Shown here: in pieces, positions 1-64,000 of the stretch
How the letters are laid out: each line of letters starts with the position of its first letter
Numbering within the stretch: position 1 is the stretch's first letter
Source: Candidatus Cloacimonadales bacterium
GTDB taxonomy: Bacteria; Cloacimonadota; Cloacimonadia; Cloacimonadales; JAFGVF01
Assembly: GCA_963667035.1 (NCBI GenBank)
Contig: OY762964.1
Location: 1,376,001 to 1,440,000, forward strand
DNA: 64,000 bases
Direction of reading: 5' to 3'
The notes under the pieces: model-generated
Databases searched by the model: none
Seen by the model: only the letters and a program-made list of their open reading frames with translations
What the model was told of the DNA's origin: nothing
Position numbers and translations under genes: made by a program

Positions 1-2
1 TT

Positions 3-701
3 CAAGACCCATATTCTCTTCGTTGTGCCCCTCAGGTTCATGGAGCAGTTAGAGACTCTCTAAAATATGTACGTAGTGTACTCGAAGTGGAAATAAATTC
101 TGCAACTGATAATCCTTTAATATTCCCTGATGAGAAAGAAGTTATATCGGGAGGTAATTTTCATGGTGAACCTCTTGCTTTTGCGTTAGATAACATGGGG
201 ATTTGTGTAAGTGAACTTGCTAATATATCGGAAAGACGTATGGAACAAATGTTTAACCCAGCACAAAATAGAGGTCTGAATGCATTCCTAGCTTCAAGAC
301 TTGGACTTGACTCAGGTTTTATGATTGCCCAGTTAACTGCTGCAAATTTGATTTCGGAGAACAAAGTACTAGCGCACCCTGGTTCAGTTGATTCTATTCC
401 TACATCAGCCAATCAAGAAGACCATGTTAGTATGGGTTCGGTTTCATCTTTGAAAGCAAGAACCATTGTAGAGAATGTTTCCTACGTTCTTGCCATAGAG
501 ATTATGGCTGGTTGTCAGGCTTTAGATGCCAGGGATTTTCCATCCTCTCCAATTATTGAAGAAATCAAATCCGAGATTAGAAAAGATGTAAAGAAAATTG
601 ATAAGGATAGATTCATGCAACCTGACATCTTGAAGATGAAAGAACTGGTTGATGGAACTACTTTATCTGATATTGTTTATAAACACTTTAAGATGAAATA
701 G
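3..701 (+). CDS. hutH: histidine ammonia-lyase, 5' part outside the window
   Basis: Frame open from nt 3 (QDPYSLRCAPQVHGA); motifs NSATDNP, SGGNFHGEP, SANQEDHVSMG typical of HAL/PAL family. Confidence 0.93.
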   Translation, partial: QDPYSLRCAPQVHGAVRDSLKYVRSVLEVEINSATDNPLIFPDEKEVISGGNFHGEPLAFALDNMGICVSELANISERRMEQMFNPAQNRGLNAFLASRLGLDSGFMIAQLTAANLISENKVLAHPGSVDSIPTSANQEDHVSMGSVSSLKARTIVENVSYVLAIEIMAGCQALDARDFPSSPIIEEIKSEIRKDVKKIDKDRFMQPDILKMKELVDGTTLSDIVYKHFKMK

Positions 702-712
702 GAAGTATAATT

Positions 713-2830
713 TTGAGAAAGAGCCTTAGAACAACCATAATAATATTAATCACTCTCATTTTGAGTGGTTGCGTTTATTTTAATACTTTTTACAATGCAA
801 AAAAGAATTATAAAACTGCAAATGAAAGAGCTCTTAATGCTCATGGGCGTCCATCTGCTCAAGCTATAAAAGAGTATAATGCAGTTATCAAGCAATGTGG
901 TAAGATTATCACAAATTATAAGGGCAGTAAATGGATGGATGATGCTGCTTTTCTTATGGCTAAGGCTCTATTTTATAAACAGACAAACCCACATAAAGCT
1001 TTAAAACAGTTTAATGAAGTAATCGATAATTTCCCAAATAGCGAGTTTACACCTGAAGCACGACTCTATGTCATGAGACTATATAGAAAGATGCATAAAG
1101 AAGAGGATTTGAACAAATATTCAACTGATTTTCTTATTGCACCTGAGAATAAAAAGTTTTACAATAAGGCTCACTTACTTATTGCAGAATTCAATCTGGA
1201 AGATAAAGAATATACAAAGGCAATGTATCATCTTGGTAAAATTCTGGATGGCGATAAGAAGAGTAATGAGTATTCAGAGGCTTTTTTGTTATTAGGTAAA
1301 GTTCATCATTTAGCCGGTGAATACCAGGAAGCTATTGATACTTTAACATCTTTATTGAAAACAAGAGCATCTGTAGATATCAAATTAGATTCCAATTACT
1401 ACCTTGCTTATAGCTACTATCATCTTAATGAGCTAAAAAAAGCAGAGAAAATTGTGGATAAGCTTATAAATAAGGAAAGTAGAGTAGAAAGAGTGCCTTA
1501 TGTGAAAATGCTTAGAGGTAGAATTAAGCTTGCTGAAGGTGATACTGATGGTTTTATTGATGATATGAAATTCATTTTAGATAATCATTCAAGAACTCTT
1601 GTTGCTGCTGAATGTTCCTTTTACCTTGGTGAATACTATCTGTATAATGCCTTTGATTATACAGAAGCAATAACATATTACAATAGAGTAAAAACAGAAT
1701 CAAGAGATTCCGAGTTTGTAGAATCAGCCATAACTAAAAGCTCTGTTGCAAGTCAGATACAATTGCTCTCTGATCCTGATAGGCAATTGAATCCAAAAAC
1801 TCTTGTTGATGAGCAATTTAAATTAGCTGAATACTTTATAAATATAATGAATATGCCTGACTCCGCTTTAGTTGTTTACGATAATATAATTGAAACAGAG
1901 AAAACTATTGAGTTAAAACTTGATACTCTTAGGCTGGAGTTAGAAAAAAGTAGGCAGGAATTTATTGATTATCAAGATTCTTTAAGAACTGCACAGATTG
2001 ATACACTAGTTATTAATGATTCAACTTATACTGATACTACTATTACGGATACTTCTCTTGTTGAAACTACTGTTGCAGACTCAGTCGAGGTTGAGGAGTC
2101 AAAGTTCGAAAATAGTTCAGTTTATAACACTGTTTATTCACAAATTCTCAACCTGGAAAGTACTCTAGATGAATTCCATCGTCAAATTCTTCCATTTACT
2201 TATTTTGTGAAATCATGGATTTATTTTCAAGTTAAATCGGATACAGTGGAAGCTCATAATATTTACAATGAGTTGAGTACCCTTTACAAAGATAATGAAT
2301 ATACTTATGCTTGCAGTTTAATGCTTAGTGGAGAGATTCCTGATTTACAGTCCCCTAAGCAAAAAGAAGATTTACTGAAATATGATACAGCAGTAAATTT
2401 GATGTATAGTAATCCTGATTCTTCTCTATCTATTTTATCAGAATTTACAAATCATCCGGAGTCTCACTTTTATTTCAAAGCTCTATATACTTCAGGATAT
2501 ATTAACAAGTTTGTTTTAAACGATACATTATCAGCTAAAACATTCTTTGATAAGTTGTTAGAAGAAGACTACGAAGACTTGTATAGAGTTAACATCAGAA
2601 CCTTCTATCAGGATGGAGAATTTGTTAGAAAAGAAGTTGAAGCAGTTGCAGATACTACTATAATTGAGACACAAACCTCCACCGATAGCTTAATTACAGT
2701 TGATGGAGAATTGCAAGATTCTGTTTCAACTGTTATTGATGAAGATCCTATTGAAGTAAATACTGATGATTTTGAAGAGATTGAAGATAAGGGTTTAGTT
2801 AGGGATAAAGAATCAGAAATAAAAGAGTAG
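713..2830 (+). CDS. TPR-repeat lipoprotein (BamD/SprE-like N-terminus)
   Basis: Lipobox LSGC, YFNTFYNAKK, many TPR-like helical repeats, acidic low-complexity C-terminus. Confidence 0.75.
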   Translation: MRKSLRTTIIILITLILSGCVYFNTFYNAKKNYKTANERALNAHGRPSAQAIKEYNAVIKQCGKIITNYKGSKWMDDAAFLMAKALFYKQTNPHKALKQFNEVIDNFPNSEFTPEARLYVMRLYRKMHKEEDLNKYSTDFLIAPENKKFYNKAHLLIAEFNLEDKEYTKAMYHLGKILDGDKKSNEYSEAFLLLGKVHHLAGEYQEAIDTLTSLLKTRASVDIKLDSNYYLAYSYYHLNELKKAEKIVDKLINKESRVERVPYVKMLRGRIKLAEGDTDGFIDDMKFILDNHSRTLVAAECSFYLGEYYLYNAFDYTEAITYYNRVKTESRDSEFVESAITKSSVASQIQLLSDPDRQLNPKTLVDEQFKLAEYFINIMNMPDSALVVYDNIIETEKTIELKLDTLRLELEKSRQEFIDYQDSLRTAQIDTLVINDSTYTDTTITDTSLVETTVADSVEVEESKFENSSVYNTVYSQILNLESTLDEFHRQILPFTYFVKSWIYFQVKSDTVEAHNIYNELSTLYKDNEYTYACSLMLSGEIPDLQSPKQKEDLLKYDTAVNLMYSNPDSSLSILSEFTNHPESHFYFKALYTSGYINKFVLNDTLSAKTFFDKLLEEDYEDLYRVNIRTFYQDGEFVRKEVEAVADTTIIETQTSTDSLITVDGELQDSVSTVIDEDPIEVNTDDFEEIEDKGLVRDKESEIKE

Positions 2831-3520
2831 ATGCTTAAGAAATCTCGGAAGCTAACAAGAGAGAACTCGTTTCTTAAAATTGCACTTGTTTTGATATCTA
2901 TTATATTAACAGTGATTTTAAAGGATTATAGAATCGTACTTTGTCAATCAGCTCTATTTCTCTTGTTTCAGTTTGATTACTTATTAATAACTAATTGGCT
3001 TAAAATCCTTAGAAAGCTTATTCCTTTCTTTCTAACATATCACTTGATGGCTATTATGTTTAGCATAGAATATCCGATTCAGATACTCTTTTCAAGTAAG
3101 CTTATATATCTTTCGTTGCTATCTGATTATCTGTTCACTGCATTTGATATTTATTCATTGTTATCTCATCTCGAAAGGTTTCGGTTTAGAAGGAGTTTCT
3201 TAAGTTCTATCAAGTTCATAGTTCTGTGTAATTCTTTTATTTCTGAGTTTGTTACAGTTAACAGAAACCTGGTTATGAGCTTGAAAACAAAGAGTATTGC
3301 ATCCGTACTGTATACTCTATCCGAAGCATTTAGTATTGTTTGGAATGATAAAGAAAGGATTGAGATTGAAGTTGAGAATCAACTTAATCAATCATATACT
3401 CCTTTAAAACAAGATATTCTATCAAACATATCAGTAATATTACTGATAATACAATCAACCCTCTTAACTACCCATATATTATTTAATTATGCAAAGATAC
3501 TTAGTACAATTAGCCTATGA
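2831..3520 (+). CDS. membrane protein, possibly a divergent EcfT/CbiQ-like component
   Basis: Several hydrophobic segments; starts right after the upstream stop and overlaps truA; ecfT-truA adjacency is common elsewhere. Confidence 0.5.
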   Translation: MLKKSRKLTRENSFLKIALVLISIILTVILKDYRIVLCQSALFLLFQFDYLLITNWLKILRKLIPFFLTYHLMAIMFSIEYPIQILFSSKLIYLSLLSDYLFTAFDIYSLLSHLERFRFRRSFLSSIKFIVLCNSFISEFVTVNRNLVMSLKTKSIASVLYTLSEAFSIVWNDKERIEIEVENQLNQSYTPLKQDILSNISVILLIIQSTLLTTHILFNYAKILSTISL

Positions 3521-4268
3521 TGGAAGTGCCTTCCATGGATGGCAAAGACAGAAGAATGCTTATTCTGTCCAAGAATCGGTAGAGAACGCTCTCAGTAAAA
3601 TTGCAAAATGCAATATACAGATAACAGGCTCAGGAAGAACTGATACCGGAGTACATGCCACATGCCAGTTTGCTCATTTTGACTTTCCTTATGATATACC
3701 TGTAGAAAGATTTAAAATGGCCTTAATCACAGCATTGGATAATCATTATGTAAGACCTCTTAAATTCTGGAAAGTACCTTCAGATTTTAATTCAAGATAC
3801 AACGCCTATGAAAGAACTTATAATTATATAATAACCCTAGAGCGAAATCCTTTTAATGTTAAATACAAAAGCTTCCTTCCTCATCATAATCTTGATATGG
3901 AACTAATAGAAAAGTCTATTCCTTTCTTTATAGGTAAGCATGATTTTAGTTCATTCTCGAAACCAAACCCACAAATTTCCAATACATTTTGTGATATTAA
4001 AAAATTGGTAGTTCGAACTCAGGATAATAATATTATTTTTACTATTAGTGCGAATAGATTTTTACATAATATGGTCCGAAGAATAATAGGTTGTGTTTCA
4101 ACCATATCTCACCACAAGTTAAATCCGGAGATTATTGCATCATATTTTGATACCGGCAAAGGTGACCAAAAGGTACTCTTTACAGCACCGCCATGTGGAT
4201 TATACCTTACGAATGTAAAGTATGAAAATTACGATTTAGATCCTGTTGTAATAGATTTGTTTTGTTAA
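3489..4268 (+). CDS. truA: tRNA pseudouridine(38-40) synthase
   Basis: YDGSAFHGWQRQ, GSGRTDTGVHA, FLHNMVRRIIG, TAPPCGLYL motifs. Confidence 0.96.
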   Translation: MQRYLVQLAYDGSAFHGWQRQKNAYSVQESVENALSKIAKCNIQITGSGRTDTGVHATCQFAHFDFPYDIPVERFKMALITALDNHYVRPLKFWKVPSDFNSRYNAYERTYNYIITLERNPFNVKYKSFLPHHNLDMELIEKSIPFFIGKHDFSSFSKPNPQISNTFCDIKKLVVRTQDNNIIFTISANRFLHNMVRRIIGCVSTISHHKLNPEIIASYFDTGKGDQKVLFTAPPCGLYLTNVKYENYDLDPVVIDLFC

Positions 4269-4544
4269 TTTAGATTAATTAACATGTTCAATTATTTATT
4301 GAACAATACCTCATTATCACACTGCATGAATCATGCTCATTTTTTATTCATGCCATAAACATTGATGAATACAGGCTTTAAATGTCATCATTTGCATAAA
4401 TTAATTTCAATTTTTACTTGCCATAATTCTTACTATAACGTAAATGTGGTTCTTATAGGAAAGAAAAATGGAATAATGTTAAATATCCCTCTACGCTATA
4501 ATTCTATCTAAGTAATTGTGGTGTACAAATATAAAGGAGTAAGA

Positions 4545-5117
4545 ATGGATAGAAAAGACGAAATCTTACAGGCCGCTGAGACCGTGTTTGTACGTTACGG
4601 ATTTGCTAAGGCTACTCTTGAAGACGTTGCTTATGAAATTGGTTTAAGAAAAACTGCAATTTATTATTACTTTGAAAACAGAGATCACCTTTTCGGGGAG
4701 ATGCTTGCTAACAAATATGCAGGTTTAAGAAAAGATGTTACTGACAAAGTTGCCAAAGCTACTACTTTTGAAAAAAAATTAGAAGCTTTCTTTATGACTA
4801 AATATGAGCAAGTAATTGAAGAGCCGGCTTTTAGTGAAATCTTTAAGATAAGTAACTTACCCAATAAACACCGTAAATTGTTGGAAAAGGAAAAGAATCT
4901 TAACGTTGAATTTGAAAAAGAAATCATCAATCAGATTTATGAAGTTGGAACAGAAGCTAATTTGGTTAAAGATATAACCGTTAACTCTATGTACCTTCTT
5001 ATTTCCGGTATTCTTTACAGAATTATGGATGCTGACATTGTCAGAGATCGTAAATTTAATCTTGATAAGAGTGTTAAACAAGCATTTACAGTTGTTTTAA
5101 ATGGAATCCTTGAGTAA
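4545..5117 (+). CDS. TetR/AcrR family transcriptional regulator
   Basis: N-terminal HTH (ILQAAETVFVRYGFAKATLEDVAYEIGLRKTAIYYYF); ATG at 4545 follows AAAGGAG RBS. Confidence 0.92.
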   Translation: MDRKDEILQAAETVFVRYGFAKATLEDVAYEIGLRKTAIYYYFENRDHLFGEMLANKYAGLRKDVTDKVAKATTFEKKLEAFFMTKYEQVIEEPAFSEIFKISNLPNKHRKLLEKEKNLNVEFEKEIINQIYEVGTEANLVKDITVNSMYLLISGILYRIMDADIVRDRKFNLDKSVKQAFTVVLNGILE

Positions 5118-5139
5118 ACTATTATGATAGGTTATCAAT

Positions 5140-5167
5140 GAAGGGAGGAAACTCCCTTCTTTTTTTT
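5140..5167 (+). terminator. Rho-independent terminator after tetR
   Basis: GAAGGGAG-GAAA-CTCCCTTC hairpin followed by a T tract. Confidence 0.88.
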
Positions 5168-5352
5168 CCTCTTTTACTTCAAATCTTGGGAAGATATATT
5201 ACCTTCCATCCTCAATTTCTTTAACTCCTCTGAGTTTTAATACTTCACTATAACATAATGCTGTTTTCTGTTTCATTTCTGTAAAACATTATATCTATTC
5301 TATGCACTTTGTATCCACTTCGTTTAGGACGCCATAGGATTTCTGCTTAAAT

Positions 5353-5624
5353 TATCCCTCCACCCCCACGTTACTCCCATGAGTAATACTGACTCAATCT
5401 TTACTCATCTCTTACTCAACACCTACTCAAAACATGATTTTGGAGTTGGAATTCAGTAAGATATTTGGGAGTGTTGTATCTCAATTCTGTCTATGTTGCT
5501 CAAGTGCATAACGGGAGATAATCTTGAATAAAAAATGCAAAATGAGAAAAGATAAATGAAGAGATAAGATAATGATTTTTCAACAGTACCTTCGTAATGG
5601 TGGAGTTTGCGAATCCTTACGAAT
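5353..5624. repeat. dispersed palindromic intergenic element with 11-bp phased ACTCA units, copy 1
   Basis: First 168 bp align without gaps to 46438-46605 (16 mismatches by eye); similarity continues to GTACCTTCGTAATGG...GAATCCT; ACTCA at 5392, 5403, 5414, 5425. Confidence 0.9.
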
Positions 5625-5673
5625 GGTTCACTACAAGGGAACTAACTAGGACTTATGTCGCAATTTCATGCAT

Positions 5674-6435
5674 CTACTCACTTTGAGCCTGTTTCTCGTT
5701 ACATTTTACATCTTCCAATAATAATTCAAGGAAGGGAAGCATCCTCTTCAAGCCACCTGCATTGATTATTATATTCCAGAAACTCTCAAATTTTTTCCAG
5801 CCACCTGTGTAAATTAAATGCTTCATTTGGTGCTTCACAGAATCATGTCCCAATGATGATTTGAGTATATTACTCCATTTGTAGAACTCCAGATAAGCCC
5901 ACTGATAGCCCTGCTGTAGTTCGGTGGCAGAAAGGCTTAATGTTTTGTATACGACATGTCGTGTGTCATATAAATCCCAATCATTAGTGAGGATTCTTCC
6001 ACTATCTTTCATTGTCTGATATAGCCTTGTACCCGGATATGGTGTCAGAATATGGTACGTAGCAGTTACGATTGAGTTATTCAGTCCCCAATCGACGGTT
6101 CTCTTGAATACATCCATATCATCACTATCAAGTCCGAAAACAAAACTACCGTTTATCTTAATTCCCAAATCATGTAGTCTTTTGGTAGCTTTTTCATAAT
6201 CCAGTTCTAGATTTTGGCTCTTATTGCTCTGCTTTAAATTCTCAGGTGAGAAAGTCTCAAATCCCACAAACAGGCTTTTGAGTCCGGCATTAGCTGCTTT
6301 TTCAATTAAATCACTCTCCAGTACAGATTTCACAGTAGCGGCTCCCTGGAATACACGACCCATTCCTTTCATTCCTGCGAAGAGCTCATTTGCTAGTTTA
6401 GGATTCCCGAATAGATGATCATCAAGGAAATATAT
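5674..6435 (-). pseudogene. C-terminal remnant of a B12-binding-type radical SAM protein
   Basis: Frame reads YFLDDHLFG...LKSLFVGFET...GSFVFGLDSD...LTPYPGTRLY; in-frame TAG near 6457 upstream; CxxxCxxC and B12 domain absent. Confidence 0.8.
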
Positions 6436-6780
6436 TTTTATATCTATTTTTGATTTCTATTACTCTAATATACATTACTAATCTTTCATAGTTGTATAAT
6501 TATTTGGTGTATAGTAACATAGCATAAACAGATTGACAATAGCACCCAATAAATTATTAACTAATTGTGACTTGCAAGAAAATATCACTAGATACTAAAA
6601 TATGAAAACTCTAATCTTACTAAATTGAGTCAAGTAAAAACAACCAGCTTAGCTCAATGCAATGCAAATAGTTCTTTTTCTCAAGTTTCAGATTAACATC
6701 AGCACTTAAGTCTTCTAGTCTGAGAAGAATTCAAGCATGTAACTTTTCAAAGTACTGTTCCTTTTTAGGGTAACCTATCC

Positions 6781-6908
6781 AGGACAGTACAAGGACAGTA
6801 CACTCGATCTACCAACGCACTGAATTTGCACTGTGCAACCACTGTGAACGCACTATCCACGTGCTGAAACACCGGGTTCACAGTGCGTGCACAGTGGAAA
6901 AACAGTGC
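6781..6908. repeat. 11-bp phased CACTG/CAGTG array forming an imperfect inverted repeat
   Basis: AGGACAGTACA x2 at 6781; CACT(G/A) at 6818, 6829, 6840, 6851; CAGTG at 6881, 6892, 6903; arms 6828-6855 and 6881-6908 match 22/28. Confidence 0.85.
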
Positions 6909-7182
6909 GATGATCGTACTTTAGTAATTCCTTTAAACAATATCATCAGTGAGTTGGATGAAACAAAAAGAATATGAATTGCATAAAAACAATGTACATT
7001 CTTCTCAGTATATGCTTAGGTAACTAAATGGTCTGAAATTACCTTCTGCGAATTGTATCAATATAATTATAGTTAGATTTCTTTATAATATCTACTCGCA
7101 TATCACCAATATATAATAACTATTTTCTTGACTTAACAACATTCAGTGATTTCTTTTTCAGAATCAATATTAAGGAATTTCA

Positions 7183-8238
7183 ATGATACATAGAAAAATG
7201 ACTAAACAAATAACTGTTGGTGATGTACCAATTGGAGGATTGTCTCCAATTTCGATACAATCAATGACCAACACAAAGACTTCAGATGTTGAAAAAACAC
7301 TAAAACAGATTATTGAACTGGAAGAAGCAGGATGCGAAATAGTCAGATGTGCAGTTCCTGACACTGAATCAGCTAAAGCAATATCTCTGATAAAAGAGAA
7401 AATCAACATTCCTCTAATTGCAGATATACATTTTGATTATAAACTGGCTCTACAATCTATAGATGCAGGTATAGACGGGTTAAGAATAAATCCTGGAAAC
7501 ATTGGAAGTGCAAACAAAGTTAAAGAAGTCGTTACTGCGGCTCAACAGAACTCTGTACCTATTAGAATCGGGGTAAATGCCGGTTCATTAGATAAAAATC
7601 TTTTAAACAAGTATGGTGTGTGTGCAGAAAGCTTAGTAAAATCGGCTTTGGAACATGTAAAAATCCTTGAAAGCTTATCCTTCTATGATACAAAGATTTC
7701 AGTGAAGAGTTCAGATTTAAACATCATGATTGAGAGCTATCGTCTCCTAAGTAACACAGTAGACTATCCCCTCCATCTTGGAGTGACCGAGGCCGGAACA
7801 TATCTATCAGCTACAGTAAAATCATCAATCGGAATGGGAGTGTTACTGAAAGAAGGTATTGGCGATACTATAAGAGTATCTCTTACAGGAAATCCGGTTG
7901 ACGAAGTTATGATAGCCAAAACTATACTAAAATCCTTGGATTTGAGAAAAGGGTTACAAATCATATCATGTCCAACATGCGGAAGAACAAACATCGACTT
8001 AATATCTCTAGCAAACAAAGTAGAGAAGGCACTTCTTCCCTATTCTGACCTTGATATTAAAGTAGCAGTTATGGGATGTGTCGTGAACGGTCCGGGGGAA
8101 GCCAAGGAAGCTGATTTCGGTATTGCAGGAGGAAATGGAGAAGGTCTACTATTCAAAAAAGGAGAAATTCTTTGTAAACTCCCTGAAGAAAAGCTTTTAC
8201 CTGAATTAATAAAGCTGATTGACAATAGTATTAAATGA
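7183..8238 (+). CDS. ispG: 4-hydroxy-3-methylbut-2-en-1-yl diphosphate synthase
   Basis: IQSMTNTKT, ADIHFDY, RINPGNIG, HLGVTEAG, SCPTCGR, MGCVVNGPGEA. Confidence 0.97.
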   Translation: MIHRKMTKQITVGDVPIGGLSPISIQSMTNTKTSDVEKTLKQIIELEEAGCEIVRCAVPDTESAKAISLIKEKINIPLIADIHFDYKLALQSIDAGIDGLRINPGNIGSANKVKEVVTAAQQNSVPIRIGVNAGSLDKNLLNKYGVCAESLVKSALEHVKILESLSFYDTKISVKSSDLNIMIESYRLLSNTVDYPLHLGVTEAGTYLSATVKSSIGMGVLLKEGIGDTIRVSLTGNPVDEVMIAKTILKSLDLRKGLQIISCPTCGRTNIDLISLANKVEKALLPYSDLDIKVAVMGCVVNGPGEAKEADFGIAGGNGEGLLFKKGEILCKLPEEKLLPELIKLIDNSIK

Positions 8239-9914
8239 TTCGTAAATTATATCTATCTATCATCATTCTAATACTCTCAACTTATATATATTGCATAACA
8301 ATAAACAGCATATCTTTTGAAGGAAATGAGATTGTTATAGATAAGGAATTAGAGAAAATTGTTAAATCCAAGAAGGGAGACAATTTCTCTTACGATAGTA
8401 TAATTGATGATATGGAGCGAATAGCTGACTATTACAAGTCAAAACATCTATATCTAACAGAGATTGCTCTTCCTGAAGTTCTCCAACATTCAAGCAATTC
8501 AGTAAATATAGTATTTCATATTAGCAATGAAAGAAGAATGCTTGTTAATGAGGTTGAATTCATTGGGAATCACTATTTCTCTGACTCAAAACTGAAAGAG
8601 ATATTACATCTAAGCTTTCCAATTGAGTTATCTCAGATAAACAGTATACTTCAGCAGTTATCCGATATCTACTTAAACAGAAACTATCTTTTTATTAACA
8701 CTTCAGTGCACGAGCTCATTGAAACCGGAGCAGGATATAAAGTAGTTATCGATATTGATGAAGGCAAACCATGCCATTTTACGAATTTTTCTTTTAGAGG
8801 AAACAAGATAACTAAAGACAAGATTCTTTTAAAAATATCAGGGCTTTCGACCGATAGAACTCTTACACCTGATGTATTTGAACAAGCTTCTGAGAATGTA
8901 AGAAAAAAAGAATATATCAAAACCTGTGATATCTATCCTATAAACGATAAGACACTACTCTTTGACGTTGTTGAAGATAAAATGACTTATTTTTCCGGAT
9001 TAGCGGGTTATGATAACTCTGAAGATAAGAAAAACAGATTTAGTGGTTATTTAAATTTTAAGTTCTTAAATCTGTTCGGCACAGATAGAAATCTTAATTT
9101 TAACTGGGAACAATACCCCAGTGATTACAGTAAACTGAATCTATTTTATGAAGACTCAGGTCCGATTAACATACCTATCGGGGGCTCGCTAAGCTTAACA
9201 AGAATTGAGCAGGACTCAACATACATTGATACCGGTGTTACAACTGAACTATATTACTATAATCTAAAGAACAAGTATGGTATTGAATTTAGTTTTTCGG
9301 ATATTACTGCCGGTTCCAGAAGACCAATATTAATACAACCTGAGAAACAGTACTCTGCCGGTGTTTTCTGGAATTACTCCGATGTTGATTACTATATTAA
9401 TCCGACTAATGGAATGGATTTTAATGTTAGATTTAGATTTACAAATGTAATAGCAGACTCTTCCTCAACCAATAGAGAGCATACGGAAATTAGTTGGAAC
9501 AACTACGAAGAAATCATTAAATACTTTGTAATGAAAGTAGGAATAAGCGGGAACTATGTTACTGATCATAATGTAGAAATTTATAATCAATATCAAATGG
9601 GTGGATTTAATAGTTTGAGAGGTTTTACAGAAAACAGATTTAACGGTTTCTTTACCGGTTGGTCAAGTTTGGAGCTAAGATACCTTTTAAACAGAGATTC
9701 TCGAATTCATCTATTCTTCGACTATGGTGTACTAATGTATCAGGATGTGCTTGAAGAAAAGTCTCAATACAACTTGATAGGTACCGGATTAGGTATTAGA
9801 TTAAAGACAGCCGTTGGTCTGTTAGGAATAGACTACGCTCTTGGTTACGATTCACAAGAGTGGACATCCCCAATGAACGGTATGCTGCATTTCGGATTTG
9901 AAACTAAATTCTAG
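8235..9914 (+). CDS. Omp85 (BamA/TamA-like) outer membrane protein with POTRA domains
   Basis: Signal peptide, POTRA-like ISFEGN/VEFIGN/FSFRGN repeats, NLFGT, GGFNSLRGF, C-terminal Phe. Confidence 0.85.
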   Translation: MIRKLYLSIIILILSTYIYCITINSISFEGNEIVIDKELEKIVKSKKGDNFSYDSIIDDMERIADYYKSKHLYLTEIALPEVLQHSSNSVNIVFHISNERRMLVNEVEFIGNHYFSDSKLKEILHLSFPIELSQINSILQQLSDIYLNRNYLFINTSVHELIETGAGYKVVIDIDEGKPCHFTNFSFRGNKITKDKILLKISGLSTDRTLTPDVFEQASENVRKKEYIKTCDIYPINDKTLLFDVVEDKMTYFSGLAGYDNSEDKKNRFSGYLNFKFLNLFGTDRNLNFNWEQYPSDYSKLNLFYEDSGPINIPIGGSLSLTRIEQDSTYIDTGVTTELYYYNLKNKYGIEFSFSDITAGSRRPILIQPEKQYSAGVFWNYSDVDYYINPTNGMDFNVRFRFTNVIADSSSTNREHTEISWNNYEEIIKYFVMKVGISGNYVTDHNVEIYNQYQMGGFNSLRGFTENRFNGFFTGWSSLELRYLLNRDSRIHLFFDYGVLMYQDVLEEKSQYNLIGTGLGIRLKTAVGLLGIDYALGYDSQEWTSPMNGMLHFGFETKF

Positions 9915-9921
9915 GAGAATT

Positions 9922-10380
9922 ATGAAACTAGCAACTTTATGTTATATAAGAGAGTCTGACAAAACTCTAATGTTGCACAGAATAAAGAAAGAAAATGATA
10001 TTCATAAAGACAAATGGAATGGATTGGGAGGAAAACTTGAGCAAGGAGAATCCCCTGAGGAATGCCTAATCAGAGAGGTGAAAGAAGAAAGTGGTTTAGA
10101 TGTGATTGATTACAGACTTGCAGGATTTCTAACTTTTCCTCTTTTTGATGGTAAACATGACTGGTACGTTTATCTTTACGAAGTAAACAAAGTAACCGGG
10201 ACTATCATAGACTCTCCCGAAGGTAAGCTAGAGTGGATAAATAATGAAGATCTTTTCGATTTACCTCTATGGGAAGGAGATCACAAATTCATTAAATGGA
10301 TGTTCGAAGGTAGATTCTTCTCTGCCAAGTTTATCTATAAAAATTCAATCTTAATAGATAGTTCAGTTAAATTCTATTGA
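9922..10380 (+). CDS. NUDIX hydrolase, 8-oxo-dGTP diphosphatase (MutX/MTH1-like)
   Basis: KWNGLGGKLEQGESPEECLIREVKEESGL Nudix box; ATG at 9922 follows AGGAG. Confidence 0.9.
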   Translation: MKLATLCYIRESDKTLMLHRIKKENDIHKDKWNGLGGKLEQGESPEECLIREVKEESGLDVIDYRLAGFLTFPLFDGKHDWYVYLYEVNKVTGTIIDSPEGKLEWINNEDLFDLPLWEGDHKFIKWMFEGRFFSAKFIYKNSILIDSSVKFY

Positions 10381-13300
10381 TTATGAAGAAAATCCTTTTT
10401 GCAATACTATTAGTTACTTGTTTAAACTATTTAAACAGCATTACTTATAATTCTTTGCTAAAGAAACAAGAAACTATTATATGCAATGGAATTGATACTG
10501 AGTTCCAACTCACCTATTACCCTATTATAACTAATACCTTAAAAATTTCAGGGATTTCGGATACTTTACTACTGAATGTCGACAATAAAAATGGTACTAT
10601 AACATTTCATAACCCTCCTGACGTTACTCTTTCTGTTGAGTATTCTGTTTATCCGAAAGGTATTACTGACAGTTTTTATTACTTTAAACAGATAGTCCTC
10701 TCCGACTCAGTTGATGTTAAGAATGTTAAGCTTAATAGAACAAGCTTTAACAGTAACAGTAACTTAATGGTTTCAGGTTCTAAAACATTCTCAATCTCTG
10801 TAGCTAGAGATCAAGGAGTTGACTTAGATCAATCACTTTTCTTAAGAATTAGTGGTGAACTAAGCAACAACATTAACATTGAAGCACAACTATCTGATAG
10901 TGAATCACCTATATCACCGGAAGGTAATTCTAAAGAGCTGAGTAATCTTGATGAAATATACATCAGAATCTACGGTAAGCAATATGAACTGGCTTTTGGT
11001 GATTTGGAATCTAAGTTTTCCGGTACTAAGTTTATCAATTACTCAACCAAATTCGAAGGACTTAAAGCCAATTATAATTCCGGTATAAAAGTTGGTGGAG
11101 CTTTAGCTGTAACCAAAGCAAAGAATGCAGAGAATGAATTTAATTGTATTGATGGCAAACAAGGACCATACTATCTTTCAATAAATGATAATCCTTACAA
11201 TCTTTTGATTATTCCTGGAACAGAAAATGTATTTATCAACGGAATTCAAGCTTCAAGAGGAAGTGATTATACAATTGATTATTCTGACGGTTCAATAACT
11301 TTCATTAAAATTGTTAACTCGAACACGTCAATAAGAGTAAATTATCAATATTCAAATGAACGCTATAATCAGAATCTTTATCTTGCTGAAGCAGGAACAA
11401 AACTTTTTGATAGACTATATTTTAACACATATTTGATATCCAAATCAGACAATAGAAATCAACCCATTGATACAGAGTTTAATATATTAGAGAAAGATGC
11501 TTTATCATTTGCCGGAGATAATGAAGTGTTTATTGATGGAGTTATTGGTCCATTGGAACCGGGAACCGGACAGTATATTCTTTCTGATAACGAACAATAC
11601 TATGTTTACTCAGATAGTCTGGGGGTATATAATATCAGTTTCACTTATATGGGTACAGGACAAGGAAACTATTCCGAAATTAGTCCCTCCGTGTTTGAAT
11701 ACAGAGGACAAGGAGAAGGTGAATGGCTACCGATAAAACAGCTTTATGCACCGGAACAACAAACAAATGTAGATTTATCTTTGAAATATGAATATAATTG
11801 GTTTAAGACAAAAGCTGAAGCTATTTTCTCACACTTCGACCAAAATACCTTTAGCTCTATGGATGATAGTGACAATGACAGTTGGTCTACTTATGGAGAG
11901 ATTTCTTTAAAACCTGACTGGGATAAGTTTAATCCTTTTCTAACCTTCTCAGTAACTGTGTTAGAAAAAGAGAGAAAACTTTTTGCCGACATCAAGAATG
12001 CTAATGACAGCAATAGCCTTATCTATCTCCCATCAACTGATACAACCTCTGTTGAAGAATACAACTTATCAACAGGTACAGAGATATATAAAAAGTTTGC
12101 ACTTGATATCAATTTAAAGAAAAAAGATAGTAAGTCACTCTTCAAACAAGACTATATGAAATTCAACACAAAATTAATGCAGTTATCAAAGTATACCCCA
12201 TCTGTTAACTACTCACTTTTATTAACTGATGAAGAGTACTATGACTACCTCTACTCGAATTCAAATACAGAACAACATGATTTGCTTCTTAACTACAATG
12301 TCAGTAAACTTAACCTAAATGGAGCTTTTGCTCAATACATAATAGAACAGACTCCTGAAGTAATCGATATCCCTTTCGGAACAAAGTATACTAGCTATAT
12401 TTCGGGATTAGCATTAAACGAAATTAAGTATTATCAAGGAAACATAAGTTATAGAATAGAACAAAATGATACTCTAACAGTTCAAGATGATTGGGCTATA
12501 GTTAAAGAAACAAAGACAATATCTACTGAGCATAGTATTAACAGCAATAATGTCCATTTGAATTTATTCTATAATCATAGTAGTATAAAGAATACTTCGT
12601 TACACACTAAGCAGAATATAGATTTAATGAAACTAACAAGTATTACAGGATTAATTAATAATGCTATCAGTTTTACAGGTAACTATGAAGTAAACAATCT
12701 GGAGTTTTATCCACAAGTAAGAAAGCTTGTTTACGTTGGAAAAGAGGAAGGTGCTTACGATGAAAACGGTGAGTTTGAGGAAGAACTTCTCTATGATTAT
12801 GAATATATTAACTCAGGAGATTCCGAATTATCTATAGAACTAAACACTGATGCAAATCTATTTCTAGATTTTAAATCTATCTTTAAAGATAACATTATAA
12901 GTAAAGTGCAATCTGAATCATACATACAAGTTACCGAGAATTCAAGATCAAAGAATAGATGGGAAGTTTATCTTTTGAAACCATCAACAACCTTTAATGA
13001 CTCTACTTCTATATATTCAAATAGATTGTTAAGACAAACATTGTGGATCGATGTAATCCCCAGAAAATGCTTTACTATATTCGCATATGAGTCTAATAAA
13101 ACACTTGATAACAGATATCTTAGTGAATATGATGATGCAACTAGGATTAAAGAAAATGTGTATGATAGCTCTGTAAGATTATTAGATATAATCAGTCTTG
13201 ATTGGGATTTTGGTTATAGAAATACGTTAACGGAAGATTCAAAATATAGGTCAAAAGTCACACAAAATGCTATATCTCTTGATATTGAAAGAAAATTGTC

Positions 13301-13652
13301 CACCAAACTTATTCTTAGCAATGAGTTGTCCTATCAAATAGAGAAAGGTGGAAAGCAGACCGGAGATGATTCTTATGAGATAGTTTCATATTCAACAAGA
13401 CCTTCAATATCATGGTATTATAAGAGGATTAGAGTTAACAGTTTCTTGAATGTTATTTCCAATTCCCGTAGTGGATCTACTTTCTTAACCAACTATTCGG
13501 GTAAAAGAGACGGAACTATTAGTAATTGGGCTATGAAAATTTACTACAAGTTTAATAAGTATACTTCAGTAAATCTAGACTACACAGGAAACAAGTATCC
13601 AGATGACCCGACTGAGCATAAGCTTACTCTTGAAGTTAAGGCGGAATTTTAA
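10377..13652 (+). CDS. large secreted/outer-membrane beta-rich protein with SprA-like segments
   Basis: Signal peptide, beta-rich composition, GSDYTIDYSDGSITF segment, C-terminal LEVKAEF. Confidence 0.65.
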   Translation: MIMKKILFAILLVTCLNYLNSITYNSLLKKQETIICNGIDTEFQLTYYPIITNTLKISGISDTLLLNVDNKNGTITFHNPPDVTLSVEYSVYPKGITDSFYYFKQIVLSDSVDVKNVKLNRTSFNSNSNLMVSGSKTFSISVARDQGVDLDQSLFLRISGELSNNINIEAQLSDSESPISPEGNSKELSNLDEIYIRIYGKQYELAFGDLESKFSGTKFINYSTKFEGLKANYNSGIKVGGALAVTKAKNAENEFNCIDGKQGPYYLSINDNPYNLLIIPGTENVFINGIQASRGSDYTIDYSDGSITFIKIVNSNTSIRVNYQYSNERYNQNLYLAEAGTKLFDRLYFNTYLISKSDNRNQPIDTEFNILEKDALSFAGDNEVFIDGVIGPLEPGTGQYILSDNEQYYVYSDSLGVYNISFTYMGTGQGNYSEISPSVFEYRGQGEGEWLPIKQLYAPEQQTNVDLSLKYEYNWFKTKAEAIFSHFDQNTFSSMDDSDNDSWSTYGEISLKPDWDKFNPFLTFSVTVLEKERKLFADIKNANDSNSLIYLPSTDTTSVEEYNLSTGTEIYKKFALDINLKKKDSKSLFKQDYMKFNTKLMQLSKYTPSVNYSLLLTDEEYYDYLYSNSNTEQHDLLLNYNVSKLNLNGAFAQYIIEQTPEVIDIPFGTKYTSYISGLALNEIKYYQGNISYRIEQNDTLTVQDDWAIVKETKTISTEHSINSNNVHLNLFYNHSSIKNTSLHTKQNIDLMKLTSITGLINNAISFTGNYEVNNLEFYPQVRKLVYVGKEEGAYDENGEFEEELLYDYEYINSGDSELSIELNTDANLFLDFKSIFKDNIISKVQSESYIQVTENSRSKNRWEVYLLKPSTTFNDSTSIYSNRLLRQTLWIDVIPRKCFTIFAYESNKTLDNRYLSEYDDATRIKENVYDSSVRLLDIISLDWDFGYRNTLTEDSKYRSKVTQNAISLDIERKLSTKLILSNELSYQIEKGGKQTGDDSYEIVSYSTRPSISWYYKRIRVNSFLNVISNSRSGSTFLTNYSGKRDGTISNWAMKIYYKFNKYTSVNLDYTGNKYPDDPTEHKLTLEVKAEF

Positions 13653-13654
13653 CC

Positions 13655-14425
13655 ATGGAAATTGATATATTTACTTACCTTATTATATTACCAATGATTT
13701 TTCTAGCAGGTTTGCTTGATTCGATAGCCGGTGGCGGAGGCTTAATCTCTGTCCCTGCATATTTAGCTGCAGGACTTCCTCCTCACTATGCACTTGGAAA
13801 CAATAAGTTCTCATCTAGTAGTGGAACAATCTTCTCTACAATAAGATATTTTAAGCACGGAATGATAGATTTACCAATAGCTATATGTAGTTCATCTTTT
13901 GCATTAATAGGCTCTTTTCTAGGAACAAAAACTGTTCTTTGGCTTAATCCATACTTCTTATACTATATACTACTAGTATTGATTCCAATTATGACGGTTG
14001 TTACAATTTATAAGAAAGATATTGGAAAGAATAATCAATCACACTCAATCACCCGTTGTCGTAAAATGTTGATTGGTAGTATTGCAGGATTAGTGATTGG
14101 ATTCTATGATGGATTCTTCGGACCCGGAACTGGAGCTTTCTTGATAATGATTTATACTATAGCTCTTAAGTATGACTTTATAATTGCAAATGGTAATACA
14201 AAAGTAGTCAATCTAGCATCGAACTTGGCAGCTCTTATAACCTTCCTTTTAAATGGGAAAGTCATATTTGCTATAGCTATCCCTACCGCAATATTTGGTA
14301 TTGCTGGGAATTTAGCAGGCTCTCATATGGTTGTTAAGAAAGGGAACAAGATTATTCGTCCCGTATTTATAATAGCTTTGAGCATTCTGCTTGTAAAAAT
14401 AATCTATGATTTAATAATAAATTAA
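13655..14425 (+). CDS. TSUP (TauE/SafE) family transporter
   Basis: DSIAGGGGLISVP, ALGNNKFSS, GFYDGFFGPGTG; multiple TM helices. Confidence 0.92.
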   Translation: MEIDIFTYLIILPMIFLAGLLDSIAGGGGLISVPAYLAAGLPPHYALGNNKFSSSSGTIFSTIRYFKHGMIDLPIAICSSSFALIGSFLGTKTVLWLNPYFLYYILLVLIPIMTVVTIYKKDIGKNNQSHSITRCRKMLIGSIAGLVIGFYDGFFGPGTGAFLIMIYTIALKYDFIIANGNTKVVNLASNLAALITFLLNGKVIFAIAIPTAIFGIAGNLAGSHMVVKKGNKIIRPVFIIALSILLVKIIYDLIIN

Positions 14426-14439
14426 TTGCATTATATTGA

Positions 14440-14476
14440 AAATCATGACCACCAGCTAAGCTGGTGGTCATGATTT
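14440..14476. terminator. perfect 17-bp-stem palindrome between convergent genes; probable bidirectional terminator, related to IS200-like ends
   Basis: AAATCATGACCACCAGC-TAA-GCTGGTGGTCATGATTT. Confidence 0.75.
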
Positions 14477-14488
14477 CTCGCTTAATAA

Positions 14489-15769
14489 TTATTCGATACA
14501 CTCCATAACATCAATATATAGAAGTGCGTTAAACAGTTTACTAATCTTAACTCCACATGGTTCATTATGACAATCAACCGAAGTTAATATAAAATCGGAA
14601 TCTAATCCTTGAAGCTTTAAAAATCCGTATTGCAAATTCCTATCATGAATAATACTTTCAAGAGAGCCTTGTTCTGACATAATGGCTTCTCTTATATCAA
14701 AGTTACCTTGAAAAGCCATGGGATTGTATTCTCCCGAATAAGAAATTGTACCTATAGAATAGACATCCTCCCCATACTCTTTATACAACCTCTCACCCAT
14801 CAACTCTCCTACCCAAGAGAATGTATCTCCATCATCAACAAACTCCTGAACCGTTTCCGGAGAATAGCAATCCTTATAATCCTTAACAATATGCTGATTA
14901 TGTGCCCAGATGATTATCTTTTCATTAGGGAACTTGTTTTCAAGTAACCACTTAACATTATCTGCCATCATGTTATCTCTAATAATTAGTTGCTTGTCCC
15001 ATTCCTCTGTCATAGTAACTTTAATGTTTGAGATAAGATTGTTAAGTTCCTGTTTGAAGAATCCTTTAGCATTATTATCATTAGCAATCTCTTCAAGTAA
15101 TGTCTTAGTAGTATTTAAATCCGAATAAAAAGTTGGTCTATTCTCTATCTCTCCAGATTCAAAACTTCTTACAGTATCTAGTAAGTTAGTATCATTTACT
15201 CTACCCTTGAATTTATCAGGAATACTGTCCTGAATGAATTTGATATACTGTTCTAAGGCCGCAGGAGATTTAAAGAGATGCTTATTATCAAAACCAGTTA
15301 TGGTTATTGGCCTATCCTTTTGTGATTGTATGTAATCATAGAAGGGGTGGATGTTTTTACCATAGCGCCAGAATATAAATAAGCTGTTCTTTAAAGCCTC
15401 AAAATCATTATCCTCAGAGGCATATCCTTCTGATAATGTATTGCATTCGTAAAAATCAGATTCAAAAGCTAACACATTAAAATCCATATTCTCATGCAGA
15501 TACTTCACTATCTTAGCTTTTAACAGAAAAGTTGTTCCGTCTCCATGATCCTGTTCTCCCAGTAAAACTATACGAGAGTCACGTATAGTATCTTTTAAAA
15601 AAGACATATCATTCATATCTTGAGATAAATCTAATGAATTGATTGGTATAAGATTATCATACACTAGTTGCTTTGATTTCATAGTATTGTCCTTTTGAAT
15701 TGAGTATAATCCCATTATAAACAGAATATGTAATATTATTAGGAAATCTCTTTTATTAAAACAATTCAT
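14489..15769 (-). CDS. erythromycin esterase family protein
   Basis: IVLLGEQDHGD, YLHENMDFNVLAFES, RDNMMADNV, KIIIWAHNQHI. Confidence 0.85.
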   Translation of the reverse strand: MNCFNKRDFLIILHILFIMGLYSIQKDNTMKSKQLVYDNLIPINSLDLSQDMNDMSFLKDTIRDSRIVLLGEQDHGDGTTFLLKAKIVKYLHENMDFNVLAFESDFYECNTLSEGYASEDNDFEALKNSLFIFWRYGKNIHPFYDYIQSQKDRPITITGFDNKHLFKSPAALEQYIKFIQDSIPDKFKGRVNDTNLLDTVRSFESGEIENRPTFYSDLNTTKTLLEEIANDNNAKGFFKQELNNLISNIKVTMTEEWDKQLIIRDNMMADNVKWLLENKFPNEKIIIWAHNQHIVKDYKDCYSPETVQEFVDDGDTFSWVGELMGERLYKEYGEDVYSIGTISYSGEYNPMAFQGNFDIREAIMSEQGSLESIIHDRNLQYGFLKLQGLDSDFILTSVDCHNEPCGVKISKLFNALLYIDVMECIE

Positions 15770-15935
15770 ACTCGCCCACCTTTAGAAATAATGGTCTAGA
15801 TAAATCGATAAACAATAAATGAGTCAAGTAAAATTGCAAAATAGTTAACATAAGAAGAAAAACTAAGCATAAACAATCCTTCTTGACAATAACCAATATA
15901 GATAAATTGTTATAAAAATAACAATCGGAGCTTAA

Positions 15936-17498
15936 TTGAGTAAGAATAGATTAGCTAAAAATATTAGTATAATGTCAGTTTCTGTTTTCTTAAGTAGGAT
16001 CCTTGGATTAATAAGAGATCAGGTGATGGCATATTTCTTTGGTACAACCTTTTACAATGATGCATTTAATGCTGCCTTTAACCTGCCTAATCTCCTAAGG
16101 AGACTATTTGGAGAGGGTGCATTATCTGCGGCATTTGTTCCAATCTATAATGAAATAGGTGTAAAAAAAAGTAAGAAAGAGCAATACAATTTCGCTTTAA
16201 ATGTGATGAGCTTGTTATCGGCATTCTTGTTAATACTAACAGGGTTAGGAGTACTATTAGCGCCTTATTTAATCAAGCTGTTCTTTCCTGGATTTGATGC
16301 AGGGACATCTGAGCTGACTGTAAGCTTGACCAGAATTCTGTTTCCTTATCTGTTTTGTATTGGGCTTTCCTCAACAATGATTGCAATTCTTAATTCTCAT
16401 GATAAGTTCTTCATGACAGGTTTATCATCCGGATTACTTAATATAGGATGGATGGCTTTCCTTATCATTCCTAGGCTCATGGGAATTGAATCAAATTATT
16501 TGTTGGTGCATTACGCTTCTTATGGTGTATTAGTTGGTGGAGTACTACAAATACTGATTAACATACCATTTTTAATAAAACTTGGTTATCATTTTAAGTT
16601 AAGCTTGAAGATTACCGGAGAAGCCATATCAGCTTTATGGAGAAGATTTATTCCCGGAGTAATTGGTATCGGGGTAAGACAACTGAATCTTATAGCCGAT
16701 AATCTTATGGCATCATTCCTTCAAACTGGTAGTATTACGGCTCTTATGTATGGTAACAGATTAATGCAACTTCCCCTAGGAATCTTCGGGATTGCGACAA
16801 GTACCGCCGTTTTGCCTATGTTTTCAAGGTATGTTGTTGAAGAGAAATGGAAAGAATTATCCGATAGTTTAAGATTTGCTATTTTGTCTTTAGCCAACAT
16901 CATGATTCCGATTGCTGTACTTCTTATAGGTCTGGGAGAAGACATCATAACTGTTCTTTTTAAAAGAGGTGAGTTTGATACTCAAGCGGTAAGTATGACC
17001 TATTTTGCTTTGATGTTTTACAGCATAGGACTACTTTTCTTTAGTATTAATCAAACATTGATTCCACTTTTTTATGCTAATAAAGACACAAAAACTCCTG
17101 TTATTCTTGCTTCCTTTATGGTAGTATTGAACATATCATTGAACTATGTTCTAATGCAATTCATGGGACATGGTGGTCTTGCATTATCTACAACTGTTAC
17201 AGCAATTGTAAATTGCACTATTCTATTGCTACTTATAAAAAAACGTTATAAATTTATCAAATTCTCAGGAATAGCACTAAATATAATCAAAGCTCTCGGA
17301 CTTTCAGGACTGCTATTTGTTTTAGTTAACTTTCTGACTAGTTTGTACAATCCTCAATCAATATGGTTACTTTTTGCTAAAGTAGGTGCTATTTCTATTG
17401 TTACAGTAGCTCTTTACATAACACTTGCAACTTTAATGAAAATTGATTACGCTGATTATGCGGTTAAAAGATTATGGCAAAGATTTCGGAAGAATTAA
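15936..17498 (+). CDS. murJ: lipid II flippase
   Basis: SRILGLIRD, AFNLPNLLRRLFGEGALSAAFVP, RLMQLPLGIFG; many TM helices. Confidence 0.96.
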   Translation: MSKNRLAKNISIMSVSVFLSRILGLIRDQVMAYFFGTTFYNDAFNAAFNLPNLLRRLFGEGALSAAFVPIYNEIGVKKSKKEQYNFALNVMSLLSAFLLILTGLGVLLAPYLIKLFFPGFDAGTSELTVSLTRILFPYLFCIGLSSTMIAILNSHDKFFMTGLSSGLLNIGWMAFLIIPRLMGIESNYLLVHYASYGVLVGGVLQILINIPFLIKLGYHFKLSLKITGEAISALWRRFIPGVIGIGVRQLNLIADNLMASFLQTGSITALMYGNRLMQLPLGIFGIATSTAVLPMFSRYVVEEKWKELSDSLRFAILSLANIMIPIAVLLIGLGEDIITVLFKRGEFDTQAVSMTYFALMFYSIGLLFFSINQTLIPLFYANKDTKTPVILASFMVVLNISLNYVLMQFMGHGGLALSTTVTAIVNCTILLLLIKKRYKFIKFSGIALNIIKALGLSGLLFVLVNFLTSLYNPQSIWLLFAKVGAISIVTVALYITLATLMKIDYADYAVKRLWQRFRKN

Positions 17499-19288
17499 AA
17501 ACTAAACTTCGTTTACTGCCAACAAAACCCGGGTGTTATCTTTGGAAAAACGACAAGGGTAAGATAATATATGTAGGAAAGGCAGTAAATCTTAAGAATA
17601 GGGTTATGTCCTATGTAAGCGGTAAACCTTCAGATAGTAAGACTGCCAGACTAGTATCAAAAATAGCGGATTTAGATTATATCATAACCAATACTGAAAC
17701 CGAAGCATTAGAATTAGAAGCTAATCTTATCAAACAGCATCGTCCACGCTATAACATCTTACTGAAAGATGATAAGCGTTATCCTTTCATCAAAGTTACT
17801 ACAAAAGAGCCATTCCCTAGAGTCTTTGTAACAAGAGATTATGTTAAGGACGGTAATAAATACTTCGGTCCTCACACCAATGCAGGAGCTGTTAGGAAGA
17901 CAATGCGTTTAATGGAATGGATCTTCCCAATCAGAAGATGTCAGCGACTCATTCCAGCTGATAAGATTGTATTTACCAAAGCCTGTATTAATTACCAATT
18001 AGGCACATGTACAGCACCATGTATTGGGAAAATTGGTGTTGAAGAATATAGACATATTGTTGAACAAATGATGAGATTCCTTAAAGGAAAGCATAATGCA
18101 ATAATTGATGAGCTAAAATGTGAGATGCAAGAACAAGCCGATAAAATGGAATTCGAAAAGGCCGCCTTAACAAGAGATAAGATCGAAGCACTACAAAAAG
18201 TTCAATCTAATCGTACTATGTTCTTAACAGACTTTAAAGATAGAGATATTATTGCGTTAGCTAAAGAAGAAGATATTGCGGCAGTTGTTGTAATAAAAAT
18301 GGTTGAGGGTAAAGTTCTCCATAAAGAAACCTATCCTTTAACTCAAGTAAAAGAATCAACTGAAGCCGAAATTCTGTCATTCTTCTTGCAATCATACTAT
18401 GCCCAAGTAGATGATTTACCGCATAGTATATTGCTTCAGTTAGAGCCCACAGATATGAAGATTTTGAATGATTGGCTAGGAAACAGACTTACTCTCCCTC
18501 AAAGAGGTGAAAAAGCTCAGCTTATTAATGTTGCAAAACTCAATGCTTTTAACTTCGTTGAAGAACAGAAACTCGCTCATCTTAGAAAAGCAACAAGAAC
18601 TATTATACCAATTCAGGAATTGAAAGAATTATTGGATTTACCCAAACTACCTAGGAAAATTGTTTGTATGGATATTTCTACAATTCAAGGAAGTGATACG
18701 GTTTCGTCAGCAGTATTCTTTGAGAATGGTAAACCTAAAAAGAATCTCTATCGTAAGTATATTATTAAAACTGTAGAGGGACAAGATGACTTTGCCTCTA
18801 TGGCGGAGACACTGGAGCGATTTCTCAAAGAGACAAATGAAAATGAGCCGTTGAAACCGGATTTGATTGTAATTGACGGTGGAAAAGGACAGTTAAATAA
18901 AGCCTTTAATCAGTTAAAGAAGCAATCTGACGGTTCTATAAGTATGATATCATTAGCAAAAAGAATTGAGGAAGTATTCGTTGCAGGGCATAAGACTTCA
19001 ATATTACTTCCCAGGTCTTCGGGAGCTTTGAGAGTATTAGTTGATGTAAGGGATGAAGCCCATCGGTTTGCTATTACTTTCCACAGACAAAGAAGAAGTA
19101 AACGGACGATAAAATCTGAATTAGACAATATTAAGGGTGTAGGAGAAAAAACTAAGTTTCTTCTGCTAAAAGAATTTGGTTCTGTTGATGGAATAAAACA
19201 TGCAAAAGTAGGAGAATTGACAGAGATAAAAGGTATCAGTTTAAAACTTGCTTCTGAGATAATAAAGTATTTCAAAGTTAAGAAATAA
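17474..19288 (+). CDS. uvrC: excinuclease ABC subunit C
   Basis: GIY-YIG N-terminus (PGCYL..IYVGKAVNLKNRV), UVR domain, DISTIQG, IDGGKGQL, RDEAHRFA, HhH tail. Confidence 0.97.
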   Translation: MAKISEELKTKLRLLPTKPGCYLWKNDKGKIIYVGKAVNLKNRVMSYVSGKPSDSKTARLVSKIADLDYIITNTETEALELEANLIKQHRPRYNILLKDDKRYPFIKVTTKEPFPRVFVTRDYVKDGNKYFGPHTNAGAVRKTMRLMEWIFPIRRCQRLIPADKIVFTKACINYQLGTCTAPCIGKIGVEEYRHIVEQMMRFLKGKHNAIIDELKCEMQEQADKMEFEKAALTRDKIEALQKVQSNRTMFLTDFKDRDIIALAKEEDIAAVVVIKMVEGKVLHKETYPLTQVKESTEAEILSFFLQSYYAQVDDLPHSILLQLEPTDMKILNDWLGNRLTLPQRGEKAQLINVAKLNAFNFVEEQKLAHLRKATRTIIPIQELKELLDLPKLPRKIVCMDISTIQGSDTVSSAVFFENGKPKKNLYRKYIIKTVEGQDDFASMAETLERFLKETNENEPLKPDLIVIDGGKGQLNKAFNQLKKQSDGSISMISLAKRIEEVFVAGHKTSILLPRSSGALRVLVDVRDEAHRFAITFHRQRRSKRTIKSELDNIKGVGEKTKFLLLKEFGSVDGIKHAKVGELTEIKGISLKLASEIIKYFKVKK

Positions 19289-19329
19289 TTAGTGATATTA
19301 TACTAATCAGAAGATAATAGGAGGATTAT

Positions 19330-19575
19330 ATGGAAACAAAGAACTTGAATAGACTCGCAATTAGTGATAATGGATTTATTTTTGATCCTTCCACAGGAAT
19401 ATCTTATAACTGTAATTTAATGGCTTTAACAATAATTAATCTTTTGAAAGCGGGATTGAGCGAAGAAGAGATTGAAACAAAAATATATTCTGAGTTTGAA
19501 GTCACTCAGGAAAACCTAAATAGAGATGTTGCTTATTTTGTTAATCAATTGAAGAACTTACATCTGGTAAAGTAA
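19330..19575 (+). CDS. stand-alone PqqD-family protein / RiPP recognition element (RRE)
   Basis: 81 aa; three short strands (GFIFDPSTGISYNCN) then helices (IINLLKAG..EEIETKIYSEFEV...RDVAYFVNQLKNLHLV); strong AGGAGG RBS. Confidence 0.85.
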   Translation: METKNLNRLAISDNGFIFDPSTGISYNCNLMALTIINLLKAGLSEEEIETKIYSEFEVTQENLNRDVAYFVNQLKNLHLVK

Positions 19576-19576
19576 T

Positions 19577-20650
19577 ATGCAAATAGATTTAAGCAATTTA
19601 GAGATAACAGTAGCAGTTACGGGATTAAGGACCGGAGATAATCCTCAACCCGGAACACCTGTTATAAGATGTCTTCGTGATGCAGGATTTAAAGGTAAGA
19701 TTGTTGCACTTGTTTATGATGCTTTAGAAGCAGGCATCTATGTTCAAGATTTAGCTGATGAAATTTATTTAATGCCGTTTCCTTCCGGTGGTTCGGAAAT
19801 ATTCCTAAAAAGATTGGACTATATACTTAGTCAGACAAGTATAGATGTTATCATCCCCACACTTGATTCAGAGATTATTAACTATATAAGACTTCAAGAT
19901 AAACTGAATGAACGTGGTATTAAATTTTACTTACCAACAGAGGAACAATTCCTTTCAAGAGATAAAACAAGACTCAACAGAGAGTTTGAAAACCTTGGAA
20001 TTAAAGTACCCAAGACTATCTTCTGTAGCGACGCAAAAGAGTTATACAATATTGTTACAACAATTACTTTTCCATTCTTTGTTAAAGGAAGACTATACGA
20101 GGCTTATGAGGTATTCACTATTGATGAAGCCTTTGATGTATTCGCAAAACTCAAAGCTAAATGGGGTCTTCCGGTTATAGTACAAGAGAAAGTCGTTGGG
20201 GATGAGTTTAATGTTTCCATAGTAGGTGATGGTGAAGGTGGTGTTCTTGGAATGATTCCACAGAGAAAGCTTATTATAACTGATAAAGGTAAAGGCTTTG
20301 GAGGAGTTGTTGTTGAGAATAAAGAGTTAACTGAGTTTACTGATAAAGTCATATCTACACTTAAATGGAGAGGCCCGGCTGAACTTGAAGTAATACAAAA
20401 CGGAGCAGGTGAGATTTTCATTATTGAGATTAATCCAAGATTTCCTGCCTGGATAAGACTATCTTCTGGTGCTGGACAAAACTTACCGGCTATATGTCTA
20501 CTCAAAGCTCTTGGAGAGAAAGTCGAACCTATCAAAGAGTATAAAAGCGGAACAATATTTATTAGGCATTCTGAAGATATAATCTCTTCAATTGATAAAT
20601 ACGGAACTATCTCCAGTTTAGGAGAATTACACTATAACAAGGATAATTAA
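19577..20650 (+). CDS. ATP-grasp domain ligase
   Basis: ADEIYLMP, IDVIIPTLDSE, DK..L, FPFFVKG, VIVQEKVVGDEF, IEINPRFPAW. Confidence 0.88.
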   Translation: MQIDLSNLEITVAVTGLRTGDNPQPGTPVIRCLRDAGFKGKIVALVYDALEAGIYVQDLADEIYLMPFPSGGSEIFLKRLDYILSQTSIDVIIPTLDSEIINYIRLQDKLNERGIKFYLPTEEQFLSRDKTRLNREFENLGIKVPKTIFCSDAKELYNIVTTITFPFFVKGRLYEAYEVFTIDEAFDVFAKLKAKWGLPVIVQEKVVGDEFNVSIVGDGEGGVLGMIPQRKLIITDKGKGFGGVVVENKELTEFTDKVISTLKWRGPAELEVIQNGAGEIFIIEINPRFPAWIRLSSGAGQNLPAICLLKALGEKVEPIKEYKSGTIFIRHSEDIISSIDKYGTISSLGELHYNKDN

Positions 20651-20651
20651 A

Positions 20652-21995
20652 ATGAAAAAAAAATATACTCCCCCATTTATAGAGAAGAATAATGTTGGCA
20701 TGACTAACAAGTTCGGTTTCTCGAGCGTTGTTAACTATATAGATAGAATTGAAAATGTCCCAGTAGCCGATATAGTAGATAAATTTGGATCTCCAGTGAT
20801 AGTATTTTCCGAAAATGCTATAAGAGAAAAATATCGAAGAATGAAAACCGAATTAGAAAAACATTATCCAAATGCAGAGATTAGTTGGTCGTATAAAACG
20901 AACTATTTACAAGCAATCTCTTCAATATTACATCAAGAAGGAGCAAAGCCAGAAGTAGTGAGTATCATGGAATATGATATGGCTAAAGGACTAGGCCAGA
21001 AAGGTGAAGATATTATTTTTAACGGTCCGGGAAAGCGTAAAAACGACTTATTAACTGCTGTTTCAGAGAAAGCCAAAATACACATTGATCACATGGACGA
21101 GTTATTTTTACTCGAAGAAGTGGCTGACGAATTAAGTATGACTCCTCAAGTAGCCATCCGAGTTAATATGGACACAAAAGTATACCCTCAATGGCAAAGA
21201 TTCGGTTTTAATTATGACAATGGAGAAGCAATGAGAGTTCTTCAAAGGATAGTATCCGGAGGAAAACTACAGATTATTGGTCTTCACTGTCACATAGGCA
21301 CTTTCATGTTAGAACCTTCAGCCTACTATTATTCTGCAAAAGCATTGTTAGATTTAGCTATGCAACTTAAGGATAAATTTGGAATTGTAATTGATTATAT
21401 AGATTTAGGTGGAGGATTTGCTTCGAGAAATACCCTTCATAACCAATATACTCCCGGTGAATTTGCTTCACCCAATCCTGATCAGTATTTTTCAGCAATA
21501 GGTAAAGCTTTTAATGAATCTCAGTTTACAAGAGAGGAGAATCCGAGATTAATTATGGAAACAGGACGAGTCTTGGTTTCTGAAGCAGGATACTGTATTG
21601 CGTCAGTACTTGGTAAAAAAGACTTACCTACAGGACAAAGAGCCGTAATTCTTGATGGTGGAGTAAACATTATGATAACAGCTTGGTGGTATAATCTGAA
21701 TATTAAACCTGCTCAACCTCTTTCAGGAACATCCAGAAATACAATTTTTTATGGTCCTTTGTGTATGAACATTGATGTTGTTAAGCCTGATTGTGTATTC
21801 CCTGATTTACAAGTTAATGATAAAGTTGTAATTCATCCTGTTGGTGCATATAATGTAACCCAATGGATGCAGTTTATTGAATATAGACCCAATGTAGTAT
21901 TGATAACAGAGACCGGTGAAATTGAACTGATTAGAGAAAGAGAATATCTCAAAGACATTCAACACAAAGAGAGAATACCGGAACACTTGAAGTAG
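20652..21995 (+). CDS. fold-type III PLP enzyme, LysA/ornithine decarboxylase family, substrate unknown
   Basis: SYKTNY (PLP Lys), FNGPGK, HCHIGT, DLGGG, ETGR, GPLCMNID, GAY; about 30-aa N-terminal extension. Confidence 0.88.
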   Translation: MKKKYTPPFIEKNNVGMTNKFGFSSVVNYIDRIENVPVADIVDKFGSPVIVFSENAIREKYRRMKTELEKHYPNAEISWSYKTNYLQAISSILHQEGAKPEVVSIMEYDMAKGLGQKGEDIIFNGPGKRKNDLLTAVSEKAKIHIDHMDELFLLEEVADELSMTPQVAIRVNMDTKVYPQWQRFGFNYDNGEAMRVLQRIVSGGKLQIIGLHCHIGTFMLEPSAYYYSAKALLDLAMQLKDKFGIVIDYIDLGGGFASRNTLHNQYTPGEFASPNPDQYFSAIGKAFNESQFTREENPRLIMETGRVLVSEAGYCIASVLGKKDLPTGQRAVILDGGVNIMITAWWYNLNIKPAQPLSGTSRNTIFYGPLCMNIDVVKPDCVFPDLQVNDKVVIHPVGAYNVTQWMQFIEYRPNVVLITETGEIELIREREYLKDIQHKERIPEHLK

Positions 21996-22003
21996 ACGTA
22001 TTT

Positions 22004-24145
22004 ATGAATAAATCAAAGTATTTATACTCCTTTATTGAGGCAGTTCTTAACTCATACTCAACAATTATGTTCAGTAATGAAAGAATAGTAGGTCTCTTAA
22101 TACTATTATCTACACTGATAGATTGGAAAACAGGCTTATCGGGTTTAGTCGGAACCGCAATAGCTTTACTATTTGCCAGAGTATTCAGGTTTGAAGGATG
22201 GGATAGTAAATCAGGTTTGTTAGGTTTCAATAGTCTACTAGTTACTTTAGGATTAGGGTATTTCTACCCTTTCAACGGATCTAATCCCTTAATATTCTCA
22301 AGTATCCTCATAATAGCATCAATACTAGCTCTTTTTACTTATATTGCGTTAAATACGATTATTGTTCGCTATTTAAATTTCCCTTCAATGAGTTTATCTT
22401 TCTCAGTAATAGCTATATTCTTAAGCTTTTTCTATCTGAGAATAGGTGGGACATTGATAGGTGAGATTAGGCCCTTGTTGATACAGACATCTATTGAACT
22501 ACCTCAATACTTTGATTTGTATTTAAAAAGCCTTGGTAGCATTTTTTTTCAACCGAATATTATAACCGGAGCAGTCATTGCATTAGCACTGTTAGTAACT
22601 TCTAGAATAGGTTTTGTTCTATCTTTAGTAGGATTTAGTCTTAGTTTTGTTTTTATGACAGTGTTCAATAGCTTCCCAACAGGTGAGATACTATTCCCCA
22701 GTTTGAACCTCATTCTTATCTCAATAGCTATAGGAGGAGTGTTCTTCATCCCTAGTTGGTACTCTTATTTGATTGCTGTTATTGCGGGTATTACCGGTAT
22801 CATTATTGCTTTCTCATTCCAGACAATGCTTTACAATTTCTTTGTTCCGCCTTTTGCATTTCCTTATTGCATTACAGTATTCATCTACGTATATGCAATG
22901 CGATTAAGGTTAGTAAACAAAAATCCCTATAGTATTGATTACGGTTCTTTCCATCCTGAAGGAAACTTAGAGTACTATTACTCAAGAATAGAAAGATTTT
23001 ATGAAACAGGAACTTCCCAGTTTGCTCTTCCATTTAGTGGCGAATGGACTATTACACAGGGGAATGAAGGTGAGTTTACTCATAAAGACTTATGGAAACA
23101 TGCTTGGGATTTTGAGATTTATGATAAAGAAGGTAGCAGTTATAGAAATGAGGGAGTAAATGTTACTGATTATTACTGCTATGGGAAACCCGTGTTTGCA
23201 TCTGCTCCCGGGTATGTAACTAAAGTTCTTGATGGTATTTTGGATAATCCGGTAGGACAAATCAATACTATAGATAACTGGGGAAACTATGTTATCGTTC
23301 ATCATTGGGGTAGTATCTATTCAATGTATGCCCATTTAAAGCCAGGAACTATAAATCTCAAACAAGGTGATACAATTAGCAAAGGGACTAAGCTTGGATC
23401 TGTTGGTAACTCGGGACGTTCTGCTGTTCCCCATTTGCATTTTAACATACAATTAGGTCCGGAGCCCGGCTCATCCACATTGAAATCCTATCTTGTTAAT
23501 TACAAAACAACAATAGATAACACTAACTTCAAGTTTATTCCATATGGTATTCCATTGAAAGATGATAGGATCTCTCCCCTAATTCCTGATTCTTCATTGC
23601 AAGATATTTTGAATCTTAAAGTCACTGATAAATCTTCATTCAAAGTGAGAACAGTTAAAGGTGTTAAACAAGAAACTTGGGAAGTCAATGTAGATTTACT
23701 AGGAAACCTAAGTATTATTAGTGATAAATCCTATATCTATTTTTCTGTTTATGAAGGAATCTACAATTGTTTTAGTTACTATGGCAAGAGAAACATCGGA
23801 TTACACACCTTTGCACTTATCTTATCAAGACTACCATATTTAAAAAGTAAAGCAATTGAATGGACTGATAAACCTCCTCTTTCTATTTTCTATAATCCGT
23901 TTATAGAAAAAACAGTTCTCTTCATCAAAGCTTTCTTACCAAATTTCATAACGACAGAAGCCCAATATAAAGCAGTTGACAATAACAACATCATAAAAAT
24001 AGATTCATTTATTACCATAAAGATTGTAAATAGAATCTTTAAAAGCTACCATGGCAAGTTAGAGGTTGATGTAAGTAAGGGGATTACATACATGAGCTTG
24101 GAGGATAGCAAAAAATTTCTTGTAGAGGTTGAAAGAATAGAATAA
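22004..24145 (+). CDS. urea-transporter-like membrane domain fused to an M23 metallopeptidase domain
   Basis: About 10 TM helices with GLLGFNSLL; then HAWDF, GNYVIVHH...YAHL, VGNSGRSAVPHLHF. Confidence 0.85.
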   Translation: MNKSKYLYSFIEAVLNSYSTIMFSNERIVGLLILLSTLIDWKTGLSGLVGTAIALLFARVFRFEGWDSKSGLLGFNSLLVTLGLGYFYPFNGSNPLIFSSILIIASILALFTYIALNTIIVRYLNFPSMSLSFSVIAIFLSFFYLRIGGTLIGEIRPLLIQTSIELPQYFDLYLKSLGSIFFQPNIITGAVIALALLVTSRIGFVLSLVGFSLSFVFMTVFNSFPTGEILFPSLNLILISIAIGGVFFIPSWYSYLIAVIAGITGIIIAFSFQTMLYNFFVPPFAFPYCITVFIYVYAMRLRLVNKNPYSIDYGSFHPEGNLEYYYSRIERFYETGTSQFALPFSGEWTITQGNEGEFTHKDLWKHAWDFEIYDKEGSSYRNEGVNVTDYYCYGKPVFASAPGYVTKVLDGILDNPVGQINTIDNWGNYVIVHHWGSIYSMYAHLKPGTINLKQGDTISKGTKLGSVGNSGRSAVPHLHFNIQLGPEPGSSTLKSYLVNYKTTIDNTNFKFIPYGIPLKDDRISPLIPDSSLQDILNLKVTDKSSFKVRTVKGVKQETWEVNVDLLGNLSIISDKSYIYFSVYEGIYNCFSYYGKRNIGLHTFALILSRLPYLKSKAIEWTDKPPLSIFYNPFIEKTVLFIKAFLPNFITTEAQYKAVDNNNIIKIDSFITIKIVNRIFKSYHGKLEVDVSKGITYMSLEDSKKFLVEVERIE

Positions 24146-25542
24146 TGCTTTTTAATTCTTTAGAGTTTGCTCTATTTTTACCAATAGTTCTAATCCTGTT
24201 TCATTTGATTCCAGCAAAGGGAAGATGGGGTTTGTTACTAGGAGCAAGTTTCTTATTTTATAGTTTTTGGAGACCTGAATATCTACTACTGATAGTAACA
24301 TCAATAGTAGTAGATTATATTGCAGGTATCAGAATTGAGAAAAGCAAATCTCAAAGAATTAAAAAAACATTTCTTATCATAAGTTTAATAACTAATCTAG
24401 GACTACTGCTATTCTTTAAATATTTTAATTTCCTTGCTAACAGCATTGTAAATCTAATACCAACTATGCAATTCGAAACTAATCACAGATTCCTCAATGT
24501 GCTTCTTCCGGTTGGAATTTCTTTTTATACTTTCCAGACAATGGGCTACACAATAGATGTTTATAAAGGGAAATTAAAAGCAGAAAAACACATAGGCTAT
24601 TTTGCTCTTTATGTCTCATTCTTTCCACAACTTGTAGCTGGTCCTATTGAGAGAGCTGATCATCTTTTACCTCAGTTTAAAAAAAAGAAGCCAATAACTA
24701 ATGATGATTTGTTAATAGGATTTTCAAGAATAGTATTAGGCTTTTTTAAGAAAGTAGTAATTGCAGACAGATTAGCTTTATTCTCTGACGAGGTGTTTAA
24801 TCATGCTACTTCTTATTCAGGAATACCACTAATTATTGGAGTAGTTTTTTTTACATTTCAAATCTATTGCGATTTCAGTGGATACACTGATATCGCTTTA
24901 GGTATAGCTAGAATAATGGGAATCAGATTGCTTGAGAACTTTAAAACTCCTTATCTTTCAAGAAACATTAATGAATTCTGGAAGCGTTGGCATATATCTC
25001 TCTCCGGATGGTTCAGAGACTACTTATACATTCCTCTAGGGGGGAATAGAATTTCAATACCCCGTAAGTATTTAAACTTGATTATTGTATTTGTCCTTAG
25101 CGGATTTTGGCATGGAGCAAATTGGACATTTATGATTTGGGGATTTGTACATGGTGTTCTACTTATTGGATGGAATATTCTTAAACCTCTAAATCTTAGA
25201 ATTCCAAAAGCAATTAGCATTTTTCTCACATTCATAGTTGTTAGTATTGCTTGGATTTTCTTCAGGGCATCATCACTTTCTGATTCATTACACATCATAG
25301 GCAGTATCATCTCCCCTGTTCATTGGGGTGGATTTTTACCCGGGTTAACGATGACAGAATTAATTTTAAGTGCATTTTTCATTACCTTAATGAGCATAAT
25401 ACATTCAAGGTTAGGAGCAGATATGCAGAAGATGCTAAATCAATCACCATTAAAAAGAGTTCTTGTATTGAGCTCGCTAGTAGTTTTGATATTCAGTTTC
25501 GGAATATTTAACGAAAACCAGTTTATCTATTTCCAATTCTAA
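24145..25542 (+). CDS. MBOAT O-acyltransferase, AlgI/DltB-like
   Basis: LPVGISFYTFQ, FPQLVAGPIER, DFSGYTDIA, FWKRWHISLSGWFRDYLYIPLGG, GFWHGANW. Confidence 0.93.
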   Translation: MLFNSLEFALFLPIVLILFHLIPAKGRWGLLLGASFLFYSFWRPEYLLLIVTSIVVDYIAGIRIEKSKSQRIKKTFLIISLITNLGLLLFFKYFNFLANSIVNLIPTMQFETNHRFLNVLLPVGISFYTFQTMGYTIDVYKGKLKAEKHIGYFALYVSFFPQLVAGPIERADHLLPQFKKKKPITNDDLLIGFSRIVLGFFKKVVIADRLALFSDEVFNHATSYSGIPLIIGVVFFTFQIYCDFSGYTDIALGIARIMGIRLLENFKTPYLSRNINEFWKRWHISLSGWFRDYLYIPLGGNRISIPRKYLNLIIVFVLSGFWHGANWTFMIWGFVHGVLLIGWNILKPLNLRIPKAISIFLTFIVVSIAWIFFRASSLSDSLHIIGSIISPVHWGGFLPGLTMTELILSAFFITLMSIIHSRLGADMQKMLNQSPLKRVLVLSSLVVLIFSFGIFNENQFIYFQF

Positions 25543-25543
25543 C

Positions 25544-26491
25544 ATGAAAGCAATTATTAAATATATTATACTCTTTATGTCGGTTACAGTTATCCTAGTA
25601 GCAATACTAGCCGTTATAAACAGATTCATTTTCTTACCCGTAATCTATAATCCGAAGTATTTTTCTTTAAATGAGAAAACATTCATAATGGGTGATTCCC
25701 ATACTCAGTGTGCTATTAATCCTAAGTATATTGATGATTCAGTAAATCTATCAAAAAATAGTGAGAATTACTTTCTAACTTACGTTAAATTGTCATATTT
25801 CCTCAAGTACAACAAACCTAATCGTTTAATACTAAATTTCTCATATCATAACTTCTCAACCTTATACGACAAAGAGATGTTTGGAGTTAGGCGTAATGTT
25901 CTCCTAAACAGATATTATCCAATTATTAATGATAAAAGCAACTTTTTTACTTCCAAGAAAGATGGTGACTGGCTATACACAAAACTTAAATATGATTGGG
26001 GTTTGCCATTTGATTTTTCGAATAACATGCACTTGTTTTTCTATTTGAAGCATTTTGATAAACCTGATATTGCCAACTATCCCTTCGGAGGTTACTATAG
26101 ATACAATGATACTTGTAATCTATCAAACGATACAATCAAGCATTCTCTAAAGGCACATTATAACAACAATGGAGAACGAGCCGGTGTTTCTAAACTGATG
26201 TATGATTATGTCAAAAGAATTTGCGAGGTTTGCAAAGAGAATGATATTGAGATTATTTTAGTGAACACTCCAGTACATACTGATTATTATAAAAAAATCC
26301 CTGAAGCCTTTAAAGAAAATCACATTATAGTATATAATTACTTGAAAGAAGAATATAGTGCTAAATATTTTGATTTCTCAACGTTTCCAATTCCTGATAA
26401 AGGATATGGAGATGGTGATCATCTGAATGCTTATGGAGCAACCATATTCTCAAAAGAACTTAAGAAAACTTTAGACTCATTGGAGGAATAG
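25544..26491 (+). CDS. membrane-anchored SGNH-like partner of the MBOAT (AlgJ/DltD-like)
   Basis: N-terminal TM helix, MGDSH (GDS) and DGDHLN (DxxH) motifs; directly follows the MBOAT. Confidence 0.78.
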   Translation: MKAIIKYIILFMSVTVILVAILAVINRFIFLPVIYNPKYFSLNEKTFIMGDSHTQCAINPKYIDDSVNLSKNSENYFLTYVKLSYFLKYNKPNRLILNFSYHNFSTLYDKEMFGVRRNVLLNRYYPIINDKSNFFTSKKDGDWLYTKLKYDWGLPFDFSNNMHLFFYLKHFDKPDIANYPFGGYYRYNDTCNLSNDTIKHSLKAHYNNNGERAGVSKLMYDYVKRICEVCKENDIEIILVNTPVHTDYYKKIPEAFKENHIIVYNYLKEEYSAKYFDFSTFPIPDKGYGDGDHLNAYGATIFSKELKKTLDSLEE

Positions 26492-27097
26492 ATGCGTAAA
26501 TACTTTCTTATTGTAATCATATTTATGTTTTTTACCAGTCTCATAGCAGATACTGACAGTCCAATAACCAGATCATATAATTATGAAAATAATTATCAAT
26601 ACACTGCAGCAATTGAAGCTATGAGCTTTCTTATTAGTAATGAACCTGATAATGCTTTCTATAATACAAGACTTGGATGGTTAAATTACCTAAATACCGA
26701 CTACACTGCTGCAAAGAACTACTATGAGAAAGCTTATAAGAAAGAAAAGAATACTGAAGCTCTGGAAGGTCTAAATCTAGTATCTTACTATTCCGGAGAC
26801 TGGGATAACGTAATTTACTACTCTGATGAGATTCTTAAGAAGTACCCTCATAACTTTGTTGCTTTAACCTATAAAGCATACGCATTTTTCATGAAGTCCG
26901 ATTGGATAAAAGCAGCAAAGATTTACAATCTTATTCTAGCAAGATATCCTTATCATATAGATAGCAGATGTTATCTTCTTGCCTGTTATACATATTCATC
27001 CGATATCCTTAAAGCGAAAACACAATACGAATTCGTTAAGAAATATGCTCCTACAAGTAAATATCTAATTGAGTATGAAGCTACTGTTAAAAAATAG
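26492..27097 (+). CDS. secreted TPR protein
   Basis: Signal peptide; TPR-like RLGWLNY...YTAAKNYYEKA repeats. Confidence 0.8.
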   Translation: MRKYFLIVIIFMFFTSLIADTDSPITRSYNYENNYQYTAAIEAMSFLISNEPDNAFYNTRLGWLNYLNTDYTAAKNYYEKAYKKEKNTEALEGLNLVSYYSGDWDNVIYYSDEILKKYPHNFVALTYKAYAFFMKSDWIKAAKIYNLILARYPYHIDSRCYLLACYTYSSDILKAKTQYEFVKKYAPTSKYLIEYEATVKK

Positions 27098-28289
27098 TAT
27101 ACTTGTTCTATTATTCCTAATTCCATTTCAACTATTCGGTGTCTCTTCTATTGAAGAAGCATACAGGTTTCTTTCTAACAGGCAATATGTTTCAGCAAAG
27201 AATGCTTATTTAGAGCTGATTAAAGCTGACAGTTGCTATGCTGATGCATATATAGGAGCAATAGAATCATCTTTAGGATTGAAACAAATCAAAGAAGCAG
27301 AGTCTCTTGCAAAGCAAGCTCAACCTGATTGTAATCCTAATCATATCTTTTCTCGCTATCTAGGTTACATATACTATCTTAAAAAGGACTATTATAGAAG
27401 TATCTATTATTATAAGATAGCCATCTGGGGTTCTATGGATAGGTCAATTGAACTCACAGGACTTGGAAAGAGTTATAGTGAATTACATTACTTGGATAAA
27501 GCTGAGAACTATCTTCTTAATGCTCTAAAGGTTAATAAGGATAATCTTTACGCTCAGAATGCTCTAAATCAAATTAAGCATTTACCATTGTATACTGAGA
27601 TTTATTCAGGAATCAATAGCTCTAACAAAGAAGAGAAGACTTACTTCGGTTCATTGTTTATAAATAGCTACAAGAGTCTATTAAATCTCAGATTTAATCA
27701 TTTTGAATCTAACAATACTAATAGAGATAGCTATGCTCTAGGTTATAAATACCTTACATCAGGTTGGAAAACAGGAATAGATTTAGCTTATATGTCAGGA
27801 GATTACAAGCTCCTTTACGATACTTACGGAACTTCTCTCATGTTTGAGAAAGAATTTATTAATCAATACGGTTACAATAGACTTGGTTACTCCTTTTCTT
27901 ATTGCTACTATGATATACTTTCATCAATACAGAATACTGCTTGGTATGAGACAAAGATAAACAGAGCCAATCTTTTATTGGAGTTAACAAGTAGTATAAG
28001 AGACTATGAAGTTAAGGATTTAGACAATGATTACTGGTTGTTATACACGGAATTAAATTACAGACTCCCTTATAACTTTACTTCAGGTCTATTCCTCTTT
28101 TATGGAGATAAAGAGTTCTATGTTTCTCCCAAAGGCTATGTAATTGATAACTACAGAGAACCAAACTTATCTTATGGATTTAACCTCATGTATGAGTTAC
28201 CCAAAATTTCCATAGCAGGAAATTATACAATTAATGATGATAAAACATACTCGTCCAGTCTTACACTGGGATATAAAACAAAGTTCTGA
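27075..28289 (+). CDS. TPR plus C-terminal beta-barrel outer membrane protein
   Basis: Signal peptide, N-terminal TPRs, aromatic alternating strands, ends LGYKTKF. Confidence 0.7.
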   Translation: MKLLLKNSILVLLFLIPFQLFGVSSIEEAYRFLSNRQYVSAKNAYLELIKADSCYADAYIGAIESSLGLKQIKEAESLAKQAQPDCNPNHIFSRYLGYIYYLKKDYYRSIYYYKIAIWGSMDRSIELTGLGKSYSELHYLDKAENYLLNALKVNKDNLYAQNALNQIKHLPLYTEIYSGINSSNKEEKTYFGSLFINSYKSLLNLRFNHFESNNTNRDSYALGYKYLTSGWKTGIDLAYMSGDYKLLYDTYGTSLMFEKEFINQYGYNRLGYSFSYCYYDILSSIQNTAWYETKINRANLLLELTSSIRDYEVKDLDNDYWLLYTELNYRLPYNFTSGLFLFYGDKEFYVSPKGYVIDNYREPNLSYGFNLMYELPKISIAGNYTINDDKTYSSSLTLGYKTKF

Positions 28290-28299
28290 TGGAGTGCTT

Positions 28300-31200
28300 T
28301 TGCAGACATTAAAACGTTTCTTCCTTTTGTTTCTTGCCCTTATAACATTGAACGCTTGCTTTAGAGAGAATAATGACTATCCGGTCGGTGTCGATCCATT
28401 CTCAATTACTGAGAGTGATATCCCCGGTTATTATATTGGAACAGAAATATCTGAGACAATGAATTACTATGTTCCATCTCAGAATAGTGATGCTTACCTA
28501 TTACTTGAACAAGAAACCATTACAGATTCTTTATTGCATAGAGGTGATTTTCTCTGGTTTGGAGAAATTGAAAGCTTTACATTAAGAGACTCCATTTACA
28601 TTTCTGCTGAATATGACCAAGCTACTCCTACATTCTTTTTGGGAGTATACAGAGATTCATTGTTAGTTAACTTTTCTGCAACTTTCCCGACAAATAGCAT
28701 CAGAGCATTTATACCAGCTGAAAAAGACAATTCAAATATAAAACTAGTAACATGGGGAGATGAATTTCTTACTGATTACGCATACAACAATCAATCAGGT
28801 TCTTCCAATCTATTTACCATTAATCTAACTCCCGGACAAGAGTTTGCTTTCTACTCACTTAACGGTTCATCTAGTAACTACACTATTAGTTATTCGAATA
28901 GTAATATGCACATACTTACAAAAGACTTCTACGGTTTTATGCCGTCCGGACTAGGTATGACAGGTAATGTAAGTATAAATTCATCTATCGATAGCAACAC
29001 TCTAGCAGCAATCAATGGTGTCTATAATAATTTGCTTGTTAGTAATACCTCAATATCAGTCAATTTTAACACTGTACTCAATGATAATGATTACATTGTT
29101 ATATGTTATAAACAACTCCCGGAACATACACCGGAGAATATGCTACTATATGAACATGACACCTTCTCTCAGTTTGATAATAGTAGTAATTATTGGTCAA
29201 TCGATTCTGATAACTTACAAATCTTTCCGAACAAGACAGGAGATTATATCTTGGTAGAAAACATTCCTGATGTTAATGAGTATAAGATTACTTTGGACGG
29301 CTCATTTTCAACATTATGTCTAGGTGATTTCTACTGTAATCTCAAAACTGCATCACTTAACAATACTTATCTCACTATCAATCTACAAGCAAGCATTGAC
29401 CAATGGGATACTTATTACGGATCCAATAGTTATGGCTTAATGGTTCCTGATAACATTTACGGTTTCACCTTTACAGATTTCGATGGAACAAGTGTTACTC
29501 TTACCGATGATGAATACATAGAAGTAGGATTTCCCTCTGCAAAAGCAAACAGAATGCTATTCTATCACAAAGACGATGGTCAATCACTAACAATCGGCTA
29601 TCTTACTGAAGATATCAGTTACGATGAAAGACACTATACCGAGATAGATGGCTATCTTTATTTCGGAGTTAACTCTTCATGTAATTATTTCTTTTCAGAT
29701 TATGAACCGTCTATAACTAATAAATCTATTCCTTTGCCTTACAATAAGGTATATTATAATTTCGGAAGTTTCACTTTAAATATTGATACCTACTCCAATC
29801 CTATATCTTCCATTAACATTAGTTTTAATACTCCTATCCCCTATGTAGATACAATATTTTCAGGATATCCTTACAAACTAAATACAACTCCATTCAGTTT
29901 CAATGTAGATTTCTTTTCGGATGAGCAAGAGATTCAACAACTGGATGATGATGAATACATTGAGATAGGCATTCATAATGATTACTTACCTCCCTCATAT
30001 TCACATCTCTTCACCATAGACAACAGTGCTTCAGAGTTCAGAGCTTCTTACAAGACTATGGGAGATGAATATGATGAAGAGCACTTCTCTATTCAAAATG
30101 ATTATACTTATTTTGGACTAGCCTCTAGCTCAGACTATTTGTTCTCAGAAGCTAACACTGATTTGGATACTTACTTCTTCGAACTACCCACAAAAGCAAT
30201 ATTGCTTGAAGCGGATGATTTCTTCATATCAAGCGAGAGTGTTACATCAGCAAACAAACTTGTAGTAAATACGCAAGTTAATACCGATTTTATTCATAAC
30301 TACTTTGACTCTAATCCCTTCTCAATAGAAACTCCTGAGTTCATCTATGAGTTTAGTTTTCTCCTAGATAATAATCCTGTTAGTGAGCTAAGGGAAGGTG
30401 AATCCGTTGTCATCACAAAACCGGCTTCTGTTCCAAATGGACAAAGTGTAGTAATTGATTATGCAGAATCAGCTAGTGCTGTAAGTATTATTTCAAACTC
30501 GGAATACACGGTTGATAGTAGATATACTTATGAGAACGACAATATCTCTATGCTCGTGTATAGAACAGGCAAAAAGTGTTATACTTCTTTAAATCCATTA
30601 TCTTCCGACTTTACTATTCCATTACTCAAGCAGCACACAGAGATAATCAGTCTGGACTTATCAATTGTCACGGATTTAACTCCTAGTCTTTTAAATAGCT
30701 ATCCTGACGGTCTTATTGTTAATGCATCAATTCAAAGTGATTTACCTGAAGAAGCCATTGATATTTTCAACCAATACGATAACTTAGTTGTTTCATCTGT
30801 ATATCATTTCGGATTAAGTGATACTAACAATACGGAGCTCAATTCATTGCTTGAAACAATCAATCCAGCAATTGAAATTAATATAGAGTCCACGCCAAGT
30901 TTTCTGTGTTACTTCTCTCCCGAGAATAGAAACAGACTTTACACATATCCATTAGGAGAAGTAATTGATGGATATAATTTTACTGTTTCAAACAATAAAG
31001 CACTCTTCCTCATTCATGACCCGGGGTACTATGTCGCTATAAGAGAGAATACACCAATGCTAATGAATGATTATAATATTACAGACGTTTCCTCTCCGAT
31101 AAATGTTTCATTTTATCAAACTCAATTCATGCTTCCCGCTTATTTCGTACCATTTTATTTTGAAGTGGGAGATAGAGTTGTTTTAAGAACTGAGTCCGTT

Positions 31201-31506
31201 ATTCCCGGCTATAACCCAATTACAAGTGTAAGATTAGATTTCATTGATAATAGTAATCAAGCAATAAACACTGCTTTCATCTATGAACATGCTTACGAAG
31301 AAAGCCCTATTCTGTATCTATCTTTTCCACCTTCCTATACTAATTCCAATTTAAGACTATTTTTTAGAGATATAAACGGAAATGTAACCGAGTATACAAG
31401 GGTAAATGAGTTTAGTGAAGACATGTTCTACTTGGAGTTTATAGCTCACTCCAATTGTGCAATCGTAGTAGTTAATAGTCCGGGATCTTTCTTTATAACT
31501 AACTAG
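28300..31506 (+). CDS. large acidic lipoprotein with internal repeats of about 147 aa
   Basis: Probable TTG start after GGAG; lipobox LNAC; DDEYIE(V/I)G recurs at 29506 and 29947. Confidence 0.7.
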   Translation: MQTLKRFFLLFLALITLNACFRENNDYPVGVDPFSITESDIPGYYIGTEISETMNYYVPSQNSDAYLLLEQETITDSLLHRGDFLWFGEIESFTLRDSIYISAEYDQATPTFFLGVYRDSLLVNFSATFPTNSIRAFIPAEKDNSNIKLVTWGDEFLTDYAYNNQSGSSNLFTINLTPGQEFAFYSLNGSSSNYTISYSNSNMHILTKDFYGFMPSGLGMTGNVSINSSIDSNTLAAINGVYNNLLVSNTSISVNFNTVLNDNDYIVICYKQLPEHTPENMLLYEHDTFSQFDNSSNYWSIDSDNLQIFPNKTGDYILVENIPDVNEYKITLDGSFSTLCLGDFYCNLKTASLNNTYLTINLQASIDQWDTYYGSNSYGLMVPDNIYGFTFTDFDGTSVTLTDDEYIEVGFPSAKANRMLFYHKDDGQSLTIGYLTEDISYDERHYTEIDGYLYFGVNSSCNYFFSDYEPSITNKSIPLPYNKVYYNFGSFTLNIDTYSNPISSINISFNTPIPYVDTIFSGYPYKLNTTPFSFNVDFFSDEQEIQQLDDDEYIEIGIHNDYLPPSYSHLFTIDNSASEFRASYKTMGDEYDEEHFSIQNDYTYFGLASSSDYLFSEANTDLDTYFFELPTKAILLEADDFFISSESVTSANKLVVNTQVNTDFIHNYFDSNPFSIETPEFIYEFSFLLDNNPVSELREGESVVITKPASVPNGQSVVIDYAESASAVSIISNSEYTVDSRYTYENDNISMLVYRTGKKCYTSLNPLSSDFTIPLLKQHTEIISLDLSIVTDLTPSLLNSYPDGLIVNASIQSDLPEEAIDIFNQYDNLVVSSVYHFGLSDTNNTELNSLLETINPAIEINIESTPSFLCYFSPENRNRLYTYPLGEVIDGYNFTVSNNKALFLIHDPGYYVAIRENTPMLMNDYNITDVSSPINVSFYQTQFMLPAYFVPFYFEVGDRVVLRTESVIPGYNPITSVRLDFIDNSNQAINTAFIYEHAYEESPILYLSFPPSYTNSNLRLFFRDINGNVTEYTRVNEFSEDMFYLEFIAHSNCAIVVVNSPGSFFITN

Positions 31507-31690
31507 ATTAGTATTACTTTATATTTTATCTCCCCTATTCAGGTAAGAAACTAAAATTAGTGCTCAAGCAATGCTTCAAGTTATATAGATAAACATACAA
31601 TATACTCCAACACTTATTTATACATTTTATAAAGGTATATACCATAAATCCTCACTGTCTATCCTGGAAGGATAACCTAGCAATACCCAA

Positions 31691-31853
31691 TTATTATCAC
31701 GCTACTCCCATGACCAATAGACAGTTAATCTTCACATATTTCTAACTCAACACTTACTCAACACTTACTTGAGAAGTGAGAATTCAGTGAGTTATAAGTG
31801 AATTATAAATGTTAATGAAGTGATTATTGGTCATGAGTAAAGCATGAGAATAA
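31691..31853. repeat. dispersed palindromic element with 11-bp phased units, divergent copy 3
   Basis: CTACTCCCATGACCAATA...TATTGGTCATGAGTAAAG arms; ACTCA/ACTTG at 31745, 31756, 31767; inverted xxAGT/xxAAT units at 31773, 31784, 31795, 31806, 31817. Confidence 0.8.
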
Positions 31854-31875
31854 GGCAATAGCTTAAAAAATAATA

Positions 31876-31896
31876 AAGCCTGCTTCAAGCAGGCTT
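31876..31896 (-). terminator. terminator downstream of tRNA-Asn
   Basis: AAGCCTGC-TTCAA-GCAGGCTT hairpin with T-rich run on the minus strand. Confidence 0.75.
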
Positions 31897-31902
31897 AAAA
31901 AC

Positions 31903-31977
31903 TGGCTCCGGAAGAGGGATTTGAACCCCCGACAAATTGGTTAACAGCCAACTGCTCTACCGCTGAGCTATTCCGGA
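31903..31977 (-). tRNA. tRNA-Asn (GTT)
   Basis: Reverse complement TCCGGAATAGCTCAGCGGTAGAGCAGTTGGCTGTTAACCAATTTGTCGGGGGTTCAAATCCCTCTTCCGGAGCCA: cloverleaf, GTT anticodon, encoded CCA. Confidence 0.97.
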
Positions 31978-32218
31978 TCATCTGTCGATGTGTGAACATA
32001 CAAACCAAAGTTGGGCGGACGTGTCAATAGAATTCTTACACTTTTTATAAACTTTTTGCTTAGCTCAATCTTAACTGATTGATAATTGAAAAATTATCTC
32101 TTCAAATTATTTCTATTAATTCAGGAAAAAGAGAAATGTGAGAAGTGTCAAATATGGACTAAAGTCACTCAAAATCGGTTTTGAGCTGAAATTCTCTGAA
32201 TTTTTATATCTAAGAAAT

Positions 32219-33181
32219 CTATTCATTGATGTATTCCCATTCACTTTCTATCTCACCCACAGCATCCTCTCCTTCGAAAACTGTAACAACAACCTTATAT
32301 TCTTTCTTCTTGTATGTTCTGAGAGCACTTTTAAGAACTTTCATTTTACGCTCTTGTTTTAACTGATAGCGAATTGTTCTGAATTGGTCCAAGATTATAC
32401 CATCCGGTGTTTCTACAGTAATGAGGACAGTTAAATCTACAGCATCCTTTGACCCAAGATTAGTAAGTTCAAGGTCAATAGAGAGGTTAATACTAGGATT
32501 TCTTGAATTTTCATAGTAGTTACCCTCCCACTTTGCTTCAATCTCAACAAACGGCTCATTTTTTAATGGGACAGGTATTCCTATCTGATCTGAGTATTCT
32601 TCCGGAACTTCACCTAATCCCCAATTAATACCCGTAGTCTCCAAATAGTAGTAAGTCTTATCTTCAACTTCGTAGCTAGTGCCTTCATATCCTGATAAGT
32701 TAATAGCCATTGCCATGTGATCTTTCATTTTTACAAGTATACAATCATATCCCATCTCTGTTAGAATAGCACATGCTAAAATAGCAGTATCTTCACAATC
32801 TCCTCCCTTCTCATATAGAGTTTCAAAGGGAAAACGAGGGTACTCACCTACTCCTGTAGTAACTTCATCAGTTGTGTAAGGTAGTGATTGGATAAAAGCT
32901 ATAACAAGATTAAGCTCGTTCTCTTTTGAAAGAAAATTTTTTCTTGAAAGCCTATGCATGGAGTTAGCAAAACTTTGAATAAGCTTGTCATCGAAAGTAT
33001 CCGTAGCATAGAATGCATAATCTCTGTTTCTGGATCGACCTCTGTAAAAATCATACATATCTTCAGGGAAACTTGCTTCAAGGGTATATTTGTCTCCCTT
33101 GAACTCCCAATGAAAGAATTCGGTCTTAGCTTCTAATAATAAGCCTATAATTAAGAAAAGTAACAATAATATTCGTTTCAT
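32219..33181 (-). CDS. secreted protein with a transglutaminase-like cysteine domain
   Basis: Signal peptide; FIQSLPY, YPRFPFETL..GGDCEDTAIL, HMAMA, YYLETT. Confidence 0.72.
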   Translation of the reverse strand: MKRILLLLFLIIGLLLEAKTEFFHWEFKGDKYTLEASFPEDMYDFYRGRSRNRDYAFYATDTFDDKLIQSFANSMHRLSRKNFLSKENELNLVIAFIQSLPYTTDEVTTGVGEYPRFPFETLYEKGGDCEDTAILACAILTEMGYDCILVKMKDHMAMAINLSGYEGTSYEVEDKTYYYLETTGINWGLGEVPEEYSDQIGIPVPLKNEPFVEIEAKWEGNYYENSRNPSINLSIDLELTNLGSKDAVDLTVLITVETPDGIILDQFRTIRYQLKQERKMKVLKSALRTYKKKEYKVVVTVFEGEDAVGEIESEWEYINE

Positions 33182-33191
33182 AGTAATAGTA

Positions 33192-33215
33192 AAGGGCTGT
33201 ATAATTACAGCCCTT
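33192..33215 (-). terminator. hairpin downstream of pgk, possible terminator
   Basis: AAGGGCTGTA-TAAT-TACAGCCCTT; weak U tract. Confidence 0.5.
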
Positions 33216-33225
33216 GATATATAGT

Positions 33226-34524
33226 TTATTGTTTCTTCCGGTTCTCTATAAGGGCTTGAACCGGTTCCATTCCATAGGCTGAACCTTGTTCGATCGAATT
33301 CAAGACTGCACCACCTCCTGTATAGAAGTAATAGTCTGATCTTTCTACAGCTTTCAGATATGTTTCATAATTCAGAGCTTTAAACTCCTGAAGTGTGTCA
33401 CCACCACCAAAAGTCTTCATTGCATGATCATTCATTGCAACTAAATCATACATTCTTTGAGTACCATCAACAAAGTCAGGCATGAAACCCATAACAGCAT
33501 TTACAAAGAACATATTCGCTCTACTAAATACTTCTTTAACATGCCTAAGCTCCCAACTCTCCCATGAAATATCCAGAACATAATTTAACTTTGTACCCGG
33601 TTTCAAGTCATGCAAGAAATGGGTCCTATACTGACCCGGAATCTTACCATCCAATGTATCTGATTCAACAATATAAGGAAGTTCCACAATACGCTGAGGA
33701 AACTCCTTTGCTCGTTTAAGGAATTCTCTGGCAAATTTCATATCTGTTTCGGTAATGCCTTTTATCTCAATGTCATATTTTGCACAAAGATAGGCATTAT
33801 ATATCACACCACCGAGAATGAGGTAATCGACTAACTCGAGTAACTGATTCATCGGTTTTATCTTAGTATCAAACTTAGCACCCGCTACTATACCTACAAA
33901 AGGTCTTTTTGGTTGGAATAACTCTCTTAAATGGAAAATCTCTTTTTGCATTAGCATACCGGAATAGCTGGGAAGGTATTTAGTTATGAGTTCAGTCGAA
34001 GCATGAGGTTGCCATGAGCCAAAGGCATCATTAACATAAACATCGGCTAGCTTTGAAAGTGCTTCAGCAAGTATGGTAGTATCCTCATCATTGCTCTCTT
34101 CCCCTCTGAACCATCTTGTGTTAGGAAGATAAATTATGTCTATCTTACCTGATTTCAAATCGCTGACCATCTGATGACAAACTTCATCAACAACTTCTAT
34201 TCCGTTGTCATTTCTTTTATACCATTCCGGTATAACAACTCTAACATTCAACTTAGATTTCAAATACTCAACAATCGGTTCTATTGAATCGTCATTCGAA
34301 ACTGTAATAACACCGGTTTTCTTATTTCTCGGACGACCATTATGGGTCATTAAAATAAGCTTTCCGCCTCTGAGTACAATGTTAAAGAGTGTAGGAATCG
34401 TGGCATCAATACGTTCAGTATCTTTTATTATCCCTTTTTTTACGACATTATGGTCAACTCTGACCAATACTACTTTACCTTTTAGGTCGGCATCCTGCAC
34501 TTTGGGAAGTAGTGAGTAATCCAT
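33226..34524 (-). CDS. pgk: phosphoglycerate kinase, divergent type
   Basis: GKVVLVRVDHNV, THNGRP, NTR, YVNDAFG, AGAKFDTKI, GGGDT, TGGGA. Confidence 0.92.
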   Translation of the reverse strand: MDYSLLPKVQDADLKGKVVLVRVDHNVVKKGIIKDTERIDATIPTLFNIVLRGGKLILMTHNGRPRNKKTGVITVSNDDSIEPIVEYLKSKLNVRVVIPEWYKRNDNGIEVVDEVCHQMVSDLKSGKIDIIYLPNTRWFRGEESNDEDTTILAEALSKLADVYVNDAFGSWQPHASTELITKYLPSYSGMLMQKEIFHLRELFQPKRPFVGIVAGAKFDTKIKPMNQLLELVDYLILGGVIYNAYLCAKYDIEIKGITETDMKFAREFLKRAKEFPQRIVELPYIVESDTLDGKIPGQYRTHFLHDLKPGTKLNYVLDISWESWELRHVKEVFSRANMFFVNAVMGFMPDFVDGTQRMYDLVAMNDHAMKTFGGGDTLQEFKALNYETYLKAVERSDYYFYTGGGAVLNSIEQGSAYGMEPVQALIENRKKQ

Positions 34525-34545
34525 TAATCCTCCTGATTAAGCCCT

Positions 34546-35460
34546 TTATTTATTTTTTACATTAACTAATTCGGTAGCCACTCTACACCCTAATTTAACA
34601 TTGTTCTTGATTAGCTCTATATTTGTTTTGAGTGATTTACCACCTGTCATTTCAACAAGCTTTGATAACAAGAATGGAGTAATATCCTTTCCTGTAATTT
34701 TCTTATGGTCTGCTTCCTTGAGAGCATGACCTATTTTTTCTTCCATCACGTAATTCGGGATTTCATGTTCAACCGGAATCGGATTAGCTATAAGCATTCC
34801 GTTCCAAAGATTCAACTCCTCTTGAATCTTGTATAAACTGACAATGTCAGAACTGGATTCTATCCTGCGTATTTTGTATCTGCTTTTACTACTATAGAAA
34901 GCAGGAAAATAATCTGTCTTATATCCTAATACCGGAACGGATAATGTTTCTAACGATTCCAAAGTCTTACCTAAATCCAGAATAGCTTTTGCTCCGGCTG
35001 ATACAACAATCACAGGATATTTCGAAAATGCCATTATATCAGAAGAAATATCCATCGTCTTCTCAGCATTTCTATGAACCCCTCCAATGCCACCTGTAGC
35101 AAAAACTTTGATTCCGGCCTTCCAAGCTATGAACATAGTGGCTGCAACTGTTGTACCACCTGTTAACTTACCGTTTATAGCATATACTATATCTTTTTGA
35201 GATATCTTTTCCTGCTTATCGGAATGAGTAAGCAAATCGAAATCTTTATCTGTCATTCCAACTTTTATAACACCATTAAGAACACATATTGTAGCCGGAA
35301 TCACGTGATGGTGTCTAACTATAGCTTCGAGTTCTTTAGCTGTCTCAAGATTCTCCGGATATGGCATTCCATGTGTAATAACAGTCGATTCTAATGCTAA
35401 AATCGGGATATTGTTTTTTAATCCGTATTCAACTTCCGGAGACAAATCAAAGTGTATCAT
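34546..35460 (-). CDS. psuG: pseudouridine-5'-phosphate glycosidase
   Basis: ALESTVITHGMPYPEN, GTTVAATM, FATGGIGGVHR, GAKAILD, GKDITPFLL. Confidence 0.95.
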   Translation of the reverse strand: MIHFDLSPEVEYGLKNNIPILALESTVITHGMPYPENLETAKELEAIVRHHHVIPATICVLNGVIKVGMTDKDFDLLTHSDKQEKISQKDIVYAINGKLTGGTTVAATMFIAWKAGIKVFATGGIGGVHRNAEKTMDISSDIMAFSKYPVIVVSAGAKAILDLGKTLESLETLSVPVLGYKTDYFPAFYSSKSRYKIRRIESSSDIVSLYKIQEELNLWNGMLIANPIPVEHEIPNYVMEEKIGHALKEADHKKITGKDITPFLLSKLVEMTGGKSLKTNIELIKNNVKLGCRVATELVNVKNK

Positions 35461-35885
35461 TTCCCCTCCTTTACAATTGTAACAGCAGCTTCAATCACTC
35501 CATCATTTATACCTCCGAGTTTTCGCATAGCTGCATAAGATAAATCGATGTCTCTACCATCTACGTATGGACCTCTGTCATTTACTCTAACATTGATTGA
35601 ACGATTGTTTTTAAGATTGGTAACCTTAAGGATTGTATTGAAAGGTAAAGTTTTGTGGGCACATGAAATTTTGTACATATTGAAGACTTCGCCATTAGCA
35701 GTTCTTCTTCCATGAAATTTCTTACCGTAATAACTACATTTCCATGTATTAGTCTTTTTTTTTAGCTTCGGTTTACTAACTTTGTCAGATTTATATTCTT
35801 GATAAGGATGATATCCTGATTGTGGAACTTGATAGCATCCTGCAATCAACAAAAAAACAAAAGCAAATAAAAATAAACGTCTCAT
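35457..35885 (-). CDS. rlpA: RlpA family lytic transglycosylase lipoprotein
   Basis: Lipobox IAGC; SYYGKKFHGRRTANGE, AHKTLPF, VNDRGPY, IDLS. Confidence 0.92.
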   Translation of the reverse strand: MRRLFLFAFVFLLIAGCYQVPQSGYHPYQEYKSDKVSKPKLKKKTNTWKCSYYGKKFHGRRTANGEVFNMYKISCAHKTLPFNTILKVTNLKNNRSINVRVNDRGPYVDGRDIDLSYAAMRKLGGINDGVIEAAVTIVKEGK

Positions 35886-35898
35886 AACACCTCTAAAT

Positions 35899-37269
35899 CT
35901 AGAATTGATGCTTACCACATAACATCTCGGTTGATAAAGGATACTTATCCTTCAGTATATTGATAATATTATCGGATAGCTCTCTTATCTCCCACTGAGC
36001 ATGTTTATCACTTCTCAATCTGGCAAAATGATAGAATTCTCTCATGTTAAATGTCAAGAGAACTCTTAGTTTATTAGCATTCATTAAAATATAGTTACCA
36101 AGTAATGGATTTATTTTCTTCATTCGATTATACAAAGAATATGTTTTTGATTGTAATAGGTCAAGAGCTTTATAATCGATTAAATCTTTTAGAAGTTCCG
36201 GAATAACGAGTCCTAATTCCGGAGAATAATCTGTTCTCAGTATAGTACTCATTCGATGTCTTTTAAGCTGAGCAAAGCATGACGCAGAAATCACTATTTC
36301 AAAGCTTGCATGAGCTGTCTCAAAAGCACGAGGTACTGAGTGATAACTTTTCATATTTTCAAAAGCCTTTGTAAACCACTTTTCTTTCTCTTCTTTTGTC
36401 ATGCTCATCACATATTCATTTAAACTAGACCAGTCCATTCCCGAATGCTCATATAATAATGAAGCGAGGATTGTATTATCTCCATTTACATCATATTCAA
36501 GAAGTTTGATTTCATCTTGATTGATTTCTTTATCAATAGATACAGACAGAATCTGAGATTCATAAGTATCTGTATTAGTATACTTGATAATTGAAGGTGC
36601 TATGTGCTTAACTTGAGCAAGAATTTTCTCTCTTATCTGTTTGGCTTCTTCCAATCCTGTTTTATCTAATCTTCGTAATAGTCTCTCTAAGTTTCTTGCA
36701 TTAATCGTCATACCCATCTGAGTTTCTGTAGCTAATGCCAAGAAATATCTCGCATCTTCTTTAGCTCTCGACTGTAAATCTCTCTTGGCCCCATCAAAGC
36801 CATTGTTTTCTAAAATCTGTTTAGCTTTATAATACAAATCTTTGTAAAGATCCACTTGTAGATCAATAACTTCATGAAAGTCTTTTTCTATATCAGTACC
36901 AACAATCTCTTTAGGTGTATGATAGTCACCTTTAAGAGTTACATATCGTTGTGATTTCTCTGTGAATGAAGCTAATCTACTTTTCTGTATGAATTCGGTA
37001 ATGTATCTTGAAACACCAATAAGGTCAAAATTAAATACAGCATGCTCAGCAATAGAACTGTGTCCCATTTCAAATAAGATAGTTTCATTGGAAGCACGTG
37101 TTTTATCTATTTCCACTTGTGCTTCTTCTCTTAGGGCTGATACATCTTTTTTGCTTCTGCTGATTCTTGCGTATGCTGCGGAAATAACTTCCGGTGTTGC
37201 TAGGGTTTGATTGGGAATCTGTTTAATCAATTTTTCATCAACATTAAATCCAGCTAGAACTATTTTCAT
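35899..37269 (-). CDS. thyX: FAD-dependent thymidylate synthase with tandem Thy1 domains
   Basis: MGHSSIAEHA, SFTEKSQRY, KEDARY, QLKRHR, NMREFYHFARLR, HAQWEIR. Confidence 0.9.
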   Translation of the reverse strand: MKIVLAGFNVDEKLIKQIPNQTLATPEVISAAYARISRSKKDVSALREEAQVEIDKTRASNETILFEMGHSSIAEHAVFNFDLIGVSRYITEFIQKSRLASFTEKSQRYVTLKGDYHTPKEIVGTDIEKDFHEVIDLQVDLYKDLYYKAKQILENNGFDGAKRDLQSRAKEDARYFLALATETQMGMTINARNLERLLRRLDKTGLEEAKQIREKILAQVKHIAPSIIKYTNTDTYESQILSVSIDKEINQDEIKLLEYDVNGDNTILASLLYEHSGMDWSSLNEYVMSMTKEEKEKWFTKAFENMKSYHSVPRAFETAHASFEIVISASCFAQLKRHRMSTILRTDYSPELGLVIPELLKDLIDYKALDLLQSKTYSLYNRMKKINPLLGNYILMNANKLRVLLTFNMREFYHFARLRSDKHAQWEIRELSDNIINILKDKYPLSTEMLCGKHQF

Positions 37270-37280
37270 TATACTTAACT

Positions 37281-38063
37281 CTATCCTTTTATAATGCTTA
37301 TACTGCTACTGGCACCAATTCTGTTTGCACCTGCTTTCAGCATAGCAAGAGCTGTTTCTCTAGTTCTTACTCCTCCGGAAGCCTTTACTCCAAGCTTGGG
37401 ACCAACAACTTTCCTCATTAATTCAATGTCTTCGACTTTTGCTCCACCGATACTAAATCCGGTAGAAGTCTTTACAAAATGGGCATTAGCTTTCTTAGAT
37501 AAGAGACAGGCAATGACTTTTTCTTCGTCAGTTAGAAGACAAGTCTCAATTATAACTTTTAAAGTAATATTCTCTGCATTACAAACATCCGATACTGCTT
37601 TAATATCACTTAGAACCATGTCATATTTCTTAGATTTCAGCCAACCTACATTAATCACCATGTCTATTTCATTAGCTCCGTCTCTAATTGCTTTCCAGGC
37701 CTCTTGTGCCTTTATTTCAGACGATGATTGTCCTAAAGGAAAACCAACTACACAGCATAAATCTACTGTCGGTAGATGTTTTTTTGCTAAAGAGGCGTTA
37801 ACCGGATTTACGCATACTGAACGGAACTTAAATTCTTCAGCTTGAGTACAGATATCAATAATCTCATTATCTGAAGCATCTGCTTTCAGTATCGTATGAT
37901 CAATATATTGAGCCAAATTGTTTAAATCATCCGGCAATTGGTCAGGAATATCTTTATGATCAACATTAACATCCAATGAAAACCTGTGGGCTCCACCTGA
38001 GGGAGAAACAATTTCATTCTCGGGATTGAATAGCTCTTTTGCAATTTTTTCAATATCTATCAT
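37281..38063 (-). CDS. deoC: deoxyribose-phosphate aldolase
   Basis: IDHTILK, VVGFPLG, EIDMVIN, LKVIIET, FVKTSTGF, VKASGGVR, RIGAS. Confidence 0.96.
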   Translation of the reverse strand: MIDIEKIAKELFNPENEIVSPSGGAHRFSLDVNVDHKDIPDQLPDDLNNLAQYIDHTILKADASDNEIIDICTQAEEFKFRSVCVNPVNASLAKKHLPTVDLCCVVGFPLGQSSSEIKAQEAWKAIRDGANEIDMVINVGWLKSKKYDMVLSDIKAVSDVCNAENITLKVIIETCLLTDEEKVIACLLSKKANAHFVKTSTGFSIGGAKVEDIELMRKVVGPKLGVKASGGVRTRETALAMLKAGANRIGASSSISIIKG

Positions 38064-38071
38064 ATTAACTC

Positions 38072-39103
38072 CTAATAATTTGTTCTGGCTAATTGACCAC
38101 AAGCTGCCGCTATGTCATCTCCCCTACTATTACGTAGAGTTACAGCTTTATTTACTTTCATTATTGCATTTTTAAATCTTTCTACTTCTATTTGGGAAGG
38201 ACTATCATAAGGTAAAGCCTCAATTCTATTCCATGCAATCAGATTAATCTTACAAGAGAGATCACCAGCGAATTTAATCAAAGCCTTGATGTCCTCTCTA
38301 TCCATATTGTACTCTTTTATCAATACATATTCAAGAGTTACTCTGAAAGTTGATTTGGATAAATAATACTTTAATGCCTCTTTTAACTCTGTAAGATTGT
38401 ATTTTTTATTGATTGGCATAAGTATATTACGTTTACTATCGATAGCTGCGTTCAATGAGACAGCAAGCTTAGCTTTTATCCCGGAATCAGCCAACTCTTT
38501 AATTTTATCTACTATACCACAAGTGGAAACTGTTGTTCTTCTAGGGCTGAATCCCAAAGTATCGGTATCAGCAAGAATTGTTAAACTTTTAACTAAGTTC
38601 TGATAATTGTCCAGTGGTTCACCCATTCCCATGAAAACTATATTAGTTAGTTTGTTAGGCAAACTAAGCTTCTTAGCCAAAACAATCTGGCCGATTATCT
38701 CATCAACAGTTAAGTTTCTTCTTAAGCCCAGTTTTCCTGTAGCACAGAACAGACAATCTCTGGCACAGCCAACTTGAGATGAAAGACAAAGAGTAACTTT
38801 ATCCTCAGAAGGCATGAGAACCATTTCAATTTTACTTTTATCTGTTAATTGTAATAAATACTTAACTGAGCCGTCTTTTGATCTAGCCTCTTTTACAACT
38901 TTAGGGAGAGAAAAGCTAAATTTACTCTTTAATGATTCACGATAGTCTTTTGAAAGATTCGTCATGTTGTCAGGATTGTTCTCTAATTTGTTGTAAAGCC
39001 AATCAAGCAATTGCTTGACTCTGTACTTCTTAACGTCTCCAATAACTAATTGACTAAATAATTCTTCAGCTGTTAAGCTGAAGACATTAGTTTTCTCTGA
39101 CAT
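38072..39103 (-). CDS. rlmN: 23S rRNA m2A2503/tRNA methyltransferase (radical SAM)
   Basis: CLSSQVGCARDCLFCATG, NIVFMGMGEPL, AVSLNA, RGDDIAAACGQL. Confidence 0.95.
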   Translation of the reverse strand: MSEKTNVFSLTAEELFSQLVIGDVKKYRVKQLLDWLYNKLENNPDNMTNLSKDYRESLKSKFSFSLPKVVKEARSKDGSVKYLLQLTDKSKIEMVLMPSEDKVTLCLSSQVGCARDCLFCATGKLGLRRNLTVDEIIGQIVLAKKLSLPNKLTNIVFMGMGEPLDNYQNLVKSLTILADTDTLGFSPRRTTVSTCGIVDKIKELADSGIKAKLAVSLNAAIDSKRNILMPINKKYNLTELKEALKYYLSKSTFRVTLEYVLIKEYNMDREDIKALIKFAGDLSCKINLIAWNRIEALPYDSPSQIEVERFKNAIMKVNKAVTLRNSRGDDIAAACGQLARTNY

Positions 39104-39926
39104 AGTTACTTCGAATCTTTTTAAGCTTGTTAAAATCTTCTAGTGATACAGATTCTATCAACTCATCCTCATTTGCAAGAAAGATTGTTTTGTTGTAATA
39201 ATCGCATCTGAAGACATACATTTTGTCTTTGTTAAAAATCACACCTTGTCCAACTTCAGGGAAGTCTTTAGCCTGCTCCAAGTAAAAGTCTTCTTCAAAG
39301 TGTAAACAACATAGTAGTCTTCCACATGGACCTGATATCTTAGAGAGATTCCCTGACAAATTCTGATCTTTTGCCATCTTTATCGTTACTTGATTGAATC
39401 TTTTCATAAAAGTAGAACAACAATATGCTTTACCACACATACCGAATCCACCGATTCGCTTAGCTTCTTCCCTTCCGGTTGTCTGGTGTAACTCTATTCT
39501 TGTTTTAAATGAGTTTGCTAATTCTCTAACAAACATCCTGAAATCTATTCTACCGGGAGCTGTGAAAAAGAAAGTAAGTTTATTTCCATCAAACTGATAA
39601 ACGGTTCCAATCAATTTCATTTCGAAATCGTATCTGGGAAGTATTGATAAGAATGTTTCAGTGGCTTTCTCTTCTTTGCTTTCGATGTTTTGTAGTTTCT
39701 CTATGTCTTCGTCAGTTGCTAACCTAACTAACTTGGGCTCTGTTTGACTTTCATAGATTGCATCAATATCTTCTCCGGCTATTGATGTACTAATGACTTT
39801 GGCTATATCATGACCTCTATCAACAGTAACTATTACCCAATCATCGGGATTCAATTCCATGTCCTCGCTCAATATATAATATCCCAAGCGATTATTACGA
39901 TACTCAACTTCTATATAGTCTTGCAT
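39087..39926 (-). CDS. ricT: RicT/YaaT (PSP1 domain) protein
   Basis: FFTAPGRIDFR, RIELHQ, GGFGMCGKAYCC, MAKDQNLS, KISGPCGRLLCCL. Confidence 0.88.
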   Translation of the reverse strand: MQDYIEVEYRNNRLGYYILSEDMELNPDDWVIVTVDRGHDIAKVISTSIAGEDIDAIYESQTEPKLVRLATDEDIEKLQNIESKEEKATETFLSILPRYDFEMKLIGTVYQFDGNKLTFFFTAPGRIDFRMFVRELANSFKTRIELHQTTGREEAKRIGGFGMCGKAYCCSTFMKRFNQVTIKMAKDQNLSGNLSKISGPCGRLLCCLHFEEDFYLEQAKDFPEVGQGVIFNKDKMYVFRCDYYNKTIFLANEDELIESVSLEDFNKLKKIRSNYVREN

Positions 39927-41137
39927 TACTTTTGTTCCTTTATTATGTTTTTATATATCTCCTTCTCTATTTCAGATAGAGAAAGATCACGTCTTTTTTT
40001 AACAACATCTGCAGTTTCACAGAATTTATCTATTCTATAGTCCACAAGATGGTTACACTCTCCCCACATAAAAGAAGGGATATAACCATCGATCAAATCT
40101 TTTCCGAATAGATTCGAGCCAATTCCTATCACGGTTCCAGTATTTATACTACAGTTTATACCAATCTTGGAATGGTCACCGATAATACATCCCAAGAATT
40201 GACTTCCCGAATCAATCTTTTCTCCAGAACTGTAATTATACACTTTTACATTCTTGTATGTGTTCTTAAGGTCACTATTGGAAGTCCCTGCACCCAGATT
40301 AACCCATTCTCCTAAATAAGCATGTCCGAGAAATCCGTCATGCTGTTTATTTGAGTAAGCTTGAATTATTGTTTCTTCAACCTCACCGCCAATTTTGCAT
40401 ACAGGACCAATAGAAGTACCTTCATAGATCTTTGCACCCACTTTAATCCGGCTCTTCTTACCAATATAGCAAGGACCTTCAATGAAAGTGTTCGCCATTA
40501 TTATTGCATCCTCATCTATCACAACCGGACCAGAAGTTGCATCTATAACACAATTCACTCCAAGCTTAGTTCCTTCACCAATCCATACACTATAGGGATT
40601 CAGAACTGTAACACCGGTTTCAGTCTCAAAGAAATTATCATTGTCATAGAAGAACTCATTAAAATCATTTGTTATCATCTCTCCATTAAAATGAATCAGT
40701 TCAAAAATATAATCCCATGTTTTGATACTTGTCTCTTTAAAACTTACATTTCTTGAAACTTCATCAATAGTTTCTGATGAACATTCTCTGGTTTCGATAT
40801 TAGCCTTAAAGGCATAAATTGTGTTTCCGTTATTTAATCCCTCCCCGGCTACCAACTTTGATGTGAGAACTATAAACTCTTTGTTTATTCTAACTCTTGA
40901 ATTAACAAAAAGACATTCTCCTGAAGGGATTGAATTAATGTTCCAATCTGAATGTCGATCCTTGTACAAAGATACCAATTTACCAGAAACTATAATATTA
41001 GTATCTTCAGCATCAAAATATGCTCTTATTCTTTGTCCAAGTTTTAAAATGCCAACTCTCAAATCACTTATAGCTCTATTTAAAGTAAGAGGATAAAAAT
41101 CTACTGTTTTATTGTCATCAAAAATTATAATTTGCAT
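39926..41137 (-). CDS. putative sugar nucleotidyltransferase, GlmU-like with hexapeptide repeats
   Basis: FYPLTLNRAISDLRVGI, left-handed beta-helix repeats, SNKQHDGFLGHAYLGEWVNLGAGT. Confidence 0.85.
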   Translation of the reverse strand: MQIIIFDDNKTVDFYPLTLNRAISDLRVGILKLGQRIRAYFDAEDTNIIVSGKLVSLYKDRHSDWNINSIPSGECLFVNSRVRINKEFIVLTSKLVAGEGLNNGNTIYAFKANIETRECSSETIDEVSRNVSFKETSIKTWDYIFELIHFNGEMITNDFNEFFYDNDNFFETETGVTVLNPYSVWIGEGTKLGVNCVIDATSGPVVIDEDAIIMANTFIEGPCYIGKKSRIKVGAKIYEGTSIGPVCKIGGEVEETIIQAYSNKQHDGFLGHAYLGEWVNLGAGTSNSDLKNTYKNVKVYNYSSGEKIDSGSQFLGCIIGDHSKIGINCSINTGTVIGIGSNLFGKDLIDGYIPSFMWGECNHLVDYRIDKFCETADVVKKRRDLSLSEIEKEIYKNIIKEQK

Positions 41138-41139
41138 GT

Positions 41140-42294
41140 TTATGTTCTCTTCAGTCTTGTAACCTTATTGGGTTTCTTTCCATACCATTCGAACAAGTTT
41201 AAATAACCCATTGGAACCGTAATAATATATAACAATGGCATCATAATTGCCCAGATTGGATAAAATAGCAATCTACTTCTTTTAACGTTCAAGTATTTAA
41301 AGCTAACCAAGAAGAGAGAAATCTCAATAAAAGTTCTCACTGCAACTTGGATTAAGGCGTACTTCCAGTTTAGAAAGAATAAAACGAAACCGGCAGTGTA
41401 ATATACCATGACTGCTGTGATTGACCAAAAAAAGAAAGGTCTCAAGATGGCTTGCCATTTCACATTCCAAGCCCATCGACTTCTTTGGTTCAACAGTTGT
41501 TTCCAACCAACAATCCTCGCTGTCTTAACAAAACTTGCTTTATCGAAATTGAATACATTTTTCAATCCGGCTTTCTTCATTATCTGCATGAGGTTGACAT
41601 CATCACCTGAGATAAGGTGTTTAATCTGCTCAAAGCCTCCAACTTTATCGAAAGCTTCTCTAGTATATGCCAGGTTCTGTCCAATACATGTATACCCTTC
41701 ACCCAATGCATAAGAACCAATTACAGCAGAGTATAGGGCTGCAAAATCATAATATTCAAATTTATGTAACAATGAAGCTTTATGCCAGTCCGGAAGATCA
41801 ATCTCTGAATATCCGGCAACTAATGAAACGTCTTTATCGTAGAATGCAGATACCATTGATTCAATCCATGTTGGAGGTACAATGCAATCCGCATCAGTAG
41901 TTAGGATGATTTCTCCTTTTGAAATAGATATTGCATTACTTAAAGCATTCTTTTTAGGTGATATAACTTCAGCCCTATTGTTTACTTCCAAAAGTTTTAT
42001 GTATGAATAACGAGAAGAATATTCTCTAATAATCTTTCTGGAATTATCTTCTGACAAATCATCGGCAATTATCACTTCAAATAAATCTGTGGGGTACGTC
42101 TGATTTACCAATGAGGTTAATAGTTTTCTTAGATTCTTGGATTCATTTCTTGCTGCAATGCAAACGGAAACAGTTTTCTTTTCATAGCTTTTGCGTATTT
42201 TAAGTTTCATTAAACTTGAAATAAAGAAGTAACCTAAAACCAGGTATATAACACACCCGATAATAAGGATTGAAAGCACAATATTCACAAACAT
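41140..42294 (-). CDS. family 2 glycosyltransferase, membrane-bound
   Basis: VSVCIAARNE, DDLSED, TTDADC, SGDD, NQRSRW. Confidence 0.92.
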   Translation of the reverse strand: MFVNIVLSILIIGCVIYLVLGYFFISSLMKLKIRKSYEKKTVSVCIAARNESKNLRKLLTSLVNQTYPTDLFEVIIADDLSEDNSRKIIREYSSRYSYIKLLEVNNRAEVISPKKNALSNAISISKGEIILTTDADCIVPPTWIESMVSAFYDKDVSLVAGYSEIDLPDWHKASLLHKFEYYDFAALYSAVIGSYALGEGYTCIGQNLAYTREAFDKVGGFEQIKHLISGDDVNLMQIMKKAGLKNVFNFDKASFVKTARIVGWKQLLNQRSRWAWNVKWQAILRPFFFWSITAVMVYYTAGFVLFFLNWKYALIQVAVRTFIEISLFLVSFKYLNVKRSRLLFYPIWAIMMPLLYIITVPMGYLNLFEWYGKKPNKVTRLKRT

Positions 42295-44417
42295 TAATTA
42301 TACCATCTCACAGATTTTTCCTCCAAAACAGTTACCGAATCAGCACACATCTTATAATGTGTAGGATAGAAATTATACATCAGACTATCTAAGAATACTT
42401 TAGGTTCTGTTCCATCGATAAAGACTTCATCTTTTGCGTTCTCTTCATTGAAAGCAAGAAATCCCGTAACAGGATTGATAGGTACTTTTACAATATTCTC
42501 AGGAACAACGAATCTATATCTTGAATCATTCTTTTTGGGTTTTACCCCATGATTCTGATTTATAATAGCTTTTAACTGTATTTTTGACCATGGAGGAGCA
42601 CATACTACACCACCTGACATTCTATCACCCATACTAATGTTAGAGTCAAAACCAACCCATATTCCGGTTACTATCTTTTTATTGAAACCAATAAACCAGG
42701 CATCTTTATAGTTATCGGTTGTACCTGTTTTACCGGCCGCAGGTAAATCCATACCATTTAGTTTAGCCATCCAGCCTGAACCTTCATTCACAACACTTTC
42801 CATCATGTTAGTCATGAGGTAAGCAACTTCAGGATTGCAGACTTCTTCTTTTCTAACTTCCATCTCTTCAAGAACTTTACCGTCTTTGTCTTCTACTTTC
42901 AGGATAAATTGAGGTATAACTCTCCAACCGTTATTGGGGAAAGTTGTATAAGAAGAGATTAGATTGATTGGCTTAACTTCTGTTGTACCGAGTGCACTTG
43001 ACATATTGGCATGCTTGCCAGTTGTAAGCCCAAACCTATATGCCATTTGTGCAAAATTGGCAGCTCCGACATCATACAACGCTCTAACTGCCCATATATT
43101 GTGAGAATTAGCCAAAGCTTCTCTCATAGTTACATAACCGTAATATCTGTCTCTTCTGTAATTATGAGGTCTCCATTCTTCACCTGATAGTAGGTGTACT
43201 ACAGTAGGAGCATCTTGTATAACTGTAGCCGGAGTATAGCCTTTCTCTACCGCTGCAGTATACAATATAGGCTTTATAGAAGAACCAGGAGATCTTCGAG
43301 CGTGAATCATCCTGTTAAATTTACTATGATTATGATTTCTACCCCCAAGCATTGCAAGAACTTCGCCGGTTTCAGCTTCCATAGAAAGCATTCCCCCCTG
43401 TAAATAAGGAGTTTTAATATCATTCTCAGTAGGTGAATAATCAGAGTACTTATTAGGGTAATCTCTTGCATTTTCTCTGATAGAAAGATATTCATTCATA
43501 ACAGAATCTGCATATTGTGTTAAATCATAATCCAGAGTTGTATAAATCTTTAATCCACCTTCAAACAGCATTTGAGTTCCATATTTTCGTTCAAGTTGAA
43601 GTCTGATATGCTCAATAAAGTAATCAGCCGGATCATTCTTAACCGGAGCTCTTTCTTGAATCAACGGTGCGTTCTTGGCATTAATGTACTGTGTTTGGTT
43701 AATCTTATCTTCTTCCAGCATTCTTTTCAAAACAAGGTTTCTTCTTTTAATTGCTCGTTCAGGATGTTTAATTGGATTCAAGTAGTTAGGAATCTGGATT
43801 ATCCCTGCTAAAGTAGCAGCTTCGGGTAGTGAAAGTTCACTCGCAGATTTTTTAAAATAATGCTTTGCAGCTGTTTCCACACCATAGACTCCACCTCCGA
43901 AATAAATCTTATTGAAGTACATTTCAATTATTTCGCTTTTAGAGAAGTTCTTTTCTATTATCAAAGCCAACATAGCTTCTTTAATTTTTCTTGTTATCTG
44001 TTTGTTCTGAGTAAGAAACAAGGCACGAGCCAACTGTTGGGTTATAGTTGATGCTCCTTGCGAGAAACCACCTCGCTTGATATTTACAAAAAAGGCTCTG
44101 GCAGTTCCCTTAATATCGACACCAAAATGTTCATAGAAGTTGCTGTCCTCAGTGGCAATAAGGGCATCCACAAGGTACGGAGGGAGTTCTTGATAGAAAG
44201 CCATAGTACGCTTTTCAAAAGCAAACATATGGATTAGGCGTCCATAGCGATCATAAACTTCCGATCCTTGAGCCATGTGATAGTTTCTCATCTCGGTAAC
44301 AGGCGGTAACTCATCTGAATAGTACCATAAAATTCCTATTATAATACCGATAATGAACATGACTACACATGCTTCGATTAAAAGATATTTCTTAAAGTAT
44401 CTTCTAAAATCATCCAT
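42294..44417 (-). CDS. class A penicillin-binding protein (PBP1A family)
   Basis: EDSNFYEHFGVD, GASTITQQL, RKIKE; SSIK, SHN and KTGT transpeptidase motifs. Confidence 0.93.
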   Translation of the reverse strand: MDDFRRYFKKYLLIEACVVMFIIGIIIGILWYYSDELPPVTEMRNYHMAQGSEVYDRYGRLIHMFAFEKRTMAFYQELPPYLVDALIATEDSNFYEHFGVDIKGTARAFFVNIKRGGFSQGASTITQQLARALFLTQNKQITRKIKEAMLALIIEKNFSKSEIIEMYFNKIYFGGGVYGVETAAKHYFKKSASELSLPEAATLAGIIQIPNYLNPIKHPERAIKRRNLVLKRMLEEDKINQTQYINAKNAPLIQERAPVKNDPADYFIEHIRLQLERKYGTQMLFEGGLKIYTTLDYDLTQYADSVMNEYLSIRENARDYPNKYSDYSPTENDIKTPYLQGGMLSMEAETGEVLAMLGGRNHNHSKFNRMIHARRSPGSSIKPILYTAAVEKGYTPATVIQDAPTVVHLLSGEEWRPHNYRRDRYYGYVTMREALANSHNIWAVRALYDVGAANFAQMAYRFGLTTGKHANMSSALGTTEVKPINLISSYTTFPNNGWRVIPQFILKVEDKDGKVLEEMEVRKEEVCNPEVAYLMTNMMESVVNEGSGWMAKLNGMDLPAAGKTGTTDNYKDAWFIGFNKKIVTGIWVGFDSNISMGDRMSGGVVCAPPWSKIQLKAIINQNHGVKPKKNDSRYRFVVPENIVKVPINPVTGFLAFNEENAKDEVFIDGTEPKVFLDSLMYNFYPTHYKMCADSVTVLEEKSVRWYN

Positions 44418-44418
44418 A

Positions 44419-44946
44419 CTAAACCCCAAAAGTAATCCTTTTCTTTAAATGAAGAGCAATAACTCCGGTTATAGAACCGGATATAAGTCCGATTATTAGT
44501 AACAACGGTATAAATCTAAATACCGAATCTGACTGTATCATTACTGACCTTAAAACAACCAGTTGCACTAGATTATGTATCACTGCTCCAATAACACTTA
44601 TCCCTATAATACTAAGTCCTGTTTTAATCTTAAAGAATAGAATCATAGCAAGTACAGAGGCTATTGTCGCCCCTAAAGAAATCAACGATATTGGAGTAAA
44701 CAGGGTCCCTATGAAAAAACCACCAATAACTATTTTTAAGATTGAAACCGTAAAAGCCATAAGATTGAATCCATCTGCTAACAATATCAGTATAGCAATA
44801 TTAGCTAATCCGATTCTAACAAATGGAAGTGGCTTAGGTATCACAGCTTCAAAAATATATGCTGTGACCGCAAATGCTGTAAAAAAGGCAAGGTAGAGGT
44901 TTCTTTTTGATTTATCTATTCTTAATTCTGATGACATATTTACCAT
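44419..44946 (-). CDS. Gx transporter family membrane protein (heptaprenyl diphosphate synthase component I-like)
   Basis: EAVIPKPLPFVRIGLAN, SIIGISVIGAVIHNLVQL. Confidence 0.85.
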   Translation of the reverse strand: MVNMSSELRIDKSKRNLYLAFFTAFAVTAYIFEAVIPKPLPFVRIGLANIAILILLADGFNLMAFTVSILKIVIGGFFIGTLFTPISLISLGATIASVLAMILFFKIKTGLSIIGISVIGAVIHNLVQLVVLRSVMIQSDSVFRFIPLLLIIGLISGSITGVIALHLKKRITFGV

Positions 44947-45201
44947 TTATTTCTATTTTAATTAAAAAAAATATCTCATCCACTAAAGTCAAGTCTTATC
45001 TTACTACTATCATAGGCATATTTTTAATGAATAGAATCATAGCTACATCATGGATAGAGAAAGTTGAGTTTTAAACTGTCATTTGTAATATAAAGAACTC
45101 AGAAAACTATGCTGTAATATATTATATATGTTTTAGTTACATATATATTCTTAATGTTACACATCATATATTAATACTAACTCTATGACTTCGTATGTAT
45201 T

Positions 45202-45924
45202 TCATACAGCTTTGATATAATTTGATACTAGAATGATAGATATATCATCCCTAGAAAGATTCTGTATTGCTAATCTACCTAACTTCTCAACTCCTTCTTT
45301 TAGTGAGTTAATGTCCTTAATGGCTTCATGAATTTCATCATCAGTGGTTACATCTGTTAATCCGTCACTACAAAGCAAGAAAATCCATTGTTCCGTGGGA
45401 TAGAATATCTTGTATAAATTAATTTGAGGTTCTTCATGTATACCTAAAGCTTCGGAAAGAATATTCTTTCTCGAGTGGGTAATCATTTCATCCTTAGTAA
45501 TAACCCCCTGGCTGAACAGCTCCCATACAGGAGATTGGTCTTCTGTTAGTTGCTCGAAATCTTTAGGAGTAATCAGATAAACTCTACTGTCCCCCACACT
45601 TACTATCTCTGCATTTCTTTTATTAAGAATCAAGGCTACCAGTGTTGTCCCCATTCCTGCTGAATTAGGATGCTCTTTAGAGTATTGTCTAAGACTTTCG
45701 TTAACTCTTTTAGTTGTTGTAAGTAAAGATTCAGATTCGCTATGATACTCTTTAAATTTACTGATACATAATTGGGAAGCAACTTCACCATCAGGATGCC
45801 CCCCCATTCCATCACAAAGAATATATAATCGTTTCTCGTTCCCATTCTCAGGAATATAAATGGAATCTTCATTGATATTGGATCTCAGACCGTTAACCGA
45901 TTTAGCATATACGTACATTATCAC
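45202..45924 (-). CDS. PP2C-family Ser/Thr protein phosphatase
   Basis: NEDS, CDGMGGH, GMGTT, VGDSRVY, LCSDGL, RDDIS. Confidence 0.93.
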   Translation of the reverse strand: MIMYVYAKSVNGLRSNINEDSIYIPENGNEKRLYILCDGMGGHPDGEVASQLCISKFKEYHSESESLLTTTKRVNESLRQYSKEHPNSAGMGTTLVALILNKRNAEIVSVGDSRVYLITPKDFEQLTEDQSPVWELFSQGVITKDEMITHSRKNILSEALGIHEEPQINLYKIFYPTEQWIFLLCSDGLTDVTTDDEIHEAIKDINSLKEGVEKLGRLAIQNLSRDDISIILVSNYIKAV

Positions 45925-46437
45925 CTCAATCAGATATTACCCTATTAAAGCAGTGTGTCAATCTTTTGTTTCATATTTCTACTTTCCACCTCATTTTATT
46001 ATAATCGTGCTTTATAACAACTTGTTTTTGCATAGGAAGTTATGTCATAATTCTAACATTAGTTAAAACAAAATGCTTCTTTATGTTTCATTTTCTGTAA
46101 ACCTTCAATTCCTCAGACCTCGATGTAACTACTTTATTCAGGACAAAATATTCCTCGTAGAGGTACAACATTTTAGGTCTTTACCGGAACAGTACAGTTT
46201 CTTTGAACTATCTTAATTACTTATAAATCATGATTAATCTGCTGACATTTTGTTTAGAACCTCTTTACTGTTTGCACACGGATTGCTCAAGAGACTCCCA
46301 AGAATCGGACAAGTTTCCAACAATGATTATGATAGAGGCAAGATAGTTAATTAAACTACACGAGAGTGACTAGTCACCTTTAAAAGTATCAATCCTAGTG
46401 AGGTCAACGTTTTTACCAAGAAAAATACTACGTAAAC

Positions 46438-46716
46438 TATCCCTCCACCCACTCGTTACTCCCATGAGCAATATTTACTCAATCCTTACACATCTCTTAC
46501 TCAACACTTACTCAAAACATGATTTTGGAGTTGGAAATTAGTAAGAAGTTTGGGAGTGTTATATCTCAATTCTATCTATGTTGCTCAAGTGCAAAACGGG
46601 AGAAAATCCGGATTAAAAATGCTAAATGGTGAATGGTGAATGATAAATGAAAGAAGTAAGTTAATGAAGTATCAGATGTACCTTCGTAATGGTTGAGTTT
46701 TGGAATCCTAGTGAAT
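46438..46716. repeat. dispersed palindromic intergenic element, copy 2
   Basis: About 90% identical to 5353-5520 over 168 bp; phased ACTCA/ACACA at 46477, 46488, 46499, 46510. Confidence 0.9.
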
Positions 46717-46998
46717 AAAGTCGAACGGGGCTCTCAATAAATCTTCAGTACCTCACTGTTTCTAGTATTGAATTATGTAGTTTTAACAAGATTAATAGCA
46801 TTTTGTAATGCTTGCATACTAAAGATACAGGAAAGATTCCGCTTATCATTCATACCTCCTTTCGACAGGAATGACGAATATAGCGGTATTCGTATCTTAT
46901 TATTGTTCATTACATTACAATATTTCAGCAATATGGATTATAAGGCATAACATCATGCTAACTATATGAATGCATTTAAGTTACAAAATAATTAGTTC

Positions 46999-47027
46999 TT
47001 GACACATAATAATTTGGTTCTTAATAT
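46999..47027 (+). promoter_or_regulatory. sigma70-like promoter of the OMP gene
   Basis: TTGACA-17 bp-TAATAT, followed by AAGGAGG RBS. Confidence 0.6.
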
Positions 47028-47051
47028 TGATTTAACAAAAGGAGGAGAAAT

Positions 47052-48209
47052 ATGAAAAAAATCATAATTCTTTGTATTGTAACTCTGATTGCTTTGAGTG
47101 CATTCGCTCAAAGTCCACGCCTAATGAGTATGGGAAACGTAGACGGATATGTTGCAGATGCTGATGATATCTTTACATATCCGGGTGCAATTCACAACTA
47201 CGGTAATACAGCTTATGCATATCTTGGACAAGATGCCCAAGATGATTACTGGAAAAACTTCGGAATTAACGTAGCATTTAATAATTACATAATAGGTGCA
47301 TACTTCAATAAACCTGTTATGTGGAACCCTACATTTATGGTCTTAAACGATGTAGAGTTAGACAAGCAAATGGATCTCTTCTTTGGTTTCAACGAGTCAT
47401 TAGCAATATATTTAACACTCGCTCTTGACGGTTATAGCGAACCTGGAGACGACCCGGACAATGAAGACACTGAAGTAGCAATGTGTTTCGGTCTTGGTGG
47501 TGGTTATTCTACTGATAAAATGGATATTGGTATTCATGTATCAATTCCTGTTTACGGAAGAGAGACATCCTATTCAGTAGTTGACCCTGTTGAAGAACCA
47601 CGAGTTAACTCTGTTGAAGAATCAGAAAGCAAATTTGCATTAGCTCTTGATGGAAGAATGACTTTTGCTCAAGTCGGTAACGTTGACTTTGTCGGTAAAG
47701 CTGACATCATGTTTGCCGGTGGTACATATGACGACGGAAATGATGCAACTAAAGACAAAGAAGACTCAATGCTAGGTTTTGGTATCGGAGTTGCAGGAGT
47801 TTACAATTACGATGAAAATAATAAAGTTGTCGTAGGTTTTACTCCAATTGATATGCTTGTTAAATCAGAAGACGATGGCTTAACAAAAGAGACTGATGCT
47901 ACCGTAACATTCCCTGCTTTCAATATTGGTATTGAATCACAAGTATGTAAATGGCTTGTTCTTCGTGCAGGTATGACTCAAGAATACAGTGTAAACTCTG
48001 TAACTACCGAGGAAGACAATGAAGATGACCAAGTTACAACAACTTGGGATAGTGATTTCATGTATAATATGGGTATGGGAATCATGTTTAGAAATTTCAC
48101 ACTTGATTTTGTATTCAATGAAGATTTCTTACATGATGGTCCTAACTTCATTACCGGTCAAAACACAGATGCCTTTGCCGGCGAGTTAATGTTAAAATAT
48201 AAGTTCTAA
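47052..48209 (+). CDS. outer-membrane beta-barrel protein (porin-like)
   Basis: Signal peptide (AFA), alternating strands, ends LKYKF; has its own promoter and terminator. Confidence 0.75.
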   Translation: MKKIIILCIVTLIALSAFAQSPRLMSMGNVDGYVADADDIFTYPGAIHNYGNTAYAYLGQDAQDDYWKNFGINVAFNNYIIGAYFNKPVMWNPTFMVLNDVELDKQMDLFFGFNESLAIYLTLALDGYSEPGDDPDNEDTEVAMCFGLGGGYSTDKMDIGIHVSIPVYGRETSYSVVDPVEEPRVNSVEESESKFALALDGRMTFAQVGNVDFVGKADIMFAGGTYDDGNDATKDKEDSMLGFGIGVAGVYNYDENNKVVVGFTPIDMLVKSEDDGLTKETDATVTFPAFNIGIESQVCKWLVLRAGMTQEYSVNSVTTEEDNEDDQVTTTWDSDFMYNMGMGIMFRNFTLDFVFNEDFLHDGPNFITGQNTDAFAGELMLKYKF

Positions 48210-48225
48210 TTTAGATTATAACAAC

Positions 48226-48256
48226 AAAGCCTACCGTATTCTCGGTAGGCTTTTTT
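48226..48256. terminator. bidirectional Rho-independent terminator
   Basis: AAAGCCTACCG-TATTCT-CGGTAGGCTTTTTT between convergent genes. Confidence 0.88.
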
Positions 48257-48280
48257 AATTTAAATAACATAATATATTTT

Positions 48281-50068
48281 CTAAAAAGAATATTCAATCT
48301 GAGCTGATAACTCCCAAATACTATCTCTTCCTTTTTCAAATTCAGGATTCAATTTAAAGCTAATAAATGAATTATAAGAGAAATAATAGTTAGTAACCCA
48401 ATCAATTTCAAGGGTTTGGTCATCACCCCACTCATATCTTGGAGTGAATACAGTGTTTAGATTGTTATAGTACTTAGAAAGCTTCCAAACAAGGGCTTGG
48501 TCTTCATTCTTGACTGTAATTAAATATACGTCATCAACTTTACTTCCATCTTCGCTTGTTAGATATTCGTAAGTTAACTCGGTTCTAAAATTGTTTTTGT
48601 ATGTTTGCATACCACTACCAAATCTATTGAAGGCATATTCCTTAGTTATTAGTGGATTATTATCCCATATAAATGAGTACTTAGCTCCAAGCTTTCTATA
48701 GAATCGATCACTGAAACTACCTTCATCACTATATTCATAATCTTTGTAACTTGCATATATCTGGTAATTCTGAGCAAGTATCAAGTTATCATTAAGAAGT
48801 ATTTTAACTATCGGTTGTAAGTCATAATCGGTTTTTCTATAATTGTTACCTGAATAGGAACCGTTAATATAGATATCGTCTTGCTGATGCCATCCAAACT
48901 TAAATTCTGTGAAAATTGATTTGTATGGATAAAACTTTAGTCTCGTACTAAAATAATCAGTAAGATTATCTTTATCAGCATCTTCCAAAGCTCCGGGATA
49001 CTCTCTTCTGAACAATTGTTTACTATAAGAAATTTCAAGAGTATCAGCTTCCATAAAATTGTAAGCAAAGCTACCTAAAGCTTTTCTGGTCTCCTCTACC
49101 CTATCCCCGGCTCCTTCGTCAAAGTCCTTTTCAAATCTTGAGTAAAACAACTCTGTTTTGAAAACAACATCCGTCATTGGAATAACTAGATTAAGAGTTG
49201 ACTCATTAGTCCAGTCATTACTATTCTTTAATACACTATTATCAACTGAATAGCTGGTGGAATAAAATCTATTATCCAATGAGATATTGTACTTATCCTT
49301 AATAATATCATCATAGTATAGATTGAAATCAAGTTTATCGACTGATTGTTTATCAGCAACAACATACGCCTCACTAGAGTTTGATGTAGCCATAATCTTC
49401 TCTCTGTTAATGTTATAATTAACACTTGCAGAAAGAAAACGAGTTCTACCATTATATATCCAACCTAAATTTGAATTTAAGCGATTGAATTTCTTGCTAT
49501 CGGTATATTTGGCGTCATAACTGGACACAAACTGAAGTAATCCGTTAGCGACATCAGAAGAGTATCGTAGATTCAGATTATTTCCTGTTCCATTACTTAT
49601 ATAATTCCTTTCAGTCGCAGTATGTTCTTCCTTCGAATAAAAGTACTGTATCTTACCTTCAATAATCAAACTATCGACTATTGAATATCTGAGCAGTTGT
49701 CCAAGAGAACCGGAATTAGTAAATATCTTATCTGATGACCTTATTGAGCTGTCATAATCACTTTTCTTATATGAAATCAAGCTTTGATGAGTCAGCTTAT
49801 TGAATAAATACGAAGATTGCCAATCATGAGAAGAAGTCTTGTACTCTTGATGAATTCTTTTGTTTAGTCCCCAATCAGTTTGAGTAGTATATTTCCATTG
49901 GAACTTACCGTCCAAATCAGGTTTATATATCAGATTAGATTCAATCTTTGTATCCTGATCATAGCTTCTAAAATTACCGGAGAAAGCACTCTGAGCTAAT
50001 AATGCATTAAAGGAGAGGCAGAATAGCAGTGTAAAGACTGATAAACTCTTCTTCATTAAGTGTTTCAC
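48281..50068 (-). CDS. hypothetical outer-membrane beta-barrel protein
   Basis: Signal peptide, Tyr/Ser/Asp-rich strands, ends IEYSF. Confidence 0.65.
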   Translation of the reverse strand: MKHLMKKSLSVFTLLFCLSFNALLAQSAFSGNFRSYDQDTKIESNLIYKPDLDGKFQWKYTTQTDWGLNKRIHQEYKTSSHDWQSSYLFNKLTHQSLISYKKSDYDSSIRSSDKIFTNSGSLGQLLRYSIVDSLIIEGKIQYFYSKEEHTATERNYISNGTGNNLNLRYSSDVANGLLQFVSSYDAKYTDSKKFNRLNSNLGWIYNGRTRFLSASVNYNINREKIMATSNSSEAYVVADKQSVDKLDFNLYYDDIIKDKYNISLDNRFYSTSYSVDNSVLKNSNDWTNESTLNLVIPMTDVVFKTELFYSRFEKDFDEGAGDRVEETRKALGSFAYNFMEADTLEISYSKQLFRREYPGALEDADKDNLTDYFSTRLKFYPYKSIFTEFKFGWHQQDDIYINGSYSGNNYRKTDYDLQPIVKILLNDNLILAQNYQIYASYKDYEYSDEGSFSDRFYRKLGAKYSFIWDNNPLITKEYAFNRFGSGMQTYKNNFRTELTYEYLTSEDGSKVDDVYLITVKNEDQALVWKLSKYYNNLNTVFTPRYEWGDDQTLEIDWVTNYYFSYNSFISFKLNPEFEKGRDSIWELSAQIEYSF

Positions 50069-50807
50069 CTCTTCTTGTTAAATCGATTGGACCGGATTCT
50101 TGCAAACTAGCTATACCCTCTTTTGAGAGTATTGATTTCAAATTAACTCTCAACATCTTCCTTCTATTTCTAAATGATGTTTCAACTAAATGCCAGAAAA
50201 ACTTCTCATTCTTAATACTCGGTTGATTCTCCCTTGGAGTAAGTCTGATTACAGCAGAATCTACTTTTGGAGGAGGAGTGAATAGATGTGGCGGAACGGT
50301 GAATAGGTACTCAGGATTATAATAGAATTGGGTCTTGAGACTAAGTATACCATAAGCTTTAGTCCCTGGTCCCGCCATAATTCTCTCTGCGACCTCTTTC
50401 TGAATCATGATAGTTATATTAGGAAAAAAATTTCTGTATGTTATCGCTTTAAAAACAAACGGGGAGGTAATTTGGTAAGGCAAATTAGCAACTATTGCAG
50501 AACCTTCCGGTATGCCTAATTCATCCCACTTGAGTCTAAGAATATCCCAATTAATAAGCTTTATTGAGTCCCCAAATCTCTGTTCAAGAATAGGCACTAA
50601 GTCTTTATCAAGCTCAACAGCCGTAACTTTTGCTCCTATCGACAAAAGCTCTTCAGTTAAGACTCCTTCTCCCGGACCTACTTCTAACACTTCTGTTCCA
50701 TTTGTTACTTTAGACTCTCTGACTATTTTCCTAATTATGTTTTTATCGTGGAGAAAATGCTGTCCTAAAGCCTTTTTATGTTTATGATTATAATCGATTT
50801 TCATCAC
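50007..50807 (-). CDS. rsmA: 16S rRNA m6,2A1518/1519 dimethyltransferase
   Basis: KKALGQHFL, EVGPGEGVLT, ANLPYQIT, MIQKEVAERI, PPPKVDSAV. Confidence 0.96.
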   Translation of the reverse strand: MMKIDYNHKHKKALGQHFLHDKNIIRKIVRESKVTNGTEVLEVGPGEGVLTEELLSIGAKVTAVELDKDLVPILEQRFGDSIKLINWDILRLKWDELGIPEGSAIVANLPYQITSPFVFKAITYRNFFPNITIMIQKEVAERIMAGPGTKAYGILSLKTQFYYNPEYLFTVPPHLFTPPPKVDSAVIRLTPRENQPSIKNEKFFWHLVETSFRNRRKMLRVNLKSILSKEGIASLQESGPIDLTRRGETLNEEEFISLYTAILPLL

Positions 50808-51216
50808 CTGCTATTTATTTGATTTGAAACTAACTCAATCCCATGATTTAAGTCAATGATTTTATCGGATTAGTGCATAGATTAATAGATATCATCAATC
50901 CTTACTATAGTAAATTTGTCTTTACCATAGATAGCGATATAGGTTTACTTCAGATTGATTCTTGCTATATCTCTCTTGTCTTTCTATATTACTTCTAGTT
51001 AGTTACATCTATTATCTTAAAGTTAATTATATCTTTTCTGGACATATTTATATAATTCTCAAAGCAGTTCACAACAATCATAATAAGTATCGTAAAACTC
51101 GTTAGTTTAATAGAAAGCTTTATACTGAACAGAAATCATACAATCTTTAAAATAACTTTGCCAAATAAATTTAACTCAATAAACTTGTCATTTAGAAGTA
51201 ATAGAGAGATATAGAT

Positions 51217-51612
51217 ATGAAAGAAATCGTATATAATGAATGTTTTGCATGTGGTCAGAATAATCCGATAGGATTGAAATTGCAGTTTGAGTATGAAGAT
51301 AATCATGCTATTGCAAACTGGGAATGTCCTCAGCAATATGCAGGATATCCGGGACTTATCCACGGAGGTATAGTTTCAACTCTTTTAGATGAAGCGATGG
51401 CAAAAATTGTGATAAAAAATGTAGGAGAAGCAGTTACAGGTAAAATGTCAGTAACTTTTAGAAATCCATTATATATAGGCGAAAAAGTAACTTTGATAGG
51501 AGAGATATCAGAGGTTAAAGGCAAAATAATAAAAACCAAAGCTAAAATCATGTCTAAGGATATGATAATCGCAGAAGCAACTGCCATCTATATCAAGACG
51601 AGGACTTTATGA
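51217..51612 (+). CDS. PaaI family thioesterase
   Basis: CFACGQNNPIGL, GYPGLIHGGIVSTLLDE. Confidence 0.9.
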   Translation: MKEIVYNECFACGQNNPIGLKLQFEYEDNHAIANWECPQQYAGYPGLIHGGIVSTLLDEAMAKIVIKNVGEAVTGKMSVTFRNPLYIGEKVTLIGEISEVKGKIIKTKAKIMSKDMIIAEATAIYIKTRTL

Positions 51613-52205
51613 ATTTGAAAAACTATCTCACTTTTAATGAACGAAAGGCATTATTTTTCTTAATTGTAATACTATTCTTTGCGACTTTGTTCAGTACCCA
51701 AAAGAAAACAGAAACAAAAGTGTTAAATCCGGATTCTCTTGAAGTTGCTTTAGAAAGAGATAACCTGCCAAATCTTGATATCCACAAAGCAACTTTTGAA
51801 GAGTGGATATTGGTTCCTGGACTAGGAACGAAAAGGGCAAAAAAACTTGTTGAATATAGAGACTTCTATGGATTTTCCACAGTAAATGACATTCTAAAAG
51901 TTAAAGGTATCGGAATTAATACCGTCAAATCCATTATTGCTTATGGTTATGGCACTGAATTTATAGAGAACAAGTCATCCATGAGTAAAGAAGATGAAGT
52001 TGACACAATGTTTGATTTGAATAAAGCAACATTCGAGCAGCTAATAAGCATCAAAGGAATAGGTAAACTTAGAGCTCAAGGTATTGTTGAATACAGGGAT
52101 CGAGTTGGTATTATCAAAAAGTTTGATGAATTACTGGTAATTAATGGAATCGGACCTAAAACAATAGAAATATTAGAACAAAACACTTATCTCGGACAGG
52201 AGTAA
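51609..52205 (+). CDS. ComEA-like helix-hairpin-helix DNA-binding membrane protein
   Basis: N-terminal TM; two HhH modules (VPGLGTKRA..VKGIG; IKGIGKLRA..INGIGPKT). Confidence 0.88.
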   Translation: MNLKNYLTFNERKALFFLIVILFFATLFSTQKKTETKVLNPDSLEVALERDNLPNLDIHKATFEEWILVPGLGTKRAKKLVEYRDFYGFSTVNDILKVKGIGINTVKSIIAYGYGTEFIENKSSMSKEDEVDTMFDLNKATFEQLISIKGIGKLRAQGIVEYRDRVGIIKKFDELLVINGIGPKTIEILEQNTYLGQE

Positions 52206-52834
52206 TGGCTGATAAAATAAAAGCAACACTAACACTCGCTAAATTATATGAGAGTCAAGGATTAATTGCTGATGCAATTGCGACTTATGAAGCAATATAC
52301 GAGATAAGTCCCAGTGAAGACTTGTTTCAAAGAATTGAATCATTAAGACACGACTTTATTACTTCCGGTATCAAAACTAAAAAAGACAATTCCCCTATCT
52401 CAATAATATTCAGTACTCATGAGAAAGAATTATTCAGAATACTAACCACTTCTCAATATAAGAAATTCACAGATGCTTATAATCCTGATAATAGTGAACT
52501 GAATATTGTCATTGATATAGAAGAAGATGAAGATGATACTCAAGAGATAATTGAGCTTGATGATAATAATTCGATTAAAGTTGGGAGTAGGATTACAAAG
52601 AAGACTGATGAAGTGTTTCAAGAGGTCTTAGACAATATTGGTGAAGAGGACATTCAAAAAAGCAAAATTGCTTCAACTCCCCGTGAAATGCACCCTTCAG
52701 CCGAAGATATTTTAAAGCAGAATCTGACAATAAGAGATTTATTGACGCATCTGAAAAGAATTTATGGTGAAGATACACTGTTAAAAAGTATTGACCGAAA
52801 AGAGCTCCTTGAAAGCATTACTTCACTCTTATAA
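52205..52834 (+). CDS. hypothetical protein with one N-terminal TPR-like motif
   Basis: TLTLAKLYESQG..A...Y; translationally coupled to the upstream gene. Confidence 0.65.
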   Translation: MADKIKATLTLAKLYESQGLIADAIATYEAIYEISPSEDLFQRIESLRHDFITSGIKTKKDNSPISIIFSTHEKELFRILTTSQYKKFTDAYNPDNSELNIVIDIEEDEDDTQEIIELDDNNSIKVGSRITKKTDEVFQEVLDNIGEEDIQKSKIASTPREMHPSAEDILKQNLTIRDLLTHLKRIYGEDTLLKSIDRKELLESITSLL

Positions 52835-52852
52835 GTATTCAAGCAGGAGTTT

Positions 52853-53023
52853 ATGAATTCAACAAAAGATATTAATAAATTGTGTTTAAAATGTGAGTGT
52901 ACGTGCAAACAGTTAAAAAGTGTTAAACTTATTACATGTCCTAACTTTGTAGAAAAACCTACTCAACTTACTTTCTTTGATATTGTTGCAAAGAAAAGAA
53001 AGAAGACAAAGACTACTGAATGA
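52853..53023 (+). CDS. small Cys-rich protein (56 aa), not in the ORF track
   Basis: AGGAG RBS; MNSTKDINKLCLKCECTCKQLKSVKLITCPNFVEKPTQLTFFDIVAKKRKKTKTTE; ATGA overlap with rsmD; fills the operon gap exactly. Confidence 0.75.
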   Translation: MNSTKDINKLCLKCECTCKQLKSVKLITCPNFVEKPTQLTFFDIVAKKRKKTKTTE

Positions 53024-53583
53024 GAATTATTGCCGGTACTAGAAAAGGTTATAAACTATTCTCTGTTGACGGGAATACAGCAAGGCCTACTACTGATTTT
53101 ATGAGAGAATTCATCTTTTCAGTAATACAGGACATAGATGGTTACACAATTCTAGATTTGTTTGCCGGAACCGGATCAGTTGGCATTGAAGCTCTCAGCC
53201 GAGGAGCATCTTATGTCGACTTTGTAGAGTTCTCCTCAAACTCGGTTTCTGCCTTAGTACAAAATCTCAAGAAAACAGAGTATGATAAGTGTAGTCACAT
53301 TTTCAGAAAAACTGTTTCTCGTTTCTTGCAGAAATGTGATAAAACATATGATTTGATATTTATGGACCCCCCATACAATAAAGGATTAGTAAAGGAAACT
53401 CTTGATTTGATTATTGAGCATAATATCCTCAGACCTAATGGATTGATAATTATAGACCATTATACTAAAGAAAAAATACCTGAAGAGTATCAAGGAATGG
53501 TTTTCAGAGATAAAAGAAAAAAAGAAGTAACAATATCGTTCTTAAGACTTAATGAACATGAGGAAAACGATGAAAATTTATAA
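53020..53583 (+). CDS. rsmD: 16S rRNA m2G966 methyltransferase
   Basis: MRIIAG, RPTTD..RE, LDLFAGTGSVGIEALSRGA, DLIFMDPPY. Confidence 0.95.
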   Translation: MRIIAGTRKGYKLFSVDGNTARPTTDFMREFIFSVIQDIDGYTILDLFAGTGSVGIEALSRGASYVDFVEFSSNSVSALVQNLKKTEYDKCSHIFRKTVSRFLQKCDKTYDLIFMDPPYNKGLVKETLDLIIEHNILRPNGLIIIDHYTKEKIPEEYQGMVFRDKRKKEVTISFLRLNEHEENDENL

Positions 53584-54961
53584 TACAATGAGCCGTAAGA
53601 AGGAAGAGTTTGTACCTGTAGAACCCGGTAAAGTCAAAATGTATTCATGTGGTCCGACAGTTTACAATTATTTCCATATTGGAAATGCCAGACCGTTCCT
53701 TTTCTTTGATGTTGTTAAAAACTACTTTCAATACATTGGATATGATGTTACTTATGTGCAGAATATTACTGATATTGATGATAAAATTATAAATAAAGCA
53801 AATGAAGAAGGTGTTAATTTCAATGAAATCACTGCAAAATATATTTCTGCTTTCTTTGAAGATATTAAAGCACTTGGAATAGTTGGTGCTGATATTCAAC
53901 CAAAAGCCACTGACGTGATTACAGAGATTATTGATTTCATTGATAAACTAGTAAAACTAAATGTTGCCTACGAAGTAAACGGTGATGTCTATTTTTCTGT
54001 TGATGCCTTACCGCAATATGGTTCCCTTTCAGGCCGTAAACTTGAGGACATGCAAGTTGGTGCAAGAATTCAAGAGAATACTCAAAAGCATAATCCTTTT
54101 GATTTTACTTTATGGAAAGCATCAAAACCTGGCGAACCGGAATGGGATTCACCTTGGGGAAAAGGAAGACCCGGATGGCATAGCGAATGTGTTGTTATGT
54201 CTTGTGCAAATTTAGGTGAAACATTCGATATTCATGGCGGTGGAGTTGATCTTGTATTCCCACATCATGAGAATGAGTTAGCTCAAGCAATTGCAGTCAA
54301 TAGAAAACCTTTATGTAACTACTGGATGCATAACGGTTTTATTAATATTGAAGGTGAGAAAATGTCCAAGAGTCTTAATAACTTTTTCACTCTAAGGGAT
54401 GTACTTAAAGAGTATGATGCAGAAGCTATAAGATTCTTTTTCCTTTCTAAGCATTACCGCTCACCTATTGATTACAATAAGGCAATACTTGATGAATCTT
54501 CTAAAGCTGTAAAGAATTTCTACAATGCACTTGATAAAATAGACTATTTGTCACATCAAAATGAAGAACTATTCTTATCGGAAGATTTAAATGCTCTCAA
54601 AAACGACTTCATAGAAGCGATGAACGATGATTTTAATACAGCAAAAGCAATCGCAATTCTCTTCGATTTAACAAGAAGAATTGCAAAAGATAGCGAAGAC
54701 AAAGATTCCAGGATTAATGCATCACATTTGTTAGTTGAATTAGGTAGAGTACTTGGATTCTTTCATGACCTTGAAAGTAAACTATCAAATAATATGAATC
54801 AGATAAGTGAAAGTTTAATCCAACTCCTAATTAATTATAGAAATGATGCAAAAGCTGAGAAAAATTGGAAGTTAGCTGACAGGATTAGAGATGATTTGCT
54901 TGCTTTAAATGTTCAATTACTTGATACAAAAGAAGGAACAATGTATAAACTCTTGAAATAG
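53570..54961 (+). CDS. cysS: cysteine--tRNA ligase
   Basis: CGPTVY, HIGNAR, WK...GRPGWHSEC, HGGGVDLVFPHHENE, KMSKS. Confidence 0.97.
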   Translation: MKIYNTMSRKKEEFVPVEPGKVKMYSCGPTVYNYFHIGNARPFLFFDVVKNYFQYIGYDVTYVQNITDIDDKIINKANEEGVNFNEITAKYISAFFEDIKALGIVGADIQPKATDVITEIIDFIDKLVKLNVAYEVNGDVYFSVDALPQYGSLSGRKLEDMQVGARIQENTQKHNPFDFTLWKASKPGEPEWDSPWGKGRPGWHSECVVMSCANLGETFDIHGGGVDLVFPHHENELAQAIAVNRKPLCNYWMHNGFINIEGEKMSKSLNNFFTLRDVLKEYDAEAIRFFFLSKHYRSPIDYNKAILDESSKAVKNFYNALDKIDYLSHQNEELFLSEDLNALKNDFIEAMNDDFNTAKAIAILFDLTRRIAKDSEDKDSRINASHLLVELGRVLGFFHDLESKLSNNMNQISESLIQLLINYRNDAKAEKNWKLADRIRDDLLALNVQLLDTKEGTMYKLLK

Positions 54962-55033
54962 AGATTATGCTTGACTGATAAACTTGATTTTTAGTCTTTA
55001 ACATAAAAATTGATAACCTATTGGAGGATAAAA

Positions 55034-56143
55034 ATGAAAAAGAGTTTACTTATAATCTTAACATTACTAGTTCTGCTTTCTACAGGTTTGCAGGCAAAAC
55101 AGAAACTTTCAAGTGAAGGTACAAGAGCACTTAGAGATGCTAAGATGAAACTTCAACAGAAAAACTTTGATAAGGCTCTGGAGTTTTATAAGAATGTATT
55201 GGAAACTGACCCTGAGTGCATTGAAGCTCTAATAAAAATTGGGCAAATTAACTATAATTTAGGCTCTGAACGTACTAGAAATAAAATAAGCTATTACGTT
55301 GAATCATATAAGCATTACCAACTTGCCGTTAAAGCTTACGATAAACTGATTGCAGAGGGTACTCCGGAGAAGAAACTTAAAAGTGAAAAAAACGACATAG
55401 ACACTCTTAAGAATAAAGAAATTGATTATCCTATTCAGAAGATTCTTGTAATAGGCCAAACTGCAGCAACTGAAGAAGAAGATTACGATGCTGCATTAGA
55501 AGCTTATGATATTGCTTATGAGCTTAATCCAGATGATGTAAAGCCACTTCAACTTAAACTTGCAGTATATTCATCAACTAAAAATGATTCAATGATTATC
55601 AATACTCTTGAGTTAATAACCGAGAAGAAGCCTGACGATGTAAACTCACTTAGTAATCTTGCAGCTTTATATTACAATGCAGATAATGTAGAAAAATCTA
55701 TTGATACTTATAACAAGATTTTAGTAGCTAATCCAAAGGACATTGATACAATGTTTAATATTGCTATTGCATACTCTAGTCAAAAGAATTATGAAAAAGC
55801 TTTAGAGTACACTGAAAAAGTTATTGAATTAGAGCCAAGCAATGTCGATGCCCTCGATAATGCTTTCGAGTTCGCTAAGGCTCTCAGTAATGCCGATAAA
55901 GCCCTCAAGTATGGAAAGAAAGCAGCAGATTTAAATCCTAATGCAGAAAGATTTGAATATCTTTGCTATGCATTAAGCCAGGCTAAGAAGTATGATGATT
56001 TACTTGTTTATGCAAAAAAATTCCATGAAACAGCCCCTGAAAAGAAAGTAGCTGTTCAACTCGTTCTTTTAGCAGCTCAACAGCTTGATGATAAGGATAC
56101 AGTTGCAGAGTATACAAAGAAAATGAAGACCTTTGAAAAGTAA
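55034..56143 (+). CDS. secreted TPR protein
   Basis: GGAGG RBS, signal peptide, multiple canonical TPRs. Confidence 0.85.
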   Translation: MKKSLLIILTLLVLLSTGLQAKQKLSSEGTRALRDAKMKLQQKNFDKALEFYKNVLETDPECIEALIKIGQINYNLGSERTRNKISYYVESYKHYQLAVKAYDKLIAEGTPEKKLKSEKNDIDTLKNKEIDYPIQKILVIGQTAATEEEDYDAALEAYDIAYELNPDDVKPLQLKLAVYSSTKNDSMIINTLELITEKKPDDVNSLSNLAALYYNADNVEKSIDTYNKILVANPKDIDTMFNIAIAYSSQKNYEKALEYTEKVIELEPSNVDALDNAFEFAKALSNADKALKYGKKAADLNPNAERFEYLCYALSQAKKYDDLLVYAKKFHETAPEKKVAVQLVLLAAQQLDDKDTVAEYTKKMKTFEK

Positions 56144-56182
56144 TAATTAACTAATCGACTAATAATAGAGATTCATATGTTT

Positions 56183-56215
56183 TAGAGCTATGATTAAATT
56201 CATGGCTCTATTTTT
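56183..56215 (+). terminator. Rho-independent terminator
   Basis: TAGAGCTATGA-TTAAAT-TCATGGCTCTA followed by TTTTT. Confidence 0.75.
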
Positions 56216-56289
56216 ATTAATGACTTCAGCCAGTTGAGCTATTAATAGCGAAACATTAAACCACCCGTTGTACGGATGGTCATGATTTT
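56211..56289 (+). repeat. direct repeat A plus collapsed IS200-like end
   Basis: 56211-56267 matches 63213-63269 at 55/57; 56268-56289 matches 63394-63415 at 21/22. Confidence 0.9.
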
Positions 56290-56533
56290 TCTCATTTCTG
56301 TTGTTTACTACTAACATCAAGACACTGACAACAAAATAGCACAAATTAGTTAACTGACTCAATCAAATAGAATCAAAGCAGATCTTATCATTTTCTTATA
56401 GTTTGCTCAAATACTCAATGAAACTTTACATATATACATAAATCAGGGAAAAACACCCGATTGGAACAATTATTACATTTTAAGAATTTCGGTTAGTCTA
56501 ATTGGGAAATGTGAGTTAAATAAACATTAGATA

Positions 56534-59500
56534 ATGAGAGGTTATGAAATGTGTAAAAAGATCACGTTTTTTGTTCCCATCTTTTTGATTTTTTGGATAG
56601 GGTCATTGATAGCAAGTAATGATATTGCTTATGAGAACAGTAACAAGAACTCTTTTGAAATTCTGGAATCCAGTGAGTCAGGACTAAAGATTAAATTCTC
56701 TTTACCGGAATATGAATTACAGACAGATAGGGCTTCCAGAGGAGCGGTTAAGATTATTAAATCAGAATCTGTAACCAAAGCTTCTATTCCCGGAGTTAAT
56801 GAAGTACCACTTTATACAACAACAGTTGCAATTCCCAATACGGGTAGTGTCGAATTGGAGATATTGAGTCAGGAAACAGAATCAATTAATTTACCTTTTC
56901 TTCATTCTAAATTCGGTGATAGTAGCAGTGAAGTTATTGATCCTCTTACTGACTTGCGACTAGAAACCGGTAAGCTTTCATCTCCTGCCATTATCAGAGA
57001 TTTGAGAGTTGTTAACCTGACTCTTTCTCCTTTTAAATATAACGTTGAAGAGGATAAACTGGAAGTATTAAAGGAAGTTACTTATAAATTAAACTATAAG
57101 CAAGACAGAGGTAATAATGAGTTAGTAAGAAATGATAATACAATATCATCTTCTTTTATACCTCTATATCGTTCTTTAGTTAGTAACTTTGATTTAATTT
57201 CTGACAGATATGAGATTGACTACGATAAAAGATTACTAATTGTTTATGGTAACTCGACAAATGACCAATATATGGATAAATTAGATGAGTTTATCCGTTG
57301 GAAGAAACAGAAAGGTTATTCAGTAACGTATGCTTCCACTCAAACAACCGGTACAACTACAGGATCAATTAAAAGTTATATTCAAAGTAAGTATAACAAC
57401 CACTATACAAGACCTGATTATGTGCTATTAATAGGTGATGTAACCGGTTCCTTATCTATCCCATGTTGGCAAGTCTATAATGGGGATTCTGACTATCCAT
57501 TTACCCAGTTAGCAGGTGGAGATGATCTCGGAGATGTATTTATTGGGCGTATGCCTGCTGAAAATGTTACAGATTTTCTTACAATGGCAGAAAAAGTGTT
57601 TATCTATGAGAGAGATCTAGTACCTATGCCTCCTGCGGCTACTGCTTGGTACAATAGAATGCTTTTAGTAGCAGATACAGATCCTTCAGGTCAATCCTGT
57701 CAGTATGTGAATTACTATGCAAGACAAGTTTCTGAAATGGTTAATCCGGATTATGACTATGTAGAACTATATGCTACACAGCCTTCTGCTCAAACTATGA
57801 CAGCAACAATAAATCAAGGTGTATCTTTCTTTAACTATAGAGGACATATTAACATGAGTTATTGGGATATGCCTTCAGAGGGTGAATACACTAATGCTAA
57901 TAGATTACCGCATTGTGTTATAAATACTTGTGCTACAGGTAACTTTGGAAGTACCGATGTATCTGATAGCTTTGTCAGATTCGGTTCTCCCGCTCTACCT
58001 AAAGGAGGTCTTACAGCTATTGGTATGGCTACCCCCAGTACTCACACAATGCTCAATAATGTTCTGAGTTCCGGAACATTTGAAGGTATATTTGTTCATG
58101 GTATGCGTGACATGAGTGCTCCTTTACTACATTCTAAATGGTTACTATATTTTGTTTATCATGATTTGTTACCTGTAAAGGCTGTAGAGTTTCCGGGATG
58201 GTGTAACCTAATGGGTGATCCTACTGTAGAAGTATTTGTCGGAGATCCCGAGAGTTTAAGTGTGCAATATCGTGAGAGCGTAAGAAATAGCGATACTGTA
58301 TATTCTGTGAAAGTAAATGATGCTGATGGAAATGATGTAAATGATGCTTGTGTAACAATTCTATATAATAATACACAGCTTATCGCTTATACTAATGCTA
58401 GTGGTATTGCAACCTTGTCACTTCCAAGTAATATGAATGTCGGCGAAGATTTTACTTTAACCGTCTCTAAACACGATTTTATTCCTGTTATAAGAACAAT
58501 TGATATCAATGCTGAGAGTGTTTTAAGAATAGTTAATGCTAATTTTAATGATTCAAACAGTGGCAATGGAGATTCAATTGTTAACGCCGGTGAGCAAATC
58601 GAGCTTAATGTTGAATTCGAAAACATAAGTGATAGTAGTTATGCTCAGTCACAGCTAACATTAACAACTGAAGATTCCTACTTAACAGTTAACAATGGTA
58701 ACTCTCAGTTATCAGCAATTGCTGCTGGAAATACAGCTACCAACTCAACTCCATTTACAATAACCATAGATTCCAATACTCCTGATGAGCATCTCGGAGA
58801 ATTGATAATAAGTGATGGTGTTAATTCTTTCTCTACAAGAATCGAGATTCTTAATGGTGTAATGGAAGTTACAAGTTTTCAGATATTCGATAATAATGGT
58901 GTGCTCAATATTGACGAACAAGTAAACATCTTACTTAACTTAGAGAATACCGGTTCACATGTGTTAAATGGTATTGTTGTTGAACTTAGCTCTGAATCAG
59001 AATTAGTTTATTTCCCTGACGGCAGTGCTTTCTTTGGAAATGCCCAACCGGGTCAAACATTATCTAACATTACAGACGGTATCACAATTGGAACTAGAGT
59101 TGAATTCTTAACAGGGACGGATGTACATCTTAATGCTAGAATTACAGATAATAATGGATATGTACAAGATAGAGAAATAGTTATTGCCGGTAGTACTCCG
59201 GGAGTAGGAAATCCATCCGGACCTGATTCTTTTGGACACTTCATTTATCATAGTAGTGATACGAACTGGAGTGATGCTCCTGAATACGACTGGATAGAAA
59301 TAGCTACTCACCAGAATGGTGACGGAACTCAGATATATCTTACCGATACATCACATGATGATGATAATAGTGATTTTGTAGATATAGTTGCTTTTGGAAA
59401 TGCCCAACTTCCATTCGATTTCACTTTCTATGGTGTGGATTATGATGAAGTCCATATATGCTCTAACGGGTTCATCAGTTTCGTCCCTACAGAGTTAAGT

Positions 59501-61477
59501 ACTGCTAGAAATCTACCTTTACCCGGTCCTATGACACCTGATCCTATTATTGCTCCTTTCTGGGATAATCTTGAAGTACATTCTGATGGAGGAGTATTCC
59601 ATAAATATGACAGTGTAAATCACATATTTATCATAGAATGGTATAACATGAAGAATAGTTATAATACATCCTATTCTGAAACATTTGAAATAATACTTTA
59701 TGATCCTGAGTACTATCCTACATCAACAGGTGATGGAAAAGTTAAAATTCAATATCAGGAATTTCATGATATTGATGCAGGAGATGCAACTAGTTATACA
59801 CCCGGTCATGGGCAATATTGTACTGTAGGTATTGGTGATCATACCGGACTGGACGGATTAACATATTTGTTTGATCAAAGTTACCTTTCAACGGCACAAC
59901 CTATCACCAATAATTGTGCTCTCATCATAACCGGTGAACCCTATGTCACTATTGCTCCTGTTTTAGATATTGATGATTACAATTATTCGGAGACTAATGG
60001 CAATGGGTTCATCGAACCGGGTGAGAGTGTGCAGTTAGGTATCACAATTACAAACAGTGGTACTGCTAATGCTGAGAATGTTACTGCTACTTTGACTTCC
60101 ACTAGTCCTTATGTTACAATTCAAGATAATAGCATTGAATCTATTTCCGTCTTAATTGATCAAGTTGTTGTTACTGAAACCGGATTCGAGATTAGCATAG
60201 ATTCACATACACCACTTGAACAGGAAATACCAATAAATATAAGTCTTACCAATGGAGTTGATACTTGGGATAAAGATATGAGTTTGTTCGTTACAGCTCC
60301 AATGTTGGAACACTTTAGTTATAGGATTTCAGATTATGAGGATGGTAATGGTAATGGTATTCCTAATCCGGGAGAAACATTCTACTTTATACAAGAAGTT
60401 GTAAACTACGGTAATGTAGATATTCAAGACATAGATGTTTCAATATCTTCTGATAATAATGGTGTAGTAATTGGAGACTATACTGATAATATTTATAGAA
60501 TACCGGCTCAATCAAGTACGCAAGTTTGGTTTGAAATTACTCTTCCTAACAACCTGAATGCAGGAGACGAGATTCAATTACAAACAACTTATACAAAAAC
60601 TGATTGGTTCGCAGATAGTTATACCGCTACTCTTGAGGTTGATGTACATACATATCAAAGTGCAGGAGTTATAAGTGGTATTGTAAACGTAGACCATCCT
60701 GACGCAGTTGTTGAAGATGGTTTAATAAAAATTAATAATAGCGGTGCTTTAATAGATGAGAATGGTTACTATAAGATGTTTGCAGGAAGTGGAACCTATT
60801 CTATTAAAGCGTTAATAAATCATTACATTCCAATAACTATAGAGGATGTAGAGCTTACTGTAAGCAATGATATGATTACTAGTGATATTGATTTTACTCC
60901 GGTACCATTACCCATAGCTAACCAACTTAATGGAGTAATCAGTTATCCTAATCTGACTTTGACTTGGCAGGAACCTCAAGAATCCGATTATGAGTGCTTG
61001 GGATTCAATGTATATAAAGCTATAAACGATAGTGAGTATTCCCTTTTGGGCTATACCGAAAACAACGAATATGTAGATGTTCTAAATAATGGAGAAAACT
61101 ATTTCTATCGTGTTGAAGCTGTTTATTCTATAGGAACAAGTTTCTTGTCTGAAGTTTACACTTGTAGTACGGGAGCAAATGATAACAATCAAACAGCTCT
61201 TGTAACAAAGTTAAATGGAAACTATCCTAATCCTTTCAATCCAGTCACAAATATCTCTTACAGTATCTCAGGAAAGACACATGTAAAAGTCGATATCTTT
61301 AATATAAGAGGTCAGCATGTTCAATCACTTGTTAATGAAATTCAACCTACAGGCAACTATGTAGTAAGCTGGGAGGGTTTAAATAAAGACGGTGAGGAAT
61401 GTGCTTCCGGATTATATTTATACAAATTAGAAACAGACAATTCGATCTCAATGAGAAAGGCTATGCTTATTAAGTAA
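56534..61477 (+). CDS. C25 (gingipain-like) cysteine peptidase with propeptide, Ig-like/FN3 domains and FlgD/T9SS-type C-terminal domain
   Basis: WKKQKGY, YVLLIGD, FIGR, NYRGH, NTCATG, NLMGDP; tail GNYPNPFNP...IFNIRGQHV...W.G....SGLYLY; true start may be ATG 56549. Confidence 0.9.
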   Translation: MRGYEMCKKITFFVPIFLIFWIGSLIASNDIAYENSNKNSFEILESSESGLKIKFSLPEYELQTDRASRGAVKIIKSESVTKASIPGVNEVPLYTTTVAIPNTGSVELEILSQETESINLPFLHSKFGDSSSEVIDPLTDLRLETGKLSSPAIIRDLRVVNLTLSPFKYNVEEDKLEVLKEVTYKLNYKQDRGNNELVRNDNTISSSFIPLYRSLVSNFDLISDRYEIDYDKRLLIVYGNSTNDQYMDKLDEFIRWKKQKGYSVTYASTQTTGTTTGSIKSYIQSKYNNHYTRPDYVLLIGDVTGSLSIPCWQVYNGDSDYPFTQLAGGDDLGDVFIGRMPAENVTDFLTMAEKVFIYERDLVPMPPAATAWYNRMLLVADTDPSGQSCQYVNYYARQVSEMVNPDYDYVELYATQPSAQTMTATINQGVSFFNYRGHINMSYWDMPSEGEYTNANRLPHCVINTCATGNFGSTDVSDSFVRFGSPALPKGGLTAIGMATPSTHTMLNNVLSSGTFEGIFVHGMRDMSAPLLHSKWLLYFVYHDLLPVKAVEFPGWCNLMGDPTVEVFVGDPESLSVQYRESVRNSDTVYSVKVNDADGNDVNDACVTILYNNTQLIAYTNASGIATLSLPSNMNVGEDFTLTVSKHDFIPVIRTIDINAESVLRIVNANFNDSNSGNGDSIVNAGEQIELNVEFENISDSSYAQSQLTLTTEDSYLTVNNGNSQLSAIAAGNTATNSTPFTITIDSNTPDEHLGELIISDGVNSFSTRIEILNGVMEVTSFQIFDNNGVLNIDEQVNILLNLENTGSHVLNGIVVELSSESELVYFPDGSAFFGNAQPGQTLSNITDGITIGTRVEFLTGTDVHLNARITDNNGYVQDREIVIAGSTPGVGNPSGPDSFGHFIYHSSDTNWSDAPEYDWIEIATHQNGDGTQIYLTDTSHDDDNSDFVDIVAFGNAQLPFDFTFYGVDYDEVHICSNGFISFVPTELSTARNLPLPGPMTPDPIIAPFWDNLEVHSDGGVFHKYDSVNHIFIIEWYNMKNSYNTSYSETFEIILYDPEYYPTSTGDGKVKIQYQEFHDIDAGDATSYTPGHGQYCTVGIGDHTGLDGLTYLFDQSYLSTAQPITNNCALIITGEPYVTIAPVLDIDDYNYSETNGNGFIEPGESVQLGITITNSGTANAENVTATLTSTSPYVTIQDNSIESISVLIDQVVVTETGFEISIDSHTPLEQEIPINISLTNGVDTWDKDMSLFVTAPMLEHFSYRISDYEDGNGNGIPNPGETFYFIQEVVNYGNVDIQDIDVSISSDNNGVVIGDYTDNIYRIPAQSSTQVWFEITLPNNLNAGDEIQLQTTYTKTDWFADSYTATLEVDVHTYQSAGVISGIVNVDHPDAVVEDGLIKINNSGALIDENGYYKMFAGSGTYSIKALINHYIPITIEDVELTVSNDMITSDIDFTPVPLPIANQLNGVISYPNLTLTWQEPQESDYECLGFNVYKAINDSEYSLLGYTENNEYVDVLNNGENYFYRVEAVYSIGTSFLSEVYTCSTGANDNNQTALVTKLNGNYPNPFNPVTNISYSISGKTHVKVDIFNIRGQHVQSLVNEIQPTGNYVVSWEGLNKDGEECASGLYLYKLETDNSISMRKAMLIK

Positions 61478-61500
61478 CCTTTCTTGAGGCTAACCACCAG

Positions 61501-61526
61501 AGCCCTGTCCGAAAGGACAGGGCCTT
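61501..61526 (+). terminator. C25 gene terminator hairpin; left copy of the 26-bp IS target duplication
   Basis: AGCCCTGTCC-GAAA-GGACAGGGCCTT repeated exactly at 63189-63214. Confidence 0.85.
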
Positions 61527-63188
61527 CAGACTGTTGACAAAGCTATGAGTAAGATTTCATAGCTTTGTCTTTTTTTAGCTTAAAATAAGAACATCAATCA
61601 TTGACAAAAACCCCCTTAGTTTATACTTAAACCATCATAATTAGAGGTGGTTATGCTTAAAAAAGTTTCTGACACACAGTCCCAAATGGAATTTGTAATA
61701 ATAGATGATCTTGTCCCGGAAGATCATATTCTACGCAAGATTGACAGGGTAATAGATTTTAGTTTTATTATGGACCGAACTGCTCATTTGTATTGCCCCG
61801 ACAACGGTCGTCCCCCAGTGCATCCCATAACTTTCTTCAAAATGCTTTTTATTGGTTATCTATTTGGTATCCGTTCTGAGCGACAACTAATCAGAGAGAT
61901 TCAGGTCAATGTAGCATATCGCTGGTTCTTAGGGTATGGGCTTACTGATAAAATACCGAGTCATTCTCTCTTCAGCCAGAATCGTCGCAGACGCTTTACT
62001 GATAGCACTGTTTTTGAAGAGATTTTCATTGATATTGTAAAACTTGGTATCGAGAATGGTTTGGTAGATGGCAAGGTTCTTTATAGCGATTCAACTCATC
62101 TGAAAGCTAATGCTAATAAAGGCAAATATGAATCAATTAAAGTAGAGACCACACCTCAGAGTTATCTTGAAGATCTAAATAAAACAGTGGATGAAAACCG
62201 AAAAGCTCACGGTAAGAAGCCACTCCCACCTAAAGACAATGACTTTAAAGGCGGTTCGTCACCCAAAGTTAAAGAGATTAAGTCTAGTAAAACAGATCCT
62301 GACAGTGGTTTCATGACGCGAGACAAGAAACCACAAGGTTTCTTCTATCTTGATCATAGAACCGTAGATCCTAAAGTAAACTTCATAACAGATGTTCATA
62401 TTACCGCCGGCAATGTGAATGACAGTTCTTGCTATATTGATAGGCTAAAAGTGCAGCAAGAGCGTTTTGGTTTTGATGTCCTGGCAGTAGGTCTTGATGC
62501 CGGGTATGATACAGCTAATATATGCAAAGAATTAGTAGATATGGGAATCATGGGAGTAATAGGTTATCGTCGACTTGGAGGTAAAAAAGGTCTTTTCAAG
62601 AAGCGTGATTTTAAGTTCATTTCAGATAGAGACATATACATCTGTCCAGAAGGGAAAGAGCTTAAATATCGAACAACAAACCGTAACGGTTATGATGAAT
62701 ATGCATCCGAGAGTAGCTATTGTAAAAACTGTCCAATGCTTAACAAATGCACCGAGAGCAAGAACCATCAAAAAGTTATCATGCGTCATGTATGGGAAGA
62801 CAGTAGAGAGATTATCCATAAAAACAGGTTAACCTTTTGTGGCAAAGAGATATACAAAAAACGAAAAGAAACCATTGAGAGAAGCTTTGCAAATGCAAAG
62901 CAACTTCATGGTTATCGGTATGCGAAATATCGAGGTATAGAACGAGTTCGAGAACAAGCATATATGACATCAGTAGTTCAAAACATAAAGAAACTGGTTA
63001 AATACCTTTTCAATGGCATATCAGGGAAAGTGGCATCAATGTTATTAGCTTTTTATGTTAATATATGCTCTGGTTTAGACGAATATAGAGCTAAATCTCA
63101 TTATCCTGATATTGTACTCAACTAATCAGAAATAAACTTACAATGTAAAAACCCAGTCATTTTCATAACTGGGTTTGTAAACGGTCTG
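61527..63188 (+). mobile_element. IS1182-family insertion sequence, 1662 bp
   Basis: Terminal IRs CAGACTGTTGACAAA / TTTGTAAACGGTCTG (13/15 match), flanking 26-bp direct repeat, single transposase ORF. Confidence 0.92.
61653..63125 (+). CDS. IS1182 family transposase
   Basis: LVPEDHILRKID, GRPPVHP, GIRSERQL, YRWFLG, DSTHLKANA, STDPDS-like, DAGY, RKETIERSFA. Confidence 0.95.
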   Translation: MLKKVSDTQSQMEFVIIDDLVPEDHILRKIDRVIDFSFIMDRTAHLYCPDNGRPPVHPITFFKMLFIGYLFGIRSERQLIREIQVNVAYRWFLGYGLTDKIPSHSLFSQNRRRRFTDSTVFEEIFIDIVKLGIENGLVDGKVLYSDSTHLKANANKGKYESIKVETTPQSYLEDLNKTVDENRKAHGKKPLPPKDNDFKGGSSPKVKEIKSSKTDPDSGFMTRDKKPQGFFYLDHRTVDPKVNFITDVHITAGNVNDSSCYIDRLKVQQERFGFDVLAVGLDAGYDTANICKELVDMGIMGVIGYRRLGGKKGLFKKRDFKFISDRDIYICPEGKELKYRTTNRNGYDEYASESSYCKNCPMLNKCTESKNHQKVIMRHVWEDSREIIHKNRLTFCGKEIYKKRKETIERSFANAKQLHGYRYAKYRGIERVREQAYMTSVVQNIKKLVKYLFNGISGKVASMLLAFYVNICSGLDEYRAKSHYPDIVLN

Positions 63189-63212
63189 AGCCCTGTCCGA
63201 AAGGACAGGGCC

Positions 63213-63415
63213 TTTTTATTAATGGCTTCAGCCAGTTGAGCTATTTATAGCGAAACATTAAACCACCCGCTATACGGGTGCGGAAAGGATTGTTTTATAA
63301 AGATTCACCTTTCCGTTACTTTTGAGTTGTTCAAGCTAGCGTCCTGAGATGCTAGTCGGTATCACCCCCTTATAGGGGGGAGCAAACCACCCGTTGTACG
63401 GGTGGTCATGATTTT
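63213..63415 (+). mobile_element. direct repeat B plus non-autonomous IS200/IS605-like miniature element (PATE/MITE-like)
   Basis: Hairpins CACCCG-CTATA-CGGGTG, CGGAAAGG...CCTTTCCG, CCCCCT-TAT-AGGGGG and ACCACCCGT-TGT-ACGGGTGGT; no transposase ORF. Confidence 0.6.
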
Positions 63416-63805
63416 ACACACGCTGGTATTTTAGTTTCATGCTGTTAACAGTATGATAAAATAGCTTGACTCATAGTTAGTGATTAATGAACGTGATTTG
63501 ATAAATCTTAGATAAAAGGAATGTTGCGTAATGCAGGAAGAAATAAAGTATCTACTTCAATATGAAGCTATAGTACATTTATATATTACAATTACCTCTT
63601 TTTTCGGTAAATTTGTAAGTTCTTTCCGCTCATTAACCAGATATAAGTGGCTAATTATTCTAACCGAATTGAACTTCTTATTAGCCATCCGCAAGTATAC
63701 CTGTCAGATTCCTTTTCATCCTCTAGTACTAAGATTATAGACTACTTTCCCCACTTCAAACAACAAATAATATAAAAAAATCATAAAAAACAGGAGAAGT
63801 AGAAC

Positions 63806-64000
63806 ATGAAAAACAGATCAGTTCGAGGAATATTAATATTCCTGTTTATACTTCTGTCCATCTATTTTACCCTTCAATTTGTGCAGGGTATTCCTTGGGG
63901 TTGGGCTCAGAAGAAACTGAATCTTGGTTTAGATTTGAAGGGTGGTATGCAACTGCTTCTGGAAGTTGACTTTAGTGAAGTTAACATTAATAAAGCAGAC
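63806..64000 (+). CDS. secD: protein translocase subunit SecD, 5' portion running off the window
   Basis: AGGAG RBS, TM helix, then KLNLGLDLKGGMQLLLEVD. Confidence 0.9.
   Translation, partial: MKNRSVRGILIFLFILLSIYFTLQFVQGIPWGWAQKKLNLGLDLKGGMQLLLEVDFSEVNINKAD

Follow-up and report, generated by a model that had tools for sequence, protein, structure and literature searches.

What might an operon make that encodes a PqqD-type RRE protein and no precursor peptide, and do all of its genes serve one product? The locus that raises this question lies at positions 19330-28289 of the window (the whole stretch of DNA analysed, 64,000 nucleotides), where eight genes run co-oriented on the + strand with junction gaps of -29 to +8 nt in the ORF list. 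Gaps of 1 nt separate the PqqD gene from the ATP-grasp gene and the latter from the decarboxylase gene, 8 nt lie between the decarboxylase gene and that of the UT/M23 fusion, and the two TPR genes overlap by 29 nt with a TTG start or by 23 nt with the ATG at 27075. In the junction read-out of the window, none of the operon's junctions has room for a peptide-sized ORF. The tight packing without precursor space, described in the initial annotation, is confirmed, as are its family assignments for all eight genes, each corroborated by Pfam, motifs or high-confidence models. The gene murJ lies two genes upstream of the operon. The features are:

17474-19288: uvrC (Pfam UvrC domains), ending 41 nt before the PqqD gene
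19330-19575, + strand: PqqD-type RRE protein, 81 aa (Pfam PqqD)
19577-20650, + strand: ATP-grasp enzyme, 357 aa, carbamoyl-phosphate-synthase (CPS)-like branch (Pfam ATPgrasp_Ter, ATP-grasp_3)
20652-21995, + strand: alanine-racemase-fold PLP decarboxylase, 447 aa, FigC/BtrK/DAPDC clade (Pfam, NCBIfam, profile against the PDB)
20652-20717, + strand: leader-like N-terminal tail of the decarboxylase, residues 1-22, YxxPxI followed by K20-F-G22 (motif conservation)
22004-24145, + strand: UT/M23 fusion gene, 713 aa (Pfam UT and Peptidase_M23)
22004-22903, + strand: urea-transporter-fold channel domain, fusion residues 1-300 (Pfam UT, model, fold match)
23012-23503, + strand: M23 metallopeptidase domain, fusion residues about 337-500, predicted cytoplasmic (Pfam M23)
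23552-24145, + strand: family-specific beta-rich C-terminal domain, fusion residues about 517-713 (model, phmmer)
24145-25542, + strand: MBOAT membrane acyltransferase, 465 aa, genus-specific insert (Pfam MBOAT)
25544-26491, + strand: p315, membrane-anchored SGNH-like MBOAT partner, genus-specific insert (invariant GDSH/DGDH)
26492-27097, + strand: TPR201, periplasmic TPR protein, 201 aa, with signal peptide and no lipobox (Pfam TPR families)
27069-28289, + strand: TPR406, outer-membrane protein, 406 aa, with signal peptide, TPR-like helices and 14-strand beta-barrel (model)
28294-31506, + strand: large lipoprotein of no known family (lipobox LITLNAC)

Six of the eight genes are a widely conserved, undescribed bacterial gene set, found in Cloacimonadota, Bacteroidota, Balneolaceae and MAGs labelled Chlorobiota; Algoriphagus, Cyclobacterium and Fontibacter are examples of carriers that can be cultured. 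This cassette comprises the PqqD-type protein, the CPS-like ATP-grasp enzyme, the PLP decarboxylase, the fusion of UT, M23 and C-terminal domains, the periplasmic TPR protein and the TPR-containing outer-membrane barrel. Among 76 UT/M23 loci, clustering recovered the decarboxylase in at least 63, the TPR-barrel family F2 in 61, ATP-grasp in 57, TPR201 in 54 and PqqD in 48, all of which are lower bounds because many contigs stop within the operon. TPR201 immediately follows UT/M23 in 25 of the 27 other Cloacimonadota loci, and TPR406 is homologous to the Bacteroidota F2 family (hhalign 98.4%, E 8.1e-15). Synteny across homologues is conserved, far above chance. The cassette is built of two sub-modules, a cytoplasmic trio and an envelope trio: eight loci carry UT/M23, F2 and TPR201 without the adjacent trio, and in all five such genomes tested PqqD, ATP-grasp and decarboxylase genes cluster elsewhere in the genome. 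A literature search found no paper describing the operon and no characterised pathway with the same gene set, as the initial annotation had supposed.

The encoded proteins span the cell envelope as first proposed, with three soluble proteins lacking hydrophobic segments, an inner-membrane channel, a TPR protein with a signal peptide and an outer-membrane TPR-barrel. The model of TPR406 (pLDDT 93.7) shows a signal helix, nine helices and fourteen strands, and its Foldseek matches include BcsC (1.4e-11), OmpG (TMt 0.65-0.70) and, at rank 11, PelBC. The operon had been placed between uvrC and a lipoprotein gene; the uvrC side stands, but the lipoprotein is probably within the unit and not its border, because 14 of the 18 fetched Cloacimonadota loci have a relative of it downstream of the cassette. 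The ORF is 1090 aa long; if the GTG at 28294 is taken as its start, it begins 4 nt past the end of TPR406. The protein has no match in Pfam, NCBIfam or PADLOC. It is a probable seventh, Cloacimonadota-specific member of the cassette.

The six genes recur as a cassette; the MBOAT and p315 genes join them at few loci. MBOAT matches Pfam MBOAT (1.1e-30), NCBIfam DltB (1.6e-45, below the cut-off) and the solved DltB 6bug (1e-30). Its partner p315 has no match in the copies of Pfam and NCBIfam searched; the GDSH and DGDH motifs, corresponding to SGNH blocks I and V, are invariant in its 14-member family, and an N-terminal segment is hydrophobic (KD19 2.96). Precomputed domains of its relatives are PF27429 in 10 of 13 and PF07611/DUF1574 in one of 13, and a WOR-3 homologue matches DUF1574 at 2.9e-05, below the cut-off. 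The pair follows UT/M23 only in the window's genus (L116, L120, L121) and in L001-L003; an MBOAT stands in this position in L166 as well. As part of the cassette, the pair is limited to this genus and a single additional MAG. It is missing within the cassette from all 27 other Cloacimonadota loci, from 17 of the 18 Cloacimonadota loci fetched at 17 kb and from all 73 non-Cloacimonadota loci. Outside the cassette, the pair was found at 37 loci (p315 paired with MBOAT in 28), alone or in polysaccharide clusters and with no cassette gene within 9 kb, and sister genera carry paralogous pairs at other genome positions. MBOAT and p315 are a wandering two-gene module that entered this operon only in the lineages named. 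The claim of a single eight-gene pathway is not supported by these counts, and periplasmic acylation of the product could hold at most for the window's genus.

The chemistry of the cytoplasmic trio is suggested by its profiles. The decarboxylase matches Pfam Orn_Arg_deC_N (4.2e-34) and Orn_DAP_Arg_deC, and falls below the cut-offs of NCBIfam FslC (2.5e-67, 227.5 against 500) and lysA (5.5e-63, 212.9 against 297.9). Its PLP-binding and catalytic residues K82, H214, G253-255, E303, R306 and C371 are intact, being invariant in 48 of 48 sequences. The best solved match of the family profile is FigC (7kh2; 3.3e-80, 273 bits), ahead of DAP decarboxylases at 199 bits and BtrK at 140 bits. In the text available from PMC7857480, one clade unites DAPDC with FigC, SbnH, AcsE, MccE and BtrK, five enzymes whose substrates are conjugated amino acids. 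Because the profile matches a conjugate-acting enzyme best, ligation probably precedes decarboxylation, the reverse of the earlier proposal that an amine is made and then ligated. The ATP-grasp enzyme matches NCBIfam PRK12767 'CPS-like' at 9e-31, below the cut-off, and its family profile reaches the CPS large chain (4e-15; 58.6 bits over about 200 residues) and 2pn1 (9.8e-13), followed by acetyl-CoA, biotin and pyruvate carboxylases, urea amidolyase and PurK. At E<=0.001 the profile reached no Ddl, RimK, LysX or amino-acid ligase in the PDB; as its nearest relatives are carboxylating or carbamate-activating enzymes, amide ligation is a candidate activity only.

PqqD is the sole member of its family in its own genome (one match in a genome search) and scores above the Pfam cut-off (2.8e-08, 34.4 bits against 23.4), its top NCBIfam matches being lasso-peptide PqqD (B1) chaperones, all below their cut-offs. 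The N-terminal strand region of the family is conserved and the C-terminus is not. A possible ligand lies in the decarboxylase itself, where [YF]xxPx[ILVMF] occurs within the first 30 residues of 48 of 48 sequences, with K2, P8, K20 and G22 invariant, and the alignment to homologues of solved structure does not begin before profile position 22-40. YxxP is a characterised recognition motif of lasso RREs, according to the text available from PMC12710340. Complex prediction of PqqD with decarboxylase residues 1-50 scored 0.58, against 0.27 for the best of three controls, with contact agreement of at least 96% between runs and partner pLDDT of at least 51; the verdict was weak support. Among solved complexes 116 of 157 attain that mark, and among mismatched pairs 2 of 215; these counts hold only approximately for the custom alignments used here. 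Scores of 0.60 or less comprise only 18 of the 157 solved complexes and both passing mismatched pairs. By the tool's own account, such a pass is wrong in the majority of cases unless the pairing was likely beforehand. The pass may also reflect likeness, because RRE-leader complexes have already been solved. No fusion of PqqD to the ATP-grasp enzyme or decarboxylase was found, which is weak evidence. The check for a conventional precursor likewise found none: no small-ORF family within 500 nt upstream of PqqD is common to more than 5 of 81 PqqD-bearing sources.

In the fusion protein, Pfam UT (1.9e-48) and Peptidase_M23 (5.4e-16) lie in a single 713-aa chain. The UT domain (model pLDDT 91) superposes on UT-A, UT-B and dvUT with Z 36-37 and rmsd 2.3-2.8 A over 304-314 residues (VIA-align). 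The family profile matches dvUT at 2.6e-39 with both LPxxTxPF-type motifs aligned and Thr replaced by Ser; in the window's protein the second motif is FAFPY, Ala occupying the position of the family's Ser. M23 enzymes usually act outside the cytoplasm. The M23 domain resembles EnpA, Csd1/2, LytM and lysostaphin (Z 13-15), and all 49 sequences of the family keep H360, D369, H444, H477 and H479, with H-x8-D in place of the canonical HxxxD. The C-terminal domain is modelled at pLDDT >90; phmmer against 1.84 billion representatives returned 47 proteins at E<=0.001, and full-length relatives (about 690-740 aa) carry it in the same place. Both termini of UT-B are intracellular in the available text of PMC12998343, K/R residues flank the UT domain on both sides, and hydropathy finds no hydrophobic segment after fusion residue 300. 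By this homology and hydropathy a cytoplasmic position of the M23 domain is most likely, and a role as periplasmic peptidoglycan hydrolase was set aside.

It is proposed, at a probability of roughly 45%, that the two-sub-module cassette ligates, decarboxylates, releases and exports a product, the acyltransferase insert being lineage-specific. Its probable product is a small amine or amide that is made inside the cell and passed out through the urea-channel-like pore. The ATP-grasp enzyme would join a carboxyl (or carboxy/carbamoyl) group to an amino acid, leaving the alpha-amino-acid head of the latter free, and the FigC-like decarboxylase would then strip the alpha-carboxylate from the conjugate. 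PqqD, without a separate precursor peptide, may dock on the YxxPxI...KFG tail and either tether the enzymes or present the invariant tail lysine as an anchor. At the cytoplasmic face of the pore, M23 would cleave an amide bond; the freed product would cross the inner membrane through the UT pore, whose narrowness may bar anything larger than a small planar amide, and exit via the TPR protein and 14-strand barrel. In the window's genus, MBOAT/SGNH would acylate an extracytoplasmic acceptor, which may or may not be the cassette product. The earlier interpretation is partly supported.

A true RiPP pathway with its precursor encoded elsewhere is unlikely. In such a pathway PqqD would bind a leader, ATP-grasp modify the peptide, M23 act as a double-glycine-type leader peptidase and the TPR-barrel export the product. 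In its favour, PqqD passes the Pfam cut-off as an RRE fold, a membrane protein carries the peptidase at its inner face, M23 enzymes favour Gly-Gly-like bonds, and a precursor could lie apart in the genome as the sub-modules can. However, the 81 sources lack a conserved small ORF upstream of PqqD and there is no space for one at the locus in the window, a pore of the UT fold is much too tight for a peptide that bears side chains, PLP decarboxylases of the alanine-racemase fold require a free alpha-amino acid, and the tail motif offers a ligand without any precursor. Also rather unlikely is that all eight genes form one pathway to a surface polymer or envelope modification which MBOAT/SGNH acylates in the periplasm and which is exported, with the pair integral at least in the window's genus. 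The pair lies precisely at the junction of the inner-membrane gene and the TPR genes: it overlaps UT/M23 by 1 nt and leaves gaps of 1 nt (MBOAT/p315) and 0 nt (p315/TPR201). Such tight translational coupling could mark a real functional link in this genus. Modifying enzymes hold the same position in synthase-dependent exopolysaccharide operons (AlgI/J/F/X with AlgK/E; WssH/I with BcsC), BcsC and PelBC are the best fold matches of the barrel protein, and genes of other membrane acyltransferases recur beside the cassette, an AT3/HGSNAT-like one next to PqqD in six loci and an ArnT-like PMT_2 one in four. Against this stand the pair's distribution inside and outside the cassette, its paralogues elsewhere in sister genera and the lack of any glycosyltransferase or polymerase in the cassette.

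Less probable still is a carbamoyl/ureido route, in which the ATP-grasp enzyme would use activated bicarbonate or carbamate to N-carboxylate or carbamoylate an amino acid and the decarboxylase would trim this to a urea-like amine of the N-carbamoylputrescine type for the UT to conduct. The ATP-grasp enzyme's closest solved relatives, a true UT fold whose two signature motifs the family retains, and the acceptance of N-delta-substituted ornithine by FigC-type enzymes (PMC7857480, in the text available) suit it, but the CPS similarity may reflect only the common ATP-binding core, Pfam ATPgrasp_Ter and ATP-grasp_3 are ligase-type families, and PqqD, M23 and the TPR-barrel exporter are left without a role. 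Remodelling of peptidoglycan precursors or the envelope, with M23 and the ligase and decarboxylase editing stem peptides, for instance by placing a diamine on a stem-peptide carboxylate, is the most improbable reading. All solved M23 relatives are peptidoglycan peptidases or their regulators, and murJ in the window, PBP2 and RodA immediately upstream in five loci and a MOP-family flippase inserted in L024 fit such a role; yet neighbours vary, PqqD always being the left border while upstream genes differ across Cloacimonadota genera, the cassette is accessory (UT/M23 in 81 of 201 sampled genomes of the phylum) and contains no Mur-ligase-like or transpeptidase gene, and M23 is predicted to be cytoplasmic.

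C39 peptidases occur fused to ABC exporters, and the fusion of M23 to an exporter would resemble them in a RiPP pathway, while a diamine on stem peptides would recall the polyamine-linked peptidoglycan of Negativicutes. The MBOAT/SGNH pair is likened to the AlgI/AlgJ, PatA/PatB and DltB/DltD types. For the preferred ligate-then-decarboxylate cassette, the nearest comparison is FigC, an N-citrylornithine decarboxylase that acts on a conjugate and is closer to the cassette decarboxylase profile than DAP decarboxylase.

The conserved core of the cassette comprises six genes in two sub-modules: a trio of PqqD, ATP-grasp and PLP decarboxylase genes, and an envelope trio encoding a urea-channel/M23 peptidase fusion (UT/M23), a 201-aa periplasmic TPR protein (TPR201) and a TPR-barrel protein (TPR406, 406 aa in the window; F2, a 453-aa family of homologues in other phyla). 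The window operon holds two further genes between UT/M23 and TPR201, for an MBOAT protein and a 315-aa SGNH-like protein (p315). The eight co-oriented genes described in the initial annotation are real, as are their junctions of +1, +1, +8, −1, +1, 0 and −29 nt. Its family calls (PqqD, ATP-grasp, Orn/DAP/Arg-type PLP decarboxylase, UT plus M23 fusion, MBOAT and TPR) are upheld by Pfam and NCBIfam, and no junction of the window operon has space for a precursor ORF, as had been stated. The features of the locus are:

15936–19288, + strand: murJ and uvrC
19330–28289, + strand: cassette, PqqD to TPR406, including the insert
24145–25542, + strand: MBOAT (insert)
25544–26491, + strand: p315 (insert)
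28294–31506, + strand: ORF of a 1090-aa lipoprotein
31876–31896: hairpin after the last + strand gene

The + strand block contains eleven genes, from murJ (15936) to the 1090-aa ORF (end 31506), and − strand genes follow. The cassette stretch is AT-rich (G+C ~0.30–0.37) and belongs to a source genome assembled as a single contig of 3.10 Mb; the closest relatives of the operon lie in MAGs labelled Cloacimonadales or Cloacimonadota, with 77–90% amino-acid identity over the operon. Upstream and on the same strand as the cassette, murJ (Pfam MurJ 1.7e-118) shares 25 nt with uvrC, whose end lies 41 nt before PqqD. The order murJ–uvrC–PqqD recurs at three homologous loci (L001, L003 and L166), and sister genera carry other genes upstream of PqqD. 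A promoter and terminator scan of the window gave counts that match those of shuffled sequence (79 vs 81.1 and 7 vs 7.7) and is hence uninformative, with the lone exception of the strong hairpin at 31876–31896. This GC-rich, 9-bp stem is flanked by T runs on either side, lies between 31506 and a convergent gene ending at 32219, and is likely a bidirectional terminator. An anti-phage defence reading was rejected, as PADLOC returned no family for any of the nine proteins of the locus at E≤0.001.

A search of the UT/M23 protein against one genome per species yielded 76 loci, in Cloacimonadota, many Bacteroidales and Cytophagales, Balneolaceae, Chlorobiota-labelled MAGs and one Alphaproteobacteria-labelled MAG. 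Cultured Cytophagales carriers include Algoriphagus, Cyclobacterium, Fontibacter, Shivajiella, Rhodonellum and Mariniradius; non-pathogenic species among them are Algoriphagus marinus, Fontibacter flavus, Mariniradius saccharolyticus and Rhodonellum psychrophilum. The ORFs of all 76 loci were clustered into families, and the resulting counts are lower bounds, since many contigs break off within the operon and longer antisense ORFs supplanted some of the PqqD ORFs.

Table. Gene families at the 76 UT/M23 loci.
UT/M23: 76/76 loci
Decarboxylase: at least 63/76 loci
453-aa family F2: at least 61/76 loci
ATP-grasp: at least 57/76 loci
TPR201: at least 54/76 loci
PqqD: at least 48/76 loci

At eight loci, UT/M23, F2 and TPR201 stand without adjoining enzymes. 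PqqD, ATP-grasp and decarboxylase genes were found together at a separate place in all five tested genomes with such envelope-only loci, and the system is therefore best described as two co-occurring trios, one cytoplasmic and one of the envelope. Within the window's phylum, UT/M23 is present in 81/201 sampled genomes (66/151 of the high-quality ones) and in 23 of 61 genera; the cassette is accessory, not housekeeping. Mean column identity across phyla is 74% in the decarboxylase family, which is unusually conserved, and 65% in that of the ligase. In Bacteroides thetaiotaomicron, used as a control, there were hints of a PqqD gene and of a UT match below threshold.

Several copies of the cassette are disrupted or interrupted. 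In genome G019, ATP-grasp is split into residues 1–57 and 50–351 (L155:2111-5032) by a 480-aa Mutator/MULE-type transposase ORF (L155:2670-4109), and the cassette has thus probably been inactivated by an IS element. The UT/M23 match of an incomplete Cloacimonadota genome (G188:C33:9338-11488) falls into three pieces with internal stops (two TAG, one TAA, one TGA) and is likely a pseudogene. In a distant Cloacimonadota lineage (L165:2503-6612), N6_N4_Mtase and D12 class DNA methyltransferases, a 368-aa gene without family and a type IX secretion tail protein are inserted between decarboxylase and UT/M23, a junction that therefore tolerates insertions.

The MBOAT/p315 pair is distributed differently from the core. 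Among 30 loci of the phylum search, an MBOAT gene stands after UT/M23 in just three genomes, the window's own and two of the same genus; TPR201 directly follows UT/M23 at 25 of the other 27, and MBOAT at none of them. The pair was found in only one of 18 fetched 17-kb regions, that of the same genus, and in three Cloacimonadota loci (L001–L003), which may overlap with the same-genus genomes counted in the phylum search; it is absent from the 73 cassette loci of other phyla. A locus search with the single p315 protein retrieved one close relative only, and an alignment query was used for the wider search. The resulting family profile located 37 p315 loci outside the cassette in many phyla, 28 of them with an adjoining MBOAT; within 9 kb, none shows a match to any of PqqD, ATP-grasp, decarboxylase and UT/M23. 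Some of these stand-alone loci lie within polysaccharide clusters (Wzz/kinase, Wzx-type flippase, GT2, DegT) and others amid unrelated genes. In the window's order the p315 family is patchy (14/61 genomes), and orthologues (373–379 bits) are confined to three genomes of the window's genus; sister genera carry weaker p315 paralogues elsewhere in the genome, beside MBOAT at 6/7 loci. Owing to this genus-limited presence in the cassette and the wandering of the pair elsewhere, MBOAT/p315 is a self-contained mobile acyltransferase module of the AlgI/AlgJ, PatA/PatB and DltB/DltD kind, and a recent arrival in the operon of the window's genus. Its tight coupling to the neighbouring genes keeps a functional link possible in that genus.

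The window's MBOAT (Pfam MBOAT 1.1e-30) has the conserved His motif RWHISL...PLGG in translation, and its closest solved relative is DltB (1e-30). Its partner p315 returned no match in the local Pfam and NCBIfam libraries, and its relatives carry the precomputed label PF27429. Two blocks, GDSH (S52) and D290-G-D-H293, are invariant in all 14 members of the aligned family and correspond to SGNH blocks I and V; with its hydrophobic N-terminus, p315 appears from its sequence to be SGNH-like and membrane-anchored. Against solved structures, neither the single p315 sequence (best E 0.085, to an unrelated protein) nor its profile (E 0.34 and 0.54 to a 159-aa 'Acetyltransferase', 6vjp and 6wn9) gave a significant match.

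The decarboxylase retains its presumed catalytic apparatus in full. Residues K82, H214, G253-255, E303, R306 and C371 are invariant in 48/48 sequences and correspond to the PLP lysine, His stack, Gly loop, Glu/Arg pair and catalytic Cys, roles described for FigC (PMC7857480). The best solved match of the profile is the N-citrylornithine decarboxylase FigC (7kh2; 3.3e-80, 273 bits), and weaker matches are to diaminopimelate decarboxylases (199 bits) and BtrK (140 bits; 7ru7 and 2j66, 4.2e-40 and 7.4e-40). The best NCBIfam match, FslC (NF041039), scores 227.5 bits, below its cut-off of 500, and the lysA model (TIGR01048) likewise stays below its cut-off of 297.9 (212.9 and 212.6 bits). According to PMC7857480, FigC, SbnH, AcsE, MccE and BtrK form, together with DAPDC, an alanine-racemase-fold (AR-fold) clade that decarboxylates conjugated amino acids; this argues for ligation before decarboxylation. 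With regard to a housekeeping LysA role, neither LysA-like gene of the window's genome passes the lysA cut-off, and the cassette is accessory in the phylum. The second LysA-like gene (G000:C1:374546-375595, L173; 391-aa frame) scores 167 bits.

The first 22 residues of the decarboxylase form a tail of the pattern M-K-x-x-[YF]-x-x-P-x-[ILV]...K-[FY]-G, to which none of the solved homologues aligns. Tail residues K2, P8, K20 and G22 are invariant, and [YF]xxPx[ILVMF] occurs in 48/48 sequences. YxxP has been characterised as the motif that lasso-peptide RREs recognise (PMC12710340). The PqqD protein passes the Pfam cut-off for an RRE domain (34.4 vs 23.4 bits), from which leader binding is predicted, and its best NCBIfam matches are the lasso B1 chaperones (1.1e-07 and 2.3e-05), below cut-off. 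It is the sole member of its family in the genome, with a conserved N-terminal strand region and a variable C-terminus.

A complex prediction for PqqD and decarboxylase residues 1–50, with alignments as input, returned 'weak support' (score 0.58, against 0.27 for the best of three controls). The mark for such a call is reached by 116/157 solved complexes and 2/215 mismatched pairs and, at scores of 0.60 or under, by 18/157 solved complexes and both of the passing mismatches, these calibration counts being approximate because alignments of our own were supplied. At least 96% of contacts are shared between the runs, with a partner pLDDT of at least 51. As solved RRE–leader complexes exist, the pass may reflect likeness to them. 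Docking of PqqD on the decarboxylase tail is plausible on this modelling.

Within 500 nt upstream of PqqD, the region covered by the search, no small-ORF family is common to more than five of 81 PqqD-bearing sources, a set that includes some contigs fetched twice. No fusion of PqqD with ligase or decarboxylase was seen among 8000 longer candidates, which is weak evidence. A LysW-type carrier role, in which the product would be built on a conserved C-terminal acidic residue of PqqD, was ruled out: the C-terminus is variable, and Cloacimonadota PqqD proteins have no acidic tail altogether.

The ATP-grasp profile matches carbamoyl phosphate synthase (CPS; 4e-15), the structural-genomics protein 2pn1, acetyl-CoA, biotin and pyruvate carboxylases, urea amidolyase, PurK and PurD. 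Among solved structures at E≤0.001, it did not reach Ddl, RimK, LysX or amino-acid ligases. By profile similarity, the enzyme sits nearest carboxylating enzymes, and its reaction may be either amide formation or carboxylation.

The UT/M23 fusion was modelled with a pLDDT of 91 and a pTM of 0.85. In VIA-align, which effectively covered residues 2–513, residues 1–330 superpose on urea channels (Z 36–37) and residues ~337–500 on M23 domains (Z 13–15). The UT profile aligns across the whole of dvUT and contains both LPxxTxPF-type motifs with Ser replacing Thr; the window's own second motif has Ala at this position. Because no hydrophobic segment follows residue 300 (KD19 maximum 1.04), Lys/Arg residues flank the UT domain at both ends, and both termini of UT-B are intracellular (PMC12998343), the M23 and C-terminal domains most likely face the cytoplasm. 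M23 residues H360, D369, H444, H477 and H479 are invariant (49/49). The canonical HxxxD is replaced by H-x8-D starting at the invariant H360, and no conserved His precedes the Asp by three or four residues (37/49 sequences have H366, spacing HxxD). The C-terminal domain is specific to this family: of 1.84 billion representatives searched, 47 match at E≤0.001, and full-length ones keep its position. PMC12998343 names UT plus M23 among bacterial domain combinations and gives neither a gene context nor a function for it.

In its model (pLDDT 93.7), TPR406 has a signal helix, nine helices of TPR-like type and a barrel of 14 strands. Fold matches are led by BcsC (Foldseek 1.4e-11) and include OmpG (TMt 0.65–0.70) and, at rank 11, PelBC. 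F2 is homologous to the window's TPR-barrel (hhalign 98.4%, E 8.1e-15, 320 columns), the last two genes simply standing in opposite order in Cloacimonadota.

Relatives of the 1090-aa lipoprotein lie downstream of the cassette in 14/18 fetched Cloacimonadota regions, and the protein, which has no family match in Pfam, NCBIfam or PADLOC, is probably a seventh gene of the cassette in this phylum. In a sister genus (L149:10583-12675 and L150–L154), 307-aa and 390-aa proteins replace it; the former matches only the C-terminal 190 residues of the lipoprotein, and the latter has a Por_Secre_tail (type IX secretion sorting) domain. None of the accessory neighbours occurs at more than a minority of loci; they hint only loosely at the envelope and are given little weight.

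Table. Accessory neighbours of the cassette.
Between decarboxylase and UT/M23: IF-2B/MtnA-like, 7 loci
Between decarboxylase and UT/M23: DUF302, 5 loci
Between decarboxylase and UT/M23: histidine kinase and MOP-family flippase, L024
Between decarboxylase and UT/M23: aminotransferase, L067
Upstream: AraC-type regulator, 8 loci
Upstream: AT3/HGSNAT-like membrane acyltransferase, 6 loci
Upstream: PBP2 and RodA, 5 loci
Upstream: ArnT-like PMT_2 protein, 4 loci
Upstream: RND pump
Downstream: ZIP transporter, 7 loci
Downstream: cytochrome c and DUF5777 barrel

The 277-aa IF-2B protein (1.3e-24; methylthioribose-1-phosphate isomerase/ribose-1,5-bisphosphate isomerase family) occurs at L018, L019, L035, L040, L059, L072 and L074 (e.g. 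L059:9159-9989) and may be a clue to the cassette chemistry. The AT3/HGSNAT-like gene stands beside PqqD at L014, L035, L045, L046 and L061 (e.g. L014:5697-6857, − strand) and downstream at L058; it is a second kind of trans-membrane acyltransferase found with the cassette, parallel to the MBOAT insert.

It is proposed that the ATP-grasp enzyme ligates (or carboxylates) an amino acid, that the decarboxylase would then act on the conjugate with PqqD docked on its tail, and that the cytoplasmic M23 domain would release the product at the UT pore, from where it may exit via the TPR protein and barrel. In the window's genus, an unrelated or loosely coupled acyltransferase pair would ride along in the operon. 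For all of these steps jointly, a probability of about 0.45 is estimated.

Other readings take up parts of the same evidence. A RiPP pathway with a distal precursor would employ PqqD as its RRE domain suggests; the YxxP-type motif sits on the decarboxylase itself and no small ORF commonly accompanies PqqD within 500 nt upstream, and such a pathway is considered unlikely. The integral eight-gene polymer pathway of the initial annotation finds its footing in the close packing of the operon, and it is rated quite unlikely with the acyltransferase pair joined to the cassette in one genus. The CPS-like ligase and urea-channel fold invite a carbamoyl or ureido metabolite as product, an outcome rated improbable. 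Editing of peptidoglycan precursors might enlist the M23 domain, which is predicted to be cytoplasmic and belongs to an accessory cassette, and this is rated very unlikely. The rest of the probability goes to no named reading.

Least probable of all is a scheme in which the decarboxylase would be both enzyme and template. PqqD would grip the YxxPxI tail while ATP-grasp ligates the side chain of an acidic amino acid to the invariant tail lysine; the head would be trimmed to a new primary amine, and repetition of this cycle would build a linear, side-chain-free polyamide. The planar amides would thread in single file through the UT-type pore, a Gly-Gly-type M23 activity would cut the chain from its anchor, the BcsC-like TPR-barrel would secrete it and, in the window's genus, MBOAT/SGNH would cap or acylate it in the periplasm. 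If true, this would constitute the first RRE outside RiPPs, the first protein-primed polyamide synthase of its kind, and would put the UT fold to a new use.

The cassette unites parts without a known joint role: a precursor-less RRE, a CPS-like ATP-grasp, a leader-tailed decarboxylase of conjugate type, a seemingly inside-facing M23 domain on a urea-channel fold and a TPR-barrel resembling polysaccharide exporters. It is common, occurring in 81/201 of the Cloacimonadota genomes sampled and in many members of Bacteroidota, among them culturable Cyclobacteriaceae. Identifying the product would bring to light a new metabolite or polymer secreted by abundant bacteria of anaerobic digesters and sediments, test the RRE reading of enzyme tails, give the first function for a bacterial UT-fusion protein and correct the annotations 'urea transporter', 'diaminopimelate decarboxylase' and 'carbamoyl phosphate synthase-like'. 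As to the fate of the product outside the cytoplasm, the acyltransferase insert of this genus offers a natural experiment. A literature search, whose scope excluded subscription journals and ~1.7 million further PMC articles, found no paper with this gene combination.

Among known systems, the FigA/FigC (FslA/FslC) rhizoferrin route of Francisella, together with SbnH and AcsE, shares the order of amide or ester ligation followed by AR-fold PLP decarboxylation of the conjugate, a pathway logic taken from PMC7857480. However, the Francisella ligase is an NIS synthetase, not an ATP-grasp enzyme, and Pfam detected no NIS synthetase at the window locus. The Francisella route also has no RRE, UT/M23 fusion or TPR-barrel, whereas the cassette decarboxylase, unlike FigC, carries a leader-like tail and scores below the FslC cut-off. 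The butirosin side-chain enzymes BtrI, BtrJ and BtrK likewise combine a small protein, an ATP-grasp ligase (BtrJ) and an AR-fold decarboxylase, BtrK, to which that of the cassette is related. BtrK acts on tethered glutamate (PMC7857480). BtrI, in contrast, is a phosphopantetheinyl carrier, whereas the small protein of the cassette has a PqqD fold without a conserved C-terminal or Ser attachment site and without PP-binding matches in Pfam or NCBIfam. A BtrH/BtrG-type transfer or deprotection gene is absent here, and the decarboxylase matches BtrK less well than FigC.

Discrete lasso B1 RRE proteins resemble the cassette in that B1 chaperones are the best PqqD matches and a YxxP-type motif lies on the presumed ligand. 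Lasso pathways, though, have a B2 protease, an Asn-synthetase-like cyclase and a precursor gene, none of which is present at the locus (no B2 transglutaminase-like protease or Asn-synthetase-like cyclase match in Pfam or NCBIfam among the nine proteins), and the cassette's motif is on an enzyme's own N-terminus. The UT/SLC14 channels dvUT, UT-A and UT-B share the fold (Z 36–37, rmsd ~2.4 Å over ~310 residues) with both pore motifs aligned, but the predicted cassette channel forms one protein with an M23 peptidase and a domain peculiar to this family, with Thr changed to Ser in the motif. The pairs AlgI/AlgJ-X, PatA/PatB and DltB/DltD likewise consist of an MBOAT and a membrane-anchored GDSH/DxxH partner that travel together; p315 forms its own family (PF27429), however, and DltA/DltC or AlgF/AlgX are absent here.

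As in the BcsC, PelB/PelC, PgaA and AlgK/AlgE exporters, periplasmic TPR helices are fused to an outer-membrane barrel and accompanied by a separate TPR protein. Yet the 14-strand barrel is most OmpG-like, with low TM-scores to BcsC and PelBC (0.26–0.42), and, unlike synthase-dependent exopolysaccharide systems, the cassette has no glycosyltransferase synthase (no glycosyltransferase family in its proteins by Pfam or NCBIfam) and no c-di-GMP receptor gene.
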